From positions 569,362-633,361 of the forward strand of contig CAWKAO010000003.1 of assembly GCA_963847665.1 (NCBI GenBank): DNA of 64,000 nucleotides. The letters run 5' to 3'. This DNA is from an uncultured Actinomycetes bacterium (GTDB lineage: Bacteria > Actinomycetota > Humimicrobiia > Humimicrobiales > Humimicrobiaceae). Positions 1 through 64,000 of the stretch are shown in pieces. Made by a program: the position numbers and the translations under genes. Position 1 is the stretch's first letter; every line of letters begins with the position of its first letter. The notes beneath the pieces are model-generated. The model ran no database searches, was not told the origin of the DNA, and was given only the letters and a program-made list of their open reading frames with translations.

Positions 1-1
1 A

Positions 2-349
2 TGCGAAGCAGAAGTAAATACATATAATTTTTCAGAGGCCTGGCTTGCCACCAATACAAAATGCACTTCTGAAGCGATTAGGTATTCAAATTGTGTCAAG
101 ATGAAAGTGATCGCCTGGCACTATCCCCATAAAGACAATCTTGAGTATTTAATTGAAAGTAAAAAATTATACCCGGTTTCCATTTTGCCTGGACTTAGGG
201 ATCAACAAAAAATAAGATTGTTTGAAATTGATATACTGACTGTACAGGACCTGCTCAAAAATACCCCCGAAGAGATAGCAAAAATCATATTGACAGATGA
301 CCTGAGAGCTAATAGGGTATTTACAGAAGCAGCATTGCTCTTATCCTGA
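2..349 (+). CDS. C-terminal fragment of a protein entering from upstream of the window; helix-hairpin-helix-like motif (LPGLRDQQKIRLFEIDILTVQDLLKNTPEEIAKI)
   Basis: Frame 2 is open from base 2 to the stop at 349, with no stop upstream inside the window. An HhH-like motif is visible in the translation. Confidence 0.3.
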   Translation, partial: CEAEVNTYNFSEAWLATNTKCTSEAIRYSNCVKMKVIAWHYPHKDNLEYLIESKKLYPVSILPGLRDQQKIRLFEIDILTVQDLLKNTPEEIAKIILTDDLRANRVFTEAALLLS

Positions 350-459
350 GCCTGACTTTAAATCTATTGTGGATTTGATCACAATTAGAGAGGGATTTTA
401 AAGATTTGTAATTGTAAAATGGTAAAAATACAATTTTGAGTAAAATATAAGGATAAATA

Positions 460-780
460 ATGAATACGGGACCGACAAAAAATAATAATATAGAAATAAA
501 ATGCGATAAGTGCGGAAATATTATTGATTTAAGTTTGTCAGATCTGGCAAAACAACTTGATGACCTTAAAAGAAAAACACGAGAACTGGAAAAAGAGATA
601 AATACTAAGGACAGGGCTTTAAACGATACAAAGAATGTACTGACCTCGCTACAGGAGGAAATGAAAAATTGCCAGGAGTTGAAAGTTAAAATAGACCAGG
701 AAGTCGAGAAAAGAATAGAGAAACTGCTCTATAAAGGTTTTGCAGGTTGTGGGCGCTGTTCAAAGCCAAGTTATAAGTAA
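460..780 (+). CDS. hypothetical coiled-coil protein with CxxC pairs at both ends (zinc-ribbon-like)
   Basis: 106-aa ORF. CDKCGN near the N-terminus and GCGRCSK near the C-terminus flank a heptad-rich K/E segment. Confidence 0.4.
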   Translation: MNTGPTKNNNIEIKCDKCGNIIDLSLSDLAKQLDDLKRKTRELEKEINTKDRALNDTKNVLTSLQEEMKNCQELKVKIDQEVEKRIEKLLYKGFAGCGRCSKPSYK

Positions 781-831
781 GCATGGAAATGACCAGTCTA
801 ATAAAAAGTATCTAAGAGTAGATTCGTTAAA

Positions 832-859
832 TTGACATAAAAGTAAAATTTTGTATACT
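832..859 (+). promoter_or_regulatory. sigma70-like promoter (TTGACA, 16 nt, TATACT)
   Basis: TTGACA at 832-837 and TATACT at 854-859, upstream of the structured leader of the 1027 gene. Confidence 0.3.
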
Positions 860-939
860 GATTGTGATTTATTTTTTTTTAAAATAGATTAAAAACTGAA
901 TATTGCCGGGAGCAAAGGGGCTCCTGAAAAAGCAGTGTT

Positions 940-995
940 GCACAACAATACAGGCATTGTAAGCCTGGTGTTATTGTTGTGCTTTTTTATTTTTA
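940..995 (+). terminator. intrinsic-terminator-like hairpin plus U-run, 30 nt upstream of the RBS of the glutamate-synthase-like gene (candidate attenuator)
   Basis: GCACAACAATA (940-950) pairs with TATTGTTGTGC (972-982). An inner hairpin CAGGC/GCCTG sits at 951-967. A T-run follows at 983-995. Confidence 0.45.
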
Positions 996-1026
996 AAAAT
1001 GTATATAATCAAAAAAGGAGAGCAAA

Positions 1027-2616
1027 ATGACCTATTCACGATTAAATGCGTCAGCTGCTACAGGCACAAGGAATCTTTATGGAAATGATTACAGCCCTGT
1101 TTCAGGGTTATGCGTAGCGTGTATAGAAGGGTGCCTTGGCTTGTGCGAGGTAGGGAAATCAGCATATAGAGGGACCGAAGTAATATATCCCCAGCCTTTC
1201 GGGGAGATCACAGCAGCATCACAGAAAGACAACCCGATAGACTTCTCACATTTCAATATCATGGGCAGTGCTTTTGGTGCATATGGTATTGAATCTGACA
1301 GCGATACAGCCATATTTACAAATGTAAACACTGAGACCAGAATAGGCAGAAATAAAGACCTGAAATTAAGATCACCTATAATCATACCGGGGCTTGGCTC
1401 AACAGATGTCGCAAAAAATAACTGGGAAGGGCTTGCAATAGGTTCAGCCATTGCAGGTGTTGTTCTTACTATTGGGGAAAATGTCTGTGGAGTGGATTCC
1501 GCATCTGAATTTGACAACAAAGGAAAAATAAAAAAGTCCCCTGAACTGGAAAGAAGGGTCAAACTCTACAGGGACTGGCAGGATGGTTATGGGGACATAG
1601 TGGTCCAGGCAAATGTAGAGGACACAAGGTTTGAGGTCCTTGAATATGCAATAAGAGAGCTCGGTGTAGAAACCGTTGAACTTAAATGGGGACAGGGTGC
1701 AAAGAACATCGGTGGCGAGATCAAGATAAATGACCTGGAAAAAGCAATGGAACTGAAAAGAAGAGGTTATATAGTGCTTCCGGATCCGCTTGACCCTTAT
1801 GTACAGAATGCTTTTAAAAATGGAGACTTTAAGGAATTTGAAAGGCATTCAAGGATTGGAATGGTCAACAGGGATGATTTCCATGCTGCTGTTGCTGCTT
1901 TAAGAAAAGCTGGAGCTAAAAGAGTCTTTTTAAAGACTGGAGCTTACAGACCATCGGTTCTTGCAAGGGCAATAAAGTATTCTTCTGAAGCAGAAATAGA
2001 CCTTCTTACAATCGATGGAGCCGGCGGTGGTACAGGTATGAGCCCCTGGCGGATGATGAACGAGTGGGGCATACCGACAGTTTATCTGCAGTGTCTTGCC
2101 TATAGAATGGTAAAAGAACTTGCAGACAGGGGAAAGTATATTCCTGACCTGGCAATTGCAGGTGGTTTTGCTCTCGAAGACCAGATATATAAAGGCCTAG
2201 CTCTTGGCGCTCCTTATTTCAAAATTGTCGGTATGGCGCGTTCTCCGATTACAGCTTGTATGGTCGGCAAAACCATATCTAATAAGATCAGTGGGAATGA
2301 AATACCTGCTTCCATTAAAAAATATGGAGAGAATATGGAGACCATATTTATAGAAGCCTCAAACCTCAGTAAAAAGTATGGATCAAGATTTAAGGACATA
2401 CCGGGTTCGGCAATAGGGCTCGTGACATACTTTAAAAGACTTGACCAGGGCTTAAAGCAGCTAATGTGCGGCGCAAGAAAATTTTCTCTTGAGTTTGTAA
2501 ACAGAGATGACCTGGTAGCACTCACAACAGAGGCAAGTGGTATCTCTGGAATCCCATATGTGATGGACATGGACAACAATGAAGTAAGCGCAATACTTAA
2601 TTATGATATAGGATAG
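1027..2616 (+). CDS. glutamate synthase domain-2-like FMN-dependent oxidoreductase (GltB-related), with an N-terminal Cys cluster
   Basis: Motif IDGAGGGTGMSPW...GIPT matches the conserved GltB FMN-domain signature (DG..GGTGA.P). N-terminal CVACIEGCLGLCEV is a candidate Fe-S site. RBS AAAGGAG sits upstream. Confidence 0.7.
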   Translation: MTYSRLNASAATGTRNLYGNDYSPVSGLCVACIEGCLGLCEVGKSAYRGTEVIYPQPFGEITAASQKDNPIDFSHFNIMGSAFGAYGIESDSDTAIFTNVNTETRIGRNKDLKLRSPIIIPGLGSTDVAKNNWEGLAIGSAIAGVVLTIGENVCGVDSASEFDNKGKIKKSPELERRVKLYRDWQDGYGDIVVQANVEDTRFEVLEYAIRELGVETVELKWGQGAKNIGGEIKINDLEKAMELKRRGYIVLPDPLDPYVQNAFKNGDFKEFERHSRIGMVNRDDFHAAVAALRKAGAKRVFLKTGAYRPSVLARAIKYSSEAEIDLLTIDGAGGGTGMSPWRMMNEWGIPTVYLQCLAYRMVKELADRGKYIPDLAIAGGFALEDQIYKGLALGAPYFKIVGMARSPITACMVGKTISNKISGNEIPASIKKYGENMETIFIEASNLSKKYGSRFKDIPGSAIGLVTYFKRLDQGLKQLMCGARKFSLEFVNRDDLVALTTEASGISGIPYVMDMDNNEVSAILNYDIG

Positions 2617-2785
2617 TATTTACCTGAGACCTTTTCGTATTGACAAAAAATGATATTAATAATAACATTTTTATGAGATTCAAAAAAACGTTTTTCTGAT
2701 TAATATCTTATTAATAATTAATATTTTTATTTATTCTATTAAAAAAATACATTATTAATTAATAATAGTAAGGCATAAAATTAGA

Positions 2786-4315
2786 ATGTCTGAATTGATC
2801 TCAAACAATGTATTTCTTCAGATGAACAGCATCACGAAAGTATTTCCTGGCGTAGTCGCATTAAAAAATGTTGATTTTGAGGTCAATCATGGAGAGGTCC
2901 ATGCGCTGGTCGGTGAAAATGGTGCTGGAAAATCTACACTTATCAAGATCCTTGGGGGACTTTACAGACCTGATTCCGGTGATATTTACCTGGGAGGGAA
3001 AAAAGTACTTTTCACAAATACTTCCCAGGCACAGCAAAATAAGATCGCAGTTATCTATCAGGAATTCAATCTTGTTCCGGACCTGTCTGTTGCAGAAAAT
3101 ATTTTTATTGGAAGGGAGCCCAAAGCATTCGCAAAAATTTTCATTAAATGGAAAAAACTCAATGCTGATGCAAAAATGATCCTTGACAGGCTGGATATCG
3201 AACTTGACTGCAAGAGGTTCGTTTCGGATCTTTCAGTTGCTGAAAGACAGATGGTCGAGATCGCAAAAGCATTATCACTTGATGCAAAACTGATAATCAT
3301 GGATGAGCCGACTGCTACCCTTACAGAAAAAGAAGTCGTAAAGCTTTTTGAAATAATAGAGGAATTGAAAAAAAATGGAGTATCAATAATCTATATATCG
3401 CACCGCCTGGAAGAAGCTTTTAAGCTGTCAGACAGGATAACTGTCCTGCGTGATGGTGAAAAAATAGACACAAAACTTACCACAAAAACAAACCAGGATG
3501 AGATCGTATCGATGATGGTAGGTAAAATAGTGAAAGATTATTTTGCTGGCGACAAAGTTTCCAGTGCAACTAAAAAAGTAGTACTGGAGGTAAAAGATTA
3601 TTATATTGCTGATAATGTATATGATGTTGGTTTTAAATTGCATGAAGGCGAGATCCTGGGTTTTGCCGGGGTCCTGGGTTCGGGTATCCATCATCTTTTA
3701 AGGTCTATATATGGTGTCTCACCAAAAACCAGGGGGGATATTTATTTCGAAGATAAGAAAGTCAATATCAATAGCACTAAAGATGCTATTAAGCTCGGCA
3801 TAGGATTTGTCACTGACGATCGAAAAGGGGAAGGCCTCCTATATGATATGTCAGTCATGCAAAATCTTACAATAATAATAGTCAAGACCCTGACTTTCTT
3901 TAAGGGATTATTTATCAGGGCAAGAGAAGAAAAAAAAGCGTTTCTAAAAATGAGCAAAGAGCTTGATATAAAATTTGCAAATTTAAATCAGAGAATAATA
4001 TTTCTAAGCGGCGGCAATCAACAAAAAGTAATAATAGGCAGGACCCTCTTATCAAATTGTAAGGTGCTTATATTACTTGAACCGACAAGAGGTATTGATG
4101 TAGGCGCAAAAGCAGAGATACACAGGATCTTAAAAGAGCTTACAAATAAAGGGATCTCTATAATCCTATCTTCGTCAGAACTTCCAGAGATAGTCAACCT
4201 TACGGACAGGTGCATTGTCTTGTACAAAGGCAAGATAGCAGCAGAATTTAACAGGGAAAACCTGGATGAAGAGAAACTTGTTGCAGCCCAGATCGGTCAG
4301 TCTATTAGTTTATGA
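2786..4315 (+). CDS. sugar ABC transporter ATP-binding protein, two fused ATPase domains (RbsA/MglA-like)
   Basis: Walker A GENGAGKST and signature LSVAERQ in the first half. A second ATPase domain has LSGGNQQKV. Length is 509 aa. Confidence 0.85.
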   Translation: MSELISNNVFLQMNSITKVFPGVVALKNVDFEVNHGEVHALVGENGAGKSTLIKILGGLYRPDSGDIYLGGKKVLFTNTSQAQQNKIAVIYQEFNLVPDLSVAENIFIGREPKAFAKIFIKWKKLNADAKMILDRLDIELDCKRFVSDLSVAERQMVEIAKALSLDAKLIIMDEPTATLTEKEVVKLFEIIEELKKNGVSIIYISHRLEEAFKLSDRITVLRDGEKIDTKLTTKTNQDEIVSMMVGKIVKDYFAGDKVSSATKKVVLEVKDYYIADNVYDVGFKLHEGEILGFAGVLGSGIHHLLRSIYGVSPKTRGDIYFEDKKVNINSTKDAIKLGIGFVTDDRKGEGLLYDMSVMQNLTIIIVKTLTFFKGLFIRAREEKKAFLKMSKELDIKFANLNQRIIFLSGGNQQKVIIGRTLLSNCKVLILLEPTRGIDVGAKAEIHRILKELTNKGISIILSSSELPEIVNLTDRCIVLYKGKIAAEFNRENLDEEKLVAAQIGQSISL

Positions 4316-4370
4316 TCATTAAGATCTTAATTATTAAATGCTGGATTGATATAAATATAAAGGGATAAAA

Positions 4371-5333
4371 ATGATTAAGTTCCTGAAATTATATGAAAAG
4401 ATAGGAATCTTTATATTAATAGTGCTGGCAAGTATTTTTCTTGCTATTGCGAGCCCAAATTTTTTAAAAGCCGATACAATCCTCAATATAATCACCCAGG
4501 GTACTTATGGAGCCATTGTCGGTTTTGGGATGGTGCTGGCAATAACCAGCGGTGGTTTTGACCTTTCAGTCGATGCAGTAGTAGCGTTGACAAGTGTTTT
4601 TTTATCAATACTGATCCCAAATATCGGTATTCCTATGGCTATAATAGTATCTATCCTAATAAGCTGTTTTGTAGGGTTTTTAAATGGGGTGATAATAACA
4701 AAATTTGGTGTAAATCCACTTATTACCACTCTTTCCATGGCGACTATTATAAGGGGAGTATCTCTTCTGGTAGCAAATGGAAAACAGATCCCGATAAGCG
4801 AGACAAAGTTTACAGTTATAGGAACTGGAAAATTACTTGGAGTTCCTATCCCCATATATATAATGATAGTTCTTTTTATTATATTTTATTTACTGCTCTA
4901 CCAGACACCTCTTGGAAGGCATATCAGCGCAGTAGGTTCAAATGAAAATGCTGCAAGGATCTCAGGCTTGAATGTAGTATTTGTAAAGATAATGGTCTAT
5001 GTGCTTGTCTCATTTACTGCTGCCATAAATGGAGTTATAAGAACCTCCCAGGCTATGATCGGCATACCGAGCATGGCTCCAGGTTTTACCCTGCTTGTCA
5101 TAACTATTACTATTTTAGGCGGGACCAGCCTTGCAGGTGGAAAGGGTAATCTTACCGGTGCAGTCTTTGCAGGTATTTTTATTTCAATGGTCTATTATGG
5201 ATTAAACCTTATAAAGGTACAGTATTTTTATCAGCTGTTATCTGTAGGGCTGATATTGATCTTTGCACTTTTTGTTGATGGGCTTCGGCAGAGATACCTC
5301 GAAACTGCAAAGATCAAAGGTATCAAGGTGTAA
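4371..5333 (+). CDS. ABC transporter permease (ribose/monosaccharide type)
   Basis: 320-aa polytopic membrane protein typical of the RbsC family, located within an ABC operon. Confidence 0.8.
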   Translation: MIKFLKLYEKIGIFILIVLASIFLAIASPNFLKADTILNIITQGTYGAIVGFGMVLAITSGGFDLSVDAVVALTSVFLSILIPNIGIPMAIIVSILISCFVGFLNGVIITKFGVNPLITTLSMATIIRGVSLLVANGKQIPISETKFTVIGTGKLLGVPIPIYIMIVLFIIFYLLLYQTPLGRHISAVGSNENAARISGLNVVFVKIMVYVLVSFTAAINGVIRTSQAMIGIPSMAPGFTLLVITITILGGTSLAGGKGNLTGAVFAGIFISMVYYGLNLIKVQYFYQLLSVGLILIFALFVDGLRQRYLETAKIKGIKV

Positions 5334-5370
5334 AATTATATAAACTTTTTTAAGGGCAAGGATATTTTAA

Positions 5371-6348
5371 ATGGATGGTTTAAGATCCAGGCGAATAAAA
5401 CAGAAGCTGGGTACAGTATGGGGAAATTTTGGATTACCTGCAATATTTGCGATAATAATCGTTGTTTTTACTATTTCAAATCCCAATTTTGCGACAAGCT
5501 ATAACTTGCTCAGTAACTTTGGATTTGCGTCCTATGTCGGCATTGCAGCTATCGGGATGACATTTGTAATAATGACCGGGAATTTTGATATTTCAATCGG
5601 CTCAATGCTTGCGCTTGTCGCCGTACTGGGTTCTTCCTTTATTCCAAAGATAGGAGGAGTCGCAGGGGTTTTAGCTACAATTGCGATCGCAAGTTTTCTT
5701 GGCTTTTTAAATGGGATATTTGTGACAAAACTCAGGATTCCTGCATTTATTACAACTTTAGGGATGCTTTATGTATTCAGGGCTCTTGCGTTTATTTATA
5801 CAAATAATGTACCGGTTTATATTAGTGATAAATTCTGGCTTTATCTTGGAAATGGAAAATTATTTGGAGTAATACCTTTTCCGATCATTTTGATGATAGT
5901 CTGCTATGGCATTGCATATCTTATTTTAAGAAAAAGTCCAGTGGGCAGATATATAATCTCTGTCGGGACCAATGCAAAGGCTGCTGCCCTTTCCGGAATA
6001 AATGTAGATAATATAAAAATACTGGTATTTACGCTGCTTGGTTTATTTGTAGGGATAGCCGCAATTGTCAATTCTGCTAATCTGGGAGCTGCGAACCCTG
6101 GGCTCATGGGCACTAATTATGAGTTCCAGGTCATCACTGCAGTAGTTCTGGGTGGGACCGCACTAAGTGGTGGAAACGGCAGCCTCGGAGGTTCCCTTAT
6201 TGCAGCACTAATAGTGACTTTTCTTCAAAATGGCATGGGACTTATGCAGATCAACTCGTACTGGCAGCTTGTCGCAACCGGCCTGGTAATGATATTTGCA
6301 GTGTCATTGAACAAATTAAAATTTTATCTGCTTGGGCAGGGAGAGTGA
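5371..6348 (+). CDS. ABC transporter permease (second, paralogous)
   Basis: 325 aa, paralogous to the preceding permease. Confidence 0.8.
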   Translation: MDGLRSRRIKQKLGTVWGNFGLPAIFAIIIVVFTISNPNFATSYNLLSNFGFASYVGIAAIGMTFVIMTGNFDISIGSMLALVAVLGSSFIPKIGGVAGVLATIAIASFLGFLNGIFVTKLRIPAFITTLGMLYVFRALAFIYTNNVPVYISDKFWLYLGNGKLFGVIPFPIILMIVCYGIAYLILRKSPVGRYIISVGTNAKAAALSGINVDNIKILVFTLLGLFVGIAAIVNSANLGAANPGLMGTNYEFQVITAVVLGGTALSGGNGSLGGSLIAALIVTFLQNGMGLMQINSYWQLVATGLVMIFAVSLNKLKFYLLGQGE

Positions 6349-6484
6349 TCACTTATAAATAATAGATCATTAAAACTTTTCTTTTTAACCCGTCTTGAAA
6401 AATATATAGGGAGGAGGGATGCTTATTTGATATCCACTGTTTTATTAAACAAAAACTATAACAAAGATCACTAAGGAGGAAAAA

Positions 6485-7510
6485 ATGAAAATCAGATTTC
6501 TAAAAATTGCTTTTATAGCAACAGTCTGCCTTGCACTGGTACTGTCGGTATCATTTTTCGGATGCAAGCAAGCAGCAGCTGAGGATGAAGGAGGAATGTC
6601 TGTAACTACTTATGCAAAAGCTGAGGATATCACCATAGGCTATTCACTCTGGACAATGCAGTATACTTTTTTCCAGAATCTTGAAAAAGGCGTAAAAGAT
6701 GCATGTGCTGATTTTGGATTTAAGTATGTAATGATCGACCAGAACAGTGACGCCACAAAAATGGTCCAGGATATGAATTCACTAGTTGGCCAGAAAGTAA
6801 GCGGAATAGTTTCTACACCGGTCGATCCGGGAGCAATGGGTCCTGCAGTAGAAAATGCAAGGCAGAACGGTATTCCTGTTGTCTGCGCTGATATCGGAAA
6901 ATCAGGTCCCGTAAATGCTCTGATGATCTCTAACAATTTCAAGGGCGGCGAGCTTGCAGCAGAATTCCTGGCTGGCAAGATAAATGATAATACTAAAACT
7001 CTTGGACTTGGCAACCTTCTTCCGCAATGGACATATGCAAGGCAGAGAGGTGAAGGTTTTCTGTCAAAAGCACTGGAACTTGAATATCCTGTAGGTGCAA
7101 ATATAATCGTCCAGAATCCAAGTGCTGAAGGTGGATATGATACTATGCAGCAGATACTTTCAGCAATTCCAGATGTTGCCGGTGTTTACTTTACCAGTGG
7201 TAGAGAAGCTGTAGGTGCTGCACAGGCAATCCAGGCAGCAGGTAAGGATATATGGTCCGTAGGATATAACGGTGACCCGGAAGAATTCCAGGCAATTAAA
7301 GACGGAGTCCTGGATGCAACAATACTTCAGGAACCTTACTTTATAGGTTATAGATCTGTTGAGATCCTGAAAGAGATTCTTCTTGACGGTGCATTCTATG
7401 AAAACGTTGAGGTGCCTGTAGATGTAAAATTGGTCACTCCTGAGAATATGGACCAGATTGCAGCAGACATTCTTGAAAAGACAGGTAATTCAGCATTTCC
7501 AGCTGAATAA
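6485..7510 (+). CDS. periplasmic sugar-binding lipoprotein (RbsB/LacI-type fold) of the ABC transporter
   Basis: Signal peptide with lipobox FFGC at residue 26. Typical periplasmic-binding-protein domain. RBS AAGGAGG upstream. Confidence 0.8.
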   Translation: MKIRFLKIAFIATVCLALVLSVSFFGCKQAAAEDEGGMSVTTYAKAEDITIGYSLWTMQYTFFQNLEKGVKDACADFGFKYVMIDQNSDATKMVQDMNSLVGQKVSGIVSTPVDPGAMGPAVENARQNGIPVVCADIGKSGPVNALMISNNFKGGELAAEFLAGKINDNTKTLGLGNLLPQWTYARQRGEGFLSKALELEYPVGANIIVQNPSAEGGYDTMQQILSAIPDVAGVYFTSGREAVGAAQAIQAAGKDIWSVGYNGDPEEFQAIKDGVLDATILQEPYFIGYRSVEILKEILLDGAFYENVEVPVDVKLVTPENMDQIAADILEKTGNSAFPAE

Positions 7511-7562
7511 TATTAGATAGATAACTGAAACAACTAAATTCTAGATCTAGGATTTAGAGAAA

Positions 7563-7594
7563 CTGGCAGAGACAAGTCCTCTGCCAGTTTTTTA
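7563..7594 (+). terminator. Rho-independent terminator of the sugar ABC operon
   Basis: CTGGCAGAG (7563-7571) pairs with CTCTGCCAG (7579-7587) around a 7-nt loop, followed by TTTTTTATT. Confidence 0.6.
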
Positions 7595-7634
7595 TTGCTT
7601 TCTACTCCCTGACAATATTTTTCCTGGGTTTAAA

Positions 7635-7659
7635 AATTGTGATGCTTAAGATCACAATT
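7635..7659 (+). promoter_or_regulatory. 25-bp inverted repeat AATTGTGAT-N7-ATCACAATT, candidate operator upstream of the flavinylation operon
   Basis: Perfect 9-bp arms with TGTGA/TCACA cores, about 100 nt upstream of the 7757 start. Spacing does not match canonical CRP or Rex sites. Confidence 0.3.
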
Positions 7660-7756
7660 AAGACCTCTTTCATAAATTCTTCATTTTTATCCAATATAAT
7701 CTGATTAAAAGATATAAATTTATCTTAAAAACAAATAGAAGAAAGAGAAAAAAATA

Positions 7757-8470
7757 ATGAAGATACATTTTAAAAAAATACTGGTCTCATTCATTGCGAT
7801 AGTAGGGTTTGTGGTATATGCGCTTTACCAGCGTAATATTGGTACCGGACAGGAACTTATAGGTGCAGTACCGGAAATGACCACTACTACTGTTGCCCAA
7901 ACATCAGCGGATAATCCAGCGGTAACGACCGAAATACAAACAGCTGCTTCAAACCCACCCCTGGATACATCTAACGGTGATGTAGCATATGAAAGTCAGG
8001 ACAGCAATGAATATGGTGATGGGGAAGACGGTGAAGATGAAGAAGATGGGTATTCCAGCAGCCAGACAACGCAAACAACAGTAAATAATACGACAACAAC
8101 TGCTCCTGCAACTACAGATACTGCCAGTTCAGGTACTACAACAAATAATACATCCGGTTCCAGCAGCACAACCACTTCGGCCGGTCTTTATAAAGACGGC
8201 CAGTTCGATGGCATTTCTGCAGATGCTTATTATGGCTTTGTACAGGTAAGGGCTATTGTACAGAACGGAAACCTTACAGATGTACAATTTTTAAGCTATC
8301 CGAATGACAGAAGCTATTCGGTCCAGATAAATACTTATGCAATGCCCCTTCTTAAATCGGAGGCAATAAAAGTCCAGAGTGCCCAGGTCAACATTATCTC
8401 TGGAGCAACAAATACAAGCAGGGCATTTATGACTTCATTATCTTCTGCCCTAACTCAGGCTCAGGTGTGA
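7757..8470 (+). CDS. membrane-anchored FMN-binding-domain protein (FMN_bind) with flavinylation motif SGAT and a long S/T/N/D/E-rich linker
   Basis: N-terminal TM helix, low-complexity T/S/N linker, and a C-terminal FMN_bind-like domain containing ISGATNTS. This matches the ApbE target motif [S/T]GA[T/S]. Confidence 0.7.
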   Translation: MKIHFKKILVSFIAIVGFVVYALYQRNIGTGQELIGAVPEMTTTTVAQTSADNPAVTTEIQTAASNPPLDTSNGDVAYESQDSNEYGDGEDGEDEEDGYSSSQTTQTTVNNTTTTAPATTDTASSGTTTNNTSGSSSTTTSAGLYKDGQFDGISADAYYGFVQVRAIVQNGNLTDVQFLSYPNDRSYSVQINTYAMPLLKSEAIKVQSAQVNIISGATNTSRAFMTSLSSALTQAQV

Positions 8471-9229
8471 ACATGAAATATATAAGAGATATGATGGGGA
8501 CCACAGTGACAATCGAGGTTGTTGACCCCGACATCACAAAAGGAGATATTGATAAAGTATTTTTATATTTTGAAAGTGTTGAAAACAGGTTTAGCGTGTT
8601 TAAACCTGATAGTGAAATATCCCTGATAAATGATGGCAAAGTTGAAAAGAAACATTGGAGTAACGATATGAAGACTATATTTGGACTTGCAGAAAAGACA
8701 AAAAAGGAAACAAGAGGATTTTTTAATATTGTCACAACTGATGGAAAATACAATCCCTCAGGTATTGTAAAGGGATGGGCAATATATAATGCTTCCAGAC
8801 TATTGCTTGCCCGGGGTTTTAAAAATTTCTACATAGATGCAGGCGGAGATATACAGGTCCATGGCCTGAATCCTGAGAATAAATACTGGAGCATCGGGAT
8901 CAAAAATCCTTTTGACCAGTCGACAGATTGTAAAAGTCATCTACCTGAAAGATTGTGGTATTGCGACTTCCGGGACATATATAAGGGGACAGCATATTTA
9001 TAATCCTCTGGAGATAAATAAGCCCTCCAGTGAGATCGTCAGCATAAGTGTTATAGGTCCCGATGTTTATGAGGCCGACAGGTTTGCAACTGCTGCTTTT
9101 GCTATGGGAAACCAGGGAATAGACTTTATTGAAGACCTGGATGGTTTTGAAGGATACCAGATAGATAAAAATGGCGCTGGTACAGAGACCAGTGGATTTG
9201 AAAAATATACTTTTTATCAAAAAATATGA
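8467..9229 (+). pseudogene. apbE: ApbE-family FAD:protein FMN transferase, interrupted by a frameshift near 8905-8935
   Basis: ORF 8467-9003 carries the ApbE N-terminal half (GTTVTIEV...YIDAGGDI). ORF 8912-9229 in the +1 frame carries the C-terminal half (IATSGTYIRGQHIYNP...ADRFATAAF). The junction lies at the A5/T4 homopolymers at 8902-8913. No signal peptide is present. Confidence 0.75.
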
Positions 9230-9242
9230 TTTGGATAATATT

Positions 9243-10769
9243 ATGAAAATAATTAAAAAAATTGATGGATTTTTAAATGGAATAACGATGTACAGGACAG
9301 TATTATACAGTCTGCTGTTAATGCTTGCAGCAGCACTTGCCTTTAGTGCCTTCGGTTTGATGCCTTTTAACCCGCTTGCTCTTATCCTTTCGACCGGATT
9401 TATTCTAGCAGTCTCTGTTCTTTCCAATGCTGTTTTTGCATGGGCCTTTAATGCGCCCAGTAATATTGAATCGGTCTATATAACAGCATTGATTTTAGCA
9501 CTGATCATAACTCCAGTTGACGGGTTGGTTAATATTGTTTTTTTAAGCTGGGTATCAGTCCTTGCCATGGCATCTAAATATATACTGGCTATTGGTAAAA
9601 AACATCTTTTTAATCCCGTAGCCATTTCCCTCGTGATCGTGAGTCTGGCTACGGCTCAGGCAGCAAGCTGGTGGGTCGCAAACCTTTTCATGATGCCATT
9701 TGTAGTTATCAGCGGGTTGCTTCTGGTCAGGAAATTAAAAAGATTTGACCTGGTCCTGGCTTTTCTTACTGTTATGCTTGCTACAAGCTCGATATTCAGT
9801 CTGATAAATGGGCAGGATCTATTGTCAGGGTTACAGAGGGCATTAGTCTATTCTCCCATGCTGTTTTTTGCCTTTATAATGCTGACAGAACCGATGACTG
9901 TACCTCCCGGGAGGTTAACAAGAATATTATATGGTGCAATTGTAGGGTTTTTATTTGCTCCCCAGATCCATATAGGTTCGTTCTATCTTTCTCCTGAACT
10001 GGTTTTGCTCATGGGGAATGTTTTTGCTTATATTGTAAGTCCCGATAATAAACTGATATTGACATTGAATAAGAAAGAAGAGATAGCATCAAATATTTAT
10101 AATTTTGAGTTTGAGCCTGACAGGAAACTGTCATTTAAACCCGGACAGTATATGGAATTTACATTGGAGCATCCTTCACAGGACAGCCGCGGCATAAGAC
10201 GTTTTTTGACAATAGCATCATCACCAACTGAAGAAAAACTGGATCTGGGTATTAAATTTTATGATAGACCCAGCAGTTTTAAAAAATATTTGATGGCTGC
10301 AGGAACGGGCCATAAAATGGTTGCATCCCAGCTGGCAGGCGATTTCACACTGCCCGAGGATAAAAATAAGAAACTGGTATTCATTGCAGGCGGGATCGGC
10401 ATAACACCATTCAGGAGCATGATAAAGTATCTTCTTGACAGGAGTGAAAAGAGAGACATAGTCCTGTTTTACTCCAATTGGACCTGTGATGATATTTCAT
10501 ACAAGGAAATTTTTGATGAAGCAGAAAAGAAACTAGACATAAAAGTAGTATATTCGATTGTCAATGATCCGTCTGTCGTGCCAGATAACCATATACGCTG
10601 TGGATTATTAAATGAAAGAGATATTATTGAAGAGGTACCGGATTATAGGGAAAGGCTCTTCTTTATTTCGGGTCCACCTTCCATGGTAAATACTTTTGTG
10701 GCTTCCCTGAAAAAGATCGGTGTAGGAAAGAATAATATTAAAACTGATTATTTTCCGGGTTTTGCTTAA
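9243..10769 (+). CDS. membrane-anchored FNR-like oxidoreductase: N-terminal polytopic domain plus C-terminal FAD-binding and NAD(P)-binding domains
   Basis: Roughly 6 TM helices are followed by RRFLTIASSP (a flavin-binding RxYS-like motif) and GGIGITPF (NAD(P)-binding). The upstream in-frame start at 9171 overlaps apbE. No His pairs suggesting b-type haem are present. Confidence 0.7.
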   Translation: MKIIKKIDGFLNGITMYRTVLYSLLLMLAAALAFSAFGLMPFNPLALILSTGFILAVSVLSNAVFAWAFNAPSNIESVYITALILALIITPVDGLVNIVFLSWVSVLAMASKYILAIGKKHLFNPVAISLVIVSLATAQAASWWVANLFMMPFVVISGLLLVRKLKRFDLVLAFLTVMLATSSIFSLINGQDLLSGLQRALVYSPMLFFAFIMLTEPMTVPPGRLTRILYGAIVGFLFAPQIHIGSFYLSPELVLLMGNVFAYIVSPDNKLILTLNKKEEIASNIYNFEFEPDRKLSFKPGQYMEFTLEHPSQDSRGIRRFLTIASSPTEEKLDLGIKFYDRPSSFKKYLMAAGTGHKMVASQLAGDFTLPEDKNKKLVFIAGGIGITPFRSMIKYLLDRSEKRDIVLFYSNWTCDDISYKEIFDEAEKKLDIKVVYSIVNDPSVVPDNHIRCGLLNERDIIEEVPDYRERLFFISGPPSMVNTFVASLKKIGVGKNNIKTDYFPGFA

Positions 10770-10843
10770 AAAAGAAAGTAATGGCTAAAATCATTTATTT
10801 CAGATTTTCTTTTATTAATCTTAAAAAATGATATAAATTTAGG

Positions 10844-11563
10844 ATGAATGAAATAGATGGTTTAAAGCAAAGCAATCAGAATAGTCTTATGAAGATCATA
10901 ATCATTGAAGATTCAGAAAAATTAGCAGGTTTTTTAAAGAAAGGCCTTGAAAATGAAGGTTATGCTGTCGATTGTTTTTATGATGGCATAAGCGGTGAGA
11001 AGCATATCCTGTTTAATTTCGAGGATTATGACCTGGTAATCCTGGACCTGATGCTTCCGGATAAAAACGGCCTGGATATCTGCAGGAATATAAGAGAGAA
11101 AAATATCAAGATCCCAGTACTGATGCTGACCGCAAAGGACTCGACAATGGATAAGGTCACAGGGCTTGACAGCGGGGCAGATGATTACCTGGTAAAACCT
11201 TTTGAGTTTGAAGAATTACTTGCAAGGATCAGGGCACTTTTCAGGAGGCCAAATAATAGCCTACCCCTTGAGCTCAGGGTAAGGGACCTTGTTTTAAATC
11301 CTTCCACAAAGAAGGTGTTCAGGGGAGATAAGGAAATAACCCTGACCCTGAAAGAATTCAGGATGTTAGAATACCTTATGAGAAATGCCGGTATAACGAT
11401 TTCGCGTGATAAGATACTGGACAGTCTCTGGGATTTTGATTTTGATTCCTTCAGTAATGTCGTTGATGTCCATATGAAGAACTTAAGAAAAAAGGTGGAC
11501 GGAAATTATAAGGAAAAGCTGATCGAAACTGTTTTTGGAATTGGGTACAGGCTTAAAAAATGA
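10844..11563 (+). CDS. OmpR-family response regulator
   Basis: Receiver domain (DLMLPD...K) plus a C-terminal winged-helix domain (TLTLKEFRMLEYLM...VFGIGYRL). Confidence 0.85.
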   Translation: MNEIDGLKQSNQNSLMKIIIIEDSEKLAGFLKKGLENEGYAVDCFYDGISGEKHILFNFEDYDLVILDLMLPDKNGLDICRNIREKNIKIPVLMLTAKDSTMDKVTGLDSGADDYLVKPFEFEELLARIRALFRRPNNSLPLELRVRDLVLNPSTKKVFRGDKEITLTLKEFRMLEYLMRNAGITISRDKILDSLWDFDFDSFSNVVDVHMKNLRKKVDGNYKEKLIETVFGIGYRLKK

Positions 11564-12684
11564 CTGATAACAGAATTAATAAAAAAAACAATAAAACAGG
11601 AGACAGCAAGAGCAATATTTTCCTTCTGGCCAGGATAAAATTGACTATTTTTTATACAGCTTTCATTGCTGTTCTTGTTTTTATTTTCAGCATTGCCATT
11701 TATTTTAGCTATTCCTATTATCTGCAGGGCAGCTTCCAGGAAGAACTTACAGAGATAGAAAATGAAAATCAAACAACACTGGATTCTGGAGATGATGGTG
11801 AGCATATTGCAAATAATACTATAACTCCTGAACAGATAAGGAAGAGTGCTTCCAGCCGTCTCAGCAATATTATACTTATCGCAGACGGAGCAATAATCAT
11901 AATCGCTGCTTTTCTGGGATATACCCTTGCAGGGGTAACTCTTCGCCCCATCCAGAAAAACCATGAGATACAGAAAAGATTTATGTCAGACACCTCCCAC
12001 GAATTGCGGACACCGCTCAGTATTATGAAAACAGGGCTGGAAGTCCAGATGAGGAATCCAACCTGTCCACCTGAATGCAAACCTGTATTGAGCAGTAACC
12101 TGGAAGAGGTAAATAGAATGTCAGGGTTGGTCAAGGACCTCCTGTTGATCTCACGGATGGATTCGGGAAGTGAGGTCTTCACTTCTGAAGAGATCGACCT
12201 TGAAAAGCTGCTTGATTGCGCCCTTCATAGTATCCAGGATTATGCAAAGGAGAAAAAGATAGAGATAAAATCAAATGGCAGAAACACTATATTGCCTGAA
12301 GGTAATGATAAAAAAACCAATGGATCGGTATTTATTATTGGAGACCCTGATAAATTAAAACAGGCTTTTTTTAATATTCTTAAGAACGCTGTCGATTATT
12401 CTGATGAAGGCGGAAAAATAGACATCACTACGACCAGACAGCCGCGTTTTATCCAGGTAGAAATAATGGATAATGGTCCGGGTATACCGGAAGACGAGCT
12501 GCAATATATTTTTGAAAGATTTTACAGGGCAAAAAATGCAGCATCCTTATCCAAAGAAGGAAGTGGACTGGGACTTGCCATCACAAAAGAAATAATACTG
12601 AATCACAGGGGGAGTATTAAAATCGAAAGCCTGTATGGAAGCTGGACAAAAGCAATAGTGATCCTTCCTGTCAGTAACCGATGA
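11560..12684 (+). CDS. sensor histidine kinase
   Basis: Two TM helices flank a periplasmic loop. H-box SHELRTPL and HATPase_c motifs (NAVDYS, DNGPGI, GSGLGL) are present. Overlaps the response regulator by 4 nt. Confidence 0.85.
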   Translation: MTDNRINKKNNKTGDSKSNIFLLARIKLTIFYTAFIAVLVFIFSIAIYFSYSYYLQGSFQEELTEIENENQTTLDSGDDGEHIANNTITPEQIRKSASSRLSNIILIADGAIIIIAAFLGYTLAGVTLRPIQKNHEIQKRFMSDTSHELRTPLSIMKTGLEVQMRNPTCPPECKPVLSSNLEEVNRMSGLVKDLLLISRMDSGSEVFTSEEIDLEKLLDCALHSIQDYAKEKKIEIKSNGRNTILPEGNDKKTNGSVFIIGDPDKLKQAFFNILKNAVDYSDEGGKIDITTTRQPRFIQVEIMDNGPGIPEDELQYIFERFYRAKNAASLSKEGSGLGLAITKEIILNHRGSIKIESLYGSWTKAIVILPVSNR

Positions 12685-12687
12685 TAC

Positions 12688-14238
12688 TTAGATCCTATTC
12701 TGCAGTTCTGCAAGAGAAGTAAATACGCCTTTTTCTTCAAGCCCTTCGTAGATCCTGCAGTAAATGTCATAAAGCTCGTTATATATCTTTGCATTTTTGG
12801 GATCAGGTCTATATCTTGTATCAGTTTTTACCATCCTGCCCACGCCTTCCCTGATATCCTTAAAGATGCCGACTCCAACGCCACCCATAACGGCTGCCCC
12901 AATAACGGCTGCATCTTTTACTTTTAGAGTGTCCACTTCCAGACCGTACACATCTGACTGAAGCTGGTTCCATAAGGGTGAATTTGTAGCACCACCCATG
13001 ATCCTTATATGCTCGATTTTTACACCTGAATCTGTCATTGAGGTCAATATATCTTTCATCTCAAGGGTGATGCCTTCGAGAAATGCTCTTGCTACGCACC
13101 ATCTGTCATGCCCGAATGCAAGACCTGCAAGAATGCCTCTTGCATTTACATTCCAACGTGGAGCAGTAGAAGAAGCAAGGTATGGAAGAAGTACAAGGCC
13201 CTTTGAACCGGCCGGGACCTTTGATATCTGCTCATCAAGGACTTTATATACATCCGTTCCTTCTTTTAATGCCTGCTGTTTTTCCAACCTTGTGATCTCA
13301 TCCCTGAACCATCTGAAAACACCGGCCGCTCCTGCCTGATGTCCCTCTATCTGCCATTTTCCATAAATGGAATGGTTCACTATCATGTTTTTACCTGCAG
13401 GGTCCCTGAAAGAGCTCTCCAGAAACGCATTTGCATTCCCTGCTGTCCCCATTGAAACAGAGGCAATCCCTTCGTACACGACCCCTGCTCCTGTAGCAGC
13501 ACTGTTCTGGTCCCCTGCACCCACACAAATCGGCATGCCCTGTGCAAACCCTGATTTCCGGGACACTTCAGGAGTTATTTTACCCACAACTGTACCCGAG
13601 GGAGTGGGAACAGGGAGAAGACTTTTGTCAATCTCAAAAAGAGAAAGTATCTTTTCGCTCCATTCAAATTTGCTGGTATCCCACATACCCGAGAAGCCTG
13701 TGTCTGAGATATCATTAACAAAGCCTTCCGCACCGAATGCACGCAGGGTGAAATCCTGGAGCTGTATTATTTTGTGAGTTTGTTCCCAGACCTGTGGTTC
13801 GTTTTTTCTTACCCATAATATCTCTGGAAGAATCCATGTCGTATTGATGGGAAAGCCTGTTATCTTATAAAACTCTTCTGCAGAAATCTTTAAAAGGATG
13901 TCATCTATTTCCTTTGTACATCTTGAGTCCTGCCAGGAAATCATAGGCCTTAAAAGCTTTCCATTTTTATCAATGAAGTTTGCACAGCTTCTCTGTGTCG
14001 AAAAGCCAAGTGAGGCTATGTCTCCAGGGTCCACCCTGGATTTTGCTATTGCTTCCCCGGAAGCTTCCATTGCTGCCGATACAAGCTGATCAGGGTCCTG
14101 TTCTATCCAGTTTGGCTTGGGGTAAGAGCAGGAATACTCACGGTATCCGCTGCCAAGCATGTTTCCTTCAAGATCAAAAATAGCTGCTTTTGAACCTGTG
14201 GTCCCGATATCTATTCCTGCAAGATATTTACCAGACAT
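12688..14238 (-). CDS. FGGY-family carbohydrate kinase (xylulokinase/glycerol-kinase-like)
   Basis: N-terminal GIDIGTTGSKA motif and FGGY N- and C-terminal domains. Length is 516 aa. Confidence 0.8.
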   Translation of the reverse strand: MSGKYLAGIDIGTTGSKAAIFDLEGNMLGSGYREYSCSYPKPNWIEQDPDQLVSAAMEASGEAIAKSRVDPGDIASLGFSTQRSCANFIDKNGKLLRPMISWQDSRCTKEIDDILLKISAEEFYKITGFPINTTWILPEILWVRKNEPQVWEQTHKIIQLQDFTLRAFGAEGFVNDISDTGFSGMWDTSKFEWSEKILSLFEIDKSLLPVPTPSGTVVGKITPEVSRKSGFAQGMPICVGAGDQNSAATGAGVVYEGIASVSMGTAGNANAFLESSFRDPAGKNMIVNHSIYGKWQIEGHQAGAAGVFRWFRDEITRLEKQQALKEGTDVYKVLDEQISKVPAGSKGLVLLPYLASSTAPRWNVNARGILAGLAFGHDRWCVARAFLEGITLEMKDILTSMTDSGVKIEHIRIMGGATNSPLWNQLQSDVYGLEVDTLKVKDAAVIGAAVMGGVGVGIFKDIREGVGRMVKTDTRYRPDPKNAKIYNELYDIYCRIYEGLEEKGVFTSLAELQNRI

Positions 14239-14373
14239 GGTTATTGCCTCCTGTAGAAAAAATGTGAGTAATTAAAAATATAAGACATTTTATCATATAA
14301 TATTACAAAATTTAATTTGAGTGGAGCTGTAAAAACTTATTAGGAAAAGTCTATATTGAAAGGACAGGTCATA

Positions 14374-14790
14374 ATGAAGAGTTTCAGGAAAGAATTATGG
14401 TTTCAGATAAGCAAAAGAAGGGAACTGATAAATATCACAGATGAAGTACGGAGCTGTCTTTCTGAAAGCGGTATAAAAGAGGGTCTCCTTCTTTGCAACG
14501 CCATGCACATAACTGCAAGTGTCTTTATTAATGATGATGAAAGCGGGCTGCACCAGGATCTTGAAAAATGGCTCGAGAAGCTGGCTCCAGAAAAACCATA
14601 CGACCAGTACAGGCACAATGGCTATGAAGACAATGCCGATGCACATCTGAAAAGGACTATTATGGGAAGGGAAGTCGTCATAGCGGTCACTGGTGGCAAA
14701 CTCGATCTTGGCCCATGGGAACAGATATTCTATGGAGAATTCGATGGAAAGAGAAAAAAAAGGGTACTGGTAAAAATCATAGGAGAGTAA
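14374..14790 (+). CDS. YjbQ/UPF0047 family protein (secondary thiamine-phosphate synthase-like)
   Basis: About 138 aa with a typical UPF0047 sequence profile. Start taken at the internal Met MKSF. Confidence 0.65.
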
Positions 14791-14816
14791 AAATCATTAC
14801 CATAAATTGACTGTTA

Positions 14817-15710
14817 TTATGTGTCTTTAAAGTGGAATTTAAACCCCTCTACACCTTCTAAGTCGTAGTAAGTAAACGGCTGGTGCCTGAGACTGTTTAT
14901 CAGCTTGAACTCATAGATTATTCCGAGCTCATCCAGCAGCTTATTGAAGTTATAATTATTTTGAAGTGTAAAATCTTCGGAGCCATTTATCATTTTTATC
15001 TTAAGGTTTGATTTTATTTTTTCCCTGTTTTTTTCTGCCAGAATATATGGGCTGTTCTTTTGGAAATATTCTTTATTGTTACCGAACATTGCTTCAAACA
15101 CCTCAGGCCTTTTACCTGACACACTCTCAAGGTCATGAAAGGAGCCTGCATAAGCGACTGCTGTTGAAAAAATTTCCGGGTATTTGAAAGCAAGCTTTAT
15201 TGCTCCAAATCCTCCCATTGAAAACCCCTCGATACCCGTGCACTTCCCGGTCCCTATTGTCTTATAGGTAGCATCTATCAAAGGTATGAGTTCCTTGACC
15301 AGGATAGTCTCACCCATGATAGAACGATCAAAGGAGTCGGAAAACATCGAATAATTACCGCAGTTTGGGAACACCATGATCGCAGGCCCTATAATATCTA
15401 CAGTTATTGCTTTATGAAAAATAGCTGGTATGCCCACCCTGAACCCTGTTGATTCATCTCCTCCTTTCCCGTGAAGCCAGTATATTACAGGATAGTTTTT
15501 CTTCTCATGAGAGCCTCGGCTTGAACCGGATATGTAATCCGGTGGAAGATAAACAGCGAAACCCACATCCCTTTTCATCGACCTGCTGAAAAATGTATCG
15601 TGGGTAAGTCCAGGGATATCAGATTCAAATCTATTTATCCATGAATTTTCTTTCAACGTCTTAAAGCGCTTTTCCAACTGGTGGTCTGTCCTTTCTAAAA
15701 ATAAACCCAT
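14817..15710 (-). CDS. alpha/beta-hydrolase esterase (putative esterase family)
   Basis: GFSMGG nucleophile elbow, with an HGKGG segment upstream. Confidence 0.7.
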   Translation of the reverse strand: MGLFLERTDHQLEKRFKTLKENSWINRFESDIPGLTHDTFFSRSMKRDVGFAVYLPPDYISGSSRGSHEKKNYPVIYWLHGKGGDESTGFRVGIPAIFHKAITVDIIGPAIMVFPNCGNYSMFSDSFDRSIMGETILVKELIPLIDATYKTIGTGKCTGIEGFSMGGFGAIKLAFKYPEIFSTAVAYAGSFHDLESVSGKRPEVFEAMFGNNKEYFQKNSPYILAEKNREKIKSNLKIKMINGSEDFTLQNNYNFNKLLDELGIIYEFKLINSLRHQPFTYYDLEGVEGFKFHFKDT

Positions 15711-15763
15711 GACACTGCAAGTGGCGATCTTTATTGGATATTTTATAAAAAACTATAAAAATC

Positions 15764-16303
15764 CTAAAGAATATTGAAGTGAAAAACACATCTATTTGAA
15801 GAGCCGCTGCAGATCTGTTTTTCTACAGAGACTTTTATATTGGCTCCAAACTCTTTTGCAAATGCAGTGTATTCTGCCAGGCATATTACAGAACCGATTT
15901 CTTTGCTCAGGTCCTCCCTGCCGGCCTTTATCATTATATTATGCCACGGACATCTATTGATGGAAACTGTGGCAGAATCACATCCGGCTGCGGCATTATC
16001 GGTTCCGGCTGAGTCTTTGCCGGATTTCCCTTTATTTTTTATATTGATTTTTGTTTCAAAACCGTCGATATGCATTTTTTCCCTTAGTGCGACGGTAAGG
16101 TTATCGATGCCATCACCGAGAGCAAGCTTTTTCTTAAGAAATCTTGCCTGCATCTTTGGAAGGACTTTCCATACCTCTCTGTCTATTTCTAGCGCCTTAT
16201 CAAAACCAAACTGTTCTTCTACTTTTACAAACCATAATCCGTCAGTTTTGATATAGTTCTTGTAAAGATACTCTATTTTATCTTTATCCGTCAGTTTTTT
16301 CAT
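15764..16303 (-). CDS. hypothetical protein
   Basis: 179-aa ORF directly upstream of the esterase on the same strand. No confident family assignment from sequence alone. Confidence 0.4.
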   Translation of the reverse strand: MKKLTDKDKIEYLYKNYIKTDGLWFVKVEEQFGFDKALEIDREVWKVLPKMQARFLKKKLALGDGIDNLTVALREKMHIDGFETKINIKNKGKSGKDSAGTDNAAAGCDSATVSINRCPWHNIMIKAGREDLSKEIGSVICLAEYTAFAKEFGANIKVSVEKQICSGSSNRCVFHFNIL

Positions 16304-16390
16304 TATTCCTAAAATTCCTGGATTTAATTGATTCTCAAATTAAATTATAATATTTTTAAAAAAATCATATGTCTTATAAAATAATATGAT

Positions 16391-17344
16391 ATGAGAAATA
16401 AAAAAAGAGTAAAAATATTTTTTTTAAAAAAATTACTAAACTTTTTTTTAACTACTTTGATCATAATAGTGTTGTTCACTTCCATTTCTTTGCTGGGCGC
16501 GTGCAGCTTTGTCGATAATTATATCGTAAAAAGGGCAGATTATGATTCACTTGAGAAAAACTATTTGGACCTGCAACAGGAATATGAAGATCTTTTAAAA
16601 GATTTCGATATTAAGACTGTTGAGCTTGAAAAAGAAATACAGGCAAATAACAGTCTTCAAGAAAAAGCTGTGCTTGCAGAACAAGAAATCGATGAGCTCC
16701 AGGAAGAAATCGTTATGCTTTCAGATGAGAATGCATCTCTTACAGAAGAGGTCGAAAGTCTGTCATCCGGTGAGAAGATGAGCCAGCTACGGGATCAGAT
16801 AAAAAGATTAAAAAAACTTCTCAACAGCATTAACTCCCTATTAAAATACTCCTACATAGGTTCTTCAGACCCTGAAGCGATGCAATATACTTTTACAGCG
16901 TTTGGCATCGAGTACAGGGGGAAATATTATTTAGTGACAGCCGGTCATTGCGTTGCTGATAATTTCGGCAAGGATGGAAGATTTAAGTTTAAGGCAAATT
17001 TTTCTGATACATGGATATATCCCGATCTTATAGGGTATAAGGCTGCCTTCTGGGCCCTGGATGACTATGCTGTTTTTTATTCTGATTCGATCGATAAAGG
17101 ACTTCCAGTAAATGGCCTGGAGACAGAAGATAACTACCTTGTAGGAAGCATAGAAAAAGGTTTGAGTATATTCAGAAATCTTGGAGCCCCGTCTGTAAGG
17201 GGTGAGAGCGGAAGTCCAGTATTAAATGAATATGGTGAAGTCATCGGGATCTATGTCATTTACGGGCTTGTCTATACTCCCATACAGCTTGTCCTTGACC
17301 TGATAGACGAATATGAGGTAGGGGAGATCTCTTCACAAGAATAG
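16391..17344 (+). CDS. membrane-anchored coiled-coil protein with a C-terminal trypsin-like serine protease domain
   Basis: N-terminal TM helix, a long E/L-rich coiled coil, TAGHCV (catalytic His) and GESGSPV (catalytic Ser, GDSGGP-like). Confidence 0.65.
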   Translation: MRNKKRVKIFFLKKLLNFFLTTLIIIVLFTSISLLGACSFVDNYIVKRADYDSLEKNYLDLQQEYEDLLKDFDIKTVELEKEIQANNSLQEKAVLAEQEIDELQEEIVMLSDENASLTEEVESLSSGEKMSQLRDQIKRLKKLLNSINSLLKYSYIGSSDPEAMQYTFTAFGIEYRGKYYLVTAGHCVADNFGKDGRFKFKANFSDTWIYPDLIGYKAAFWALDDYAVFYSDSIDKGLPVNGLETEDNYLVGSIEKGLSIFRNLGAPSVRGESGSPVLNEYGEVIGIYVIYGLVYTPIQLVLDLIDEYEVGEISSQE

Positions 17345-17403
17345 GTAAATGTAAAATTTCAGGTAAATTCTGAATATTACCCGGCAGACCCTAAAATCTG
17401 GTT

Positions 17404-18462
17404 TTATTTGAGGTTATCATAAAATTGAACCGGAGCAAGCTCTTTAAATTCATCAGTTTCTTTTATGAGTCTCATCCTTATATCGATGCAGAGGTGGCAT
17501 TTCGATATATAACCGTTTTCGTTTTCCCTGTATCCAAACTTTTTTCCTAATTCAAGCAGGCTGGAAAGACCTGTTGCCAGAGCTTTTAAAACCGGCCTTC
17601 TGGCAAGATCTATGCCGTTCATAAAAATTGAGTCATACTGTCTGAAATCTCCAAGAGAAATACCCGCACAAAACCTTGGTATGTAATTGCAGTAATTATC
17701 TATATGGTTGTGCCAGTTTTCTGTTAACTCAGTGTAACAGTTTTGTTCAAGAAACAAATCAGCCGGATATTTTTTAAAAAGGGTCCCCAGCGAGTATGGG
17801 GTGCGGCCCATCGGAAGAAGTTCTATATAACTGGAGAAATCTTTAATATCTATTTTTTTTAATAGTCCACTAAATGATATTTTTCCTTCAAGGCCCATCG
17901 ATCTAAAAAGTGAGAGATAGAAGTCCTGGTAGACTGTAAGATTCCCCTTAAATACCGCGTGCCCTATCCTTGCTGCCCTGTCTATCCTTTCAAATGGCAC
18001 ACTTTCCAGGATAAAAGGGTTTACACTGACAAGCAATCCGGCAAGCCCTGCATCTTTTAACACTCTCATTTTTTTCTCAGAAGTCTCATCATCCTTTACC
18101 CAGAAACAGTTGGTCTCAACAAATGGAAAGGGTATTTTAAATTTTAGTGCGAGTTTTGTCAGTTCCAGTAATAATTTATAATTAAGAAAAGGTTCCCCTC
18201 CTGTAAAATGCAGGCCGTATCCAAAACTGATAACCCCGGGACCATTTTTGGGGTGATCTTTAAGCCGGGGATAGACCTCGCTGTAAATCCTTGCAAGATT
18301 TTCAAATATGACCTCAGCATCAGAGATATCTATCCAGTCATTGCTCCATTTCGGGGAGCAGGCATAAATGCAGTAGCTGCAGGAAGCATTGCATCTGTAA
18401 CCGAGTAAAAGTCCAACAGAAACGGGGGGTTTAGGTTTTAATAGATCAAGTTTAATTCTCAT
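17404..18462 (-). CDS. radical SAM protein of unknown function with a C-terminal Cys-rich region
   Basis: CNASCSYC (CxxxCxxC) near the N-terminus. Additional Cys residues in the C-terminal third. Length is 352 aa. Confidence 0.75.
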   Translation of the reverse strand: MRIKLDLLKPKPPVSVGLLLGYRCNASCSYCIYACSPKWSNDWIDISDAEVIFENLARIYSEVYPRLKDHPKNGPGVISFGYGLHFTGGEPFLNYKLLLELTKLALKFKIPFPFVETNCFWVKDDETSEKKMRVLKDAGLAGLLVSVNPFILESVPFERIDRAARIGHAVFKGNLTVYQDFYLSLFRSMGLEGKISFSGLLKKIDIKDFSSYIELLPMGRTPYSLGTLFKKYPADLFLEQNCYTELTENWHNHIDNYCNYIPRFCAGISLGDFRQYDSIFMNGIDLARRPVLKALATGLSSLLELGKKFGYRENENGYISKCHLCIDIRMRLIKETDEFKELAPVQFYDNLK

Positions 18463-18715
18463 CCTTACTTCAATTTATTAAAATATTAAAAAGAATACAA
18501 GAAATACTTGAATAAGCCTGCTCTGTTTATCCTGTGTTTTTTAGATAAAGATAAACCAGCTGTAAAACTAAATAAAAACAGTGTTAATATTTCCCTGGCT
18601 GCTTTATAATAAATCCTTGATAAGGACTTGAGATATGGCCTTATTTAGTGCATTTATGATATTTGAAGGTGTGCACATTTTGTATAATATCTCACAGATG
18701 ACAAGGAGAAAAAAG

Positions 18716-19813
18716 ATGGCACAGGTAACACTGAAGAATCTGACAAAGAAGTTTGACGAGGTGATGGCAGTTGATGATATGAACGTCACCATAGAGGACC
18801 GGCAGTTTGTGGTGCTGGTTGGCCCTTCAGGTTGTGGAAAGACCACGACACTGCGAATGATAGCAGGACTTGAAGAAGCTACAGGTGGAGAGATAATGAT
18901 AGGGGAAAGGATAGTGAACAACGTCCCCCCAAAAGACCGTGATATCGCAATGGTGTTCCAGAATTATGCGCTTTATCCCCACATGAATGTCTATGACAAC
19001 ATGGCTTTTGGCTTGAAGCTGAGAAAGACCCCTAAACCTGAGATCGCAAGAAGGGTTGCTGAAGCTGCAAGGATACTGAAAATAGAGGAGCTTCTAAAAA
19101 GAAGGCCCAAACAGCTTTCCGGCGGACAGAGGCAGCGTGTGGCTCTTGGCCGTGCAATAGTGCGGGATCCAAAGGTATTTTTAATGGACGAACCTCTCTC
19201 AAACCTTGATGCAAAACTTCGTGTGGAGATGAGGACTGAAATAGCAAAGCTTCATGAAAGATTAAATGCCACAATTGTGTACGTCACCCATGACCAGACA
19301 GAAGCAATGACAATGGCTGACAAGATGATAATTATGAAGGACGGACTTGTCCAGCAGGAAGGCGATCCGCAGACAGTTTATGACCATCCAAAAAATATGT
19401 TTGTAGCAGGATTTATTGGGAGCCCCGCGATGAACTTTTTAGACGCAAAAGTCACCGATGATTATAGCCTTACAAATCCTATCTATACTATATCTACAGC
19501 TGCTAATGTAAGGAAAGTAATCGATGACAACGACTTAAAAGGCAAGGATATAGTTATCGGAATAAGGCCGGAGGATCTAGAGGACGAATTATTTGTACAT
19601 AATAAGCAGGATAAAGCATTGATCACTGCAAATGTCGAAGTCACTGAACCAATGGGTTCTGAGATATATGTTTATGTGGATATCGATGGCGTTCTGGTCA
19701 CAGCGCGGGTAAATCCTAGAAGTGCTGCCCGGGTAGGAAAACCCATAGACCTGCATGTCGATCTTGAAAAGATCCACCTGTTTGATAAGGTGACGGAGAA
19801 AGCATACATATAA
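18716..19813 (+). CDS. MalK/MsmK-type sugar ABC transporter ATP-binding protein
   Basis: GPSGCGKTT, LSGGQRQRVA and a C-terminal MalK-like regulatory/TOBE domain. SD AAGGAG sits 7 nt upstream of the ATG at 18716. Confidence 0.85.
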   Translation: MAQVTLKNLTKKFDEVMAVDDMNVTIEDRQFVVLVGPSGCGKTTTLRMIAGLEEATGGEIMIGERIVNNVPPKDRDIAMVFQNYALYPHMNVYDNMAFGLKLRKTPKPEIARRVAEAARILKIEELLKRRPKQLSGGQRQRVALGRAIVRDPKVFLMDEPLSNLDAKLRVEMRTEIAKLHERLNATIVYVTHDQTEAMTMADKMIIMKDGLVQQEGDPQTVYDHPKNMFVAGFIGSPAMNFLDAKVTDDYSLTNPIYTISTAANVRKVIDDNDLKGKDIVIGIRPEDLEDELFVHNKQDKALITANVEVTEPMGSEIYVYVDIDGVLVTARVNPRSAARVGKPIDLHVDLEKIHLFDKVTEKAYI

Positions 19814-19895
19814 AAGAAAATGTTTATATAAGGGGATAATTTGTTCCAGTTATACTAAGTGCTCCAGTTGACGATACAGCTTAGCTTCAATGTTA

Positions 19896-19946
19896 AAACA
19901 AGCGCAGGCATATTTAATGATATAATACCTGCGCTTGTTTATTTGG
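19896..19946 (+). terminator. Rho-independent terminator after the MalK-like gene
   Basis: 13-bp stem: AAACAAGCGCAGG (19896-19908) pairs with CCTGCGCTTGTTT (19928-19940). A weak T-rich tail follows. Confidence 0.45.
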
Positions 19947-20030
19947 ATAAACTATATATGAAATAGTCTTTTAATGATAAAATTTGCGTTTTTACCTATA
20001 GATTTAATAAATTCATTTTGAGAGGGCCTC

Positions 20031-20828
20031 TTGATTAAGTTAGTTTCAATCGACCTTGACGGTACATTATTTGACACAAGCTCAAAAATAAGCAAAAAAA
20101 ACAGGAGAGCCATTCAGTGGTGTCTTGAAAATGGTATCAAGGTAATAATAACTACAGCTAAAACGACTTACTGGGTAAAAAAGCTCATTACTTTACTGAA
20201 ACTTAAAGATCCCCAGATAGCATCTGCAGGAGCAGCGATCATAGATGCATGGTTTGAACCGTTGTACATCAAAAGGATACCCGCCAGTTATTTTAGAAAA
20301 ATGGTAATACTGGCAAGAAGCTATGAGGTCGGTTTCTGTGCAAGTTGTTTAGATGGTTTTGTATACTATGAAAACGACCATCCGAGCTTAAAGTATGTCT
20401 GGGAAACTGGAGAACTGCCAAAACACGTAAGTGATCTTCTTGACGAAAAAATTTTAAAACAGGTGCTGATGATCACTGTTACTGTTGATGAAAACCATAT
20501 TTTTAATAAAGTATTGTCTGAAACATTCAGGACAAGGCTAAAAGTCCGTCGTGCTGGGACATGTTTTCTGGTAGCATATAGTAAAAATGCCGGGAAGACC
20601 GTTGCCCTTAAGAAAGTTTTAAAAATTTTAAATATCAGAAGCAATAATATAATGGCGATCGGGGACAGCGAATCTGACCTAGGGATGATAAAACTGGCTG
20701 GGATAGGAGTTGCCATGGGTAATGCTTCTGAAATAATAAAAGCTTCTGCAGACCATATTGTCGGTGACAATGATAATGATGGTGTTTCCGAGGCAATAGA
20801 AAAATTTATAAAAAAAGGAGTGATTTAA
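20031..20828 (+). CDS. HAD-superfamily Cof-type (IIB) hydrolase
   Basis: Motif I SIDLDGTLF and C-terminal GDSESD...N.S motifs. Confidence 0.8.
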   Translation: MIKLVSIDLDGTLFDTSSKISKKNRRAIQWCLENGIKVIITTAKTTYWVKKLITLLKLKDPQIASAGAAIIDAWFEPLYIKRIPASYFRKMVILARSYEVGFCASCLDGFVYYENDHPSLKYVWETGELPKHVSDLLDEKILKQVLMITVTVDENHIFNKVLSETFRTRLKVRRAGTCFLVAYSKNAGKTVALKKVLKILNIRSNNIMAIGDSESDLGMIKLAGIGVAMGNASEIIKASADHIVGDNDNDGVSEAIEKFIKKGVI

Positions 20829-21398
20829 GTGAAAAGAGATGAGGCGCTTATACTTGTCAAAGACAATGTAACAAATAAGAATCTTTTTAAGCACTGTCTT
20901 GCAGTCGAAGCTATCATGAGGGGTGTTGCACAGGAATTAAACTTTGATTCAGACATCCATTATGATGAGGAGAAATGGGCTATGGCAGGGCTTGTGCATG
21001 ATATTGACTATGATCTTACAGTACAGGATCCTGAAAAGCATGCTATTGAGGGTGCAAGAATGCTTCAGGAGAATGGTTTCAGCGAAGACATCATATATGC
21101 AGTAAAGGCCCATAACAGCTTCCACGGCTTGGAATTAAAAAGTTCTATGGATATTGCCCTTTTTGCTGCGGACCCGCTATCGGGCCTGATCGTGGCGGCT
21201 GCGCTGATAAGTCCGGACAAAAAATTAAGATCCATTGATAAAAAATTTGTCATAAACAGGTTCAATGAAAAACTTTTTGCCAAAGGCGCCAACAGGGACC
21301 AGGTAATGACATGCACGAAATTAGGCCTCAGTCTTGAAAGATTTGTAGATATTGCACTGAGTGCCATGCAATCTATTGATGAGGCACTTGGGCTGTAG
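20829..21398 (+). CDS. HD-domain phosphohydrolase
   Basis: H...HD metal-binding signature (HCLAV...LVHDIDY). Translationally coupled to the HAD gene. Confidence 0.65.
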   Translation: MKRDEALILVKDNVTNKNLFKHCLAVEAIMRGVAQELNFDSDIHYDEEKWAMAGLVHDIDYDLTVQDPEKHAIEGARMLQENGFSEDIIYAVKAHNSFHGLELKSSMDIALFAADPLSGLIVAAALISPDKKLRSIDKKFVINRFNEKLFAKGANRDQVMTCTKLGLSLERFVDIALSAMQSIDEALGL

Positions 21399-21529
21399 CA
21401 TTCCTTTTCCCAGGCACATCCACCGCAATTGATGCCGCCGTATTTATACAATTCAAATAATACTGTATATTAATAAGTGAGTAGTTATTTTTACTTGTTA
21501 TGTTATCGCATTAAAATTAGGAGATTTAG

Positions 21530-22681
21530 ATGCATAAAAAATATAAAAGACCAGGCCGGGCCAGGTCAGTTTTTGTAAAGATAATCGCACCTGTATTTGT
21601 GACTATTATAGCAACAATGTTCATTGTGACAGGCTGTATAACGATAGACTCCGGCAGTATTCTGGAACAGTTTAAAAAGATAGAAGAGTCTGTCAGGGAC
21701 ATCAGCAAACAACCAGTAAAAATAAAACAATCCCCGCTTGAAAATATTCAGCTTGAAAAGTTCAATGAAGAAGTAAGCGCCCTTGTCGAGAGGGTAACTC
21801 CTTCTGTAGCATTTATTCTTGTCTCCGCCCTCCGGGAGGATTTTTTTGGTAACCAGCAGGTCGCACAGGGTGTCGGCTCAGGAGTCATATATTCCCGGGA
21901 TGGGTATATCATAACCAACAGCCATGTTGCAGGCGGGGCACTTGAGCTCGGAGTGACCCTTTCAGATGGTTCTGAATATCCTGCTACTTTAGTCGGGGCA
22001 AGCATCGAAACAGATATTGCTGTAATAAAGATAGACGCCACAGGCCTGCAACCAGCTGATTTTGCCACAATAGAGGGTCAGGATGTCGGTGATTTTGTTA
22101 TGGCAATAGGAAGCCCGTTTGGAATAGAACAGACAGTCACAACCGGAATAATAAGCGGCAAGAACAGGAATCTTACAGTCTCATCCGACAGCTATCCTAT
22201 CGTCGATCTCATACAGACAGATGCGGCAATAAATCCAGGAAACAGTGGGGGACCGCTTATAAATATCTACGGGGAAGTCATCGGCATCAATACCCTTATA
22301 TATTCACCCTCAGGTGGAAGTTCCGGAATAGGTTTTGCTATTCCTACTGATACCGCAGTAAATATAGCGGAGCAGATCATAAAATATGGAGAGCCAAAGA
22401 TACCTTTCATCGGGATAGAAATAGGGATCAACGAGACCGAAATACCAGGGGTGCTTGTCGCCGGCATCCTGCCTGATACACCTGCAGAAAAATCAGGCCT
22501 GCAGACTGGTGACATAATAGTCAAGCTTGGAGAAAGGGATATAATAACTGCATTCGATCTATTGACAGAGATAATCAGGAGTAACTGCGGTGAGGTGATA
22601 GAGACCACAGTCTACAGGAACGGTGAATACCTAAAATTCAGGCTCCAGCTTGAGGAGTGCCCCCTTGAACTGAAGCAGTGA
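21530..22681 (+). CDS. HtrA/DegP-family serine protease with PDZ domain
   Basis: TNSHV (His), GNSGGPL (Ser), an N-terminal TM helix and a C-terminal PDZ domain. Confidence 0.85.
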   Translation: MHKKYKRPGRARSVFVKIIAPVFVTIIATMFIVTGCITIDSGSILEQFKKIEESVRDISKQPVKIKQSPLENIQLEKFNEEVSALVERVTPSVAFILVSALREDFFGNQQVAQGVGSGVIYSRDGYIITNSHVAGGALELGVTLSDGSEYPATLVGASIETDIAVIKIDATGLQPADFATIEGQDVGDFVMAIGSPFGIEQTVTTGIISGKNRNLTVSSDSYPIVDLIQTDAAINPGNSGGPLINIYGEVIGINTLIYSPSGGSSGIGFAIPTDTAVNIAEQIIKYGEPKIPFIGIEIGINETEIPGVLVAGILPDTPAEKSGLQTGDIIVKLGERDIITAFDLLTEIIRSNCGEVIETTVYRNGEYLKFRLQLEECPLELKQ

Positions 22682-22706
22682 TTTATAAAGTTAATAGTTT
22701 TTTATA

Positions 22707-23201
22707 ATGACTATGACAGCAAAAAATCACCAGGCAAAAGAAATAATAAAAAGGCTGGAAATGAAACCACTCCCCATGGAGGGTGGTTATTATATTGAGA
22801 CTTACCGGGCAGATGACAGGGTGGAAGGAAGACCACTATGCACTTGTATACTTTTTTTAATAACCAGGGAAAACTTCTCAAAGCTGCACAGGCTGCGATT
22901 TGCTGAAATATACCATTTCTATTATGGTGATCCTGTGACAATGCTTAATATAACTGATGAGGGTAAGACTTCAGTACTGACACTGGGCAGCGACCTGTTT
23001 AAAGGAGAGAGAGTACAGCATATAGTCCCCGCAAATTGCTGGCAGGGTTCCTTTCTTAAGGAGGGCGGGACTTTTGCACTGATGGGAGCGACTATGTCTC
23101 CAGGTTTTGAATTCAGGGACTATGAATCTGCAGAAGAATATAAAACGAGTCTGTCAAATGAATTTCCAGGGTTAAGTGATATGCTCTTTAAACTAATATA
23201 A
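22707..23201 (+). CDS. cupin-fold protein (DUF985-like)
   Basis: 164 aa with a small beta-barrel cupin pattern. Confidence 0.5.
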   Translation: MTMTAKNHQAKEIIKRLEMKPLPMEGGYYIETYRADDRVEGRPLCTCILFLITRENFSKLHRLRFAEIYHFYYGDPVTMLNITDEGKTSVLTLGSDLFKGERVQHIVPANCWQGSFLKEGGTFALMGATMSPGFEFRDYESAEEYKTSLSNEFPGLSDMLFKLI

Positions 23202-23214
23202 AGATTCCCGGTCC

Positions 23215-24033
23215 CTAACCAAGGAATACAATTACTGCAACAAACCTGTCATTATTAAAACTGACCCCGATACCGATCTGGGAGAAGTTTATGCTGAGGA
23301 TATTTGCCTTATGGGTGCTGCTTGACATCCAGGTAGAAAAATATAGCTGGGCAGATGCGGCAGAAGCCGGAGTCGAGTTCTGGATATTTTCCCCGGCAGA
23401 CATATATCCGATCCCGTTTTCCTGAAGGATAATAAAGATATTTTTACCTTCAGGTGTTGTGTGGGAAAAATAACCCCTATTCAGCATGTCAAGGCTTCTT
23501 GCTGTAGCAATTGCAGTCAGTGAAGGATTTAAATTAAGTGAGACGAGACCATTTTGATTTCTGGCATTATTGACAAGGTATAATAATGAACTGGTAAATT
23601 CGTCTGCACTAATAGAAGATTGTATTTGTTGCTGTTCCTGTTCTTTTTTGTCTGTATTATTTTCACTGGAATTATTTTCGGCTGCTGCATCTTCTTCAAT
23701 AGATACTGGCGTGGTCAAGCTATTTTCATACTCCCTGCAAGTCTCATCTATACTGTTCATGACATCTTTCAGGGACTGCTGCAGGATAGCTTTTTCGCTT
23801 AAAACTTTTTTTTGTCCTGGATCGGCTAATGTATTCAAGCTGGAGGGAGCACTGCCGTGTAAATAGGACTTTTTCAATGAAGTCAAAATATTTCTTGTTT
23901 TTGTGGATGAACAGGAAAAATTTATATTATTTATTTTACTGCAGGATATAAGATTAAAAAGAAGAGTGGAGAGGATGATAAATATTAGAGGAAAAAATAC
24001 ATATTTTAGTTTTCTTTTTCTATTATGATCCAT
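23215..24033 (-). CDS. CAP/SCP/PR-1-like extracellular domain protein with N-terminal signal/TM
   Basis: C-terminal SCP-like motifs (GYFSHTTPEG...HKANIL). Start taken at the Met preceding the hydrophobic segment. Confidence 0.6.
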   Translation of the reverse strand: MDHNRKRKLKYVFFPLIFIILSTLLFNLISCSKINNINFSCSSTKTRNILTSLKKSYLHGSAPSSLNTLADPGQKKVLSEKAILQQSLKDVMNSIDETCREYENSLTTPVSIEEDAAAENNSSENNTDKKEQEQQQIQSSISADEFTSSLLYLVNNARNQNGLVSLNLNPSLTAIATARSLDMLNRGYFSHTTPEGKNIFIILQENGIGYMSAGENIQNSTPASAASAQLYFSTWMSSSTHKANILSINFSQIGIGVSFNNDRFVAVIVFLG

Positions 24034-24946
24034 GTAACAATTCTGAGATCTTTCTGGTATGGTCAGGCGTGCTTCCACAGCATGTACCTATGATAGCTGG
24101 CGAGAACTGCAGTATTTTCCTGAAATTATTTACCATCATCTCCGGTGTCTCATTAAATACTGTAATGCCATCTACTACTGAAGGAAGTCCTGCGTTTGGC
24201 TGTATCAGGAGTCTTGCATCCGGGTTAGCTTTTCTTATTTTCTCTGTAATGCTTATCATGGTATCAGAACCTACGCTGCAATTTGCACCGATTATATCAC
24301 AACCCGCCTCAAGAAGTCTGCTGCCAAAATCTTCAGCTTTGTTTCCCATGACAGTCACACCATTGTCCCTGAAGGACATCGTACATGCAACGGGAATCCC
24401 AGAATCGACAGCTTTTACTGCTTCTATTGCTGCAACAGCCTCGTTCAGGTCTATTATGGTTTCTATCAAAATAAAATCTACGCCGTTTTTAAGCAATGAA
24501 CTGATCTGAAGCTTATAGGAGTCTACGATATCACTGAACTTTGTGTCGCCATAAGGTTCAAGCAGTCTCCCCGAAGTTCCGACATCGCCGGCAATATATA
24601 TGTCCTTATTATCATTTGTTTTTTCTCTGAATCTGTCAATTGCATCTTTCACAGATAACACTGCCTGCCTGTTTATTTCTTCGAGCTCTGAAGTCTTTCC
24701 AAGCTGCTCAAGCTTCAGAGGGTTTGAACCCAGGGAATTTGTAATTATTATATCGGCACCTGCCTCGATATATTGAAAGTGTATATCTTTTATGGTATCA
24801 ACAGCTTCAGGAATAAGATTAAGAAGATCAGTGGAACCCTGCAACCCATAGGACTGCAGCATTGTCCCCATGGCACCGTCACATAGTAAAACCTTTTTTT
24901 TAAGGACGGCTAACAGATCCTTTTGATTTTTTAAATTGGAATTCAT
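24023..24946 (-). CDS. homocysteine S-methyltransferase-domain protein (MetH N-terminal domain / MmuM family)
   Basis: Motifs LLCDGAMGT, GANC and a C-terminal GTCCGSTPDH (zinc/Hcy-binding cysteines). Confidence 0.75.
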   Translation of the reverse strand: MNSNLKNQKDLLAVLKKKVLLCDGAMGTMLQSYGLQGSTDLLNLIPEAVDTIKDIHFQYIEAGADIIITNSLGSNPLKLEQLGKTSELEEINRQAVLSVKDAIDRFREKTNDNKDIYIAGDVGTSGRLLEPYGDTKFSDIVDSYKLQISSLLKNGVDFILIETIIDLNEAVAAIEAVKAVDSGIPVACTMSFRDNGVTVMGNKAEDFGSRLLEAGCDIIGANCSVGSDTMISITEKIRKANPDARLLIQPNAGLPSVVDGITVFNETPEMMVNNFRKILQFSPAIIGTCCGSTPDHTRKISELLHGS

Positions 24947-24971
24947 TTAAAATAATTTACTTGCGTAATTA

Positions 24972-25034
24972 TTATTTATTTCTTCTTGCCCAACGGGTCT
25001 TCTTTAACATTTTTTTATGCTTTTTCTTACGCAT
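24972..25034 (-). CDS. very small, highly basic ORF (MRKKKHKKMLKKTRWARRNK), uncertain
   Basis: 20-codon ORF (about 31 codons from an upstream GTG with a GAGGAG SD). It lies 24 nt upstream of the methyltransferase start on the same strand and is below the ORF-track length cutoff. Confidence 0.15.
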   Translation of the reverse strand: MRKKKHKKMLKKTRWARRNK

Positions 25035-25188
25035 TTTTTTTCGGCGCTTTTTTATTATGGAACTCACGTCCTGCGTTCTCCTCAGCTAATCGATTTATAT
25101 TCTCAATAGGTTTTGTAAAGAAAGTATTATAACAGAATAAATATAAAATGCTAATAAAAATAATTTGATGAAAAAGATTAATTTTTAA

Positions 25189-25216
25189 TTGACAACACTA
25201 TATGTAGTGTTATAGT
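25189..25216 (+). promoter_or_regulatory. promoter of the class II RNR gene (TTGACA, 16 nt, TATAGT)
   Basis: TTGACA at 25189-25194 and TATAGT at 25211-25216. The 16-nt spacer is exactly the NrdR box. Confidence 0.5.
25195..25210 (+). promoter_or_regulatory. NrdR box ACACTATATGTAGTGT
   Basis: 15 of 16 positions match the NrdR-box consensus acaCwAtATaTwGtgt. A degenerate second box (ACACAAGATGTACCAG, 25227-25242) lies 32 bp centre-to-centre downstream. Confidence 0.6.
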
Positions 25217-25315
25217 ATAAATCTATACACAAGATGTACCAGTCTCATCTACTGTTTTACTTATTTTCTGCTTATTTGTAATAAAACAACCAGCGACTTT
25301 ATGGAAGGAAATTAG

Positions 25316-27811
25316 ATGGAAGAAATAATAAAAAAGAGCATAAAAGAAAACGGCAATGGCACGGGTTTAGCCGGTGGAGATAAAAATGCCGGTGGAAACA
25401 CAAAAGGGCAATACAGTAAAAATAAAAAGCTGGATGAATATTACAAAAACAAGGAAATAAACCTTTCAAAAAATGCTATCAAAGTCCTGGAAAAACGATA
25501 CCTGAAGAGGGATGAAGAGGGTGTGCTGCTTGAGACGCCCAGGGAGATGTTTTTAAGAGTAGCACGCAATATTGCCACGGCTGAACAAAAATACGTCAAT
25601 TCTGAAAAAGACCAGGAAGAAGTAGAAAGACAATTTTTTGATATAATGTCTGATCTTGATTTCCTCCCAAATTCACCAACGCTGATGAATGCAGGCAAAG
25701 AACTTCAGCAGCTTGCAGCATGCTTCGTCCTTCCTGTGGGCGATTCAATGGAGAAGATATTCGAAGCTTTAAAGGAAACAGCCCTGATACAGAAATCAGG
25801 TGGCGGGGTCGGCTATTCCTTTTCAAATATCAGGCCCAAAAATGATGTTGTACTATCGACCAAAGGTGTCTCCAGCGGCCCGATCTCATTCATGACTGTT
25901 TTTAATGCAGCGACAGACACGATAAAACAGGGTGGGACAAGACGTGGGGCCAACATGGGGATTTTGCGTATCGACCATCCGGATATACTTGAGTTTATAA
26001 GAGCCAAGGAAGACAATTCCAAACTCAATAATTTTAATCTGTCTGTCGGGGTCACTGAAAACTTTATGAAAGCGGTAGAGAATAATGATATCTATGAAGT
26101 ATTCAACCCCCGTACAAAACAGGTGGTCGACAGATATAATGCAAGGGAGATATTTAAAAAAATAATATTTCATGCATGGAAGAATGGGGACCCCGGAATA
26201 ATTTTTTTGGACAGGTTAAACAGGGATAATCCCACACCACATATTGGGGTCATAGAAAGCACCAATCCCTGTGGCGAACAGCCTCTTTTGCCATATGAAG
26301 CATGCAATCTGGGATCCATAAATCTTTCACATATGGTCAGGTATGAAGAAGGAGTCCCGGGGGTAGACTATGAAAAGCTCAGGGGAGTCATAGAGACCGC
26401 TGTAAGGTTTCTTGATGATGTAATAGATATGAGCAAATACCCTCTTGAAAAAATAAGGGAGATGGTAGACAGAAACAGAAAGATCGGCCTGGGAGTCATG
26501 GGCTGGGCTGACCTCCTGATAATACTGGGCATACCTTACGACAGCGAGCAGGCGCTTGAGCTTGGAAAAGAATTGATGGGATTCATACAGGAAGAATCCA
26601 AAAGATGTTCAAGGGGACTTGCAGAAGAGCGGGGTAGTTTCCCGAACTTTAAGGGGAGCATATACGATACCCCTGATGGCTACGAGGTCCGTAATGCCAC
26701 CACGACCACAATAGCACCTACAGGCACACTCAGTATTATTGCAAATTGCTCCAGCGGGGTAGAACCCATTTTTGCTGTTTCATTTATAAAAAATGTAATG
26801 GACAACGACAGGCTTTTGGAAGTAAATCCTTATTTTGAGGAAGCGGCAAAAGAAATGGGCTTTTACAGCAAGGAACTTATGGAAGAAATTGCCGGAGCTG
26901 GAAACCTTGAAGGATTTGAAGAGATCCCAGGGTCCATAAAAAGAATATTTGTTACAGCTCACCAGATCTCACCGGTCTGGCATGTCAGGACCCAGGCAGC
27001 ATTTCAGGAATATGTTGATAATGCTGTTTCAAAGACTGTCAATTTCTCCAATGATGCGACCGAACAGAATGTAGAAGATGTATTTATGCTTGCCTACAGG
27101 CTGGGGTGTAAGGGAATAACCATCTACAGGGATGGCAGCAGAGAAAATCAGGTATTGCAGGTGGAGAAAAAGAAGGGTACAGAAATTGCAGATCAAAAAG
27201 AAACAACTGGTGTAGGCAATAAAACTGAACAAGTACCTCTAAAAATAGAGAGCAAGGCCAAAAATAAAGAAGAACAAAAAGATATAGAACAAAAAGATAT
27301 TAAAGATATAGAAACTCCCGGCACCGATCCCATGGAGATGCCAAAGATAAAACCCAGGCCAAGACCGGATGTCACAAGCGGCCTTACCAAGAAATACGAT
27401 ATCGGCGGGTGCGGTAAGTTGTATGTTACTGTAAATTCAGATGACCATGGGATATGCGAAGTCTTTACGAATACCGGCGAGGAGGGCTGCTCAGCGTTAT
27501 CAGAAGCAATAAGCCGGTTGATAAGTGTATCAATAAGGTCAGGCATCGATATCGATGCGATCCTAAAACAGGTAGAGGGTATTAGGTGTATTACGTGTAT
27601 TGCTGACGAATCCACACATGTTCTCTCGTGTCCGGATGCAATAGGAAAGGCACTTGAATTTATGCTCAAAGGTTCGAATAAATTTGACCTTAATGTAACA
27701 TCAGGACCAAAATCTATCATGATATGTCCGGAAGAGGGCTGTGGTGGTATAATGCAGCCTGAAGGGGGCTGCTATGTCTGCCGGGCATGCGGTTACTCAA
27801 AGTGCTCCTGA
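25316..27811 (+). CDS. nrdJ: class II (adenosylcobalamin-dependent) ribonucleoside reductase
   Basis: 831 aa with the RNR catalytic barrel and the active-site stretch ESTNPCGEQPL. C-terminal Cys-rich zinc-ribbon tail (CPEEGCGG...CYVCRACG). A K/E-rich insertion is present near the C-terminus. Confidence 0.9.
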   Translation: MEEIIKKSIKENGNGTGLAGGDKNAGGNTKGQYSKNKKLDEYYKNKEINLSKNAIKVLEKRYLKRDEEGVLLETPREMFLRVARNIATAEQKYVNSEKDQEEVERQFFDIMSDLDFLPNSPTLMNAGKELQQLAACFVLPVGDSMEKIFEALKETALIQKSGGGVGYSFSNIRPKNDVVLSTKGVSSGPISFMTVFNAATDTIKQGGTRRGANMGILRIDHPDILEFIRAKEDNSKLNNFNLSVGVTENFMKAVENNDIYEVFNPRTKQVVDRYNAREIFKKIIFHAWKNGDPGIIFLDRLNRDNPTPHIGVIESTNPCGEQPLLPYEACNLGSINLSHMVRYEEGVPGVDYEKLRGVIETAVRFLDDVIDMSKYPLEKIREMVDRNRKIGLGVMGWADLLIILGIPYDSEQALELGKELMGFIQEESKRCSRGLAEERGSFPNFKGSIYDTPDGYEVRNATTTTIAPTGTLSIIANCSSGVEPIFAVSFIKNVMDNDRLLEVNPYFEEAAKEMGFYSKELMEEIAGAGNLEGFEEIPGSIKRIFVTAHQISPVWHVRTQAAFQEYVDNAVSKTVNFSNDATEQNVEDVFMLAYRLGCKGITIYRDGSRENQVLQVEKKKGTEIADQKETTGVGNKTEQVPLKIESKAKNKEEQKDIEQKDIKDIETPGTDPMEMPKIKPRPRPDVTSGLTKKYDIGGCGKLYVTVNSDDHGICEVFTNTGEEGCSALSEAISRLISVSIRSGIDIDAILKQVEGIRCITCIADESTHVLSCPDAIGKALEFMLKGSNKFDLNVTSGPKSIMICPEEGCGGIMQPEGGCYVCRACGYSKCS

Positions 27812-27900
27812 GAGAGCTTACCAGAAGCTCTAAAATCCCTAAACTGCAAAAACAAGTATTTATATCCAGATGATAAAATACAGGATCAAAGGAGAGTCTT

Positions 27901-28938
27901 ATGAAAGGCAAAATGAAAGCACAGCTTTTTTATGGACCGGGTGATGTCAGGCTTGAAGAAATCGATATTCCTGAAGTAAGGGCCGGTGAGGCACTGGTCA
28001 GGATCAAGAGCGCATTGACCTGTGGTTCTGACCTGAAGACTTATAAGAGGGGACACCCGACGATGATAAAAGATGGTTCGGTTTTCGGGCATGAATGGTC
28101 CGGAGATATAGTAGAAGTAGGAAGTGGAGTAGAGGGATTTAAAGAGGGGGACAGAGTAGTCGCAATGAATTCTGCACCCTGTTTTCAATGTTATTACTGC
28201 AAATTGCAGCGCTACTCGATGTGTGAAAACTTCGTTTATAATAACGGAGCCTATGCGGAATATATCAAGATACCTGAAAATATTTTAAAAATAAACACGA
28301 TCAAATTACCAGATGGTCTGAGCTATAAAGAAGCAGCACTGACGGAACCTTTTGCCTGTGTGGTCCATGGTGTAGATGTATCCGATATAAAAGAAGGAGA
28401 TATTGTAGCAATAAACGGAGCAGGCCCTATAGGTCTTTTCTGGGTGGCTATGGCAAAACTCAAAGGTGCAATAGTCATTTCGACAGACCTTTCCGAAGAT
28501 AGGCTCAAAGTCGCAAAAGGATTTGGTGCAGATTTCATAATAGATGCATCCATCGTCGAAGACCAGGTAGCAGAAGTCAAAAAACTTACCGATGGTGGCA
28601 GAGGAGTCGATGTCGCTGTGGATGCAAGCGGTTTTCCGAAAGTTTGGGAAATGTCTGTAAACATGGGCAGGAAAGGTGCGACTATAAATCTTTTCGGGGG
28701 ATGTCCCTCCGGCACTTCCATCAGTCTTGACACGGGTCTTCTGCATTATTCCGAGTTATCCATCATAGGCGTATATCACCATACCCCATATTATGTGAAG
28801 AGGGCATTTAAATTAATCGAGAACAAGCAGATAGATGCTTTAAGATTTATAACTGATGACATGCCTCTTGAAGATCTTGTCGATGCCCTGGAATTAATGG
28901 GTAAACAAAAAGGGATAAAATATAATATAGTGATGTAA
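27901..28938 (+). CDS. zinc-dependent alcohol/polyol dehydrogenase (MDR family)
   Basis: CGSDLKTY...GHE catalytic zinc motif and a structural-zinc Cys cluster (CFQCYYC...C). Confidence 0.8.
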   Translation: MKGKMKAQLFYGPGDVRLEEIDIPEVRAGEALVRIKSALTCGSDLKTYKRGHPTMIKDGSVFGHEWSGDIVEVGSGVEGFKEGDRVVAMNSAPCFQCYYCKLQRYSMCENFVYNNGAYAEYIKIPENILKINTIKLPDGLSYKEAALTEPFACVVHGVDVSDIKEGDIVAINGAGPIGLFWVAMAKLKGAIVISTDLSEDRLKVAKGFGADFIIDASIVEDQVAEVKKLTDGGRGVDVAVDASGFPKVWEMSVNMGRKGATINLFGGCPSGTSISLDTGLLHYSELSIIGVYHHTPYYVKRAFKLIENKQIDALRFITDDMPLEDLVDALELMGKQKGIKYNIVM

Positions 28939-28959
28939 TATAAGTCTGGGAAACAAATT

Positions 28960-29983
28960 ATGAAGGCATTATATTGTTATAATGATAAGGACTTCAGGAT
29001 AGAAGAAGTGAAAAAGCCGTCCATTGATGATGATGAAATGCTGATAGAGATGCTTTATTGCAGTCTTTGTGGTTCTGATGTCATAAAGATCTTCGATCCA
29101 GGTCTAAAAAAACCCGATATATACGGTCATGAAGTCGTAGGAAAAATCGTAGAAGTCGGGGCCAGGGTGACAAGATTTAAAATCGGGGACACAGTAATCG
29201 CTGCACACCATATACCATGCGGCAAATGTAACTACTGTAAGCATGGAAACCATACTATGTGTGACCAGTTTAAAAAAACCAATATTGTACCAGGCGGTTT
29301 TTCACAGTACATAAAACTTTCGGAAAAACATATAAACAATACTACTTTTAAACTTCCGGAAGGATTTGATCTTCTCAAAGCCCTGTTTATTGAGCCGCTT
29401 GCCTGCTGCATAAGAGCAATGGATCGCATTCAAAGGCTTCCCGGGGATATATTTTCAGTCACAGGTGCAGGTGCAATAGGGATTTTATTTCTTCTACTGA
29501 TAAAGTTTGAAGGTTTAAAATCCGTAGTGATCGATATGGATCCTGAACGTCTTGAACTGGCTAAATCACTGGGTGCAGATATTATAATAGACCCTTCAGA
29601 TAATGAGAGTACTGTGTCACAAAAGATCAGAGATGTATTTCCTGCAGGAATAGATGCAGCCATTCTTACCGTAACAAATGTCATATACAGTCTCCGATGC
29701 GATCACATACATAAGGCCAGGCGGAAGCATAAATATATTCGGTGTATCAGAAAAAAACAGTGTAATACCCGTTGATTTCGGAAAGTTATATAAAAATGAA
29801 CTTACAATAAAAAGCACATATTCTGCGACACCAGATACTCTTGCAAGAGCATACGATCTAATAACTACAGGTAAAATCGAAGTTGCACCACTTATTTCTG
29901 ATGTCTTTTCCCTTGATGAATTCAAAAAAGGTCTTGATATGATGCTCAGCAGGAAGATCTATAAAGCTTTTTATAGACTGTAG
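28960..29983 (+). pseudogene. second MDR zinc alcohol dehydrogenase, frameshifted near 29670-29690
   Basis: ORF 28960-29775 is ADH-like through AAILTVTNV, then becomes nonsense. ORF 29678-29983 in the +1 frame carries the ADH C-terminus (IRPGGSINIFG...). It is paralogous to the intact upstream ADH. Confidence 0.7.
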
Positions 29984-30040
29984 TGAGCTGTAGTTAGCTA
30001 TTCATAGATGCAGTATAGCACTCCCTCTTTTGCGCCTATT

Positions 30041-31018
30041 TTATGCACCATTATCTGGTCTCTTCCTGGAGTAAGGTGATTTTTCAAGCAGGGACTTACG
30101 GACTAAAGGGCCAAGTAATTTGATCATGTACCTTTTAAAACCGATCAATTTTTTTATCTCTGCTATGTAATCATCGAATGTCCTTGTCTGGTACTGAAGG
30201 AGTGATTGGCTCTCAGTCGTATCCATCCAATCAGTATAATATGGTTTTGTTGAAAACGCACTGTCAGGAAGCATTCCGATCCCATTGATATCAAGAAACT
30301 TAGATATAAATTCTCTCTGATAGAGCTGGCATCTCTTTCCACCTCCGATGAGAAGTATTTTTCCGGCGCAATCACTGCACTTTGCAGCATTTGCAAGTGC
30401 AAGCCCGACATCCATAGTGTGTACAAATTCCAGCCTGTTATCAAGAGGGATCTCAAAGATTATCGGATCGAATTCAGATGAGATCACAAGTGGCGGCACC
30501 ACTCCGAACCTGCAAACAACCCATTTGCCCCTGTATTCCTTTAGCATTTTTTCACACTCGATCTTGTGGGAAGTGTAATTATCGGTTGCGTGCACTGCAT
30601 CAGATGATTTCCATGGAGGTTTTTTATCAGGATCCATTGGTCCAAAAATAGACACTGAAGAAGCAAAAACGATCATGGGGTTTTTATCCTGTTCTTCTGC
30701 TGCTTTCAGTAAGTCTTTAGTGCCTCCAACATTTATTGCTTTTGCAAGATCTGGTTTTGATTCAGAGAGCGGGGGCAGCAGGAAAGCAAGATGAATTATT
30801 ACATCCTGGCCTTTTACTGCATGTAAGATCTCTTCCTGGTTACGAAGGTCTCCCCAGATCAGGTCGACTTTATCTGAAAATTCGCTGGATTTTTTTAGAT
30901 TTGCATCATTTTTTATATCGAAACAGCTCAATTTTATATTCAAGTCATTATTGGAAAGAAAATTCTTTATTGCGCTTGTCCCGACATTTCCAAAAGCTCC
31001 TGTTATGAGTACTTTCAT
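30041..31018 (-). CDS. NAD-dependent epimerase/dehydratase (extended SDR)
   Basis: N-terminal GAFGNVG Rossmann motif (GxxGxxG) followed by a catalytic YxxxK. Confidence 0.75.
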   Translation of the reverse strand: MKVLITGAFGNVGTSAIKNFLSNNDLNIKLSCFDIKNDANLKKSSEFSDKVDLIWGDLRNQEEILHAVKGQDVIIHLAFLLPPLSESKPDLAKAINVGGTKDLLKAAEEQDKNPMIVFASSVSIFGPMDPDKKPPWKSSDAVHATDNYTSHKIECEKMLKEYRGKWVVCRFGVVPPLVISSEFDPIIFEIPLDNRLEFVHTMDVGLALANAAKCSDCAGKILLIGGGKRCQLYQREFISKFLDINGIGMLPDSAFSTKPYYTDWMDTTESQSLLQYQTRTFDDYIAEIKKLIGFKRYMIKLLGPLVRKSLLEKSPYSRKRPDNGA

Positions 31019-31121
31019 TTTTTACCGGTCCTTTCTTTTAAAAAATTTGAATAAAAAAGTCATTTAAGAATGCAATTAAAAACAAACCATTTCTCTCACT
31101 AATTATAGCACTTGTTGTTTA

Positions 31122-31661
31122 TTAATAAGATCCTGTCAGTGTTGTTCTGGCAGCCCTGACGTAGGACTGAAAATCAGGGTCGCTAAAAAGAATGACCTGC
31201 ACAAGTTCTATTCCTGTATTATTTTTAAGATATTGCCAGATAGTCTTTATTGCGATATTGGCTGCATCTTCTACAGGATAACCAAATATCCCTGTACTTA
31301 TCGACGGAAATGATATACTTTTCAGGCCATTTTCTTCTGCGACCCTTAGGCTATTATAATAACAGTTTTTAAGGTCTTCCGGGTCATCAGGGTTTCCATT
31401 GTAAACAGGCCCGACGGTATGTATGACATGACTTGAAGGAAGATGGTAACCATATGTTATTTTAGCTTCACCTGTAAGGCAGCCACCCAGCTTTCTACAT
31501 TCTTCCCAGAGTCTGGGGCCCGCAGCCCTGTGTATCGCACCAGATACACCCCCGCCTGGGGTCAGTTCACTGTTTGCTGCATTGACTATTGCATCTGTTT
31601 CCTGCTTTGCAATATCTCCCCTGGACAGGATTAATCTGGATCTGTTTATATCATATTCCAT
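31122..31661 (-). CDS. macro-domain protein (O-acetyl-ADP-ribose deacetylase-like)
   Basis: Macro-domain motifs DAIVNAAN and GGGVSGAIH. Confidence 0.8.
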   Translation of the reverse strand: MEYDINRSRLILSRGDIAKQETDAIVNAANSELTPGGGVSGAIHRAAGPRLWEECRKLGGCLTGEAKITYGYHLPSSHVIHTVGPVYNGNPDDPEDLKNCYYNSLRVAEENGLKSISFPSISTGIFGYPVEDAANIAIKTIWQYLKNNTGIELVQVILFSDPDFQSYVRAARTTLTGSY

Positions 31662-31751
31662 AAACGATTTATCTCCTGTAAAAGATGTCTAAAGAGCCAG
31701 TGGCGGAGTAACAGGTTATGAACAGACAACAATACTAAGTAAATTATACTA

Positions 31752-33015
31752 CTATATTCTTATATTTTTAATCCTGGGTGTTTTCAGGAATAAAAGCATA
31801 AAAATCGATACAAGAGAAAGTGAGGCTCCTGTTATAAAAGCCGCTTTGAAACCGGCAAATTGCCAAATAAGTCCAAATATTATCGAAGCTGGAAGTGCTG
31901 CAATACCGATAGAGAAGTTATAAAACCCATATGCAAGTCCACGGTTCTCCATTGATAAGATCGCCGACAAGGGCTTTTTCTGTCCCCTCAGTAAAGCCAA
32001 AGAACAGTCCATAGAAACCAAACAAAGCCCAGATATGCCATAATGAATCTGCGAATGCAAAACCGATATATGTGATAAAATACACTGACCACCCGATCGA
32101 TATCATCGATTTCCTGCCGGTTTTATCAGAAAGGTAACCGCCCGCTATGCTGAACAGTGATTTTGACAGATGAAGTACTGCCCATAACAGCGGAATATAT
32201 GCTGTTTTAATACCCAGATCCGAAGCCCTTAAAAGAAGAAAGGCGTCCGTTGAATTTCCAAGAGTAAAGATTATTATAATGGATAAGAAATACGAATAGT
32301 TTTTACCTAATTTTTTGAAATCCCTGAATCTAAGTACAGGTTCTTTTATTTTGGGTTCTTTTGTTTTGGTGGTTTCAGCATTTATATCATTATTATTGCA
32401 GACACTGTTTTCTTTTGTCTTTTTATATTCTTTTACGCCAAAGATGACCAGAAGAACTGCAATAGCCCCGGGAATATATGAGAAGAGAAAAACTGTCTTG
32501 AGATCCAGCAGCAGGAGAGTCAGAAGAGCACTTGCTATAAGCGGTCCTACGACTGCACCAGCGTGGTCCATGGATCTTTGGAAGCCGAAAGCAAAACCCC
32601 TCTTGTTTTCAGGTGCAAGATCACATATCATAGCATCCCTCGGGGAAGACCTTATTCCTTTGCCCAACCGGTCTGATATCCTGAACCCGAGGAGAACCCC
32701 CCAGGAGTTAGCAATACCTATCAGGGGTCTTAAGAGATTTGAAAAAGTGTAACCCGATGCGACAAGGACTTTTCTTTTCTGGGTCTTATCAGAAAGCCAC
32801 CCGGAAAATAATTTTAAGAAGCTGTTTAAGCTCTCCGCCACTCCTTCGATTATGCCTATTACTGCAGAACCCATACCTAAAACTGTTTTTATGAATATGG
32901 GAATCAGTGGGTAAATCATCTCAGAAGCGATATCATTAAAAAAGCTTACGAGCCCCAGGATATAAATGCTTATCCAGTTTCTTCTGAGATTGTTTTTTAC
33001 TTCATTACTTACCAA
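31752..33015 (-). pseudogene. MFS transporter, frameshifted near 31975-31995
   Basis: ORF 31918-33015 carries MFS TM helices 1-11 and ends TEGTEKALVGDLINGEPW*. ORF 31752-32060 in another frame continues ENRGLAYGFYNFSIG... (TM12). Confidence 0.7.
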
Positions 33016-33033
33016 TATACGAGACCGATCTTC

Positions 33034-35952
33034 TTATTTTTTACCTGCCGTACGAATCTTCTTTTTTCGAAAATATAGTATTTCATTGATGACATTTATT
33101 AAGATTACCGAGAGAACAGAGCTTGCAATTATGACCAGCCATTGGTAGAGACCAAGTCCGGTTGTGCTGAATATATTCTGCAGGAAAGGTACATATATCA
33201 ATGCGACCTGAAGAAGTATCGAGCCGATGATGGAAATATTTAAAAATCTATTACCAAAGATTCCTTTCCTGAATATGCCCCTGTCGTCAAAGCGGTAATT
33301 GAACGAGTGCAGAAGCTGGGTGAGGACAAGGGTCGTAAAAACACATGTATGGAAGACATCCACATCATGTACAATATCGTGAGTATCAAAAAGCAGAGGA
33401 CCTATAAAATAGACAAAAAGTGCACCGACAGTCAGGATAAGGCCCTGCCATGTGATCTGCAGCAACCTATTTTTTGAGAGTATTCTTTCCCTTCTTTTTG
33501 TGGCCTGCCTGTCCATTATATTGGGCTCGGCTGGATTTATTCCCAGCGCAAAAGCTGGCAATCCATCAGTAATAAGGTTCATCCATAATATCTGTACAGG
33601 CAGCAGCGGGATATATGCAGCGTTAAAGTCCAGGCCAAGTAGCCTGAATATGAAGCTGCCCAGCACTATCGCGACAAACATCAGGAATACTTCCGAAATA
33701 TTGCATGAAAGTAGAAAAAGTATAAATTTTTTCAGGTTATCATAGATGACCCTTCCCTCTTTTATTGCTTTGACAATAGTCGCGAAATTATCATCCGTCA
33801 GTATCATGTCACTTGCTTCCTTGCTGACATCTGTACCGGTTATTCCCATAGACAGCCCTATATCTGCCCTCTTTAAAGAAGGAGCGTCGTTGATACCATC
33901 TCCGGTCATGGCGACAATATGGTCATTTTTTTTAAGTGCATCGACTATTGTGACTTTATGTTCTGGTGATACTCTTGAAAATACCTTTATCTTTTCTATT
34001 TCTTCTGCAAGCTTCTCTTCTGTGAGCCCGGTAAATTCTTCTTCATCCAGAATAAGGTCATTTTCCCCAAGTATTCCAAGTTCTGTGCCGATAGCTTTGG
34101 CAGTCAGCCTGTGATCCCCTGTGACCATTATTATATTTATATTTGCATTCTTGCATTTTGCAACAGCATCAAAGACCTCGGGTCTTGGAGGGTCAATCAT
34201 GCCGACCATACCGCTGAAAACAAGGTCATTTTCTATCTCTAGAAGTTTCTTTTCATCCGGTATCTCTGACAGGTATTTGAATGCAAATGCCAGGTTGCGC
34301 ATTGCTCCATTTGCAAGTGCCGTATTTATTTCACCTATCTTCTGCCTGTCGTCACTGGTCAGCTTTTCTATCCTGTTGTTTTTGATGACCCTGCTGCATT
34401 TTCTTTCGATCATTTCTGGAGCGCCTTTTGAAAACATTATATATTTTGGAATGCCTTCAGGACTCAAGTCATCATAAAACAATAAAGGGGATCCACTGCC
34501 AGCTCCCGCTATATCTTTTTGGGAAAGATAACCTTCTGAAATCCAGTGTACTGTAGTCATCATCTTCCTTATTGAATCAAAAGGCTCCTCAAACTGGCGT
34601 GGCAGTACTGCTTCCATATTATCCTTATCAAGTGAGTAGGCAGTGCCAAGTTCTATCAATGCTGTTTCTGTCGGATCACCGGAAAGCTGGCGGGTGCTTT
34701 TATCCATATAGTAGGCATCATTACAGAGAACGGCACTTTCAAGAAGGAATTTTAAAGAAATATCGCTTTCCGCTATATTATATTTCTGGACATCACATTC
34801 AAGCGGATTATTATCTGAGGAATATTTATAGGCCCTGTTTTCAATAAGCCCCTCATATAATTTTCTAACGGCCATTTTATTCTGGGTAAGGGTACCTGTC
34901 TTATCAGTGCATATGACAGAAACTCCCCCGAGTGTCTCTACAGAACTCAGCTTCCTGACTATCGCATTATTTTTTGCCATTTTTTGGACCCCAAGGGCAA
35001 GAGAAATGGTGACAATAGCAGGGAGCCCTTCAGGTATTGATGCTACTGCAAGTGCGACAGCGACAAGAAACATATCAGAAATGATATCAGCTCTTGTTGA
35101 TGTTATTAACCCCTGTGAGATCGCAAGAAAACCTTTTATTATTCCTGCTACAAATACTATTGCACTGACTGAAAGACATATGATCCCTATTCTTGTACCA
35201 ACAGTTTTTAATTCCTTCTGCAGTGGTGTAAGCTCTTCTTTTTCCTGGACGAGGCTTGCTATTTTTCCGACTTCGGTATTATTGCCTGTGCCTATCACAA
35301 TAGCGGTGCACCTTCCTTTTGAGACTGTGGTACCGGCAAACAAAAGGTTTATCCTGTCACCTAGAGGGATATTTTCTCTGTCAAGACTTAAAGGCGTTTT
35401 ATCGACTGCCATCGATTCCCCTGTAATAGGAGCTTCATTTGTCTGTAGATTTGTGGAAGTAATAACACGGCAGTCTGCTGGTATCATATTACCGCTGCTG
35501 AGCCTGACCATATCCCCAGGGACAAGCAGTTTTGAGCTGATATTTTTTTCATGTCCTGCCCGCATGACAAGAGCAGTAGGAGCAGCAAGCTCCTTTAATG
35601 CTGCAAGGGCTTTTTCGGCCCTGTATTCCTGTACAAATCCCAGTACGGAGTTGATTATCAGGATGACTATGATGACTATTGCATCTGTGATCTCCCGGAG
35701 GACTATACCGGATATCAATGCAGCAGCAATGAGGATCCATATCATGAAATCATTAAACTGGGAAATGAATATCCTAAAGGGAGATTTACTTTTCTTTTCT
35801 TCAAGCTCGTTGGGGCCTACTTCTTCCAGTCTTTTTAACGCATCTTTTTCACTTAGACCGTTTTTTGCATCGCTGCCGAGCTTCTGGAGTATGTCTTCAG
35901 TATCCAGAACATGCCATGGAGTAGTATTTGAATTATCAGTTACCAGTTTCAT
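33034..35952 (-). CDS. P-type cation-transporting ATPase (P2-type, Ca2+-ATPase-like)
   Basis: DKTGTLT phosphorylation site, PEGLP, TGDGINDAPSL, 10 TM segments. Length is 972 aa. Confidence 0.9.
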   Translation of the reverse strand: MKLVTDNSNTTPWHVLDTEDILQKLGSDAKNGLSEKDALKRLEEVGPNELEEKKSKSPFRIFISQFNDFMIWILIAAALISGIVLREITDAIVIIVILIINSVLGFVQEYRAEKALAALKELAAPTALVMRAGHEKNISSKLLVPGDMVRLSSGNMIPADCRVITSTNLQTNEAPITGESMAVDKTPLSLDRENIPLGDRINLLFAGTTVSKGRCTAIVIGTGNNTEVGKIASLVQEKEELTPLQKELKTVGTRIGIICLSVSAIVFVAGIIKGFLAISQGLITSTRADIISDMFLVAVALAVASIPEGLPAIVTISLALGVQKMAKNNAIVRKLSSVETLGGVSVICTDKTGTLTQNKMAVRKLYEGLIENRAYKYSSDNNPLECDVQKYNIAESDISLKFLLESAVLCNDAYYMDKSTRQLSGDPTETALIELGTAYSLDKDNMEAVLPRQFEEPFDSIRKMMTTVHWISEGYLSQKDIAGAGSGSPLLFYDDLSPEGIPKYIMFSKGAPEMIERKCSRVIKNNRIEKLTSDDRQKIGEINTALANGAMRNLAFAFKYLSEIPDEKKLLEIENDLVFSGMVGMIDPPRPEVFDAVAKCKNANINIIMVTGDHRLTAKAIGTELGILGENDLILDEEEFTGLTEEKLAEEIEKIKVFSRVSPEHKVTIVDALKKNDHIVAMTGDGINDAPSLKRADIGLSMGITGTDVSKEASDMILTDDNFATIVKAIKEGRVIYDNLKKFILFLLSCNISEVFLMFVAIVLGSFIFRLLGLDFNAAYIPLLPVQILWMNLITDGLPAFALGINPAEPNIMDRQATKRRERILSKNRLLQITWQGLILTVGALFVYFIGPLLFDTHDIVHDVDVFHTCVFTTLVLTQLLHSFNYRFDDRGIFRKGIFGNRFLNISIIGSILLQVALIYVPFLQNIFSTTGLGLYQWLVIIASSVLSVILINVINEILYFRKKKIRTAGKK

Positions 35953-36000
35953 AATATATCATTTTGGATCAACATATATTTAATAAGGTGACCTTTCTCT

Positions 36001-36855
36001 CTAAGCCCAGATATCGTGAAACATCTCCCATTCTTCAATATGCCCTCTGATATAATTTTCCAATATACCTATTATGATTTTATTGTTTGACCTTACAAGC
36101 GCTTTATGCTCGCCGTCTCTTTTGATATCCAAAGCTTTGTCTATTACCTGAAAATAATTGTATTTACCCTTTCTCCATATAAAGCTCGGAAGTATTGGTG
36201 CCCCTGATTTTAATGCAAGCTCGATCGCCCCTGAAGGTATACATGCCTTCTTGCCGAAAAAATTAAAGAACTGAGATGTCCCGGTCGGATTGAAGTCAGT
36301 AGGTATTGCAATCACTTCATTTCTTCTCAAAAGCCTGAATATCTCAAGCATAGTCTTGTTTACATAAATCGTGTAGAGGCCCTTCGATGACCTTCTGTTT
36401 TCAAAAAAAAGATTGGTTTTTTCATACGGCCGTGAAAGGGCAGTGGCCCAGATCTTAAAGCCTTCTATGCCTACCCTGCAGGCACCCCACTCAATATTTC
36501 CAAGATGGGCAGTAAATATGATAGCACCTTTACCACCCTTTAGAGCTTCCTTTAGATTATCAAAACCTTCTACATGCACTCTTTTTTTAAAGTTTTCGCC
36601 TTTCACCATTGGATGCTTTAGAAAATCCACAACAGTTTTGAACCAGTTGATATAGATCCTTTTGACTATCCTGGATACTTTCTTATCTTTTATATCAATA
36701 CCCAACACCATGGATACATTCTTTTTCATGATAGGAACGTATATATTTAGCAGATATGACAACTTGCCGATAACTGTTGCTATAAAATATGAAACAGGAT
36801 AAGGTGTAATAAATGCTAAAAATGCTGCAAATTTGTATCCTATATAAATATACAT
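36001..36855 (-). CDS. LpxL/HtrB-family lipid A biosynthesis (lauroyl/myristoyl) acyltransferase-like
   Basis: N-terminal TM helix and a lysophospholipid-acyltransferase (LPLAT) profile with a HLGNIEW-type H-box. Confidence 0.65.
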   Translation of the reverse strand: MYIYIGYKFAAFLAFITPYPVSYFIATVIGKLSYLLNIYVPIMKKNVSMVLGIDIKDKKVSRIVKRIYINWFKTVVDFLKHPMVKGENFKKRVHVEGFDNLKEALKGGKGAIIFTAHLGNIEWGACRVGIEGFKIWATALSRPYEKTNLFFENRRSSKGLYTIYVNKTMLEIFRLLRRNEVIAIPTDFNPTGTSQFFNFFGKKACIPSGAIELALKSGAPILPSFIWRKGKYNYFQVIDKALDIKRDGEHKALVRSNNKIIIGILENYIRGHIEEWEMFHDIWA

Positions 36856-37010
36856 CGGCTTACTAATTTATATTTGGTTAAAAAATATATAAAATATAAT
36901 AATATTTAATTAACAGACAGGGTATTCATTTTACATTATTTTAATGAAATTTTAATTTGTTTTTAGGATTTTTTTAAAAAATTTTCTATCTGGGGACAAA
37001 AGGAGTAAAA

Positions 37011-38169
37011 ATGAATGATATAAGTGATCTTTCAAGGGACATGAAAAGCATACTTGATTATAAAGCTACAGATAAAATGATGATAAGCCTCTATCTGAAC
37101 GTAGATGCTGCCAGGGTCTTGAAAAAAGATTTTTTAACTAGCCTTAATTCAATGATTGTAAATACGAGATCTGAAATAGAAAAATATGGTAATTACAGCA
37201 AAAGCCAGAAGAAGAACATTTCAGACCTGATGGAAAAGATAAAGGTATATATAAATGAGACATTTTTACCTGGGACAGCAAAGACATTATTGCTATACGT
37301 GGGTGAGGATGGTACCTGGAGCGAAGTAAAGCTTCCGATCATACTGAAGGACAAGATCATAATAGATCCTAAACCACATACCCAGGTCCTAAGGTCATTT
37401 CTAAATAATGTAATAAGATACGGTATCCTTTTGATTGATAGAGAAAAGGCCCAGATATATCTTGCATATCTTGGTGAGATCAAAGGATATCTTGGAGCTT
37501 TTATAAGTGATGTGCCGCCAAAAGTGAACTTCAGGAGGGAGGCTGCATTCAAGGAAAAAAATATCCTCAGCAGGATAGAGGAAAAACTTCATCATTTTTT
37601 TAAAGCCATCAATAGCCGGACCATGCAGCTTTTAAGGGAAGGAAAATTCGATAACCTGATACTTGCTGGCAGAAGTGACGTACTTTCGCAATTCAATAAT
37701 TACATGCACAGTTTCCTTCAGCAGAAATGCATAGGCAGTATCCTTGCAGAACCTGATGACGCACCTCGTGAAATCAGCGAGAAGGCGAAGGTGCTTATAC
37801 AGGAATACGAAACCGGGTTAAAAAGTGACATGATAGACAGGCTTATTAGACGAATACAATCCTAATGGAACAGGTGTTCTTGGTGTAAAGGCAGTGATCG
37901 GTTCCCTGATGCTTGAACAGGTAAGGACCCTTTTAATCGATGCAGATTTCTCTACACCGGGTTATGTCTGCGAGAGCTGTGGTTTTATCACAGTAGAAAA
38001 AAAAGAGGAGTGCCCTTACTGCAAGGGAGATCTTTTATTCTATAATGATATAACCGATGAAATAATAGAGGTCGCACTTAAACAAAACTGCGAAGTATTT
38101 GACGTATCTGCAAACCAGAGGCTTATAGAAGCAGGGAACATCGGGGCGATCTTGCGGTTTAAGCTGTAA
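37011..38169 (+). pseudogene. bacterial eRF1/Pelota-like (baeRF1-type) protein with C-terminal zinc ribbon, interrupted by an apparent +1 frame break at about 37838-37846
   Basis: The central domain resembles eRF1/Pelota domain 2 but lacks GGQ. After DMIDRL (frame 3) the conserved continuation LLDEYNPNGTGVLGVKAVIGSL... is in frame 1, paralleling eRF1 [23 protein letters not shown]. A CxxC...CxxC ribbon is inserted in the C-terminal domain. Confidence 0.55.
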
Positions 38170-38191
38170 TTCGGATTACTCTTGATTTTTT

Positions 38192-38650
38192 TTACTCAGG
38201 TGGTTTTTTAAGCTCGGTAAGTTCAGCTGTAAATTGTTTTATGCTGTCGAACTGCTTATATACAGATGCAAATCTTATATATGCGACTTTATCGAGGTTC
38301 CTTAATTTACTGAGGACCATATCACCGATATCTTTTGAACTTATTTCATTTGCATGAAAATTCCTGATCTCGGATTCTATGTCATCTACAATACTTTCAA
38401 GCTGAGAGGTTGTGATATCCCTTTTAACACAAGCCCTTATGAGTCCACTTAAGATCTTGTTTCTGTCAAAAGGCTCGCGCGTATTATCCCTCTTTATCAC
38501 TGCTATAGGTGTGTTTTCTATTCTCTCAAAAGTCGTAAACCTTTTCCCACATTTTTCGCACTCACGCCTTCGCCGTATGCTCAGGTCAGAATCGGTTATT
38601 CTTGTCTCTATTACTTTTGAATCAGGGTCCGAACAGTAGGGGCACTTCAT
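38192..38650 (-). CDS. nrdR: NrdR transcriptional repressor of ribonucleotide reductase genes
   Basis: N-terminal zinc ribbon (MKCPYC...CEKCGKRFTT) plus an ATP-cone domain. Start taken at the internal MKCPYC Met. Confidence 0.85.
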   Translation of the reverse strand: MKCPYCSDPDSKVIETRITDSDLSIRRRRECEKCGKRFTTFERIENTPIAVIKRDNTREPFDRNKILSGLIRACVKRDITTSQLESIVDDIESEIRNFHANEISSKDIGDMVLSKLRNLDKVAYIRFASVYKQFDSIKQFTAELTELKKPPE

Positions 38651-38694
38651 GTCAGACCACCACCGGCAAATCGGTACCAATAGGTTTAAAAGTA

Positions 38695-39375
38695 TTAAAC
38701 ATTTTTAAAAAATGGTTTGAATATCTTTTTGATGATCGGGCTTATGTCGCGTCTGTCTTCTTTAAAATATGATATATATAATCCGAGGCATTTAAGGCTG
38801 TACACAATAGCTGCCAGTATTAAAAAAATACACCAGTAGTAACTGTCTTCCCTGTACCACATAAAAAATGAAAAGAAAAAAATCGCGATCCCGGTAGAAA
38901 GATAAGAATCTTTTAGCAATATCAATGCTGCAGGAACAAAAAGCAGGTACAAAAAAAGAACTGAGAAAGGTGATAAGAACAGCAGCGCTCCCAGAAGGAC
39001 CGAGATGCCCTTGCCCCCCTTAAACCCAATATATATCATCCAGTTATGGCCGATTATTGCAAATACCACAGCAAGAAGCGGGATAAAAGGATGGCTATCT
39101 GAAAGAAAAGTTGCAAGCCATGCTACAAGTGCTCCCTTTCCTATATCAACGATTGCGACAATAATACCTGCAAGTTTTCCTACACTGGAAAATGTATTCA
39201 TACCCCCAACGTCTTTACTGCCAGTTTTGCGGATATCGATTTTTTTTAGCCTGCCGGCAATATATGCTGATGGTATAGCGCCAATAAGATAAGACAGTAT
39301 CAGTATCAGTGCAGTATTAGCATAAAAATTACCAAGAAGCAACGCTGCCTCCTCCCGATGAATATAATGTTTCAA
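38695..39375 (-). CDS. plsY: glycerol-3-phosphate acyltransferase PlsY
   Basis: Small polytopic membrane protein with PlsY motifs (GSKDVGGMN, GHNWMIYIGFKGGKGIS). Confidence 0.75.
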   Translation of the reverse strand: MKHYIHREEAALLLGNFYANTALILILSYLIGAIPSAYIAGRLKKIDIRKTGSKDVGGMNTFSSVGKLAGIIVAIVDIGKGALVAWLATFLSDSHPFIPLLAVVFAIIGHNWMIYIGFKGGKGISVLLGALLFLSPFSVLFLYLLFVPAALILLKDSYLSTGIAIFFFSFFMWYREDSYYWCIFLILAAIVYSLKCLGLYISYFKEDRRDISPIIKKIFKPFFKNV

Positions 39376-39544
39376 AAATTATATCATAAAAAAATCCATC
39401 TAAAAAAGAACCTGCAAACTATATGAGTTTTTTTATCCATCGGATGTTCGAGCCTATAAGAAAAAAAGGAACCAGGATGAAGCCCTGGAAGAACTTAAAA
39501 AAATGCCGGAAAACAATTTGATTCGGAACTTGTCGATCTTTTTG

Positions 39545-40599
39545 CTAATTGATCTTTCTTACTGAACCCCTTATTACGAGGTGAGGGTCAAAGACTATTT
39601 TTTCAATCACCTTTTTGTTTGGGTTCTCGATATTTTCTATCAATATCCTTGCACTCTGTATGCCTATCCTTCTCTGGGCTGGTGGATAGTTGTGAGCGGA
39701 GGGGTTAATGCGCTCGTGACTTTGATATTGTCATAGCCTATGATGCTGTAATTTACTGGAATATTAAAATGAAGTTCATTTGCTACACTGTAGACTCCCA
39801 GGGCTAAAAGGTCACTGATTGTCAGTATACTGGTAAAATCCAGGCTTAAGTTCTGTTCATTCTCAGTAAGCAGGTTTTTAAAGACTCCATAACCGCCATC
39901 CATTGAGAGTTCTTTTGCCCTCAGTATCAGATCTTCCCGCGGTTTCAGGCCATGCTTTTTCATGGTCCTGAAAAATGATTCGACATACTGTCCGGCAAGG
40001 GAAGTATCGTAAGGGCCGATAAAAAGCAGGATGTTTTTATGGCCATTATTTATTAAATATTCAAGAGCGATTTCGGCACCCTTCCCATGGTCGGTATATA
40101 CATAGCTGATATTTTCATATCTGGGTAGACAGTCCAGTATAACGGTGTTTATGTTGTTTTCTATCAGAAATTCTATATTTTTACTTTTATCATCAATGGG
40201 TGAAATAATTATCCCGTCTACTCTTTTGGAAAGCATAGACAAGATATTTCTTCGCTCACGTTCATTGTCATAGTTCGAATAGCTCACAAGCATTGAGAAT
40301 TTTTGCTCATTTAACACTTCCCCTATAGAGCTTAAGACTTCTGTATAAAAAGGGTTGTTGAGGTCGTTTAAAATAACGCCTATGGTATTTGTCCTGTTCT
40401 GCCTTAGTCCCCTTGCAAGTGAATCCGGATAATAGTTATATTCTTCTGCCAGCTTTGTTATTTTTTCTATTGTCTCCGGGCTGGTCCTCGGGTCATTTGA
40501 TAGAGCCCTTGAGACAGTTGAAGGGGCGACCCCTGCGATTTTTGCGAGATATTTAATAGTGACTTTTTGGTGGTTTAAATTTTCATCTGTACTTGACAT
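39545..40599 (-). pseudogene. LacI-family transcriptional regulator, frameshifted near 39660-39670
   Basis: N-terminal HTH (IKYLAKIAGVAPSTVSRALSN) and a sugar-binding domain run through TTIHQPREG*. The conserved LacI C-terminus (GIQSARILIENI...VIRGSVRKIN) continues in another frame to 39545. Confidence 0.75.
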
Positions 40600-40630
40600 A
40601 AAAAAAGTAAGATCCTATAATACAATCGTT

Positions 40631-40644
40631 TCCACAATTGTGGA
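40631..40644 (+). promoter_or_regulatory. 14-bp perfect palindrome TCCACAATTGTGGA in the divergent LacI/methyltransferase intergenic region (candidate operator)
   Basis: Perfect dyad flanked by partial AATCG..CGATT symmetry. It lies between the divergent LacI-family gene and the methyltransferase operon. Confidence 0.35.
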
Positions 40645-40730
40645 ATCGATTTAAATTCTATATTTCATTGTATGTTTTGTCAATAAATCTTTTATCTACA
40701 GTAATTAATATTAAAAGAAGGTATAACAAA

Positions 40731-41819
40731 ATGCAATTTGAGAATCTAGGTTTTACCCCCGACAAGAAAAGACTGCTTTCAGCTTTAGGAGACGAGATAC
40801 CTGATAAGGTCCCGCTTTTTGACAACTATATCGATGATAAGATCGTAGAAAACATACTCGGTTATAATGCTGGTAATACCTGTGCAGCAGTCGGTGATCC
40901 ATTCAGAGGTGATGAGAGGGCAATAGTCGAAGGTGATGTCTGTGTTCCCATGGATCCTAAGGATTTTATAAAGCTCTGCAATACAATCTGCCAGGATACG
41001 ATCATGCTTGAGCATGCATTCGTTCCTTACAGGATAATAGGTAAAAGCGGCAGGCCCGAAATTATAAATGATGGCAGGATAAAAAACAGGAAAGACTGGG
41101 CAAAAGTCATAATACCCTCAGATGATGATATCAATGAGAGGCTGTTTTACCTGAAAAATTATTTAGAAGCCGTAAAAGGAACTGAAATAGCGGTTACCCT
41201 CCAGACTGGTAATTTTTTTCTCACACATTATCATAACCTGAATGGCTCAGATTTCTTTTCACTTATCTATGACGACCCTGCTCTTGTCCAGGAGATGCTT
41301 ACAGTATCGACAGACTATTTTTCAAAATATGTAAAGGAAGCGCTAAAGCTGGGTTTTGATGTTTTTATGGCCGGTGATGATGTCGCATATAAGAACGGAC
41401 TAATGATAAACCCGGAACATTTCAAGAAGCTTTATAAACCTTTAGCCGAAAAAATATATGAACCGGTACTTAACGCAAATATCCCGATCATGTTTGATTG
41501 CGACGGAAATCCTGAAGAAATAATAGGTATGATAATCGAGCTTGGGTGCAGCTGCCTGTTCCCGATAGATGCAAATGGCATGGATTATAGAGCTGCCAAG
41601 AAAAAATATGGCAAGAAGCTCTGCCTCTATGGAGCAATAGACACGGACCCTCTAATAAGAAATTCAGCCAAAGAAGTCGAGGCTTATGTAAAAGAAGTCG
41701 TCGAAACGATGAAAGTAGGAGGTAAGTATATTGCAGGGACAGTCAGTTCGGTAAACGAGATACCGTTTGAAAACTATGTAACAATGATAAATACAATACA
41801 TAAATACGGGCAATATTAA
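40731..41819 (+). CDS. URO-D superfamily methyltransferase (MtaA/MtbA/CmuA-like corrinoid-dependent methyltransferase)
   Basis: About 360 aa after the internal start MQFENLGF. The profile matches uroporphyrinogen-decarboxylase-like methylcobamide methyltransferases, and the gene sits first in an operon with MttB homologs and a corrinoid protein. Confidence 0.65.
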   Translation: MQFENLGFTPDKKRLLSALGDEIPDKVPLFDNYIDDKIVENILGYNAGNTCAAVGDPFRGDERAIVEGDVCVPMDPKDFIKLCNTICQDTIMLEHAFVPYRIIGKSGRPEIINDGRIKNRKDWAKVIIPSDDDINERLFYLKNYLEAVKGTEIAVTLQTGNFFLTHYHNLNGSDFFSLIYDDPALVQEMLTVSTDYFSKYVKEALKLGFDVFMAGDDVAYKNGLMINPEHFKKLYKPLAEKIYEPVLNANIPIMFDCDGNPEEIIGMIIELGCSCLFPIDANGMDYRAAKKKYGKKLCLYGAIDTDPLIRNSAKEVEAYVKEVVETMKVGGKYIAGTVSSVNEIPFENYVTMINTIHKYGQY

Positions 41820-41839
41820 GATAAAGGGAAAGGACACAG

Positions 41840-43270
41840 ATGGCAAAAATGGAAGATTACAGGCTTGAAGGTGGCCTGTCAAAACAACAGATGGACCTGA
41901 TGCATGAGAAGGCACTGTGGCTTGTAGAAAATGAAGGGATTCATGTTCCTCACAGGGGTATTTTAAGTCTGCTTTCAGACCATGATGGAGTGAAGATAGA
42001 GGGGGAGACTGTTAAATTTAAATCCGATCTTGTAATGGCCGCTTTAAAGAATGCAAAGTTTCCACTTCCTGAATATGCAAAAGGACCTGATAATTGGGTC
42101 ATCTCTGCGGGTGCACACCAGACAAAGATCTTTGATCTGGAAACAAGAGTATTACGGGAAGCTAAGTTATCTGATCTGGTCGACATGATAAAACTAGGAG
42201 ATGCTTGCGACACAGTGGGTTCAGCTCCTCTTGTACCACTGGATGTACCCCCATATCTTGCAGAGATCTATATGCACAAAACTGCTTATGAATATTCCAG
42301 GTTTAGGGCTAATGATATGTTTGAACATGACCCCAGGCCAACTATAGAAGCTGCAGAGTATATATATGAGATGTCAAAAGTGGCTAAAAAATGGTTTGCG
42401 ATAGGTCTCTATATGATAAGCCCAAGGGGGTTTGATAAAAAAGAACTGGATATAGTCTACAGGTTTTTGGACCGGGGTGTACCGATGTGGGCAGGGACAC
42501 TACCTATTGCAGGAGTAAATGCCCCCATTACGATGATAGGAGCAATGATCCAGAGCATGTTTGAGACTTTTGGATGCCTTGCAATGTTGAACCTGATAAA
42601 TACAAAATCATATAATTACATCCAGGTCATAGACAGTTTTATTGCTCATCCTTTTGATATGAAATATTCGACATTTACCTATGGTTCTGCTGAAGACATA
42701 CAGGGAGCCCTATACAAGATTTCTCTCCATAAATATTACGGTATTCCGATTTCTATAAAATCACTCCTCACCAATGGCAAAGAACCTGGAGATGCACAAT
42801 CTGCATTTGAAATAGCCGCTTTTACTCTTTCAGCAGCCCTGGCAGGAGCAAGGATATTCAGGTGTGCAGGCCTGATGTCAAGTGGCGAGACATATTCTGG
42901 AGAGCAGGTCGTGATTGCCAAAGAGACCGTCGATTATATTAAGAACCTTATAAAATCAAGGGAGTTCTCTGATGAAAGACTGATGGTAGAAGAAATTGCT
43001 GCAGTAAAAGCTGGGCAAAGCTTCATCGGAAGAAAAAGCACCATAGACCATTACAGGACAGAATACTGGCAGCCGGACCTGTTTACGCATTCAAATCTTG
43101 GTCAGTGGCAGGAAATGGGTTCCAGGTCCCTCTGGGATAATGCAAATGCTAAGGTAAAAAAACTGATTAAAGAACACTCTTATATGATAGAAATGGATAA
43201 GAAGCAAGAACTGGATAAGATACTTGAAACAGCGAAAAAAGATACAAAACTTATGGCTGCATATAACTAA
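41840..43270 (+). CDS. MttB-superfamily (trimethylamine-methyltransferase-like) substrate:corrinoid methyltransferase, non-pyrrolysine type
   Basis: 476 aa, the length of MttB/MtgB-family proteins. Uninterrupted ORF with no in-frame TAG. Adjacent to a B12-binding corrinoid protein. About 50-60% identical to the next ORF by eye. Confidence 0.7.
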   Translation: MAKMEDYRLEGGLSKQQMDLMHEKALWLVENEGIHVPHRGILSLLSDHDGVKIEGETVKFKSDLVMAALKNAKFPLPEYAKGPDNWVISAGAHQTKIFDLETRVLREAKLSDLVDMIKLGDACDTVGSAPLVPLDVPPYLAEIYMHKTAYEYSRFRANDMFEHDPRPTIEAAEYIYEMSKVAKKWFAIGLYMISPRGFDKKELDIVYRFLDRGVPMWAGTLPIAGVNAPITMIGAMIQSMFETFGCLAMLNLINTKSYNYIQVIDSFIAHPFDMKYSTFTYGSAEDIQGALYKISLHKYYGIPISIKSLLTNGKEPGDAQSAFEIAAFTLSAALAGARIFRCAGLMSSGETYSGEQVVIAKETVDYIKNLIKSREFSDERLMVEEIAAVKAGQSFIGRKSTIDHYRTEYWQPDLFTHSNLGQWQEMGSRSLWDNANAKVKKLIKEHSYMIEMDKKQELDKILETAKKDTKLMAAYN

Positions 43271-43307
43271 AGTGTTTTGATTTAAAAGTCTTGGAATCAA
43301 GGGAGGT

Positions 43308-44744
43308 TTGATGAAGTTAGAAGAATATAAAGTGAGTGGAGGTTTAAATAAGGAGCAGCTTGATAAGATGAATGAAAATGCATTGTGGTTGTGTGAACAT
43401 GTCGGGATAAATATACCACATGCTGGCATAATAGATATCCTTTCAAGCTATGAAGGAGTAAAGGTCGAAAGTGGAAATTATGTAAGATTCAGTCCAGACC
43501 TTGTAATAAATGCTTTAAAAGAAGCCAAATATGACCTTCCAGAATATGCAAAAGATGAATGGATAATCTCTGCAGGAGCCCACCAGACTGCATGCTATGA
43601 CCTCGATAATATAGGGAGGCTTAAAGAGGCTGAGACAAAGGATCTGATTAATTTTATAAAATTAGGAGATGCTTTAGATACTGTAGGCTCTGCACCTGTT
43701 GTACCACTGGATGTACCTACTCATCTACAGCATATATTGATGCATAAAGTCGCATATGAGAATTCAAGAAGAAGATGCAATGATATTTTTGAGCATATGG
43801 ATAAGCCTACATACGAGTGTGCCATGTATGTCAATGAAATGGCCAAAGTTGCAGGAAAGAGATTTGCGTTTGGAATATGGATGATAAGTCCGCAATCCTT
43901 TGATGCAAAGAATCTGGAGGTTGCTTACAAGATGCTAGATAAAGGTGTACCTATGTGGGTCGCAACAATGCCTGTTGCAGGGGTATCGGCACCGATTACC
44001 ATGCTAGGTGCAGTACAGCAGAGTGTTTTTGAGTATCTCGCAGGTCTTACCATGCTTAATCTAATAAATAAAAAATCCTTTAATTACATTTCTCCTAACG
44101 ATGCATTTGAAGCAGATGCATTTGATATGAAATATTCCACTTTTGTCTATGGTTCAGTCGAATATACGGAACATACTTTATACCAGATCCCGCTCTGCAA
44201 TTACTATAATGTACCTGTTATGACCAAGGCCGCTCTGACAAATTCAAAGCAACCTGATGGCCAGGCAGCAGCAGAGATAGGCATGCATACGCTGATAGCA
44301 TCACTTATGGGGGCCAGAGCGTTCAGATGTGCCGGACTTCTTTCAAGCGGTGAAATATATTCAGGAGAATGGCTGGTTATAAATAAAGAGATAGTCGACT
44401 ATGTAAAAACTATACTTAAACCGCAGGAATTTTCCGAGGAAAGGTTATTAATCGATGAAATAGCTGCAGTAAAGGCTGGAGGTAGTTTTATAGGAAGAAA
44501 GAGCACAATGCAGCTTTTCAGGCAGGAATACTGGATGCCCGAGCTCTTTACCCATATGAACCTTGGACAATGGCAGGAAGCCGGTTCGAAGACGATGTGG
44601 CAGTACGCTCTCGACAGGGCCAAGAAATTAATAAAAGAGCACACTTATCAGATAGATCCTGATAAGAAAAAAGAGCTGGATAAGATATATGAAGCTGCAA
44701 AAAAAGATGCCAAGCTTGAAGATTCTTTCAGAATAAAAGTATAG
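43308..44744 (+). CDS. MttB-superfamily methyltransferase, second tandem paralog
   Basis: 478 aa, colinear with the preceding ORF (shared blocks AGAHQT, LGDA.DTVGSAP.VPLDVP, GRKST...YW.P.LFTH.NLGQWQE). Confidence 0.7.
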   Translation: MMKLEEYKVSGGLNKEQLDKMNENALWLCEHVGINIPHAGIIDILSSYEGVKVESGNYVRFSPDLVINALKEAKYDLPEYAKDEWIISAGAHQTACYDLDNIGRLKEAETKDLINFIKLGDALDTVGSAPVVPLDVPTHLQHILMHKVAYENSRRRCNDIFEHMDKPTYECAMYVNEMAKVAGKRFAFGIWMISPQSFDAKNLEVAYKMLDKGVPMWVATMPVAGVSAPITMLGAVQQSVFEYLAGLTMLNLINKKSFNYISPNDAFEADAFDMKYSTFVYGSVEYTEHTLYQIPLCNYYNVPVMTKAALTNSKQPDGQAAAEIGMHTLIASLMGARAFRCAGLLSSGEIYSGEWLVINKEIVDYVKTILKPQEFSEERLLIDEIAAVKAGGSFIGRKSTMQLFRQEYWMPELFTHMNLGQWQEAGSKTMWQYALDRAKKLIKEHTYQIDPDKKKELDKIYEAAKKDAKLEDSFRIKV

Positions 44745-44822
44745 AAGATAAAAATATTATTTGAAAAAAATAGTTATAAAAAATCACTATTAATAACAGT
44801 TAAAAAAATATATGGGAGGTAA

Positions 44823-45446
44823 TTGATGTTCGAAGATCTACAGAAAGCAGTTATCGAAGGAAATGAGGAAGAGGGACTTGCCCTGACAAACAAATATTTA
44901 AAAGATGGAAATAAAGCTGAAGATATTATAAAAGAGGGACTGGTCACAGGAATGAATGTCGTGGGAACAAGGTTTAAAGCCTATGAGATGTATCTTCCTG
45001 AGGTAATAATGTCTGCTAATGCAATGAAAAAATCAATGGAGGTGCTAAAACCTCTTATTGCCGAAGGCAGTGTCACTTCACTGGGAAAAATAGTCATAGC
45101 CACAATAGAAGGTGACCTGCATGATATTGGAAAAAATCTTGTATCGATGATGCTTGAAGGAGCCGGATTTGAACTTATAGATCTGGGAGTAGATGTACCG
45201 ATAGGTAAAATTGCGGATGCTGCAGTAAATAATAATGCAAAACTTGTGGCGATCTCCGCCCTGCTTACAACGACAATGATGGCTATGGAACCGGCGATCA
45301 AGGAGATCAAAAGACGGGATTCCGGAATAAAAGTCATGGTCGGCGGTGCGCCTCTTACAATAGATTTTGCGGAAAAAGCTGGAGCTGATGGTTTCGCACC
45401 TGACGCGCTTCGTGCAATAGACCTGGCAAAAAAATTATTAAACTAA
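44823..45446 (+). CDS. corrinoid (cobalamin-binding) protein of methyltransferase systems (MtgC/MtqC/MttC-like)
   Basis: N-terminal B12-binding helical cap plus a Rossmann B12-binding domain with the DxHxxG motif (GDLHDIGKN). Confidence 0.8.
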   Translation: MMFEDLQKAVIEGNEEEGLALTNKYLKDGNKAEDIIKEGLVTGMNVVGTRFKAYEMYLPEVIMSANAMKKSMEVLKPLIAEGSVTSLGKIVIATIEGDLHDIGKNLVSMMLEGAGFELIDLGVDVPIGKIADAAVNNNAKLVAISALLTTTMMAMEPAIKEIKRRDSGIKVMVGGAPLTIDFAEKAGADGFAPDALRAIDLAKKLLN

Positions 45447-45549
45447 TAAATGGCGATCTCGCAAGAAAATAATTTGATATTTTCATAATAGGGAGGTGAT
45501 GGAAAAAAGATTATTTTGGATTTAATATTACTAAGAAAAGGAGGAAACA

Positions 45550-46977
45550 ATGAAGAAAGCATTACTTATCATTTTGGTAATAGTTTTCACAGTTTCAATG
45601 GTTGCATTCGGAGTAGGCTGCAAACAGCAAGCTGCAGAGATAACTGCAGCTGAGTCGATGAGTGAAGAGACTACTACAGCCGAGACAATGGCTGAAGAAA
45701 CAACTGCAGCAGAAGCCGTAGAACAGAAAGTCTGCAGACTCTGGTTCTGGGGAGAAGATGAAGCTCCGGGGCTTACTGATTTTATGCAGGAAGTCGGGGA
45801 TATGTATACCGAGCAAATCGACCCCAATGTTACATGGGAGATAACACATGTGGATATTGACCAGCTTTATACAGGTTTTTATGCTGCTATAGAGGCAAAA
45901 GATGCACCTGAACTGCATTTGTTATGGGGCGGAGTCTTAGGTCTGGAACCTGCCTGGGCAGGTCTTCTGGCACCTATAAGCGATTATGTATCAGAGGACA
46001 CCCTATCCCACATCAGGCCGATCAACAGACAGGAAGGTTACTGGAACGGACAGCAATGGCTCGTACCCCTTTACCTGGATCCATGGCCATTAGCAATAAA
46101 CAGGCAGGTGTGGACCGACTCAGGTCTTGATCCTGACAATCTACCGGCTACATATGCAGAATTTGTAGAAGCAGTTATAAAAATAAAGGATGCAGGATTT
46201 ACTCCATGGGCTGTTGGTATAAAGGATGGTTACTATGGCGGCTGGTTTCCATCAATTCTTCAGTATCAGTTCTATAACAGCCCAAGTGATTACCACAGAG
46301 CTATAGCTGGTATGGAAGACCTTGGAGCAGCACCACATAGCGACTGGTGGTATCTGCTTGAAGAGCTCTATACTGTAGGTGCTTTTAATTCTGATGTAAA
46401 TTCTTTGAGCCTTGCAGAAGGTCAGGACCTTTTCCTTCAGGGAGATGTCGGAATGGTAATGAATGTTCAACCATCAATATCCTACTACTCTAGGGAGATG
46501 GGCGAAGACATGATAGATGTATTTATTCCACCTGTGGATTCCACAGCGTTTTATGCAGGAAAATGTCCAATACCTATGCAGGCACTTTCTATTCCTGCAG
46601 TAGCTAAGTACAAAGAAGAAGCCGGAAAATTCCTCGAGTTTTTCTACACTGAGGAGATCCAGAATATGCTTTATGAAAAAACTAGCGTATTTCCGGGTTC
46701 TGATTGGCTGGACGGAAATCTTATGAAGAATCCTACTGATGTTAAGCTGTATGACTGGCTCAACAATAATGCTGCAATGACATACGTATGGCAGCATCCA
46801 GGGGCTCTTGAAGAAGCAGCTTACGCTATTACGCAGGAACTGCTTGCAGGAGATATAGATGCGGACCAGGCAGCTCAGAAATATGCAGATGCAGGAGAAA
46901 AGTGGAGAACTGAGAATCCTGAAGCAGTCAAAAACTTTGAGATCTGGGCAAATGAAGATATGCCGTTTATGCCTTAA
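45550..46977 (+). CDS. extracellular solute-binding lipoprotein, ABC family 1 (CUT1-type)
   Basis: Lipobox GVGC, an acidic A/E/T-rich linker, and an SBP_bac_1-like domain. Followed by two MalF/MalG-type permeases. Confidence 0.8.
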   Translation: MKKALLIILVIVFTVSMVAFGVGCKQQAAEITAAESMSEETTTAETMAEETTAAEAVEQKVCRLWFWGEDEAPGLTDFMQEVGDMYTEQIDPNVTWEITHVDIDQLYTGFYAAIEAKDAPELHLLWGGVLGLEPAWAGLLAPISDYVSEDTLSHIRPINRQEGYWNGQQWLVPLYLDPWPLAINRQVWTDSGLDPDNLPATYAEFVEAVIKIKDAGFTPWAVGIKDGYYGGWFPSILQYQFYNSPSDYHRAIAGMEDLGAAPHSDWWYLLEELYTVGAFNSDVNSLSLAEGQDLFLQGDVGMVMNVQPSISYYSREMGEDMIDVFIPPVDSTAFYAGKCPIPMQALSIPAVAKYKEEAGKFLEFFYTEEIQNMLYEKTSVFPGSDWLDGNLMKNPTDVKLYDWLNNNAAMTYVWQHPGALEEAAYAITQELLAGDIDADQAAQKYADAGEKWRTENPEAVKNFEIWANEDMPFMP

Positions 46978-47006
46978 TCTCTATTCAAAGTCAAAAGAAC
47001 TTTAGC

Positions 47007-47036
47007 AGGAAAAGATCTGGTACCGGTAGAATATTA
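47007..47036 (+). terminator. intercistronic stem-loop (12-bp perfect stem) between the SBP and permease genes; partial terminator/attenuator
   Basis: CTGGTACCGGTA gaatat TACCGGTACCAG, followed by a T-rich but interrupted tail. Confidence 0.4.
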
Positions 47037-47081
47037 CCGGTACCAGAAAGAAGTTTGTAGTTTTATTTGGTTATTTAATAT

Positions 47082-47963
47082 ATGAAGAATAAAAAAAGAG
47101 AAAATCTAAAAGGTTTTTTATTTATTGGTCCTACGTTGGTATTTATACTGATAGTATATTTTTATCCACTTGTCCAGAATTTTATTTACAGCCTTAGAGA
47201 CCTGAGTCTTCCCGGAAGGCCTTTTTCAGGTTTCAGGAACTATTACCTTATGTTTAATGATGAGATCTTCTGGATATCCATTAGAAACAATGCAATATTG
47301 ATCTTTGTATTGGTACCTTTACTTGTATTTATATCACTTATATTTTCAGTACTTCTTTTTGAAAGGATAAAAGGTTGGAAGTTTTACCGCGGTACACTGC
47401 TTCTTCCATATATAACATCTATAACTGCAGTCGGTCTTTTCTTTTCCCTCTTTTTCCAGGGTAGAGGAATGCTAAACACTTTCTTCAAATTTATCCATCT
47501 AGACTTCCTGGTAGTAGACTGGCTCGGTTCAACTAAATTCGCCCTGCCTGCGATTATGCTTGTGATTCTATGGAGAGAGTTTGGATTTGGTACGATGCTC
47601 TTTCTTGCAAGGCTGACTACTGTGTCAGAAGAACTTTTTGATGCTGCAAAGATAGATGGTGCAAACTGGTTCCAAAGGCTGATACATGTAGTGATACCAC
47701 AGCTCGGTACTGTTATAGAGTTCTATGTATTCATTATGATAGTCACAATGCTTAGCTGGGTGTTCAATTATGTTTATGTAATGACCCTGGGAGGACCTGC
47801 AAGGAGTACATATGTGACTGAACTTTATATATTCCTGGAGGCATTTAAGATGAACAGGATGGGAGTCGCTGCGGCAGTTTCAATAATGCTTTTTATAATC
47901 ACTGCAGTACTTGCATTTGCATCCTATAAGTTCAGGACGAGGCTTTATCGTGAATACGATTAA
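47082..47963 (+). CDS. ABC transporter permease (MalF/UgpA-like)
   Basis: 6 TM helices with the EAA-loop region (LFDAAKIDGAN). Confidence 0.85.
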   Translation: MKNKKRENLKGFLFIGPTLVFILIVYFYPLVQNFIYSLRDLSLPGRPFSGFRNYYLMFNDEIFWISIRNNAILIFVLVPLLVFISLIFSVLLFERIKGWKFYRGTLLLPYITSITAVGLFFSLFFQGRGMLNTFFKFIHLDFLVVDWLGSTKFALPAIMLVILWREFGFGTMLFLARLTTVSEELFDAAKIDGANWFQRLIHVVIPQLGTVIEFYVFIMIVTMLSWVFNYVYVMTLGGPARSTYVTELYIFLEAFKMNRMGVAAAVSIMLFIITAVLAFASYKFRTRLYREYD

Positions 47964-47977
47964 AGAAAGTTAAATCT

Positions 47978-48847
47978 ATGAAAGACGCAAAAATTAAGAA
48001 AGTAAAACAAAAAATAACAGCCAGAAGAGTCTTTGCAGAGATACTAAGGCAGTTTTTACTTATTGTTGCGGTAGGTATTGTGCTTACTCCAATTGCCTAT
48101 ATTATAATAGCATCTTTCAAGACAAAAATGGATTATGTCAAAAACCAGATCGGATTGCCAAATCCATTTGTCCTGGATAACTACAAAGCACTCTTTGCAG
48201 ATGGCCAGTTACTTATCTGGTTTAAAAATTCAGCAATAGTCACAATAATCTCTGTTGCTTTATCTATTATAATTGCAGCGATAGCTGCATATGCATTTAG
48301 CAGGATAAATTTTATCGGTAGAGAAAAAATATTTAATTTTATAATCGCACTTATGATAATACCGCCAATCGTTATGATAATACCTCTTTTCGTGCTTGCT
48401 ACAAGAGCACACCTTGTAAACACTTACTGGAGCGCAATATTGATCTATACGGGACTTATGCTTCCATTTAACATTTATCTCTTGCGTAATTTCTTTGTGA
48501 CCATCCCTGAGTCTATAGTAGATTCTGCCAGGATGGACGGGTGTGGTGACTGGGGGATCTTCATGAGGATAATAATCCCCCTGTCAAGGTCAGCACTGAT
48601 CACCCTTATAGTCGTCAGTGTGCTCTGGGTCTGGAACGAGCTTCTTATTGCACTTATATTTCTACAGAGAGAAGAGCTTACTACTCTTATGGTAGGCCTG
48701 ATTAGATTTCAGGGAAGGTTCAGGGTAAACCAGCCTGTAATACTTGCTGGCATTTTTGCTTCTATGGTGCCAATGATAATAATCTATCTTATCGGTCAGA
48801 GATTCTTTGTAAGAGGTCTGACAGCTGGTGCCTTGAAGGGTGAATAA
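47978..48847 (+). CDS. ABC transporter permease (MalG/UgpE-like)
   Basis: 6 TM helices with EAA-like DSARMDGCG. Confidence 0.85.
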   Translation: MKDAKIKKVKQKITARRVFAEILRQFLLIVAVGIVLTPIAYIIIASFKTKMDYVKNQIGLPNPFVLDNYKALFADGQLLIWFKNSAIVTIISVALSIIIAAIAAYAFSRINFIGREKIFNFIIALMIIPPIVMIIPLFVLATRAHLVNTYWSAILIYTGLMLPFNIYLLRNFFVTIPESIVDSARMDGCGDWGIFMRIIIPLSRSALITLIVVSVLWVWNELLIALIFLQREELTTLMVGLIRFQGRFRVNQPVILAGIFASMVPMIIIYLIGQRFFVRGLTAGALKGE

Positions 48848-48920
48848 AAAGAAAAAATAATAAAATGTCCGATTTTTGTGATTTAGAATAAAATATCTAA
48901 AAAAAATTCCTGGAGGAGAA

Positions 48921-50046
48921 ATGAAAAAGGATAATAAAAGGACTGTAGAGATCGAAATAAAGATAAAACAGGTTAGGGAAGTCATAGGATCTAATGATCT
49001 TTCAGGAATCCTGCTAACACAACAGTATAATATTTACTGGCTGACGGCGGGAGGCAATAACCATGTCCTCTGGGATGATCAGTATGGTATTATCGGTATC
49101 CTTATAACCAATGACAGAGCTATAGTACTGGCTGAAAACGGTGATATCTGGAGGGTAAGGGATGAGGAATTTTTTAATTATCCTTTCGAATATATTAAAT
49201 ACGAATGGTATGCTTCAAACCATGCAGCTGAAGCAAAAAAGATCGCAGGGAATGGCAGGTTTGGAACTGATTCTTTCAATCCCGGATTTGATGACCAGGT
49301 AGATATCAATCCGTTATTGAGCCCATACAGGTCAGTCTTTCAGCCATATGAGGCCGAGAGGTATTTAAAACATGGCAGGTTCATTGCAAGAGTGATAACA
49401 GATGTATGTATGTCATCCAAACCTGGAATGCGGGAAAACGAGATCGCTGCAATGTTTGCATCTGAAAGCATAAAAAATAACTATACTATATTTGTCCAGC
49501 TTCTAGGCAGCGATGAAAGATCACTCAAATACAGGCATCAGGTCGTTACGGATAAAAGAATGGAAAAGCATTACAGTTTTTGTGGAGTAGCAAGATACCA
49601 GGGATTTACCTATCCTGTCAACAGGGTCGTATCATTTGGAGAGCCGGATAAAAAACTTCAGGAAAACAACAGGAAAATAGAGACTGTTTATGCACTTCTT
49701 AATAAAAATGCGAAAATAGGCACAAACCTCAGTGAAATATATAAAAAACTGCCAGATATTTATGAGACGGCTGGAATTGAAGAAAGATGAATGGAGGAAC
49801 CATTCTATAGGTGGCACAACAGGATACATGCCGCGTGAAAACCAGCTTATGGATGGTGTAGACTACGAAATAAGGGAAAACAATATGATAGGCTGGAACC
49901 CTTCCCTTCCGGGAGTAATGGCTGAAGATGTCTATTTCAGGACTAAAGATGATATGGAGTTTGTCACCTGGGACGACAGGTGGCCCTCACAAAAAGTAGA
50001 TGCTGAAGGTGAAGAGGTGATCCGTCCTGCAATACTGGTCTTATAG
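48921..50046 (+). pseudogene. M24-family creatinase/prolidase-like hydrolase, frameshifted at about 49785 (extra A in an A-run)
   Basis: ORF 48921-49790 has a creatinase-N-like domain plus the start of the pita-bread domain. ORF 49732-50046 carries the C-terminus (WRNHSIGG...). Removing one A from GAAGAAAGATG restores AGIEEDEWRNHSIGG. The canonical metal-binding His/Glu residues are only partly conserved. Confidence 0.7.
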
Positions 50047-50116
50047 CTCAATGATCATAAATAATTAAAATGTTCGTTATTTTATACTAGTAAGAAAATA
50101 AGAAAGCAGGCTGTTA

Positions 50117-50497
50117 ATGAGGTTGATAGATTCAAGATTTTTAAGAGATGGCGCTGTAGATCATCCTTATGAGGATAATCCCGGTTTTATTGCAAAGATC
50201 AATACATTCTTTTACTCCAGGGATAAAAAATCTGTCATGGGATACTGGGAAGCACCGGTGGGCTGGTTTACTGCTGAGATAGGGGAGCAGAGTGAATTAA
50301 ACTATATTGTTGAGGGTAGCATAGAGTTGATCGATCTCAAAACGCAAGAAAAGAAGATCACTGCTAAAAAAGGAGATGTTTTTCTTGTAGAACCGGGTGA
50401 TGATCTTAAGTGGGTCGTGACAGACCCGATCAGGACGATCTTCTTCATCTATCCCGCTTCTAAGGAAATTGTAGATTTTTTCAAAAGTTTAAAATAA
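50117..50497 (+). CDS. small cupin-fold protein
   Basis: 126 aa with a typical cupin beta-barrel pattern (GDVFLVEPGDDLKW). Confidence 0.5.
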   Translation: MRLIDSRFLRDGAVDHPYEDNPGFIAKINTFFYSRDKKSVMGYWEAPVGWFTAEIGEQSELNYIVEGSIELIDLKTQEKKITAKKGDVFLVEPGDDLKWVVTDPIRTIFFIYPASKEIVDFFKSLK

Positions 50498-50527
50498 CTA
50501 TATGATCATCAAAAAGAGGTGAAAAAA

Positions 50528-51553
50528 ATGCTTAAAATGGGAATCATAGGTATGGGGAAAATGGCGGTAGCGCATGCTGATTGGATCATAGCCAATAAGG
50601 ATATGGAACTTGTAGCAATATGTGAAAAGAACGAAGCAAGGCATGAAGAGATAAAAAAGCAGTACAATGTACCTGTTTTTTCTGATGTAGATGAAATGCT
50701 GAAAACTACCGGTCTTGACATGGTGGTGATAGTCACCACAAATGAGGTACATGAGATGCTGACCATAAAAGCACTCAACAGTGGAAAAGATGTAATCGTT
50801 GAAAAACCCATGAGCATATCTTATGAGAGTACCCAAAAGATGATAAAAGCAGCAGAAAAAAATAAAAAACAGATCTTTGTCCACCAGTCAAGCCGATGGG
50901 ACAGGGATTTTCTTTTAATAAAAGACATGATAGCTTCAGGACTTATAGGCGATATCCTGGTCTTAAAGACTTTTGTGATGTACTGTGATGAAGGATGGCC
51001 CAGCTGGGGAATAGACGGTATGGGGAATCCATGGAGGATAAAAAAAGAATTTTACGGAGGCATGCTTCTTGACTGGGGTCCTCATCTTGTGGACCAGACA
51101 ATCCAGATAATGGGAAAAGACCCTGCAGGAGTCTATGGCATTCTCCAGAATGCAGTCTGGTCAAAAGAAGTGGACGATCATTTTTTGGCAATTCTTAAAT
51201 ATGATAATAATGTGTACTGCCAGCTTGAATGCAGTAATAACAGCAGGATAACACTTCCAAGATGGCATATCATAGGTACAAAGGGCACCATTGAAGTCAA
51301 GGGCAAACCCGAACCATTCTGGGATGAAGTCGAAATCAATTATATTAAAAAGAACGGAAAAAATGACATCCAGACCACAAAACTGGTCGGTATTAAAGAA
51401 TCAGGTCTTGAAGGCGGTTTTTATGATGACCTGATACCATATATGAAAGGCAAAAAGAAGGCTTTTGTCACGATGTATGAAGCAAGTAAGGTCATAAGGG
51501 TACTTGACCTTATCAGGGAGTCCAGCGAAAAAGGTGCTTTTATAAAATTTTGA
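50528..51553 (+). CDS. Gfo/Idh/MocA-family NAD(P)-dependent oxidoreductase
   Basis: N-terminal Rossmann GIIGMGKMA and a C-terminal Gfo/Idh/MocA domain. ATG at 50528 is preceded by SD AGAGGTG. Confidence 0.8.
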   Translation: MLKMGIIGMGKMAVAHADWIIANKDMELVAICEKNEARHEEIKKQYNVPVFSDVDEMLKTTGLDMVVIVTTNEVHEMLTIKALNSGKDVIVEKPMSISYESTQKMIKAAEKNKKQIFVHQSSRWDRDFLLIKDMIASGLIGDILVLKTFVMYCDEGWPSWGIDGMGNPWRIKKEFYGGMLLDWGPHLVDQTIQIMGKDPAGVYGILQNAVWSKEVDDHFLAILKYDNNVYCQLECSNNSRITLPRWHIIGTKGTIEVKGKPEPFWDEVEINYIKKNGKNDIQTTKLVGIKESGLEGGFYDDLIPYMKGKKKAFVTMYEASKVIRVLDLIRESSEKGAFIKF

Positions 51554-51584
51554 TAAATATTTTTCAGAAAGAGGAGCAGATAAA

Positions 51585-52941
51585 ATGTCAAAGAGAGCGG
51601 CACAATGGGGCGAGGAAGCAAAGACAATTTCAAAAATACTTGAGAAATCTCCTGATATAGACAAATCAAAGAGGATAACAACAGCAGAATTTAAAAAGCG
51701 ACAGCAGAATGTCATGGATGCTCTTTCTGCAAATGGAATAGACTGTGCATTTGTATACTCGAATGAACATTATAACGGGGATGTACCCTATCTGGGGGGA
51801 AATACAAACATCTCTATAGAACCGGTTGCAGGTGTTATCGGTAAGGGTGGTTTTCATATGCTTGCAGGACTGGAGGGCGGTTATGTAGCTGAGCAGCTTG
51901 CCGGAAGGGCAGGGATCAAGGTCCATAAAGTAGAGATGCTCAAGCTTGCTGATGAGGAATATCCGGTGGACGCAGAAAAGTTCGAGGATGTCATTGAAGA
52001 GGCAGCTGGAGGAAGGCCAAAAGTAGTAGGGTTGCTTACACCAAGGGCGGTCTTTCCGGTAGATATGTATGAATTCATTCTTGAATATCTTGGCAGTTCA
52101 GGAAAAGTGGTCGATGCCCAGGAACTTTACTATAAGATCAAATATGAAAAAAGTGAAATGGAAATGGACCTTATAAGGGATGCAAGCCTCATCTGTGATG
52201 AGATGCTAAAAGGGATGCTTGCAGTATTAAAACCCGGGATGCTGGAAACGGAAGTAGCGGGCTGGGGATATGCAATAGGCCAGGAGCTTGGTTCTGAAGA
52301 ATTTGGATTTGATGTAATGGTGACAGCAAATGAGGCAAACAGGACCCTTATAGGCAAAGCTTTAAACCGCCCGATAATCGAAGGTGATATTGTACATCTC
52401 GGAGTTGCCCCAAAAAGAGATGGACTTACCGCTTGTGAGCGGGTAAGCGTTGTCGCAACATCATGACCCTAAAAATATAACATCGCAGCAGAAATACTGG
52501 ATCAGTTTTATTGAAGAAGCTTTTAAAGTCGGTCTTGAAGCATATAAAAAAGTCGCTGCTGAAAATCTTCCTGCAAAACTGCAGGAGCAGGCTCTTGAAA
52601 ACTATTTTAAATCCAGGGAAGAAGAAGTGTCAAAAATGATCGGGAAAAAGATAGACCTGGTAAGGCAAAAACCATATACAGGCACACATAATGCGGGTTA
52701 TACAGAATGCCAGGAATTCTATGGTGCAATAACCCTTAACTCAGAAGAACCGCTTGGTAACAGGATAGTGACAATGCTCGATGTCGCTGTAAGGGGAGTC
52801 GGAAATAAATGGGATGATATCGTCATCCCTGGTCTTGATTTTGTACTTGTAGAAAAGACTCTCGGTAAGTTCGGTAAACAGGTGGAAGTATTAAATAAGT
52901 TACCAATAAATGTACAGCATCTGGTCGGGGCAAGGTATTGA
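51585..52941 (+). pseudogene. second M24-family creatinase-like hydrolase, frameshifted near 52450-52462
   Basis: ORF 51585-52466 has the creatinase-N domain plus the first half of the pita-bread fold. ORF 52450-52941 in the +1 frame carries the remainder (YTGTHNAGYTECQEF...). Confidence 0.7.
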
Positions 52942-52981
52942 AAAGAAATTATAGAATTATTAGTCAGGAGGAAAATAAAAA

Positions 52982-53944
52982 ATGGGTGAAGAACTTAAAA
53001 AGGAATTGCTGTTAAGTCTCTATGAGGGAATGCTGAAAATAAGACTATTTGAACGGACACAGTCAAAAGTCTATAAAACCGAACAGGAAGGTTTTACGCA
53101 TCTTTATATCGGGGAAGAGGCCATAGCCACTGGTGTCTGCGCAAATCTAAATAAAGATGATTACATCACAAGCACACATAGAGGGCACGGGCATATGATT
53201 GCCAAAGGTGGAAATATGAAAAAGATGATGGCTGAACTCTATGGAAGGATCGACGGCACCTGCAAGGGTAAAAGCGGCTCCCTGCACATAGCCGACTTCA
53301 GTATCGGGGTGCTTGGTGCAAACGGGATTGTAAGTGCAGGGATTCCTATAGCGACAGGAGCCGGGTATTCCATAAAATATAGAAATACAAAACAGGTGGC
53401 AGTTGCATTTTTTGGTGATGGTGCGACAACCCAGGGAGGTTTTCATGAAGCTGTAAATATGGCAGCAGCTTGGGAGCTACCGGTAGTCTTTGTAATAGAG
53501 AACAACATGTATCTTGTCGGAACCCGTTTTGACAGGGTCTGCAAGGTCTGTGACAATCTTGCCGCCAAAGCAGCAGGTTATGGCATACCGGGTTTTAACC
53601 TCGATGGAAACGATGTTGAAGAAGTATACAAGTTTTCAAAAGAAGCAATAGAAAGAGCAAGGAGCGGAAATGGTCCGACACTTCTTAACTGCTTTACATA
53701 CAGACAGCATACCCATTTTGAAGGAGACCTTGATGTGAGGGATAAAAAAGAAGTCGAGGAATGGCTTGCAATGGACCCGGTAAAGAGATTTGAGGAAAAA
53801 TTGCTTAAAGAAAAGGTAGTGGATGAAAAAACCATCAAGGATTACAGGGAGAGGGTTCAGAAAATGGTCGATGAAGCGGTAGACTTTGCAAGAAAGAGCC
53901 CAAAACCCACACCGGATATTGCGGTTGAAGACGCATATGTTTAA
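52982..53944 (+). CDS. TPP-dependent 2-oxoacid/acetoin dehydrogenase E1 alpha subunit
   Basis: TPP-binding motif GDGATTQG...NN and an E1 alpha fold. Length is 320 aa. Confidence 0.85.
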   Translation: MGEELKKELLLSLYEGMLKIRLFERTQSKVYKTEQEGFTHLYIGEEAIATGVCANLNKDDYITSTHRGHGHMIAKGGNMKKMMAELYGRIDGTCKGKSGSLHIADFSIGVLGANGIVSAGIPIATGAGYSIKYRNTKQVAVAFFGDGATTQGGFHEAVNMAAAWELPVVFVIENNMYLVGTRFDRVCKVCDNLAAKAAGYGIPGFNLDGNDVEEVYKFSKEAIERARSGNGPTLLNCFTYRQHTHFEGDLDVRDKKEVEEWLAMDPVKRFEEKLLKEKVVDEKTIKDYRERVQKMVDEAVDFARKSPKPTPDIAVEDAYV

Positions 53945-53983
53945 AAAAATATTCTTAAGAATTTTTATCAGGGAGGATAAATA

Positions 53984-54958
53984 ATGATAGAGCTATCTTA
54001 CAGAGAAGTGATCAGGGAAGCAATGCGGGAAGAAATGAGAAGGGATAAAAGTATCTTCATTCTGGGGACAGATGTCGGGCCCTATGGTGGAGAGTTCAGG
54101 GTAACGGGTGATCTCCATTCTGAATTTGGTGAATGGCGCGTAAAGGACACACCCATATCGGAGCAGGCTATAATCGGCTGCAGTCTTGGTGCTGCGGTTA
54201 CAGGTCTGCGTCCTATTGCTGAAATACCTTTTAATGATTTTATCGCCATGCCGATGGATCAGATCGTCAACCAGGTCGCAAAATTCCGCCATACTTTTGG
54301 GGGCCAGTGCACAGTCCCGCTGGTAATAAGGACTGCGATCGGAGGGTATATCAGGGCTGCCCAGCAGCATTCGCAGTGCCTTGAAGCGTGGTTTGTACAT
54401 GTGCCCGGTTTAAAAGTCGTTGCGCCTTCTACCCACTACGATGCAAAGGGCCTGCTTAAGACAGCTATCCGTGATGATAACCCGATTATTTTTATAGAAC
54501 ATAAATATATGTATCCCATGAAAGGTATGGTACCCGAGGAAGAGTATACTATCCCACTTGGTGTCGCTGATATCAAGAAAGAAGGAAAAGATGTCACACT
54601 TATATCCTACTCATATCTTATCCATAAATGTTTAAGTGTTGCAAATAAACTGGAGAAAGAAGGTATTTCTGTTGAGGTGGTCGATCCAAGGACACTATCT
54701 CCTCTTGATAAGGATACCATACTGGGCTCGGTTAAAAAGACTGGTAGAGCGGTTGTAGCGCATGAAGCCCATCTGAGGGGCGGAGTAGGCGCAGAGATTG
54801 CAGCGATCATCGCTGATGAAGGTTTTGAATATCTTGACGCGCCGGTAAAAAGAGTCGGTGCAAAGGATACACCGATACCATTTCCTTCTGTTCTTGAAGA
54901 TGTAGTACTTCCGCAGGAAGCAGATATCGAAAATGCAATAAGGGAAACATTAAAATAA
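53984..54958 (+). CDS. 2-oxoacid/acetoin dehydrogenase E1 beta subunit (transketolase-like)
   Basis: 324-aa transketolase Pyr and C-terminal domains. No E2 or E3 genes follow. Confidence 0.85.
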   Translation: MIELSYREVIREAMREEMRRDKSIFILGTDVGPYGGEFRVTGDLHSEFGEWRVKDTPISEQAIIGCSLGAAVTGLRPIAEIPFNDFIAMPMDQIVNQVAKFRHTFGGQCTVPLVIRTAIGGYIRAAQQHSQCLEAWFVHVPGLKVVAPSTHYDAKGLLKTAIRDDNPIIFIEHKYMYPMKGMVPEEEYTIPLGVADIKKEGKDVTLISYSYLIHKCLSVANKLEKEGISVEVVDPRTLSPLDKDTILGSVKKTGRAVVAHEAHLRGGVGAEIAAIIADEGFEYLDAPVKRVGAKDTPIPFPSVLEDVVLPQEADIENAIRETLK

Positions 54959-55162
54959 ATATGCAGTAATATTGTATTTTGCTAAATAGTTTTTAATTTC
55001 TTTTTATTGGAGTAGCTGGTCGTAAAAGAAATAATGATAGAAGATGACAAATGAAAATATATTATCTGCTATTTAAATACGAAAAAATTTAAAAGTGTAA
55101 ACCTCAAAAGGAAATTTCTTTGCTAATCTAAAATAGTCAAAATATATACTTTTCTAACTAAT

Positions 55163-55945
55163 ATGAACCCAGATATTTTAAACAAAAAACATCTTATTAA
55201 TAATCTTGAGAATAATATTTATAATTTCAAGCTGAATATCGCAAGGTCCTCAAATAAGATCGTCAATGTACAGCCTTTTTTCAAATGGGTAAATTGTGCT
55301 CCATCGAGATGGCCGAACCAGATACTCGATGTTAATATAAGTGATGACATCGTGGATGAAAAGATAGATTACATAAAAGAAAATATACTCAAAGGCGACG
55401 CTCCAAATTACCTCTTTCTCGGACCAAGGGCATATTCAAAAAGGTTTGAAACACAGCTGTTAAGAAAAGGTTTTACACAATTTACCCGCTGGTCCGGCAT
55501 GATATTGAAGCTGGAAGATAGAAATGTTTTTCCTGGATCCATAGAGGATTTCAAAATAAAGACTGTAAGTAGTATTGGTGAACTTAAAATATGGTCCTCA
55601 ATTCTTAATGAAGCTATGTTTGGCGGCGGTTTTGAGGGCGCGGATCTATTTGCTAACTTATATAAGACCAGTGATGTAATTCTATATCTGGGGATGTATG
55701 GGGATACGCCTGTTGCGACATCCTGTGTTTTTTTTGACTCAAAGATAGCAGGGCTTTTTCTTATATCGACAAGGCCGGAATACAGAAATAGGGGATTTGG
55801 AACAAGGATGACAGCTGCCCCATTGGATGCTGCCAGCAAGAAAGGCATTATCTACTCAGGTCTTTATGCAACTGTTTTGGGTGAGAGGGTATACAAAAAA
55901 TTAGGTTTTTCAAAATATTGTGATTTTTTTATATATTACATCTGA
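55163..55945 (+). CDS. GNAT-family N-acetyltransferase with an N-terminal extension
   Basis: C-terminal motif A RNRGFG and a GNAT fold. The N-terminal roughly 140 aa are of unknown function. Confidence 0.55.
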   Translation: MNPDILNKKHLINNLENNIYNFKLNIARSSNKIVNVQPFFKWVNCAPSRWPNQILDVNISDDIVDEKIDYIKENILKGDAPNYLFLGPRAYSKRFETQLLRKGFTQFTRWSGMILKLEDRNVFPGSIEDFKIKTVSSIGELKIWSSILNEAMFGGGFEGADLFANLYKTSDVILYLGMYGDTPVATSCVFFDSKIAGLFLISTRPEYRNRGFGTRMTAAPLDAASKKGIIYSGLYATVLGERVYKKLGFSKYCDFFIYYI

Positions 55946-56023
55946 TTAATATATTGGAGTTTATTAATAAGCTTTACAGTTATAAAATTAGCAGTATAGA
56001 AATATTAAGTAGTAGGGATATAA

Positions 56024-56863
56024 GTGGCTGGTCAAACAGATAAAATTATAATCAAAGACCCGGACCTGATAATGGATAACAAAAAAAAGGTGCATCTTCT
56101 GGATACCAGCAGCGACTTATATGATGATATAGCTTTAAGAATGATAAGCAAGTTAAAAGAAAACAATGATAAAAATAAAAGTACAGTATTTATCTTACCC
56201 GTCGGACCAAGGGGCCAATATGTCAGATTTGCCCGGAGATGCAATGAAGAGAATATCCCTTGCAGCAATCTGGTAACAATCAATATGGATGAATTTTTAG
56301 ATGAGAACGATAACTATTTTCCTGAATCCAGTCCTTTTAGCTTCAGGGGCTTTATGAAAAAAAACCTTTTTGATCTGCTGGAAGAAAATGTAAAAATAAA
56401 ACCAGAAAATATTATTTTTCCTGACCCAGTAGATCCAGGACGGATATATGAACTTCTAACCAATTTTAAAGGAGCTGATATCTGCTTTGCCGGTGTAGGG
56501 ATCAATGGCCATATAGCTTTCAATGAACCTTTATCGGAAAAGCAAATATCAGCTGTAGAATTTAAAAAACTAAGGACCAGGATCTTAGATCTTGATAAAG
56601 AGACTATTATAATGACCAGTTTAAAGCATGGGGGACATATAGAAAAAATCCCCGGAAGGTGTATTACGATCGGGATTGCAGAAATAATGTTATCAAAGGA
56701 GATCAGTATTTATCTTGAACATGCTCATCAGGCTGCTATTTTTGAAAAAATATTACACTATCAGCAGACACCCGAGTGTCCGGTCACACTATTAAAGGAT
56801 CACCCTGGTTTTTCCTTAACGATAACAAGAGAGGTCCTTGATAGTTTCAAAAAAAATAATTAA
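56024..56863 (+). CDS. glucosamine-6-phosphate deaminase/isomerase (NagB) family protein
   Basis: Motifs PVGPRG and GVGINGHIAFNEP are typical of the NagB / 6-phosphogluconolactonase family. Confidence 0.7.
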   Translation: MAGQTDKIIIKDPDLIMDNKKKVHLLDTSSDLYDDIALRMISKLKENNDKNKSTVFILPVGPRGQYVRFARRCNEENIPCSNLVTINMDEFLDENDNYFPESSPFSFRGFMKKNLFDLLEENVKIKPENIIFPDPVDPGRIYELLTNFKGADICFAGVGINGHIAFNEPLSEKQISAVEFKKLRTRILDLDKETIIMTSLKHGGHIEKIPGRCITIGIAEIMLSKEISIYLEHAHQAAIFEKILHYQQTPECPVTLLKDHPGFSLTITREVLDSFKKNN

Positions 56864-56879
56864 TTAAGGGAGGTTTATT

Positions 56880-57920
56880 ATGAGTGAAAAAATGAAAGCA
56901 TTGCGAAAGTTAAAAGAAGGTAAAGGAAATATGGCCATAGAAGAGGTGCCAATTCCTGATATAAAACCACATGAAGTCCTGATGAAAGTCTGGGCAGCCG
57001 GGGTATGCGGTAGTGACCTGCTTATAGAGGACGACAAGCATTTCTACAAAGCACCGGTCACGCTTGCCCATGAGTTTTCAGGGGTTGCTTACAGGGTAGG
57101 AAGCGATGTAAAAAATATAAAAGAAGGTGACCACATAGTCGCAGATATAGAAACTGAGACCGGGTGGCTTGGTGTCACGAGGGATGGTGCATATGCACCT
57201 TTTATGTCACTTCCAGAAAGAGTCGCATACAAGGTACCAGCTGATTTTAATCTTGACTATGCTGCGATGACAGAGCTTGTAACAGCGATCATACACATAA
57301 TGCAGGAACGTACAAATGTCAAAGCAGGGGATTTTGTCGTTGTGGTCGGCCCGGGGCCTATGGGACTTTTAGGGGTCCAGTTTGCAAAGATAAGGGGAGC
57401 TTCAAAAGTAGCATTAATAGGGCTTAAAAAGGACCAGAAGAGGCTTGATATCGGAAAGAAGACAGGTGCAGACTATATCCTTTATTCTGATGAAAACCCT
57501 GAGAAGAAAATAATGGAACTGACAGATGGCATGGGAGCTGATTATGTACTTGAAGCAGCAGGTGCAAGGAAAGGAAATAATATTGTTGGTGCACAGCATG
57601 CAATAGATTGCGCAAGGCGCGCATATGAAGGTCCCGGCGGTAAGGGTCAATGTGCATTTATAAGTCTCTGGGGTGAACCGATAGCACTTGATTTTGACCA
57701 GGTCTGCCTGGGCCAGCTTGAAATACATGGAAGCTGGAGCTGGAACGGTTCAGAGACATGGAAGAGGGCAGTTAATCTGATAACTGGTGGAGTATTTGAT
57801 CTTGAACCTTTGCTTACCGGCAGGTTTGAGCTGGATGAATGGAAAACTGCCTTCCAGAACCTTAGGGATGGAAAGGACATCAAGGCACTGATTTACCCGA
57901 ATGGAAAAGACTGGTTGTAA
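56880..57920 (+). CDS. zinc-dependent alcohol/polyol dehydrogenase (MDR family)
   Basis: GVCGSDL...HE motif and a GPGPMG Rossmann fold. Confidence 0.8.
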   Translation: MSEKMKALRKLKEGKGNMAIEEVPIPDIKPHEVLMKVWAAGVCGSDLLIEDDKHFYKAPVTLAHEFSGVAYRVGSDVKNIKEGDHIVADIETETGWLGVTRDGAYAPFMSLPERVAYKVPADFNLDYAAMTELVTAIIHIMQERTNVKAGDFVVVVGPGPMGLLGVQFAKIRGASKVALIGLKKDQKRLDIGKKTGADYILYSDENPEKKIMELTDGMGADYVLEAAGARKGNNIVGAQHAIDCARRAYEGPGGKGQCAFISLWGEPIALDFDQVCLGQLEIHGSWSWNGSETWKRAVNLITGGVFDLEPLLTGRFELDEWKTAFQNLRDGKDIKALIYPNGKDWL

Positions 57921-57974
57921 TTTAGGATTATAATATTTTTATATTTTGGAACCAGTGTAAACAAAATACTATGT

Positions 57975-59189
57975 TTATAAATAACACCAGCTGACTTTTT
58001 CAAGCCTGGAAAGTTTGGGTTCAAATGCGGCCGGCTTCCTGCCAAAGCATATTCCTGTTTTTTCATAAAATGATATCATAGCATCCTTGACGTGCCTTTG
58101 CCTGATAGCCTCCTCGGTGGGAATATACTCTACTATTCCATCATTGACACCAGTAACAGTGACACCTGTTATTCCGTTTACAAGAAGGACCACTGCGCCT
58201 GCACCGGTATCCTTACCGAAATTTGCATCAAGAGCGCTGGTGCTCCCTGAACGGACAAGATAACCCAGTACAGTCTCCCTGACCTGCGGGACCTCGTTCA
58301 TCTTTTCTACGTATAAGCCCTGGTCTTTCATGAACTGTATGAACTCAGGATCATTTTTTATCCTGTTTGTAAGGTTTTCCCGGACATATTTTCCTACTCC
58401 TGAAAGTTTCTTGTGTCCAAAAGAATCGACTGCCACAGAATCATCTATCACACATTCGCCCGTACAATCAGTCATACCTTCTGCAACAACGACCACATAT
58501 GTACCCGCCTTATAATCACTTTGACTCACGCGTCTGAAAAAAGTCTCCTTCAGATGTTTATATACAATATCAAAATCCATCGGGATCTCTGGTATAAGAA
58601 TACAATCAGCATCTGCTGCTATTCCTCCACGAAAAGCTGTATGTCCTGCATATCGGCCGAACACTTCTACTACCATGACCCTGTTGTGGCTGTTGCCTGT
58701 CGTTTTGAGCTCATTTATATATTGGGCAATCCTGTTTACAGCAGAATCTCCTCCGACAGAGTATGAATGGAGGTCCAGGTCCATAGTCTTGGGAACATGA
58801 ATGCAAGGTATGCCATTATTGTTAAGGTCCACTACTACACTTCCTGTGTCATCGCCGCCGGAGATTACAAGAGCTCCGATATTAAATTTTTTGAGGCCTG
58901 CAATGATCTTATCGTATTTATGGTCATCATCTATCTTTGATATCTTGACCCTGGAATTTCCAGCCTGGGAGCCTGCTGCCATGGATGGGATCTGTTCAAG
59001 TCTGTGAGTATCCATCTTTATGATGTTTCCGCTATCATAAAGGTTATATAGACCTGCATAGCCATTTGGGATCACATATGCTTCTATCCCGTAAGCAATA
59101 GCCATGCTTGCAGCACCCTTTACCACAGCGTTTAAGCCCCCGCAATCACCACCGCTTGTTATAATGCCTATTGATTTTTCCTTTAACAT
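57975..59189 (-). CDS. pfk: 6-phosphofructokinase (PFK-A family; ATP- or PPi-dependent)
   Basis: Motifs GIITSGGDCGGLN, GGDDT/GS and MVVEVFGRYAG. Length is 404 aa. Confidence 0.85.
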   Translation of the reverse strand: MLKEKSIGIITSGGDCGGLNAVVKGAASMAIAYGIEAYVIPNGYAGLYNLYDSGNIIKMDTHRLEQIPSMAAGSQAGNSRVKISKIDDDHKYDKIIAGLKKFNIGALVISGGDDTGSVVVDLNNNGIPCIHVPKTMDLDLHSYSVGGDSAVNRIAQYINELKTTGNSHNRVMVVEVFGRYAGHTAFRGGIAADADCILIPEIPMDFDIVYKHLKETFFRRVSQSDYKAGTYVVVVAEGMTDCTGECVIDDSVAVDSFGHKKLSGVGKYVRENLTNRIKNDPEFIQFMKDQGLYVEKMNEVPQVRETVLGYLVRSGSTSALDANFGKDTGAGAVVLLVNGITGVTVTGVNDGIVEYIPTEEAIRQRHVKDAMISFYEKTGICFGRKPAAFEPKLSRLEKVSWCYL

Positions 59190-59498
59190 CTTTGTCCTCT
59201 CTTTGCCTATATATTCTAGATCAGATTATTTTTTATTCTATTTAATATTTAAGCCTGTTTTTAAGCCATTTTAATATAGAAAAATATTTCTAAATAAATA
59301 TAGCATAAATCCTTTAAAAATTATGAAATTCTGCTGAAAAAATAAATATATTATAAATTACGGGATCCTATAAATAGCTATGATTTGTTTCAGGAGCTGG
59401 TATAAACTCAGAACACACTTTCAGGATATTAAAATCGGCTTTCACCAAAGGCTATAACAGAGTTGTCTATTAAATGGATCATAAGTTTTTGAAAACCC

Positions 59499-59529
59499 TT
59501 GACAATAATGTAGGTTAAAATGCTATAAT
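59499..59529 (+). promoter_or_regulatory. promoter of the ROK regulator gene (TTGACA ... extended -10 TGCTATAAT)
   Basis: TTGACA at 59499-59504 and TGnTATAAT at 59521-59529. Confidence 0.45.
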
Positions 59530-59536
59530 TATAAAC

Positions 59537-59559
59537 AACTTAGTTAATTTAACTAAGTT
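59537..59559 (+). promoter_or_regulatory. 23-bp palindromic operator AACTTAGTTAA-T-TTAACTAAGTT (XylR/ROK-type)
   Basis: Perfect 11-bp arms immediately downstream of the -10 element. Resembles known XylR-type operator half-sites (..TTAGTT / AACTAA..). Confidence 0.45.
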
Positions 59560-59608
59560 ATATTCTGATTTTGGAAATCACTGATTATTTTACTTTAATA
59601 ATTATATT

Positions 59609-60859
59609 ATGATTTCAAACTTAAAAGTTTTAAATACACTTAGCTCTAAACATCAGCTCTTGATCAATAAATCTATAATACTCAATTATTTAATGGAAAA
59701 CACTTCTGTCTCAAGAGCCAAAATAGCAACTGACCTTCAAATAAGCCCACCAACTGTATCCAAAATAATCGATGAGTTGATCTCGGAGGGATTTGTCATT
59801 GAAATAGGAAAAGACCTTTCCACTGGCGGGAAAAAAGCCATTAGGCTAAGTTTTAATAATAAAAGTGGAAGTGTTATTGGTGTTGACCTTGGTAAGGATA
59901 AAATAAGGATAGTAAGAAGCGACATGGGGGGCCAGGTGCTTGAAAAACATGTAGGATTTGATATTTATTATAAGGATAAGGACTTATTAGAAAAAGTAAT
60001 AAATGAGATTCAAATGTTTATTGATGGCATTGATTTAAATGATGAAAATGGTAATGTTGAATTAAAGGGTATATGTATAGGAATTCCTGCTGATATAAAT
60101 TCAGAAAGTGGTAAAGTGATCAGTTCATCTCTTTTTGCAGACTGGCAGGATTTAAATCTGAAGGAAATATTTTCAAAATATTTCGATATAGAAATATTTA
60201 TTGAAAACAGTAAAAATATGGCAGCTATTGGTGAGAAAAACCGTGGCGTAGGCCAACAATATAAGGATTTTGTGATTGTAGAAGTCGGAGAAGGTATTGG
60301 TGCTGGGATAATACTTGATGACCAGCTTTTCAGGGGATCGAGTTTTTCAGCTGGTGAAGTCGGTTTTATCATTGATAATAAAAAACAGATGTACTCTACC
60401 TATAAGATAAAAGGTGCCATGGAAAAAACGGCTTCTCCGAATATTTTAAAACAGAACATGATTAATGTAATTAAATCCAATAAAAGAACACTTGTCACTG
60501 AATTATCAGGGAATAATATTAATGATATCAACCCTTCAATTGTTTGTAAGGCAGCACTCCTTGGGGATAAGCCTTCAAAAAAAATAATTAAAAATGTTGT
60601 TGAAAATTTATCGATTATAATATTAAACCTTACATTGATACTAAATCCTGAAATCATAGTAATCGGTGGAGACCTGCTGGAACTTCCTGAGGTAGAAAAA
60701 TTGTTTATAGATCCCATTAAAGAATTAATAAAGAATATTGTACCGTTCAAAACTCCCATAGTTAAGTCAGCTTCTCTTGGGGTAGACGCAGGAGTCCTTG
60801 GTTGTTCAATTTTTGCAATAAGTAATATTTTAGGTACCTTATATCCTTATAAGATCTAA
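59609..60859 (+). CDS. ROK-family transcriptional regulator (NagC/XylR-like)
   Basis: N-terminal winged HTH, then a ROK sugar-kinase-like domain (GVDLG...GEGIGAGII, Cys/His zinc motif). Length is 416 aa. Confidence 0.8.
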   Translation: MISNLKVLNTLSSKHQLLINKSIILNYLMENTSVSRAKIATDLQISPPTVSKIIDELISEGFVIEIGKDLSTGGKKAIRLSFNNKSGSVIGVDLGKDKIRIVRSDMGGQVLEKHVGFDIYYKDKDLLEKVINEIQMFIDGIDLNDENGNVELKGICIGIPADINSESGKVISSSLFADWQDLNLKEIFSKYFDIEIFIENSKNMAAIGEKNRGVGQQYKDFVIVEVGEGIGAGIILDDQLFRGSSFSAGEVGFIIDNKKQMYSTYKIKGAMEKTASPNILKQNMINVIKSNKRTLVTELSGNNINDINPSIVCKAALLGDKPSKKIIKNVVENLSIIILNLTLILNPEIIVIGGDLLELPEVEKLFIDPIKELIKNIVPFKTPIVKSASLGVDAGVLGCSIFAISNILGTLYPYKI

Positions 60860-61002
60860 GGGCTGAGAAGAAATAGTTTTAAGGAGGTGATAGTTTGGTA
60901 TTCTTAATTTATTAATAAAAAAGGAGGTGATTTTTATAAATTAGTAGTGGGTAGTACGAACTTGGATTTTACATTAAATATTTTAGAGGAGGCAAATCTA
61001 TA

Positions 61003-63148
61003 ATGAAAGAAGATAAGTACCCAAATCTTTTTAAACCACTAAGGATCGGAAGTGTAGTTGCTAAAAATAGGATTAACTTTGAGCCTACAGCCATTAGTTG
61101 TTCCAATGCTGACGGTTCTGTAAGTGAACTGGATATAGCAGTATATTCAGAGATAGCCAAGGGTGGCTACAGTATGATCAATATTGGCGGGTGTACTCCA
61201 GATTCAAAGACCGGCCGGGTGACCGTTACCGGTGTAATCATCGATGAGGATAATATGATACCTGGAATGGCAAGGCTGGCAAAAAGTATCCAGAAATATG
61301 GAGCACTTGCTATACCTCAGATACAACACCCGGGGAGGCAGTGCCCCATGCCTAAAGGTAGCTACATGTCTACCAACGATCAGGTGGTCAAGCTTCCATG
61401 GTCTGCGGGACATGAGATCGTTTTTGCAAATGCAGAAGAAAAAGGTAAAGAGATTAAAGCAATGTCCACACAGGAGATCCTCGAACAGGTTGAATTATGG
61501 TCTCTGGCCGCCTGGAGATGCCAGGCAGCAGGGTTTGATGCAGTATGCCTGCACGCTGCGCACGGTTATCTTATGTCAGCATTCCTGAGCCCATATCTAA
61601 ATCGTCGTATCGACCGTTTTGGAGGAAACTTTGAAAATCGTATGCTTTTCCCATTATCAATCATCAAAGAGATCCACAATAAGTGCGGAAATGATTTTCC
61701 GGTTATTGTACGTTTTTCTGCTAATGAATGGGTTCCTGGTGGAATAGATATTGAAGAAAGCAAAAGAATTGCAGTAGCACTGGAGGAAGGTGGAGCTGCT
61801 GCGCTTGATTTAAGCCAGTGTATTCAGGAGACTCCTGGCGCTGGTTTTGACCCTATGCATTATCAGGAGGGCTGGACAATATATTCTGCTGAAGCAGTAA
61901 AACCGCTCGTAAAGATACCGGTAATCATAAGCCATGCTCTAAGGCATCCGGATGTCTGCGAGAAAATAATTGCTGATGGCAAAGCTGATATGATCGGTAT
62001 GTGTCGACAGGCACTCGCTGATCCTTATTGGCCTCTAAAAGTCCAGCAGGGCAAAGAAGAAAAAATCAGGAAGTGCATATCATGTCTTACAGGTTGCTGG
62101 CAGGAATCCCTCATGGCTAAGAAAGACATAGCATGTGCTGTCAACCCGAGTCTGTGGTGATCTGAACTTCTATAATATGGATAAAAGCCCGGCTAAGAAG
62201 TCCTTAAAGATAGCAATCGTAGGTGGCGGTCCGGCTGGTATGGAAGCTGCACGATGGGCAGTCCTTCGTGGTCACAAGCCCATTATTTTTGAGAAGAAAA
62301 ACGAACTTGGTGGAGCCATATTAGGTTGCTGCCTTGTTCCTGACAAAGACAAGATGAAATGGCAGGCTGACTGGTTAAGGTATGAGATCCGAGACCTTGG
62401 TGTTGAGGTTAAAATGGAACATGTGCCTACTGCAGAAGAGCTAAAGAAATATGATGTGGTCTTAAATGCCACAGGTGCAGTAAGTTATGTACCTGAAGCC
62501 AATGGATTAAAAGACAAAGTCATCTCGATGGAAGCAGCGTTCTCATGTCCAAAAGCCACATGTGAGTTTTATCCAAAAGGAAGTGGAAGAAAGGGTGTCA
62601 AGCTTGGAGAGAAAGTAATAATCTGGGGTGATCATTATGGCGCTGCAGACCTTGTTGCTTTCCTGGGTGCAGCCGGTAAAGATGTGACCGTTGTAACAGA
62701 CAGGAAAGAATTTGGTTCAAGTGTAGAAGTAATACATATGTATGTACTTAGGAAACGTATGGCCCAGGGTGATGCTGAAGCTCTCCATTCAAAACCATAT
62801 AAATACCCGGTCAAGGTATTCCAGGGCTCGACCTTATATAACATCGGTGAAAAAGAAGTCCAGATCATAAGTAATAACTTAAACATCACAAAAGTCCAAG
62901 CCGATGATATCGTAACATGCTACACGAGACCGAATACAGAACTTGCTGGAGTATTTGAAAAAGTCGAAGCTGCAGGAATACCAGTTGTAACAGTTGGAGA
63001 TGCTAAGAGCCCAAGAAATCTTCATGCTGCAATTAAAGAAGCTGCATCCTTTATCCTTCAGCTTGAGCCTGATCATGTAATAAAGAATCCTAATGGTGCC
63101 CTTATTGATGATCTACCGATAGATGTTAAAGGACAGCTTGGTTTTTAA
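61003..63148 (+). pseudogene. OYE-family Fe-S flavoenzyme (2-enoate reductase / 2,4-dienoyl-CoA reductase-like), split by a 1-nt frameshift at about 62155
   Basis: ORF 61003-62160 has an Old Yellow Enzyme TIM barrel plus the Cys cluster CISCLTGCWQ and ends CAVNPSLW*. ORF 62135-63148 in the +1 frame carries the FAD/NAD(P)-binding domain (IAIVGGGPAGMEAA). Skipping T62155 gives CAVNPSLGDLNFYN..., colinear with FadH. Confidence 0.7.
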
Positions 63149-63320
63149 TACAAAGGATCAAGCTGGAAAGTTAATAGTATTATTAATTAGTTTTGTTATA
63201 ATTTTATAGGAATGTTGTTAGAGAATATAGATGCTTAAAAAGAAATCAAAATGAAGTGTTTTTACTCTGACAGCAGAATACAGGAAATAAAAACAGTAAA
63301 AAACTCTTAAAGGAGGAAAA

Positions 63321-64000
63321 ATGAAAAGATCACTATTAATATTAGTAGTAGTGTCAGTGGTTATAGCTATGCTGGTAACCATCGGACTCAGTGGATGTAA
63401 GCAGCAATCTGCAGAGACTACAGCTGCAGAGACTACAGCTGCAGAGACTACAGCTGCCGAGACCACTGCTGCCGAGACCACTGCGGCAGAAACAACAGCT
63501 GGAAAGACATTGGTTTTTGGTAACCTTCCTACTGCGCTTTCAGATGAATGGAACGGTTACAGTGTTGAAAACTTTGAGTTTGCAGCAAAGACCAAAGGTG
63601 TAGATGTTCAGGTCATCGATGCAGGTTGGGATGGCGCAAAACAATTAGCTGATATGGAAGACCTGATAAGTAAGGGAGTAGATGCGATAGGAGTATTTAT
63701 CTGGACACCTGAAAGTGGAGAGCAATACGCAACTATGGCAAAAGAAGCCGGAATACCTATTGCCTTTGAAAACACCAAACTGAGTTCTGACCTGATCGGG
63801 TATACATTCCAGGGAGATTATCTTTTCAACGTAGCCTGTGAATATGATAATATCGGTTATGAAGCTATAAAATGGCTCGATGAAAACTATCCTGGCGCGA
63901 AGATACTATATGTAAGAGGTATGCCTGGAATGGGTATTGTTGAAGCCTATGAAGCAGGTGTAGAAAAAGCTCTTGCTGAATCAACAAGTGGTACGACAGT
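63321..64000 (+). CDS. sugar-binding lipoprotein (periplasmic-binding-protein type I), 3'-truncated by the window end
   Basis: RBS AGGAGG at 63311-63316 and ATG at 63321. Lipobox LSGC, then an (AETTA)6 linker, then a PBP domain. Open to the end of the window. The ORF-track entries 63218-63481(-) and 63391-63603(+) are out-of-frame readings of the repeat. Confidence 0.75.
   Translation, partial: MKRSLLILVVVSVVIAMLVTIGLSGCKQQSAETTAAETTAAETTAAETTAAETTAAETTAGKTLVFGNLPTALSDEWNGYSVENFEFAAKTKGVDVQVIDAGWDGAKQLADMEDLISKGVDAIGVFIWTPESGEQYATMAKEAGIPIAFENTKLSSDLIGYTFQGDYLFNVACEYDNIGYEAIKWLDENYPGAKILYVRGMPGMGIVEAYEAGVEKALAESTSGTT
63411..63500 (+). repeat. 15-bp tandem repeat x6 encoding (AETTA)n
   Basis: GCAGAGACTACAGCT x3, GCCGAGACCACTGCT/GCG x2, and one degenerate unit, all in phase with the SBP reading frame. 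Confidence 0.8.

Follow-up and report, generated by a model that had tools for sequence, protein, structure and literature searches.

The closest described relatives of the locus studied here are the NQR/RNF-like systems, which Méheust et al. (2021, eLife, PMC8238504) define by a protein with a PF03116 N-terminus and a PF00175 C-terminus encoded within a flavinylation cluster. A model of the system was presented by Huang et al. (2024, mSystems, PMC11334425), in which the two subunits are closely associated and the covalent FMN lies next to the flavin site of the membrane domain. According to the same article, the membrane domain lacks the flavinylated Thr that is conserved in NqrB/RnfD, and an AlphaFold-multimer model places the FMN domain at the outer face, beside the FMN position of NqrB. 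In the published work, 127 clusters were counted after signal-peptide filtering (PMC8238504; PMC11334425). The only accounts of this family that we found are bioinformatic (PMC8238504, PMC11334425), and our literature searches returned no biochemistry on any of its members.

Organization and conservation of the gene unit

In the window, i.e. the whole stretch of 64,000 nt that was analysed, five genes between positions 7757 and 12684 encode, in this order, an FMN_bind protein, an ApbE, a fusion of a membrane domain with an FNR module (membrane-FNR protein), a response regulator and a histidine kinase. We regard it as likely, with a probability of about 75%, that this region is a single operon-like unit combining the catalogued NQR/RNF-like flavinylation-associated electron transfer system with a dedicated two-component regulator. 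The 5′ boundary of the unit is an intrinsic-terminator-like hairpin with a 15-pair stem and a T-run (7557-7593, plus strand) that ends an upstream sugar ABC transporter operon, the upstream neighbour being a gene for a Peripla_BP_4 sugar-binding protein (6485-7510); downstream the unit is bordered by a convergent gene. An earlier sequence-only reading had predicted an ApbE-associated module for electron export, in which a flavinylatable FMN_bind protein is combined with a membrane protein of FNR type that uses NAD(P)H, beside a two-component system. This picture holds, and the genes and motifs it listed were found at 7757-12684 with the exception of three details, namely the ApbE open reading frame (ORF), the helix count and identity of the membrane protein, and the palindrome.

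Domain identities, fold, gene order and the conservation of motifs and of the promoter box were computed in the present analysis. Conservation was assessed on a sample of 80 related genome loci with clustered flanks of 5.5 kb upstream and 4.5 kb downstream. The FMN_bind, ApbE and membrane-FNR genes occur in the same order and on the same strand in 66 of these loci (Patescibacteria, Chloroflexota and Actinomycetota), and loci of this kind number at least 591 among species-representative genomes. Other Nqr or Rnf genes were found neither within the clustered flanks of the 80 loci nor adjoining the unit in the window, and the conserved neighbours of the cassette include neither a terminal reductase gene nor one for acceptor handling.

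The FMN_bind protein

The first gene (7757-8470, plus strand) encodes a membrane-anchored protein of 237 aa with an NqrC/RnfG-type domain (PF04205, E 6e-6). An N-terminal hydrophobic segment, predicted to be an N-in signal anchor, is joined to the C-terminal FMN-binding domain by 122 aa of linker in which Thr, Ser, Gly, Ala and Asp are abundant. The domain carries the motif ISGATNTS, whose Thr218 is the predicted flavin acceptor; the anchor, a long linker (then described as Ser/Thr/Asn-rich) and the motif had been noted before. The best PDB match of the domain is a covalent-FMN domain (8p2a_A, E 1.4e-9), with the SGAT motif aligned. A Thr or Ser is kept at the acceptor position in all 80 homologous gene products (SGAT 56, SGAS 15, TGAT 7, GGAT 1, TGAS 1), so that the earlier reading is not refuted by loss of the acceptor residue.

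The membrane-FNR protein

The third gene (9243-10769, plus strand) encodes a protein of 508 aa that was analysed with Pfam, PDB profile searches, AlphaFold2 and Foldseek. It fuses an RnfD/NqrB-like ten-helix membrane domain (residues 1 to ~268) to an NqrF-like FAD/NAD(P)H-binding FNR module (~270-508). The FNR module had already been recognized by its motifs RRFLTIASSP and GGIGITPF, which we located at residues 319 and 383; it matched NAD_binding_1 (PF00175) with 47 bits and an E-value of 4.7e-12 and FAD_binding_6 with an E-value of 2.5e-4, and its nearest solved structures are the FAD/NAD domains of NqrF (E 9e-16). Ten helices are predicted instead of the approximately six assumed from the sequence alone, every other loop contains a Lys/Arg cluster, and helix ten leads into the FNR module.

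The membrane domain scored 26.3 bits (E 6e-6) against PF03116 (NQR2_RnfD_RnfE), just under the gathering cut-off of 27.7, and its profile matched the RnfD chain 8ahx_D in the PDB (E 2.2e-4). AlphaFold2 models of the chain reached pLDDT values of 82.5 and 79. When the membrane-domain model was compared to the PDB with Foldseek, the top 14 matches were exclusively RnfD or NqrB, with query-normalised TM-scores of 0.56-0.74 (RnfD 0.69-0.74, NqrB ~0.6). The sequence-only reading had considered the transmembrane partner to be neither NQR/RNF-like nor NOX-like, i.e. to be a new class. We rejected this scarcely credible view on the RnfD profile match and the RnfD/NqrB matches in Foldseek; moreover, PF03116 is precomputed for most homologues, and the published family definition fits (PMC8238504, PMC11334425). 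What speaks for a new class is the PF03116 score marginally below the Pfam gathering threshold, because of which the relationship could not be seen by a reader without tools. The family is known and catalogued, and the genomic context is the same, not unrelated.

A six-helix ferric-reductase domain with two bis-His haem sites, as in NOX/FRE, was ruled out by the RnfD/NqrB fold and by the presence of only two His in the membrane domain, and NOX structures appeared among the Foldseek matches only via the FNR module. These two residues, H121 and H243, are invariant in the family, which qualifies the former statement that haem-ligating His pairs are lacking. According to the inferred topology they would lie on opposite membrane faces, so a bis-His haem site is not expected.

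The transmembrane motifs are very strongly conserved, with 53-70% identity across phyla. Together with the fold homology to RnfD and NqrB of ion-translocating complexes, this is what might be expected of an ion-motive device. As NqrB and RnfD do in their parent complexes, the membrane domain would link redox changes of the flavin to the movement of Na+ or H+, either to conserve energy or to drive electrons at the expense of the gradient. We consider such a function very unlikely, since the NqrD/E and RnfA/E partners are absent, and likewise the second path of the semicircular coupled route of NQR and RNF (PMC8238504).

The cassette is a further member of the published system and not a new transmembrane partner. 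As in the definition of Méheust et al. (2021), PF04205 and PF02424 occur in the cluster and PF03116-like and PF00175 domains in one protein. Both systems have two subunits, an NqrC/RnfG-type FMN_bind protein and a PF03116-PF00175 fusion, with an adjacent apbE, and the host lineage agrees with the published distribution over Actinobacteria and the candidate phyla radiation. They also share a membrane domain without the flavinylation Thr: a [STG]GA[TS] motif was absent from this domain in 120 homologues, and its outer loop reads Q(S/A)A(S/T/N)WW. The locus differs in its frameshifted ApbE and in the unusually long stalk (122 aa) of the FMN_bind protein. Term searches in the available text of the published descriptions (PMC8238504, PMC11334425) returned no mention of a signal-less ApbE, a linked two-component system or the promoter box described below.

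A frameshifted ApbE without export signal

The second gene (8473-9229, plus strand) encodes an ApbE FAD:protein FMN transferase of the short form (~251 aa, PF02424). While an ApbE homologue directly after the FMN_bind gene had been correctly noted, it is not one ORF: a +1 frameshift, which had been missed, results from one extra base, T8920 (~8920), within GACCAGTCGACAG, and divides the gene into frame 1 (8473 to ~8919) and frame 2 (~8921 to 9229). The two pieces match PF02424 with E-values of 6e-24 and 4e-9, and once repaired, the protein can be aligned to V. cholerae ApbE (6nxi) with no break at the junction. The membrane protein has a 65%-identical paralogue, recorded on a contig of 707,984 bp, the same length as that with the protein of the window; its cassette, which lies outside the window, carries its own intact 247-aa ApbE. 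Either the frameshift is a sequence indel error, or flavinylation would proceed via the ApbE of this paralogous cassette.

It is also possible, although we are doubtful, that the frameshift is real and that the cassette is a decaying, non-functional copy, so that any remaining function would fall to the paralogous cassette of the 708-kb contig. The existence of that cassette is in line with decay, as is the position of the extra base, since neither a homopolymer nor a slippery site is present at ~8920. Against decay, the remaining genes of the unit are all intact, the ApbE motifs ATSG..Y, HIYNP and ADRFAT are retained on both sides of the shift, and split ApbE ORFs also occur in 4 of 80 metagenome-derived loci. 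At least one other gene in the window, an M24-like one (51585-52941), looks split in the same way, which suggests assembly indels.

The earlier remark that the ApbE has no signal peptide was borne out, as we found no hydrophobic segment, signal peptide or lipobox in the ApbE of the window. The same is true of all 67 cassette ApbEs whose N-terminus could be aligned: they measure ~250 aa, have neither a signal peptide nor an N-terminal extension, and begin with the conserved MK(Q/E)TR(I/L)LMGMP. Judging from these alignments, the signal-less ApbE is a puzzle of the whole family and not an oddity of this locus, and an ApbE in the cytosol is not readily reconciled with a target domain outside the cell. 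This might indicate that the FMN_bind domain and its flavinylation are cytoplasmic, or that flavinylation precedes export, and that this family is an exception to the published extracytosolic ApbE model. In that case, the inner face of the membrane might be where the covalent FMN works, as a link from the FNR module to the RnfD-like domain. The non-hydrophobic N-termini of the ApbEs agree with this, and cytosolic ApbEs acting on cytosolic targets are known, e.g. for the Klebsiella fumarate reductase (reviewed in PMC12052999). Nevertheless, we regard it as unlikely. The flanks of the FMN_bind anchor have net charges of +1.96 (N side) and +0.19 (C side), and the N side is the more positive one in 70 of 79 homologues, which predicts an N-in, C-out orientation. 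Thr/Ser-rich low-complexity linkers like that of the FMN_bind protein are typical of exported stalks. Export of an already flavinylated, folded domain finds no counterpart in the N flank, where no twin-arginine motif is present and RR occurs in only 3 of the 79 homologues. In addition, the FMN domain is at the outer face in the published AlphaFold-multimer model (PMC11334425).

Proposed electron transfer and comparison with other systems

We infer an electron flow from the cytoplasm to the outside. In the 508-aa protein, the NqrF-like FNR module would oxidise NAD(P)H on the cytoplasmic side and reduce its own FAD, from where electrons would cross the membrane via the fused ten-helix RnfD/NqrB-like domain. 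Covalent attachment of flavin is not expected in this domain, which lacks a site for it, and its flavin is therefore presumably bound non-covalently. The electrons would then reach the FMN, bound by a phosphoester to Thr218 and held outside the membrane on the long Thr/Ser-rich stalk. ApbE would install this FMN from FAD. The FMN would finally reduce an external acceptor, for which Fe(III) or Cu(II), O2 or another envelope component are candidates.

Na+-NQR and RNF share homologous membrane folds and FAD/NAD modules with the cassette, NqrF being the best PDB match of the latter, as well as an FMN_bind subunit and, as predicted here from the motif, flavinylation by ApbE on the Thr of SGAT. However, the full NqrA-F or RnfA-E,G set is reduced here to its B/D-like, C/G-like and F-like parts, leaving a single electron path in which NqrA/D/E or RnfA/B/C/E and Fe-S centres are missing. 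A site for covalent FMN is likewise missing from the membrane domain, to which the FNR module is directly fused, and no quinone or ferredoxin partner is evident. Like the Listeria-type flavin-based extracellular electron transfer (Ndh2, EetA/B, PplA, FmnB), the cassette belongs to a single-membrane cell and would use an ApbE-flavinylated surface FMN_bind protein as the last protein-bound carrier of NADH electrons. In Listeria, electrons pass via the quinone pool. Its ApbE, FmnB, is a lipoprotein that is exported and receives flavin from an exporter (PMC9973259), whereas the route proposed here would be free of quinone and the ApbE has no export signal. A functional analogy also exists with the NOX/FRE ferric reductases and MsrQ-Fre, in which an NAD(P)H-FNR module likewise passes electrons through a transmembrane conduit to an outside acceptor, but the conduit here has the RnfD fold and would contain flavins only, with no bis-haem b-type domain.

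Two-component system and promoter

The OmpR/histidine kinase pair noted after the membrane-FNR gene was confirmed. The response regulator (10844-11563, plus strand) belongs to the OmpR family, in a CopR/CusR/RppA/HprR-like branch, with scores of 241.6 bits for RppA and 240.6 bits for cztR_silR_copR, both just below the respective cut-offs, and 200 bits for HprR. Its true start is likely Met16, at position 10889, as orthologues begin with MKIL. HprR itself is a CusR-like regulator that controls msrPQ in E. coli. The sensor histidine kinase (11560-12684, plus strand), whose start overlaps the stop of the response regulator gene by 4 nt, has two transmembrane helices with a poorly conserved outer loop of ~45 aa, no HAMP, and then HisKA and HATPase_c domains. 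Regulator and kinase genes adjoin the cassette in 9-11 of the 80 loci, in varied arrangements.

Upstream of the first gene we identified a conserved promoter (7669-7700, plus strand) in which a direct repeat, TTCATAAATTC/TTCATTTTTAT, with a period of 11 bp is followed after 10 nt by TATAAT (7695-7700). The consensus is TTCAT-N6-TTCAT-N10-TATAAT, with a PhoB-like direct repeat that is a putative OmpR/PhoB-type response regulator site overlapping the -35 region. The composite pattern had 30 matches, 28 of them on the cassette strand, compared to 1.5 in shuffled sequences, and the exact 20-mer pattern occurs once each, at the same place, in the three closest related loci (L001-L003). The box precedes the cassette in the window and in L001-L004, L013, L058, L062 and L072, among others, and in L013 and L072 it is found upstream of the regulator gene itself as well. 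In some genomes it lies before a MacA/HlyD-like efflux adaptor and other envelope genes. Because the box recurs at this place in many relatives, it connects the cassette with the neighbouring two-component system of OmpR type, whose regulator would activate the operon, and probably itself too by read-through, via the TTCAT-N6-TTCAT box 10 nt before the -10 hexamer.

The sequence-only reading had instead pointed to a 25-bp palindrome. This inverted repeat, AATTGTGAT-GCTTAAG-ATCACAATT (7635-7659, N7 spacer), is indeed present, but to take it as the regulatory site was an over-reading, as it is not conserved and is absent upstream of the cassette in L001-L003. Counting this one, the window contains eight inverted repeats whose arms reach 9 bp or more, compared to 2.7 expected from Markov simulations. 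The palindrome may be the operator of some regulator or due to chance.

Implications

Tentatively, two features that were not found in the published descriptions searched might reflect real biology. First, the FMN_bind protein would acquire its flavin in the cytoplasm and keep it during export, unless its domain is not located outside at all; second, the cassette would be the core of a conserved OmpR-type regulon. If the former is true, the signal-less ApbE would represent a maturation route unlike the accepted one with exported ApbE and exported FAD. If the latter is true, a PhoB-like TTCAT-N6-TTCAT-N10-TATAAT promoter would be common to bacteria from Actinomycetota through the candidate phyla radiation. 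Patescibacteria are generally described as lacking respiratory chains. If both hold, the cassette would constitute a signal-induced, quinone-free electron outlet from NAD(P)H to the outside of the cell that is widespread, particularly in the candidate phyla radiation (Patescibacteria).

Gene content and limits of the unit

The unit at 7757-12684 consists of five genes, all on one strand (+), and is a new locus in a known, bioinformatically defined family, with no new kind of transmembrane partner. The first gene (7757-8470, +) encodes a 237 aa FMN_bind protein with a single hydrophobic helix at the N-terminus, a 122-residue linker made up mostly of Thr, Ser, Gly, Ala and Asp, and a C-terminal domain (PF04205, E 6e-6) bearing the motif ISGATNTS with the putative flavin acceptor Thr218. 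It is followed by an ApbE homologue (8473-9229, +), present as two ORFs that cover profile positions 1-180 in frame 1 and 180-259 in frame 2, and by the membrane-FNR gene (9243-10769, +), whose 508 aa product carries NAD_binding_1 and FAD_binding_6 domains and the motifs RRFLTIASSP and GGIGITPF. Genes for an OmpR-family response regulator (10844-11563, +) and a histidine kinase (11560-12684, +) complete the unit. All of the genes and motifs listed by the sequence-only reading, namely FMN_bind with ISGATNTS, ApbE, the FNR motifs and the OmpR/kinase pair, are present, and its observation is largely real, with corrections regarding an ApbE frameshift, the number of membrane helices and a palindrome.

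The upstream limit of the unit is a strong terminator-like hairpin (7557-7593) 3′ of a sugar ABC transporter operon, and the downstream limit is a convergent FGGY kinase gene. Between the membrane-FNR gene and the regulator gene the window contains neither a terminator nor the promoter box that precedes the cassette of FMN_bind, apbE and membrane-FNR genes, so that all five genes are probably co-transcribed. Searches of the window gave zero Rfam matches and zero tRNAs, and no riboswitch or other RNA element was found.

The membrane partner is RnfD/NqrB-like

The membrane partner had been described from the sequence as having about six TM helices and being neither NQR/RNF-like nor NOX-like. AlphaFold2 models instead give ten helices ahead of the FNR module (pLDDT 82.5 for the full length and 79 for the membrane domain alone). 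A fold search with the full-length model returned matches to the FNR module only (such as flavohaemoglobin, NqrF and NOX), and the membrane domain was also modelled alone. The top 14 Foldseek matches of this membrane-only model were exclusively RnfD or NqrB chains. RnfD chains reached query-normalised TM-scores of 0.69-0.74 and NqrB chains about 0.6, and the matches that followed had E > 0.1. A profile built from 13 membrane-domain sequences found only RnfD in the PDB (8ahx_D, E 2.2e-4). PF03116 (NQR2_RnfD_RnfE) matched the window protein with E 6e-6 and 26.3 bits, just below the cut-off of 27.7 bits, most homologues carry a precomputed PF03116 match, and the NCBIfam match was RsxD (E 7e-6). 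The best solved relatives of the FNR module are the FAD/NAD domains of NqrF (E 9e-16). The description of the partner as "neither NQR/RNF-like nor NOX-like" was therefore wrong.

His121 (9603-9605) and His243 (9969-9971) are the sole His residues of the membrane domain and are invariant in 26 diverse homologues. They lie in a KKH loop and a QIHIG hairpin, respectively, which the inferred topology puts on opposite membrane faces, and are candidate flavin-site residues.

Relation to the NQR/RNF-like system

Passages of Méheust et al. 2021 (PMC8238504) describe an "NQR/RNF-like system" as a flavinylation cluster encoding a protein with N-terminal PF03116 and C-terminal PF00175, and count 127 such clusters, chiefly in Actinobacteria and the candidate phyla radiation. 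All sequence-level defining features of this system are present in the window unit. The earlier interpretation is partly right: the predicted ApbE-linked electron-transfer module stands, the idea of a new kind of transmembrane partner does not. Passages of Huang et al. 2024 (PMC11334425) present a model of the Ktedonobacter complex, note that the flavinylated Thr of NqrB/RnfD is missing from the membrane domain, and suggest that the small subunit's covalent FMN samples a non-covalent flavin site of the membrane domain. The lack of a flavinylated Thr holds here as well, in that the [STG]GA[TS] motif is absent from the membrane domain in 120 homologues. No experimental work on the NQR/RNF-like family came up in our literature searches.

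Close homologues of the membrane protein number in the thousands, with 53-70% identity across phyla, and the membrane domain alone gave 366 clusters at 50% identity (E up to 1e-30). The nearest relatives among the matches listed are Actinomycetota MAGs (67-70% identity), the named ones being "Candidatus Humimicrobiaceae". A scan of species-representative genomes yielded at least 591 loci as compared to the 127 clusters of Méheust et al., whose lower count may be explained by a filter for predicted signal peptides or lipidation sites that is described in the same passages (PMC8238504).

From these loci a comparison set of 80 was drawn, covering Patescibacteria, Chloroflexota, Actinomycetota and a few others (numbered L001 onwards). 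The three-gene unit that the sequence-only reading had proposed to look for in other genomes recurs in the order FMN_bind, ApbE, membrane-FNR and on one strand in 66 of the 80 loci; an FMN_bind gene is adjacent in 76 and an ApbE gene in 69. Variants occur in L058, L062 and L072, where some cassettes have two FMN_bind paralogues and some lack an ApbE inside the cassette, and where a two-component system adjoins the cassette in all three. Recurrent neighbours include response regulators with kinases, HlyD proteins, MFS transporters, MacAB-type ABC systems (MacB/FtsX-type components in 10-14 of the 80 loci) and genes for ECF-type sigma-70 factors (15 of 80, e.g. L006 at 55-624, −). No conserved terminal reductase or acceptor-handling gene adjoining the cassette was found in the 80 loci and the window neighbourhood.

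Frameshift in apbE

A tblastn search of the window with eight orthologous ApbEs placed the frame change between 8913 and 8927. At the junction the closest orthologue reads GIKNPFNQEQIVKIVYL, and the window gene reads GIKNPFDQ, one surplus base (T8920) and RQIVKVIYL. Deletion of T8920 results in a 251-aa ApbE that aligns without a break across the junction to Vibrio cholerae ApbE (6nxi) and retains the ATSG..Y, HIYNP and ADRFAT motifs. The sequence around T8920 (GACCAGTCGACAG) is not a homopolymer. It contains no slippery site either, and since the orthologues are also encoded by single ORFs, programmed frameshifting was rejected. TGA recoding or an FMN_bind-ApbE fusion was likewise rejected, as the two genes are in different frames and other window genes read normally with table 11.

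The surplus base may be an assembly indel or a real mutation. Similar splits are seen in an M24/creatinase-like gene of the window and in the ApbEs of four of the 80 related loci. The M24-like gene is apparently divided into two overlapping ORFs in different frames (51585-52466 and 52450-52941, +), of which the first covers profile positions 2-91 of 208 and the second has no Pfam match of its own and resembles in sequence the continuation of the M24 fold. With it the window would have two possible indels, which is relevant to whether the ApbE frameshift is an assembly error. The four related loci with ApbE as two ORFs (L003, L020, L026 and L066) are metagenome-derived, and their splits could be recurrent assembly indels or recurrent inactivation. 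If the window apbE is truly broken, its activity could be supplied in trans by the ApbE of a paralogous locus, where the membrane-FNR paralogue P0021 (65% identical to the window protein) is preceded by an intact 247-aa ApbE of its own and followed by a DUF5698/DUF2179 membrane protein. This locus lies outside the window on a 707,984-bp contig, presumably the one that carries the window protein, since both database records give this length.

Elsewhere in the window, an Oxidored_FMN (OYE-like) ORF (61003-62160, +) overlaps a Pyr_redox_2 ORF (62135-63148, +) by 26 nt in another frame. Together they resemble a fusion of the 2,4-dienoyl-CoA-reductase type and may be a split gene or two overlapping genes.

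Flavin acceptor and location of ApbE

The sequence-only reading had made flavinylation depend on conservation of the SGAT Thr, and this claim withstood the comparison: each of the 80 FMN_bind gene products keeps an acceptor Thr or Ser (SGAT 56, SGAS 15, TGAT 7, GGAT 1, TGAS 1). The mean net charge beside the FMN_bind anchor is +1.96 in the N-terminal flank and +0.19 in the C-terminal flank, with the N flank more positive in 70 of 79 homologues. By the positive-inside rule a predicted N-in, C-out orientation follows.

The lack of a signal peptide on ApbE, which had appeared as an oddity of this locus, is family-wide. Among the cassette ApbEs, all 67 whose N-terminus could be aligned begin at a conserved MK(Q/E)TR(I/L)LMGMP, are about 250 aa long and have no hydrophobic stretch upstream. 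Cytosolic ApbEs are known, for cytosolic targets (PMC12052999), and a term search of passages of PMC8238504 and PMC11334425 found no discussion of ApbE localisation in the NQR/RNF-like system. As to how a signal-less ApbE could serve an apparently exported domain, our preferred guess is that flavinylation would take place in the cytoplasm, ahead of Sec-dependent export.

Regulation

The palindrome noted upstream of the cassette exists as an inverted repeat at 7635-7659. However, the window holds eight repeats of this kind versus 2.7 expected, and this one is not present upstream of the three closest loci (L001-L003). Consensus sites of CRP, FNR and Rex have a spacing of 6 nt. With a TGTGA-TCACA spacing of 9 nt and no conservation in L001-L003, the palindrome was rejected as a site for any of these regulators. 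Several other perfect inverted repeats, each arm being 9 bp or longer, are located at 47016-47047 and 59016-60199, including the 32-bp palindrome TCTGGTACCGGTAGAATATTACCGGTACCAGA.

The conserved element is a direct repeat, TTCATAAATTC/TTCATTTTTAT, with an 11-bp period (7669-7689) and, 10 nt on, TATAAT (7695-7700). L001, L002 and L003 each contain exactly one copy of the 20-mer repeat pattern, in the corresponding place. A composite pattern, [YTCA(T/C/G)-N6-(C/T/G)TCA(T/C/G)]-N10-TAnnnT, gave 30 matches in the 80 loci and the window as compared to 1.5 in shuffles, 28 of them on the cassette strand and mostly immediately upstream of the FMN_bind gene. Such an arrangement of repeat and -10 element is typical of PhoB/OmpR-type activators that replace the -35 element. 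In L013 and L072 the box is found ahead of the response-regulator gene as well. A response regulator and a kinase, both closely related, lie beside the cassette in 9-11 of the 80 loci, in several arrangements. Other genes preceded by a box (L004 8601, L061 1291 on the minus strand, L055 3830, L070 7980, L013 9888 and L044 1201) encode HlyD/MacA-like adaptors, a DedA/VTT-type membrane protein, a large polytopic membrane protein, a small secreted protein and an FAD oxidoreductase, a hint that an envelope-related regulon extends beyond the cassette.

The window response regulator is nearest to the CopR/CusR/RppA/HprR branch. The kinases have in common a short, poorly conserved outer loop and no HAMP domain, which suggests sensing within or at the membrane.

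Proposed electron route and significance of the family

Homology, fold, synteny and motif conservation were computed. In the most likely route, the direction in which electrons flow, the cofactors, their location and the acceptor are inferred. Electrons would pass from NAD(P)H to the FAD of the FNR module, on to a flavin held non-covalently by the RnfD-like domain, from there to the FMN covalently attached to Thr218 outside the membrane and finally to an external acceptor, with ApbE as maturase and the two-component system as inducer.

As a member of a catalogued family the window locus is unexceptional, and it reveals no new kind of system. The remaining moderate interest lies in the lack of an ApbE signal peptide across the family, in the conserved regulon box and in the abundance of a family for which no experimental study was found. 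The family is worth testing, being abundant and very strongly conserved across phyla, and it is concentrated in lineages whose redox metabolism is poorly understood, i.e. Patescibacteria, Chloroflexota and Humimicrobiia-like Actinomycetota. Handles for experiment are the putative acceptor residue and the cytosolic-type ApbE, which should be easily expressed. Furthermore, the candidate promoter box and its cognate regulator could lead to the inducing signal, and hence to the physiological acceptor.

Follow-up and report, generated by a model that had tools for sequence, protein, structure and literature searches.

A frame-interrupted actinomycetotal gene for a bacterial aeRF1 family-10 protein, probably a Balon-type hibernation factor

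The locus and its reading frames

The gene described here lies at positions 37011-38169 (+) of a 64-kb stretch of DNA (the window) from an uncultured Humimicrobiia-type lineage of Actinomycetota, and encodes an aeRF1-like protein of three domains (Table 1). Read from the sequence, a first frame (ORF1) extends from an ATG start over 37011..37865 (+) and specifies 284 amino acids (aa), the length at which the product is annotated in the deposited record (P0001). A second frame, at +1, is open from 37837 to a TAA at 38167-38169 and overlaps ORF1 by only 29 nt. Conceptual translation of 37011-37844 fused to 37846-38169 gives a protein of 385 aa, which is the modal length among 241 homologues.

Table 1 Features of the gene, in positions of the window
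Feature	Position	Strand	Basis and remarks
Shine-Dalgarno-like GGAG	37002..37005	+	5 nt 5' of the ATG at 37011; read from sequence
N-terminal domain, residues 1-118	37011..37364	+	beta strand, two long helices, three beta strands; AF2 secondary structure
DPKPHTQ linker, RNase H-like middle domain (baeRF_family10; domain 2 of eRF1) and connecting helix as far as the break	37365..37844	+	PF18854, residues 122-259; eRF1 alignment, 116-321
GGQ-loop equivalent, residues 166-181	37506..37553	+	HMMER, family-profile and A3 alignments
Probable 1-nt insertion site (CTTATTA), frame shifted +1	37843..37848	+	DNA comparisons and protein alignment
C-terminal domain (eRF1 domain 3 / Pelota-type), residues 279-385	37846..38169	+	+1 frame, TAA stop included; alignments to eRF1, aRF1 and Msmeg1130
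Zinc ribbon CxxC-x10-CPYC (C320, C323, C334, C337)	37969..38022	+	inside the C-terminal domain; clade alignment

The gene is stand-alone, single-copy and strictly syntenic in its lineage, where a lipid acyltransferase gene lies on one side of it and nrdR/plsY on the other; in the window the genes that flank it are read from the opposite strand. Neighbours shared across 55 related loci are a P-type ATPase (37 loci), the lipid A acyltransferase (49), NrdR (48) and PlsY (40). A regulatory RNA or terminator at the gene was rejected, because Rfam gave no match around it with E of 1 or less, and scans of the region for promoters and terminators scored no better than shuffled sequence. A role in anti-phage defence was likewise discarded for want of a PADLOC match. 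The idea of a split gene with two polypeptides was also dropped: the break falls at residue 278, inside a long connecting helix (residues 252-282; pLDDT above 90 in the AF2 model), and the sole downstream start, GTG at 37894, would cost the C domain its first strand and is not accompanied by a clear ribosome-binding site.

Family, fold and diagnostic motifs

A preliminary description of this DNA, made from the sequence alone, had proposed that the translated product adopts the aeRF1/Pelota fold and is of the baeRF1 type, and had suggested profile searches and structure prediction of the fused protein as a check; both recovered aeRF1 homology. The protein matches PF18854 (baeRF family 10) with 43.7 bits (E 4.4e-11; residues 122-259 against positions 1-138 of the 143-position profile), above the gathering threshold of 27.1 bits. 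PF18854 is also the precomputed assignment of its homologues. Scores on the same model are 80-129 bits for wider relatives and 125 bits for Msmeg1130 (MSMEG_1130 of M. smegmatis, PDB 8V9J/8V9L; residues 13-375, rebuilt from the PDB alignment). When a family profile of 130 members was compared with the PDB, the best match was Msmeg1130, over its full length (E 4e-33), followed by aRF1 4af1 (1.5e-27), eRF1 (about 3e-20), Balon of P. urativorans (AOC03_06830, PDB 8RD8/8RDV/8RDW; 1.5e-17), Rv2629 (2e-15) and Pelota (2e-11). A profile restricted to the Humimicrobiia-type clade scored eRF1 above Balon. Judged from these profiles, the gene product is a member of bacterial aeRF1 family 10 (PF18854), the same family as Msmeg1130/Balon.

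The predicted structure agrees with this assignment. An AF2 model of the fused protein built with 130 sequences has a pLDDT of 87.5 and a pTM of 0.76 and is continuous over the break (an earlier run with 25 close homologues gave a pLDDT of 69.8 and a poor C domain); the C-terminal domain is at about 88-96, and the loop of residues 166-181 is the lowest-confidence part. In a Foldseek search the best match was Msmeg1130 on the 70S ribosome (E 3.7e-24, TM 0.63-0.67), with aRF1 next (6.8e-22), then eRF1 and other Balons, that of P. urativorans at E about 4e-19 to 1e-18 and TM 0.56-0.60; Pelota/Dom34 reached 9e-11 at best. Together, AF2, Foldseek and HMM results give the layout of the aeRF1 superfamily: an N domain, an RNase H-like middle domain and a Pelota-type C domain. 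The proposed likeness to eRF1 and Pelota therefore stands for aRF1/eRF1, and extends to Balon, but applies much less to Pelota. In profile alignments to 4af1 and 8v9j_z, the N-terminal domain is homologous over its whole length to the N domains of aRF1 and Msmeg1130; a profile of this domain alone had no significant match in the PDB, with a weak match to the Balon N domain at E 0.6.

Scores of the window protein were far below the cut-offs of all three NCBIfam hibernation-factor equivalogs (NF052287, 62.0 against 330 bits; NF052288, the MSMEG_1130 equivalog, 36.7 against 480; NF052289, 21.6 against 320), which makes the protein a homologue rather than an equivalog, and also below that of the aRF1/eRF1 equivalog TIGR03676 (63.2 against 234.7 bits). 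Identity to other family-10 proteins is only 21-29% in alignment A3, and identity to Msmeg1130 is only 15-16% in the Foldseek alignment.

The absence of GGQ from the central domain, noted in the preliminary description, was borne out: R175-R176-E177 (37533-37541) is in its place. In alignment A3, which is ungapped here, these columns hold G-G-W/F in most family-10 relatives, and the GGQ of archaeal aRF1 (4af1) is matched by g-g-w in the A3 profile; HMMER sets the r-s-q of the clade opposite the corresponding residues of eRF1 (AAQ). A different register, with AAF rather than RSQ opposite GGW, came from a local MAFFT alignment with long insertions and was rejected in favour of the ungapped A3 and HMM alignments. 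Across the clade the equivalent of GGQ is Arg/Lys, Ser/Arg and Gln/Glu. At the position of the glutamine, 98 of 113 sequences (87%) carry Q and 15 carry E; the exchange of Gln for Glu has occurred at least twice, the window copy included, and E177 is common to an independent assembly that is 94% identical. The glutamine kept in 87% of the clade could mean a residual hydrolytic or other activity directed at the peptidyl-transferase centre (PTC).

The motifs of stop-codon recognition are missing as well. NIKS, YxCxxxF and GTS were not found or not conserved in the N domain in alignments of the clade and aRF1: the segment opposite N-IKS of aRF1, at the tip of the helical hairpin, varies from one clade member to another, with invariant K67/K68 after it, and the linker reads IIIDPKP where YxCxxxF would be expected. 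The linker as a whole resembles that of eRF1 (DPKPHTQVL in the window protein, DNKFHTEAL in eRF1).

The C-terminal domain had been described as carrying an inserted CxxC...CxxC ribbon. The ribbon is present, with its four cysteines (CxxC...CPYC) invariant in the clade and all four found in 105 of 135 wider relatives, but it is not a new acquisition. It aligns with the C...H / CxxC insert of aRF1 4af1 and with a Cys-free stretch of Msmeg1130, and the Pelota domain of classical aeRF-1 is known to carry an inserted zinc ribbon (Burroughs and Aravind, PMC6514570). Because it occupies the site of the aRF1 Cys/His insert, the alignments identify the ribbon as this ancestral insert and not as a novelty. 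Read together, PMC6514570 and PMC10901736 suggest that the Cys-free stretch of Msmeg1130 corresponds to the beta-hairpin by which Balon contacts EF-Tu.

Origin of the frame break

A +1 break at the junction of domains 2 and 3, first noticed in the preliminary description, is present in the record. At the protein level the two frames join without a gap: the window reads MIDRL-LDEYNPNG across the junction (hyphen) where an orthologue has LIDRLLDEYNPNG, and the corresponding region of the frame-corrected protein is ...SDMIDRL[L/I]DEYNPNGTGVLGVK. At the DNA level, the window has GAC AGG CTT ATT A GAC, and orthologues have GAC AGG TTA CTT GAT, GAC AGG CTC CTG GAC or GAC AGA CTG ATA GAC. In comparison with L056, a 94%-identical Logan contig whose frame is uninterrupted at the break, one T of 37846-37847 is surplus, and its removal gives CTT ATA GAC (L-I-D); the L-L-D of more distant orthologues is regained by dropping A37845 or one T of 37843-37844. 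Contiguity of orthologues had been proposed as a check on the break. A single uninterrupted frame was found in 51 of 55 related loci, the remaining 4 being cut by contig ends, so that every related locus with the whole gene on its contig is in one frame and is free of the extra base, and two syntenic orthologues compared at the DNA level do not have it either.

These comparisons, together with the state of the surrounding genes, indicate that the break is most likely a 1-nt insertion peculiar to this record, arising from an error of sequencing or assembly. In the window, single-base breaks recur, some of each sign. Besides this gene, we confirmed six that are broken, of the seven others that had been counted: those for ApbE, a Zn-ADH, LacI (a 1-nt deletion relative to its orthologue), two M24 peptidases and an Oxidored_FMN/Pyr_redox_2 fusion. 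Some 7 of the window's roughly 62 genes are broken, each with two halves that are still well conserved, and assembly indels account for such a rate better than biology. The earlier preference for an indel error, on grounds of parsimony, over +1 frameshifting is upheld by orthologue DNA and by the 51 intact loci.

The insertion could instead be real, a very recent inactivating mutation that would leave a 284-aa fragment of the N and middle domains, without the GTPase-binding C domain. This is how the deposited record reads, and in the related Logan contig this gene bears another indel, within its A8 run (37996-38003), which could hint at relaxed selection. We consider such a mutation unlikely, given the number of broken genes nearby, a gene that is intact and syntenic throughout the lineage, and a C-terminal part conserved as well as the remainder of the protein: identity to the nearest orthologues is 70-71% there and 64-68% upstream, and the window copy departs from the clade at only 2 of 87 near-invariant columns.

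Whichever of these origins is correct, the break is not a programmed recoding signal. The preliminary description had pointed to AGG-CUU as a context reminiscent of slippage sites, and programmed +1 frameshifting at AGG-CUU-A, in the manner of prfB (RF2), would yield the full-length protein. CUU is the codon on which prfB slips, and this product, too, resembles a translation factor; the short overlap of the frames, a fused product that is a perfect full-length family member and a downstream frame free of decay would all suit such a mechanism. The context nevertheless has none of the expected elements. Neither an in-frame stop (prfB has UGA at this point) nor a rare codon, a Shine-Dalgarno-like element at the prfB spacing or a homopolymer occurs at the break, the next zero-frame codons are ordinary ones (AUU, 24.8 per 1000; AGA, 12.5 per 1000), and re-pairing from CUU to UUA would be poor. 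As the break is kept in no relative, and as at least six more genes of the 64-kb window are broken by a single base, in one direction or the other, we regard programmed frameshifting as scarcely credible, and as a conserved feature it is, on these comparisons, effectively refuted. Transcriptional slippage was discarded too: the break lies in no homopolymer, and the gene's single long run, the A8 mentioned above, is elsewhere.

Proposed function and its alternatives

We conclude that the gene probably encodes a 385-aa family-10 hibernation factor of the Balon type, and that its break is an indel of this record and not recoding; we put the probability of this reading at roughly 0.6. Proteins of this type, as delimited by Helena-Bueno et al. 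2024 (PMC10901736) and its preprint, have about 360-420 aa and neither NIKS nor GGQ, as is the case for the window protein. Balon, Msmeg1130 and Rv2629 bind the ribosomal A site without either motif, contacts with EF-Tu have been demonstrated for the P. urativorans protein, and GFP translation is reported to have been assayed in the presence and absence of Rv2629 and Msmeg1130 (PMC10901736). By analogy, the most likely function is that of a non-hydrolytic, codon-independent A-site binder that would silence ribosomes as Balon does. Homology with the Balon-ribosome complexes suggests that the protein would enter the A site with its N domain at the decoding centre, where the stop codon would not be read. 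The middle domain would reach towards the PTC and leave peptidyl-tRNA unhydrolysed, since in this copy Arg-Arg stands in for the two glycines (in the clade, Arg/Lys and Ser/Arg) and Glu for the glutamine. The C domain, with its four-Cys ribbon at the site of the EF-Tu hairpin of Balon, may engage a translational GTPase, and the outcome would be ribosomes that are reversibly silenced and protected. The preliminary description had called such bacterial proteins rare and functionally uncharacterised. Neither statement can be retained: some 20% of representative bacteria are reported to have a Balon homologue (PMC10901736), and Msmeg1130, a PF18854 protein by its own score, has been solved on the ribosomal A site.

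The resemblance to the characterized hibernation factors has limits. Msmeg1130 shares with the window protein the family, the three domains and the loss of GGQ and NIKS, and is its best PDB match by family profile and by fold, but it has none of the four ribbon cysteines, and where it has F-I-H-P-L the clade has H-T-Q-V-L. P. urativorans Balon is similar in superfamily and fold and, if the homology is a guide, as a binder of the A site independent of mRNA. In Balon the HP motif is an N-terminal insertion touching A1492/A1913, a lasso loop surrounds A2602 and the middle domain carries a bL27 trap (PMC10901736). No counterpart of these three elements was recognised in the window protein (for lasso and trap, the corresponding loop of residues 166-181 is the part modelled with least confidence), and an intact four-Cys ribbon replaces the Cys-free EF-Tu hairpin; His-Pro is absent from residues 1-118 in all 30 clade sequences examined (the window protein and 29 homologues), the aligned segment being HTQV(L) in the clade and FIHP(L) in Msmeg1130. 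The genomic setting differs as well. Balon genes typically, although not by definition, adjoin raiA/hpf or stress-response genes, and mycobacterial homologues are reported to be induced by hypoxia (PMC10901736), whereas the window gene is in a housekeeping neighbourhood, with neither raiA/hpf nor stress genes adjoining it.

A different role, proposed as possible for baeRF-1 family 10 by Burroughs and Aravind (PMC6514570), is that of an active peptidyl-tRNA hydrolase, here an aRF1-like release or rescue factor brought to the ribosome by EF-Tu. Alignment with aRF1 (4AF1)/eRF1 is colinear over the full length, domain 3 keeps the ancestral ribbon where aRF1 has it, the linker retains the eRF1-like pattern DxKxHT(E/Q)xL, and the clade-only profile prefers eRF1 to Balon; a well-conserved glutamine has been noted in family 10 (PMC6514570), and the clade has Gln or Glu at this position. 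The sequence nonetheless departs from release factors where catalysis and decoding are concerned. Both glycines of GGQ are essential for the backbone conformation of the motif, and both are replaced in the clade; the glutamine has itself been exchanged for Glu more than once, is Trp/Phe in most of family 10, and is accompanied by none of the stop-codon-recognition motifs. The host, moreover, is bacterial and uses three stop codons. As genes in the window end in TAA (31), TGA (10) and TAG (7), all three stops are in normal use and nothing points to the need for a substitute release factor; a stop-codon reassignment calling for one was rejected for the window on the same grounds. Hydrolase activity is, in our assessment, improbable.

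We give similarly little weight to the possibility that the Humimicrobiia-type clade represents, instead of a stress-operon Balon, a functionally distinct aRF1-like factor with a 'housekeeping' role and vertical inheritance. The features behind this reading are the zinc ribbon, the eRF1-like linker, the Gln/Glu position and a stand-alone gene kept between lipid-synthesis genes and nrdR throughout the lineage. Were it correct, delivery by EF-Tu could resemble that of aRF1 by aEF1-alpha more than that of Balon, or the protein could act at the PTC, by hydrolysis or other chemistry, without the GG backbone, and the clade would be a bacterial intermediate between release factor and hibernation factor.

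Least probable among the functional alternatives is a non-catalytic rescue factor like Pelota/Dom34, which would recognise ribosomes stalled with the A site empty and promote the splitting of subunits. Superfamily, domain order, a non-catalytic middle domain and the lack of GGQ and NIKS are shared with Pelota, which was picked up by both profile and fold searches, but its matches are far weaker than those of Msmeg1130 in either (2e-11 against 4e-33; 9e-11 at best against 4e-24), and the N domain aligns over its full length with that of aRF1. To our knowledge, bacteria have no ABCE1, which carries out splitting with Pelota.

On the preferred reading, a Balon-type hibernation factor interrupted by an error of the record, the annotation should be of one 385-aa baeRF1 family-10/Balon-type protein and not of a 284-aa hypothetical protein. 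Other apparently split genes in this record need the same caution, because it contains many single-base indels. The finding does not by itself open a new question. With it the Balon/aeRF1 family reaches an actinomycetotal class that is uncultured, and the clade would be a useful comparison for the passage from release factor to hibernation factor, because the archaeal zinc ribbon is still in place at the site where Msmeg1130 is free of cysteines.

The broken reading frame

The frame-broken gene (Table) encodes a 385-amino-acid (aa) protein, here called the window protein, when 37011–37844 is joined to 37846–38169. When about 5.8 billion proteins were searched with this fusion, 241 homologues came up; those listed are nearly all 382–395 aa long, mostly exactly 385, cover 97–100% of the fusion and are 50–69% identical to it. 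The junction is free of gaps in a 25-sequence alignment (window SDMIDRL/LDEYNPNG versus orthologue NDLIDRLLDEYNPNG). Given these lengths, this coverage and the ungapped junction, the broken eRF1-type gene of the preliminary description is real.

The two nearest full-length orthologues, which share the neighbourhood of the window gene, read GAC AGG TTA CTT GAT and GAC AGG CTC CTG GAC where the window has GAC AGG CTT A TTA GAC. Clustering at 90% groups the annotated 284-aa product with one other protein, found on contig L056 of an independent Logan assembly (run ERR11523668). In the 281 nt that align around the break (window 37780–38060), the DNA of L056 matches the window at 94% identity and stays in frame across the site (GAC AGA CTG ATA GAC). 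Together, the in-frame DNA of the orthologues and L056 indicates one surplus base in the window within 37843–37848, most simply one T of 37846–37847. L056 has its own 1-nt deletion in an A8 run (window 37996–38003), which cuts its product to 346 aa. A single frame always encodes the protein in the 55 related loci, four of them shortened by contig ends, so the contiguous orthologue frame that had been proposed as a check is present.

Coordinates of features in the window
Feature	Position	Strand	Detail
baeRF gene, start ATG	37011	+	GGAG upstream at 37002–37005
baeRF gene, first open reading frame	37011–37865	+	284 codons; stop TAA 37863–37865
baeRF gene, open +1 frame	37837–38169	+	stop TAA 38167–38169
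ApbE flavin transferase, frame-broken	8467–9229
Zinc alcohol dehydrogenase, frame-broken	28939–29775		ADH_zinc_N truncated
LacI, frame-broken	39545–40614		1-nt deletion at about 39673–39676, versus an 81–86%-identical orthologue
M24 peptidase, frame-broken	48882–50046
Second M24 peptidase, frame-broken	51546–52941
Oxidored_FMN/Pyr_redox_2 fusion, frame-broken	60955–63148
Tandem zinc-dependent alcohol dehydrogenase paralogues	27877–29775		same frame, one stop codon between; second paralogue truncated in ADH_zinc_N
Macro-domain protein	31122–31688	−	152 bits
MFS transporter	31918–33033
Three-gene cluster including ApbE	7757–10769

At least six genes besides that for the bacterial aeRF1 relative (baeRF) are split by single-base breaks, about 7 of about 62 window genes in all; seven others had been counted originally. 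This frequency suggests an indel-rich, probably long-read, assembly. Because the breaks comprise both insertions and deletions, with good homology kept on either side of each, their pattern is that of residual assembly indels. The break in the baeRF gene is most probably artefactual, and both the orthologue DNA and the window-wide breaks agree with the initial view that an indel error is more parsimonious than a programmed shift. That the surplus base is a genuine, very recent mutation, and the gene in respect of the break a pseudogene, is improbable: the part past the break, although out of frame, is 70–71% identical to the nearest orthologues (64–68% upstream), and the window copy deviates at 2 of 87 near-invariant columns (family median, 1), from which the downstream sequence appears undecayed. 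Programmed +1 frameshifting as the source of a full-length protein was rejected as scarcely credible, because the relatives have no break and the site has no recoding signals (no in-frame stop, spaced Shine–Dalgarno-like element or homopolymer), the genome makes frequent use of AUU and AGA, the next codons in the zero frame, and other window genes are broken in both directions.

Family assignment and fold

Residues 122–259 match Pfam PF18854 (baeRF_family10) at 43.7 bits against a cut-off of 27.1, with weaker matches to other baeRF families and eRF1_2. NCBIfam gave full-length but sub-threshold matches only, to aRF1/eRF1 (63 bits) and to the hibernation-factor equivalogs AOC03_06830 (Psychrobacter Balon; 62 bits), MSMEG_1130 and Rv2629; since all three hibernation-factor cut-offs were failed, the protein is, judged by its sequence scores, not an equivalog of these families. 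Among 1.84 billion cluster representatives, 2,850 relatives pass E ≤ 1e-3, of which 308 also pass E ≤ 1e-30. The window protein and its close homologues in Humimicrobiia-type Actinomycetota (the clade) form one 50% cluster (628 bits); the next relatives score at most 259 bits, and all ten of those scanned with Pfam are core PF18854 members (80–129 bits).

A profile of 130 sequences, comprising the clade and those wider relatives, matched in the PDB, in order, Msmeg1130 over its full length (‘Ribosome hibernation factor Balon’; E 4e-33), aRF1 (4AF1; 1.5e-27), eRF1 (about 3e-20), Psychrobacter urativorans Balon (1.5e-17), Rv2629 (2e-15) and Pelota (2e-11). An AlphaFold2 model built from the same alignment (pLDDT 87.5, pTM 0.76) has helix 252–282 uninterrupted across the break, and its best Foldseek match in the PDB was ribosome-bound Msmeg1130 (on the 70S; E 3.7e-24, TM 0.63–0.67), followed by aRF1 (6.8e-22), then eRF1 and the other Balons, with Pelota/Dom34 at 9e-11 at best. 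The profile and structure searches that had been recommended for the fused protein thus both find aeRF1 homology, and the window protein belongs to PF18854 and, more broadly, to the aeRF1 superfamily; the proposed eRF1/Pelota likeness holds for the superfamily, with Msmeg1130 and aRF1 ranking first and Pelota far weaker. Residues 13–375 of Msmeg1130 (PDB 8v9j_z), rebuilt from the profile alignment, score 125 bits against PF18854, which indicates that this Pfam family includes an experimentally solved ribosome-bound member. We found no published link between Pfam ‘baeRF family 10’ and the solved hibernation factor in the literature consulted.

Motif loss and the zinc ribbon

Three alignments place R175-R176-E177 at the GGQ position: in HMMER the clade's R-S-Q stands against the (mutant) AAQ of eRF1, the GGQ of aRF1 aligns with the family profile's G-G-W, and in the alignment of the clade with wider family-10 relatives the window residues fall, ungapped, under G (72%), G (76%) and W/F (77%). 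GGQ is therefore absent, as first described, and both glycines are lost in the clade. Of 113 clade members, 98 have Gln and 15 have Glu where GGQ has its Gln; E177 recurs in the independent, 94%-identical L056, so the Glu is not an error. Local alignment of 135 wider relatives gave GGWxQ in 17, of which those scanned also match the acVLRF1 model, and GGGQ in one (P0133, GPGGGQ). The loop thus varies within family 10 (relatives P0123–P0268), and hydrolytic competence may differ between its subgroups.

The N domain aligns over its full length with those of aRF1 and Msmeg1130. None of NIKS, YxCxxxF and GTS is conserved there in the clade's alignments, the only invariants being an LNSM motif and, past the tip of the helical hairpin, K67/K68. 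The linker DPKPHTQVL is closer to eRF1 DNKFHTEAL than to the family-10 consensus DxxPYxRPL. With GGQ, NIKS and the TIGR03676 cut-off all failed, the protein is not a classical release factor.

C320, C323, C334 and C337 never vary within the clade, and four cysteines occur in 105 of the 135 wider relatives; the aligned segment is the Cys/His insert in aRF1 and a Cys-free stretch in Msmeg1130. A zinc ribbon is considered ancestral in aeRF-1, many baeRF-1 families having instead a two-strand insert that is perhaps a degenerate ribbon (PMC6514570). On this view and the aRF1 alignment, the ribbon is a retained rather than a new feature; the preliminary description was right about its presence but it is no novelty. 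Balon's hairpin contacts EF-Tu (PMC10901736), and we infer that the two-strand insert is this hairpin.

Genomic setting and mode of action

A lipid A biosynthesis-type acyltransferase gene diverges from the baeRF gene, with a P-type ATPase gene on its far side; nrdR is convergent, followed by plsY. Relatives of these neighbours occur in 37–49 of 55 loci retrieved around the baeRF gene. Among 53 loci from species-representative genomes (lineages named in their records: Humimicrobiaceae, Hydromicrobium, Calidifonticultor), 52 belong to uncultured Actinomycetota or to unclassified MAGs that share this neighbourhood; the exception is a 30%-identical Cytophagia protein without synteny. The gene looks stand-alone and vertically inherited; for baeRF-1, by contrast, a pattern driven by HGT has been described (PMC6514570), and Balon genes are reported from stress operons or next to raiA (PMC10901736). 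Searches around it for Rfam families, terminators and promoter signals gave nothing of note, and PADLOC had zero matches; window genes use all three stop codons. Two MAGs, Y23_7dBSe1.bin.152 (L013/L031) and BS1bin.12 (L041/L055), carry the gene on two contigs each, which could be due to paralogues or to a bin of mixed strains. Two genes past the ATPase gene, beyond an MFS transporter gene, lies a Macro-domain gene with relatives in 14 related loci at varying distances from the ATPase gene. Elsewhere, the ApbE cluster also encodes a Thr/Ser-rich protein (by eye secreted-looking, with an FMN-binding-like C terminus) and a 532-aa protein in which a sub-threshold NQR2/RnfD match (26.2 bits; cut-off 27.7) precedes FAD_binding_6 and NAD_binding_1 domains; by sequence the cluster looks like a flavinylation or extracytosolic electron-transfer module.

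Homology, fold, loss of catalytic and decoding motifs and zinc-ribbon retention are established here. Balon, Msmeg1130 and Rv2629 occupy the ribosomal A site and all lack the aeRF1 NIKS and GGQ; P. urativorans Balon contacts the decoding centre without touching mRNA, keeps the PTC inert and places its C domain on EF-Tu, and a test of GFP translation in the presence and absence of Rv2629 and Msmeg1130 has been reported (PMC10901736). This 2024 work supersedes the earlier characterization of such proteins as rare and functionally uncharacterised. An active hydrolase or rescue factor is an unlikely reading: Burroughs and Aravind singled out family 10 for a conserved glutamine that might permit hydrolysis (PMC6514570), but the clade has lost both GGQ glycines. 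A Pelota-like rescue factor is less likely still, as Pelota trails Msmeg1130 in both profile (2e-11 versus 4e-33) and fold (9e-11 versus 3.7e-24).

The window protein is a new, divergent representative of an already known kind of protein. By homology, its mode of action is most probably like that of Balon and Msmeg1130, although several features specific to Balon are absent or replaced: the HP motif was not found, and where Balon has its hairpin the window protein carries a zinc ribbon. We give a probability of about 0.6 to its being a non-hydrolytic plug that would occupy the A site independently of the codon, its zinc ribbon facing the GTPase, and would thereby silence and protect ribosomes.

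Follow-up and report, generated by a model that had tools for sequence, protein, structure and literature searches.

The window, by which we mean the whole 64 kb stretch of DNA that was analysed, contains an array of about 17 genes that all run in the same direction over roughly 17 kb (40731-57920), with intergenic gaps of 14-204 nt. Judged from the sequence, this array is probably a real and conserved operon. The shared direction and the gap lengths, together with a perfect promoter and a palindrome upstream and LacI-type boxes in other loci (see below), argue for a single transcription unit. It ends with a Zn-ADH gene, which is followed by a convergent PFK gene (57975-59189).

All eight genes named in the original prediction were found at or beside the positions given there with strong Pfam support, and the profile searches proposed with it matched PF06253, the B12-binding domains and PF01208. 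Its reading of the MttB proteins, the corrinoid protein and the CUT1 importer, the lack of RamA and the proposal of a new substrate held up, whereas the role given to the URO-D-fold protein, the weight placed on the ATPase and the extent of 40600-48847 did not. The unit runs on to 57920, and a downstream half encoding M24-like proteins, E1 alpha and beta, Zn-ADH and a GFO/IDH/MocA dehydrogenase had been overlooked; these conserved genes offer the strongest hints as to what the substrate is. The locus is also not an island in a compositional or mobile sense, as its GC content (0.38-0.40) is like that of the flanks and the flanking genes are syntenic in the relative L001.

The neighbourhood comparison that had been suggested revealed the same module in about ten loci from marine sediments, in records mostly labelled uncultured Spirochaetota. 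The recurring set comprises M24b, E1 alpha, E1 beta, in part the URO-D-fold protein, E2, Zn-ADH, M24a, two MttB proteins, the corrinoid protein, the solute-binding protein, two permeases and a divergent LacI regulator (L001/L002, L004, L011, L012, L014, L018, L022 and L030/L031), and a reduced form is present in L003 and L006. The pathway is not invariant, since the window lacks E2 and L012 and L014 lack the URO-D-fold gene. The enzyme superfamilies are already known; the branch and the combination of genes are uncharacterised.

Regulation, gene integrity and uptake

A LacI-family repressor gene (39544..40599, minus strand) diverges from the operon, as had been predicted, and lies just outside the proposed start at 40600. 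The encoded protein matches the Pfam families LacI (helix-turn-helix, 1.6e-11) and Peripla_BP_1 (4.6e-22); its best NCBIfam matches, RbsR, PurR and CytR, are all below cut-off. A scan detected a promoter with a 12/12 match to the sigma-70 consensus (TTGACA-17-TATAAT; 40593-40621, plus strand), followed by the palindrome AATCGTTTCCACAATTGTGGAATCGATT (40624-40651, plus strand), an inverted repeat that is 93% complementary and could serve as LacI operator. On the minus strand, a promoter-like site in divergent orientation is located at 40683-40655. LacI-type boxes, TGGnAACGnTnCCA, occupy the same intergenic position in L001, L004, L014 and L030, but the exact core of the palindrome is not conserved in the other loci. 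The repressor would bind the palindromic operator, which would overlap the start site of the consensus promoter.

Compared with L001, the genes for LacI, M24a and M24b each carry a single-base frameshift. As assembled, the LacI open reading frame spans 39664-40599 (311 aa; orthologues 356-384 aa); it is truncated by a 1-base deletion near 39675-39700, and one inserted base yields 351 aa collinear with L001. M24a is split by an additional base near 49782-49788 (374 aa when repaired) and M24b by another near 52464 (451 aa when repaired). Taken at face value, these frameshifts and the truncated 289-aa M24a product in the public record would mean that the locus is decaying here, with the regulator and both M24 genes as pseudogenes and an operon that is either non-functional or constitutive and truncated. 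We regard this as improbable, because a single base restores each full-length protein, with 76-84% end-to-end identity to the orthologue and no further stops. Moreover, comparable split genes, namely ApbE, a Zn-ADH (28960-29980) and an OYE/Pyr_redox fusion (60955-63145), are scattered over the window, the sequence comes from a MAG contig of 708 kb and L001 is similarly fragmented in another gene, all of which suggests indel errors of assembly. The three frameshifts look like such errors. The possible decay that they raise nevertheless counts against our overall explanation of the operon.

Uptake is likely to involve a family-1 (CUT1) solute-binding lipoprotein (45550..46977, plus strand; SBP_bac_1, 2.1e-21) with a GVGC lipobox and an Ala/Glu/Thr-rich tether, whose best relatives in the PDB are xylo-oligosaccharide and sugar binders at only 65 bits. 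Two permeases of the MalF/MalG or UgpA/UgpE type follow on the plus strand (47082-47963 and 47978-48847; BPD_transp_1), with NCBIfam matches to UgpA/GlcT and GlcU/MalG/UgpE below cut-offs. Between the lipoprotein gene and the first permease gene lies a 13-bp GC-rich hairpin (47016..47047); it is listed on the minus strand, but, being palindromic, the sequence can fold in the plus-strand transcript as well and might there stabilise the mRNA between the cistrons or serve as an attenuator. The importer is of the sugar type and not of the OpuA/ProU type, as originally proposed. The orphan MalK-like ATPase noted near 18716 corresponds to a MalK/UgpC-type gene at 18635..19813 (plus strand; ABC_tran, OB_MalK, TOBE). 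CUT1 systems often share an ATPase of the MsmX/UgpC type, and a cognate ATPase gene is commonly missing. Its absence from the operon, which had been noted, is ordinary, and the unlinked protein of this UgpC/MalK/MsmX type exceeds the cut-off of the UgpC subfamily (483.7 versus 432 bits). It is the probable shared energiser and would drive the tethered lipoprotein and the two permeases in trans.

The MttB pair and its corrinoid protein

MttB-1 (41840..43270, plus strand; 476 aa; PF06253, 2.2e-49) and MttB-2 (43311..44744, plus strand; 477 aa; PF06253, 1.4e-54) are the tandem non-Pyl paralogs that had been predicted: both open reading frames are uninterrupted and the pyrrolysine position is aligned to Leu. 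The two proteins are 60% identical and retain all subfamily-invariant residues. In a tree rooted with an outgroup, upstream (MttB1-type) and downstream (MttB2-type) copies formed separate clades in 96 of 100 bootstraps, and in L030 the two genes overlap by 4 nt. The pair appears to be an ancient, non-redundant duplication with conserved gene order, and its members may form a hetero-oligomer, or may each handle different methyl groups or remove them in succession.

The predicted distance from characterised members was evident at several levels. MttB-1 reached 170 bits against TIGR02369 (cut-off 525) and 71-76 bits with its best PDB matches. The solved structures of MtgB and Pyl-MttB matched the pair at only 86-94 bits; the sequence comparison covered these two and not the E. 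limosum enzymes. MttB-2 has more than 120 homologues with at least 58% identity, and the pair forms one sharply isolated 50% cluster (738 bits, next representative 366 bits). The representative of the closest other 50% cluster, out of 3287 in the superfamily, shares 42% identity.

The cognate corrinoid protein (44826..45446, plus strand; 206 aa) consists of a B12-binding_2 cap (6.4e-22) and a B12-binding Rossmann domain (3.6e-27). The expected DxHxxG motif can be read directly in the sequence as GDLHDIG, and the closest NCBIfam models, MtgC and pyl_corrinoid, are below cut-off. By homology to MtgB, MtpB, MtcB, MtyB and MthB, the MttB paralogs would take methyl groups off the substrate and load them onto this protein in its Co(I) form.

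An arginine (R312 in MtgB) is reported to be kept in all characterised members, including betaine and phosphocholine enzymes (PMC13080624). In our alignment its equivalent in the pair is Ser, Val or Ala, or Met or Ile, and never Arg, and equivalents of MtgB Y97 and F356 are absent. MtgB H348 is aligned to an invariant arginine of the pair, Arg339, and Lys306 is invariant as well; this mapping relies on a low-identity alignment (86 bits) and could be off by a few residues.

The MttB proteins could be equivalents of MtgB, MtpB, MtcB, MtyB or MthB in an ordinary betaine system with unrelated neighbours, as the characterised non-Pyl members all use acidic quaternary amines (PMC12155760, PMC13080624). 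Binding of a carboxylate or phosphate by Arg339 and Lys306 is conceivable, and MtgC is the best NCBIfam model of the corrinoid protein. We nonetheless consider this reading highly improbable, given the very low similarity to MtgB, the missing active-site equivalents, the isolated cluster and a transporter that is not of the betaine type. Furthermore, tight linkage of the M24, E1 and ADH genes to the pair recurs in several gene orders, which favours a single pathway. To our knowledge, every MttB-superfamily member characterised to date acts on N-methyl ammonium groups, and a non-betaine donor would therefore be unprecedented, which counts against our preferred explanation.

The URO-D-fold protein and the fate of the methyl group

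The URO-D-fold protein (40731..41819, plus strand; 362 aa) belongs to a small, uncharacterised clade (86 matches), and its match to PF01208 (8.7e-20) is restricted to profile positions 161-346. Translation likely starts at ATG 40731, as orthologues have 362-363 aa and the TTG at 40638 falls within the operator. The protein had been proposed to be an MtaA-type MT2 that replaces the pterin-binding MT2. It is not a canonical MtaA and may be a corrinoid methyltransferase of the MT1 or MT2 type or not a methyltransferase at all.

As an MtaA-like MT2, it would transfer the methyl group from the corrinoid protein to a non-folate acceptor, for example a CoM-like thiol, sulfide or homocysteine, in a self-contained MT1-corrinoid protein-MT2 system without a pterin enzyme. 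In the window, L001 and L003 the gene is the first of the operon and immediately precedes MttB-1, the window holds no other MT2, and MtaA is the top PDB profile match (60.8 bits; CdmB 42.7, UroD 41.8). However, the score of 54.6 bits against the MtaA/MtbA models is far under the cut-off of 244, and the zinc ligands of MtaA, H-x-C, are aligned to D256-x-D258. The middle Cys is not conserved across the wider family; most conserved positions hold Asp, Arg, Tyr or His and not Cys. The predicted structure (pLDDT 92) matched MtaA (Foldseek TM 0.68-0.73) and UroD (0.64-0.74) equally well, and its fold is equidistant from the two. The gene is also missing from L012 and L014, which retain the MttB pair and the corrinoid protein, and relatives with 39-42% identity are encoded in sugar clusters that lack any corrinoid protein within 10 kb. 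Where the operon is compact, translation would be coupled to E1-beta and E2 and not to the corrinoid protein. This makes an MtaA-like role unlikely.

The characterised bacterial URO-D-family corrinoid enzymes, MtvB, OdmB, VdmB, MtoB and CdmB, are all MT1s (PMC13222342). The protein may, tentatively, be a third MT1 that feeds the shared corrinoid protein as in bacterial O-demethylase and Cdm systems, with a methyl group of a different kind, such as a sugar, cyclitol or enol methyl ether, taken from this substrate or from an intermediate of the pathway; MT2 and activase would then be encoded elsewhere. In line with this, CdmB ranks second among the PDB sequence matches, and the gene of a 38% relative (P0174) immediately precedes those for a corrinoid protein, a Pterin_bind MT2 and MTHFR in an MT1-type locus that also holds eight more URO-D paralogs and an adjacent LacI gene. 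The occurrence of relatives in sugar-catabolic clusters points the same way, although those clusters lack a corrinoid protein within 10 kb. The similarity to CdmB is limited to the C-terminal 140 residues (43 bits), there is no sign here of an O-methyl group on the substrate, and Co(I) cleavage of an aliphatic methyl ether is chemically demanding. We know of no enzyme described for that reaction.

Six loci (L004, L011, L018, L022, L030 and L031) have the gene between those for E1-beta and E2; in L030 its start (10001) abuts the E1-beta stop (9999), and it overlaps the start of E2 by 4 nt. This could indicate a cofactor-free decarboxylase or similar non-methyltransferase that helps the E1/E2 and ADH branch to process the carbon skeleton. 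The fold match to UroD, the scarcity of conserved Cys and the relatives without corrinoid proteins agree with such a role, which we still find doubtful, as the N-terminal half has no sequence alignment to UroD, the HemE model yields only 29 bits, far below its cut-off, and the protein adjoins MttB in three loci.

Among all open reading frames of at least 150 aa in the window, neither a RamA-like activase, as predicted, nor a pterin-binding MT2 was found, and neither was found in the retrieved sequences of the relatives either. Such an absence is also met in described systems: in E. limosum, for example, MttB genes also lack an adjacent MT2 or RamA and rely on shared MtqA/MtqC/RamQ (PMC12155760). 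An unlinked, stand-alone homocysteine-binding module (PF02574; 24023..24946, minus strand; S-methyl_trans, 2e-60) best matches the N-terminal half of YitJ, BHMT and the Hcy domain of MetH. It may be speculated that it accepts methyl groups from the methyl-corrinoid, for which MtgE in a split methionine synthase is a precedent (PMC12478193). For the unloading of methyl-Co(III), the URO-D-fold protein is a less likely candidate than a methyltransferase encoded elsewhere, which might be a pterin-type MT2 with tetrahydrofolate as acceptor or the homocysteine module, and reductive reactivation would require an unlinked RamA-type activase.

Downstream genes and the putative substrate

M24a (48921..50046, plus strand; Creatinase_N, Peptidase_M24) accompanies the MttB pair more constantly than any other partner. 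It is a creatinase/prolidase-fold "pita-bread" protein from a small family (64 matches), and four of its five canonical metal ligands are replaced. The model of an orthologue (pLDDT 92) resembles prolidase, creatinase and EutD alike (all TM ~0.75). M24b (51585..52941, plus strand; Peptidase_M24; 451 aa) is a second, longer and divergent member, conserved in L001, L004, L014, L018, L022 and L030; when it is aligned to prolidase by HMM, Gly and Cys stand in place of the two Asp metal ligands. Between them lie the genes for an EutQ-like cupin (50117..50497, plus strand; 126 aa; Cupin_3, 2.6e-10), a variable accessory with homologues near the module in L013 and L022 only, and for an NAD-dependent sugar or cyclitol dehydrogenase of the GFO/IDH/MocA family (Pfam; 50519..51553, plus strand). 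The latter is present in L001 and L014, and its NCBIfam matches are IolG-like and UDP-GlcNAc 3-DH-like (~1e-32, below cut-offs).

Next on the plus strand are thiamine-diphosphate E1 alpha (52982-53944; E1_dh, 1e-85) and E1 beta (53984-54958; Transket_pyr and Transketolase_C) of the pyruvate/acetoin dehydrogenase type. E1 beta is above the NF006667 cut-off (387.7 versus 321) and E1 alpha just under that of TIGR03182 (339 versus 394). No E2 was found in the window, whereas L004, L012, L014 and L030 encode a lipoyl E2. At the place of URO-D/E2 in other loci, the window has genes for a GNAT-domain protein (55163-55945, plus strand; Pfam ~1e-5 to 1e-6) and a NagB/6-phosphogluconolactonase-like protein (56024-56863, plus strand; nagB-like, 96 bits, below cut-off). 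Neither has homologues in the other loci, and both are lineage-specific insertions. The Zn-dependent polyol/threonine-dehydrogenase-like ADH (56880..57920, plus strand; ADH_N, ADH_zinc_N; 173 bits for Tdh and 161 bits for IolM, both under the cut-offs) is conserved in L004, L006, L011, L018, L022 and L030.

In our preferred explanation, the locus is probably a LacI-repressed catabolic operon for a methylated solute outside the six substrates known for the MttB superfamily, and the original conclusion that the substrate differs from known ones was right. The operon would import a methylated nutrient, strip its methyl groups via vitamin-B12 proteins and degrade the remainder. The creatinase-like M24 pair would hydrolyse C-N bonds of the amidine or tertiary-amide type, Zn-ADH and the GFO/IDH/MocA dehydrogenase would oxidise secondary alcohols, and the acetoin-dehydrogenase-type E1 alpha/beta, paired with E2 in most relatives, would cleave an alpha-hydroxy or oxo-ketone unit to acyl-CoA. 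Based on gene content, this company appears to point to a methyl donor that is anionic, resembles a polyol, cyclitol or sugar and has a hydrolysable C-N bond, and not to a simple betaine; no one known compound accounts for all genes of the operon. Carbohydrate-type company is found beyond the CUT1 importer as well: SDRs, CUT1 parts, sugar isomerase-like TIM barrels and FGGY kinases are over-represented among the neighbours of other copies of this MttB subfamily in the MAGs of relatives.

Extent, regulation and conservation of the operon

The genes of the methyl-transfer system belong to an array that extends from 40731 to 57920, with every gene on the plus strand and intergenic gaps of 14–204 nt. 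All genes listed in the original prediction were recovered by profile searches (PF06253, B12-binding domains, solute-binding protein and permeases); the end at 48847 given there had cut the unit in half. The first gene encodes a URO-D-fold protein. Its start was placed at the ATG at 40731 and not at the TTG of the listed ORF (40638), as the former matches the 362–363 aa orthologues and is located downstream of the promoter/operator. Two paralogous non-Pyl MttB genes follow, the upstream MttB-1 (41840–43270; PF06253, 2.2e-49) and the downstream MttB-2 (43311–44744; 1.4e-54), together with the genes for a two-domain corrinoid protein (44826–45446; B12-binding_2 and B12-binding domains, DxHxxG motif GDLHDIG), a family-1 solute-binding protein (SBP; 45550–46977) and two MalF/MalG-type permeases (47082–48847). 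The remaining part of the array codes for M24a, a creatinase/prolidase-type M24 protein (48921–50046), a small EutQ-like cupin, a GFO/IDH/MocA dehydrogenase (GFO), a second and longer M24 protein, M24b (51585–52941), the alpha and beta subunits of a thiamine-diphosphate E1 of the pyruvate/acetoin dehydrogenase type, a GNAT-domain protein and a NagB/6-phosphogluconolactonase-like protein (both within 55163–56863) and, as the last gene, a Zn-dependent polyol/threonine-dehydrogenase-like alcohol dehydrogenase (Zn-ADH). The GNAT-domain protein carries a 160-aa N-terminal region without match. Its gene and the NagB-like gene have no homologues in the related loci and occupy the position that is held by URO-D and E2 in other loci.

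A LacI-family regulator is encoded divergently upstream (39664–40599, minus strand, as assembled). A perfect TTGACA-17-TATAAT promoter (40593–40621) precedes the first operon gene and is directly followed by a 28-bp palindrome (40624–40651), and a divergent promoter-like site is present for the regulator gene. Promoter, palindrome and divergent regulator are arranged as is classical for catabolic operons under repressor control, and we infer this function from the arrangement. LacI-type boxes TGGnAACGnTnCCA were found in the equivalent intergenic region of four related loci. The exact core of the palindrome is not conserved in the other loci and near matches to it within the window occur at chance level only. 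A conserved exact operator was rejected, since only the looser LacI-type box recurs across loci. Between the SBP gene and the first permease gene lies a 13-bp GC-rich perfect hairpin (47016–47047), which may stabilise the transcript between the two cistrons and so raise expression of the SBP over that of the permeases.

Relative to the syntenic locus L001, single-base indels were detected in the genes for LacI (about 39675), M24a (about 49785) and M24b (about 52464). One-base repairs yield proteins of 351, 374 and 451 aa, respectively, which are collinear with their orthologues and contain no further stops. Other genes of the window are apparently split as well, namely ApbE (8356–9226), a Zn-ADH (28939–29980) and an OYE-type flavoprotein/Pyr_redox fusion (60955–63145), which altogether amounts to roughly one split gene per 9 kb. 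This scatter suggests indel errors of long-read MAG assembly rather than operon-specific decay, so that assembly error is the likelier cause and pseudogenisation the less likely one. All proteins of the window derive from one 708-kb MAG contig.

More than 120 homologues of MttB-2 with 58–90% identity were found in public data. The species-representative genome collection contains 22 loci, mostly labelled as uncultured Spirochaetota MAGs and a few as 'Actinomycetota', which originate from cold-seep, hydrothermal and other sediments. The gene order of the window is kept in L001/L002 and L024, with 77–91% protein identity for most genes and 63% for the SBP, and these loci share the flanking housekeeping genes for NrdR, PlsY, a lipid A acyltransferase and a P-type ATPase. 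A compact form of the locus (L004, L011, L018, L022, L030/L031) shows the order LacI, M24b, E1 alpha, E1 beta, URO-D, E2, Zn-ADH and M24, followed by MttB, MttB, the corrinoid protein, the SBP and two permeases. The URO-D gene is missing in L012 and L014, and E1/E2 are missing in L003 and L006; the invariant core across the compared loci consists of the two MttB genes, the corrinoid protein and M24a. The occurrence of the same gene set in differing gene orders argues for one pathway rather than chance neighbours. Neighbourhood comparison across genomes, as envisaged earlier, has thus brought out a recurrent module in loci mostly labelled as Spirochaetota, and the locus is real and conserved.

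The core of the original prediction, an orphan non-Pyl MttB system for a methylated substrate not yet named, holds. Its description as an island does not: the GC content equals that of the flanks and the flanks are syntenic with L001, and a mobile or compositional island was rejected on these grounds. In the published literature, we found no description of MttB together with creatinase or together with URO-D, corrinoid protein and ABC transporter, and none that links a methylated sugar with a corrinoid for such a gene set. One paper tying MttB to Spirochaetota was set aside as irrelevant, as it concerns a speculative HgcA interaction.

Two further observations concern the surroundings of the module. 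An ORF upstream of the operon (37011–37865, plus strand) carries a baeRF family 10 domain (bacterial archaeo-eukaryotic release-factor-like, 4.4e-11) and is absent at the syntenic position of L001. In L003 (3391–5743, minus strand), a third, distant MttB homologue with 24% identity to MttB-1 is located divergently beside the module and is accompanied by an SGL/NHL-type lactonase-like gene.

The MttB pair and its relation to characterised enzymes

MttB-1 and MttB-2 matched PF06253 (COG5598) with 168.3 and 185.4 bits (cut-off 25) over profile positions 34–490 of 500, which places both ORFs in the MttB family as proposed. The Pyl-MttB equivalog TIGR02369 scores 170.3 and 189.8 bits, below its cut-off of 525. 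Neither ORF is interrupted by an in-frame TAG, in agreement with the earlier reading; the pyrrolysine position of the solved MttB (7xcl) aligns to Leu in both paralogs, and no tRNA was detected in the window. The gene for the corrinoid protein begins 81 nt downstream of MttB-2. Based on family membership, the pair is presumed to function as substrate:cob(I)alamin methyltransferases.

The two paralogs share 60% identity. In a bootstrap tree (100 replicates) of copies from module-bearing loci with four outgroup sequences, the upstream and downstream copies formed separate clades in 96 replicates and the subfamily was monophyletic in all 100. This indicates that the duplication is old and that the gene order has been kept. 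Every subfamily-invariant residue is retained in both clades and only 11 positions are fixed differently between them; in L030, the two MttB genes overlap by 4 nt. These sequence features would fit non-redundant roles of the two proteins, either in a hetero-oligomer or in the transfer of successive or different methyl groups.

Among the characterised enzymes, the distance was measured against MtgB and Pyl-MttB. The solved MtgB and Pyl-MttB structures match the MttBs of the window with 71–94 bits, and the score of 71–86 bits for MtgB rules out a near-identical copy of this characterised enzyme. Among 1.84 billion representatives at 50% identity, the cluster of the query itself consists of a single representative (738 bits), and the next representative is 42% identical (366 bits). 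Overall, 3287 superfamily clusters at 50% identity match the query; at least 150 other representatives outscore MtgB, at 119 bits or more, and the solved characterised proteins rank below them.

In MtgB, Y97 and F356 form cation-pi contacts and R312 and H348 bind the carboxylate, with R312 conserved in all characterised members (PMC13080624); the chain numbering in our HMMER alignment equals this numbering minus 2. In this low-identity alignment, which may be shifted by a few residues, the equivalent of R312 is Ser, Val or Ala in MttB1-type and Met or Ile in MttB2-type proteins, with an invariant Lys two residues downstream, and H348 aligns to the invariant Arg339. With the same possible shift, Y97 corresponds to Ala, followed by a near-invariant His, and F356 to Ser or Thr. 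The invariant aromatic residues W84, Y350 and F338 lie within a few positions of the Y97/F356 equivalents, and the invariant Lys306 and Tyr350 close to the aligned residues. The pocket therefore appears to differ from that of MtgB while still being basic, and an anionic group on the substrate remains likely because of this basic character.

One of the closest described systems is MtgBCA of Desulfitobacterium hafniense, which transfers methyl groups from glycine betaine to THF (MtgB structures 2qne and 9yce). Both systems combine a non-Pyl MttB-superfamily MT1, i.e. a substrate:corrinoid methyltransferase, with a DxHxxG corrinoid protein, and the chemistry is presumed to be the same, namely transfer of a methyl cation from an onium-type donor to Co(I). 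In contrast to MtgB, the window pair leaves Y97, R312 and F356 unmatched, has Arg in place of H348 and reaches only the low scores reported here. The locus also differs from MtgBCA in having neither an MtgA-type pterin MT2 (corrinoid:acceptor methyltransferase) nor the reductive activase RamA nearby, and in having two obligatory paralogs instead of one, a sugar-type importer and a large downstream catabolic branch. The system shares with that of Eubacterium limosum (MtpB, MtcB, MtyB, MthB; PMC12155760) the presence of many paralogous non-Pyl MttB genes per genome and the pattern of MthK-MthB, in which a substrate-modifying enzyme is encoded beside the MttB gene. Unlike E. limosum, its host belongs to a non-acetogen lineage (Spirochaetota MAGs) with Wood-Ljungdahl genes not in view, and the partners, compared by description, are M24-like proteins, E1/E2 and dehydrogenases and not a kinase.

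Methyl acceptor and the URO-D-fold protein

A Pfam scan of every window ORF of at least 150 aa revealed neither a pterin-binding methyltransferase nor a RamA-type activase, which bears out the reported absence of RamA. No linked MT2 or activase was found in the compared relatives either. For other subfamily copies in the same MAGs, neither the 25 most frequent families of neighbours nor the largest neighbouring proteins include RamA or a pterin MT2. E. limosum uses MtqA and RamQ that are shared and unlinked, with MtqC/MthC and MtqA/MthA likewise shared, so that MT2 and activase need not adjoin the MttB gene (PMC12155760) and the lack of linked MT2 and RamA genes is not unusual.

About 16 kb from the operon, the window encodes a stand-alone homocysteine S-methyltransferase module (PF02574, 307 aa; 24023–24946, minus strand), which is most similar to the N-terminal half of YitJ, BHMT and the Hcy domain of MetH and has no attached pterin or B12 domain. 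In the MtgBCDE system of marine Rhodobacterales, an MttB-family MT1 likewise feeds a small corrinoid protein, separate unloading modules include stand-alone PF02574 proteins, and the homocysteine module MtgE can unload the shared corrinoid protein (PMC12478193). By analogy, the module at 24023–24946 could serve a split methionine synthase as an acceptor module of the MtgE type. It is a candidate only. MtgBCDE differs in being aerobic, specific for glycine betaine and equipped with the pterin module MtgD.

The URO-D-fold protein had been proposed as an MtaA-type MT2. Its family is small (86 hits). The predicted model (pLDDT 92) adopts the URO-D TIM-barrel fold shared with MtaA/MtbA of methanogens, and MtaA is the best profile match with 60.8 bits, ahead of CdmB (42.7) and UroD (41.8). 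The CdmB match is marginal (~43 bits) and spans the C-terminal 140 residues only; in the sequence comparison with UroD, the N-terminal half does not align, and no equivalents of the catalytic Arg/Asp/Tyr constellation were established. The fold search was discarded as a classifier, since the protein is equidistant from MtaA (4ay7, TM 0.68–0.73, about 0.7) and uroporphyrinogen decarboxylases (overall TM 0.64–0.74 for both groups). Scores stay far under the family cut-offs for PRK06252 (54.6 versus 244 bits) and TIGR01463 (50.2 versus 235), both of which match the C-terminal half only, and for the HemE equivalog TIGR01464 (29 versus 303). Moreover, the conserved zinc ligands H-x-C...C of MtaA/MtbA are lacking: H-x-C of 4ay7 aligns to D256-x-D258, the intervening Cys257 is not conserved in the wider URO-D family and there is no conserved downstream Cys. 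A canonical MtaA identity was rejected on account of these scores and the D-x-D replacement, and coenzyme M metabolism is not expected in a spirochaete. An MtaA-like MT2, which would move the methyl group from the corrinoid protein to an acceptor, is thus an improbable role despite the profile ranking, and we place it last of three.

We tentatively rank first, as a possibility, that the protein acts as a third MT1 beside the MttB pair. Characterised bacterial corrinoid enzymes of the URO-D family are MT1s, and the combination of a URO-D-fold methyltransferase with a corrinoid protein is typical for O-demethylase and chloromethane (CdmBCA) systems (PMC13222342). The URO-D gene adjoins MttB-1 in the window, L001 and L003. 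Its 38%-identical relative P0174 in L028 sits in a locus of exactly the O-demethylase/CdmBCA type, an MT1-type setting in which it is accompanied by eight further URO-D paralogs and by genes for MTHFR, a corrinoid protein and a pterin MT2. The window locus likewise contains a corrinoid protein, but no pterin MT2, and while the URO-D protein is the only MT1 in O-demethylase/CdmBCA systems and has its pterin MT2 adjacent, it is accompanied by two MttBs here. Slightly behind this rather doubtful role follows that of a non-methyltransferase tied to the E1/E2 branch. In the compact operons, the URO-D gene is located between those for E1 beta and E2, and in L030 it begins directly at the stop of E1 beta and shares its last 4 nt with the start of E2. 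Relatives with 39–42% identity occur in sugar-catabolic clusters without corrinoid protein, and those with 60–62% identity occur alone.

L028 (1–19600, metagenome contig NODE_3774) combines nine URO-D-family paralogs with LacI, a corrinoid protein, a pterin-binding MT2 and MTHFR; part of a creatininase gene and a gene similar to octopine dehydrogenase are present as well. The whole has the look of a large demethylase locus for several substrates, which is uncharacterised. In L027 (1362–13952) and L032 (4096–17378), the 39–42% relatives are found with an RpiR/SIS regulator, an FGGY kinase, a class-III aminotransferase, a creatininase-family amidase, a RhaM mutarotase and sugar isomerase-like proteins, again without corrinoid protein. 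L032 includes a complete ribose-type ABC importer and L027 one permease of such an importer only. This hints at a corrinoid-independent role of this URO-D clade in sugar or amino-sugar catabolism.

Catabolic partners, importer and possible substrate

Of all partners, M24a accompanies the MttB pair most constantly; its family is tiny (64 hits). The predicted model of an intact orthologue (pLDDT 92) shows the two-domain prolidase/creatinase/ectoine-hydrolase fold. Prolidase, creatinase and ectoine hydrolase were each retrieved with a TM of about 0.75, and the fold search was therefore rejected as a classifier. The M24 proteins share only 14–19% identity with any solved structure, and by sequence virtually nothing in PDB or NCBIfam matches M24a or M24b. 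In the profile alignment with Pyrococcus prolidases, M24a has a gap at D209, Pro at D220, Gly at H284 and an invariant Asn at E313, and E327 is the sole canonical metal ligand kept; in M24b, both Asp ligands are replaced. The canonical five-residue metal site (Asp, Asp, His, Glu, Glu) is thus lost, which indicates that the proteins are not metallopeptidases. Creatinase hydrolyses an amidine C-N bond metal-independently with an M24 fold that lacks the dinuclear metal ligands, and the window proteins resemble creatinase and ectoine hydrolase, as metal-independent or atypical M24 enzymes, in this respect. From creatinase chemistry within this fold we infer, with low confidence, that M24a and M24b may hydrolyse an amidine or tertiary-amide type bond. 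A DddP-like DMSP lyase was also considered for the 451-aa M24b and rejected: DddP keeps the metal site, both Asp ligands are replaced in M24b, and DddP appeared only at rank 50 in the fold search with M24a.

Regarding the carbon skeleton, E1 beta scores above its subfamily cut-off and E1 alpha just under its own. The nearest matches of the Zn-ADH are threonine 3-dehydrogenase and scyllo-inosose dehydrogenase, and those of the GFO enzyme are inositol and UDP-GlcNAc dehydrogenases, in each case below the cut-offs. E1 alpha/beta, the lipoyl E2 of the relatives and the Zn-ADH of the polyol/threonine dehydrogenase family, which are encoded side by side, resemble acetoin/butanediol cleavage systems (AcoABC with butanediol dehydrogenase). 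Unlike in AcoABC, no E3 was identified, and the window also lacks E2. To our knowledge, corrinoid methyl transfer has not been described in connection with AcoABC- or M24-type enzymes.

With its GVGC lipobox, the SBP is a tethered lipoprotein; its nearest solved relatives are oligosaccharide binders, with only 65 bits, and the permeases resemble UgpA/E, MalF/G and GlcT/U. With an SBP_bac_1 lipoprotein, two MalF/MalG-type permeases and, as probable energiser, a UgpC-type ATPase, the importer is of the CUT1 (sugar) type, as had been proposed. The ATPase is encoded outside the operon (18635–19813), and the assignment of this orphan gene to the MalK/UgpC type was corroborated by a score above the UgpC subfamily cut-off. 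Operons of CUT1 systems commonly have no ATPase gene of their own, so that the missing cognate ATPase is ordinary. A Pfam census of 131 unassigned neighbours of other same-subfamily MttB copies in the same MAGs was dominated by short-chain dehydrogenases, CUT1 parts, sugar-isomerase-like TIM barrels, FGGY kinases and AraC regulators.

Taken together, these features suggest that the methyl donor is anionic and polyhydroxylated and contains a C-N bond that can be hydrolysed. As candidates we considered glycerophosphocholine, head groups of betaine lipids, O-methyl sugars or 4-O-methylglucuronate, cyclitols of the pinitol or rhizopine type, creatine and mycosporine-like amino acids; all were rejected, as none explains all genes, and hence no substrate is asserted. 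It may be speculated, at rather long odds, that the isolated MttB clade acts on a carbohydrate-, cyclitol- or amidinium-type methyl donor and not on a classical betaine, in an undescribed anaerobic pathway. Such a donor would be a compound abundant in marine necromass; examples are methylated sugars or sugar acids, cyclitols such as methyl-inosamines or pinitol-like compounds, mycosporine-like amino acids and the head groups of betaine lipids. In this pathway, the two MttB paralogs and the creatinase-like M24 proteins without metal would act together with the URO-D-fold enzyme, with its D-x-D motif, and with the E1/E2 of the acetoin-dehydrogenase type. Non-acetogenic fermenters would use it to link demethylation by corrinoid proteins with the hydrolysis of C-N bonds and the thiamine-dependent cleavage of C-C bonds.

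Six physiological substrates of the MttB superfamily are known, all of them N-methyl ammonium compounds, and substrate assignment of 'MtxB' genes is a recognised open problem both in the gut, with regard to TMA and cardiovascular disease, and in marine methyl cycling (PMC10653893, PMC13080624). The clade described here is tractable, as a dedicated sugar-type SBP, a repressor, a pair of atypical hydrolases and a system for C-C cleavage are conserved with it, and with such informative neighbours the substrate can be sought by experiment. Should the donor be something other than a betaine, the known chemistry of the superfamily would widen and a new methyl and carbon route in anoxic marine sediments would run via fermentative Spirochaetota, not via methanogens or acetogens. 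Should it prove to be one more betaine, the known specificities would rise to seven, and the system would be the first with an obligate pair of paralogs.

The MAGs hold many further MttB copies in differing contexts (L008–L026; L030 at 1813–3288). In L025 (130–2619) and L017 (6761–8803), copies of the same subfamily are located near a glycyl-radical PFL-like enzyme and an aldehyde:ferredoxin oxidoreductase, which fits strictly anaerobic fermentative hosts.
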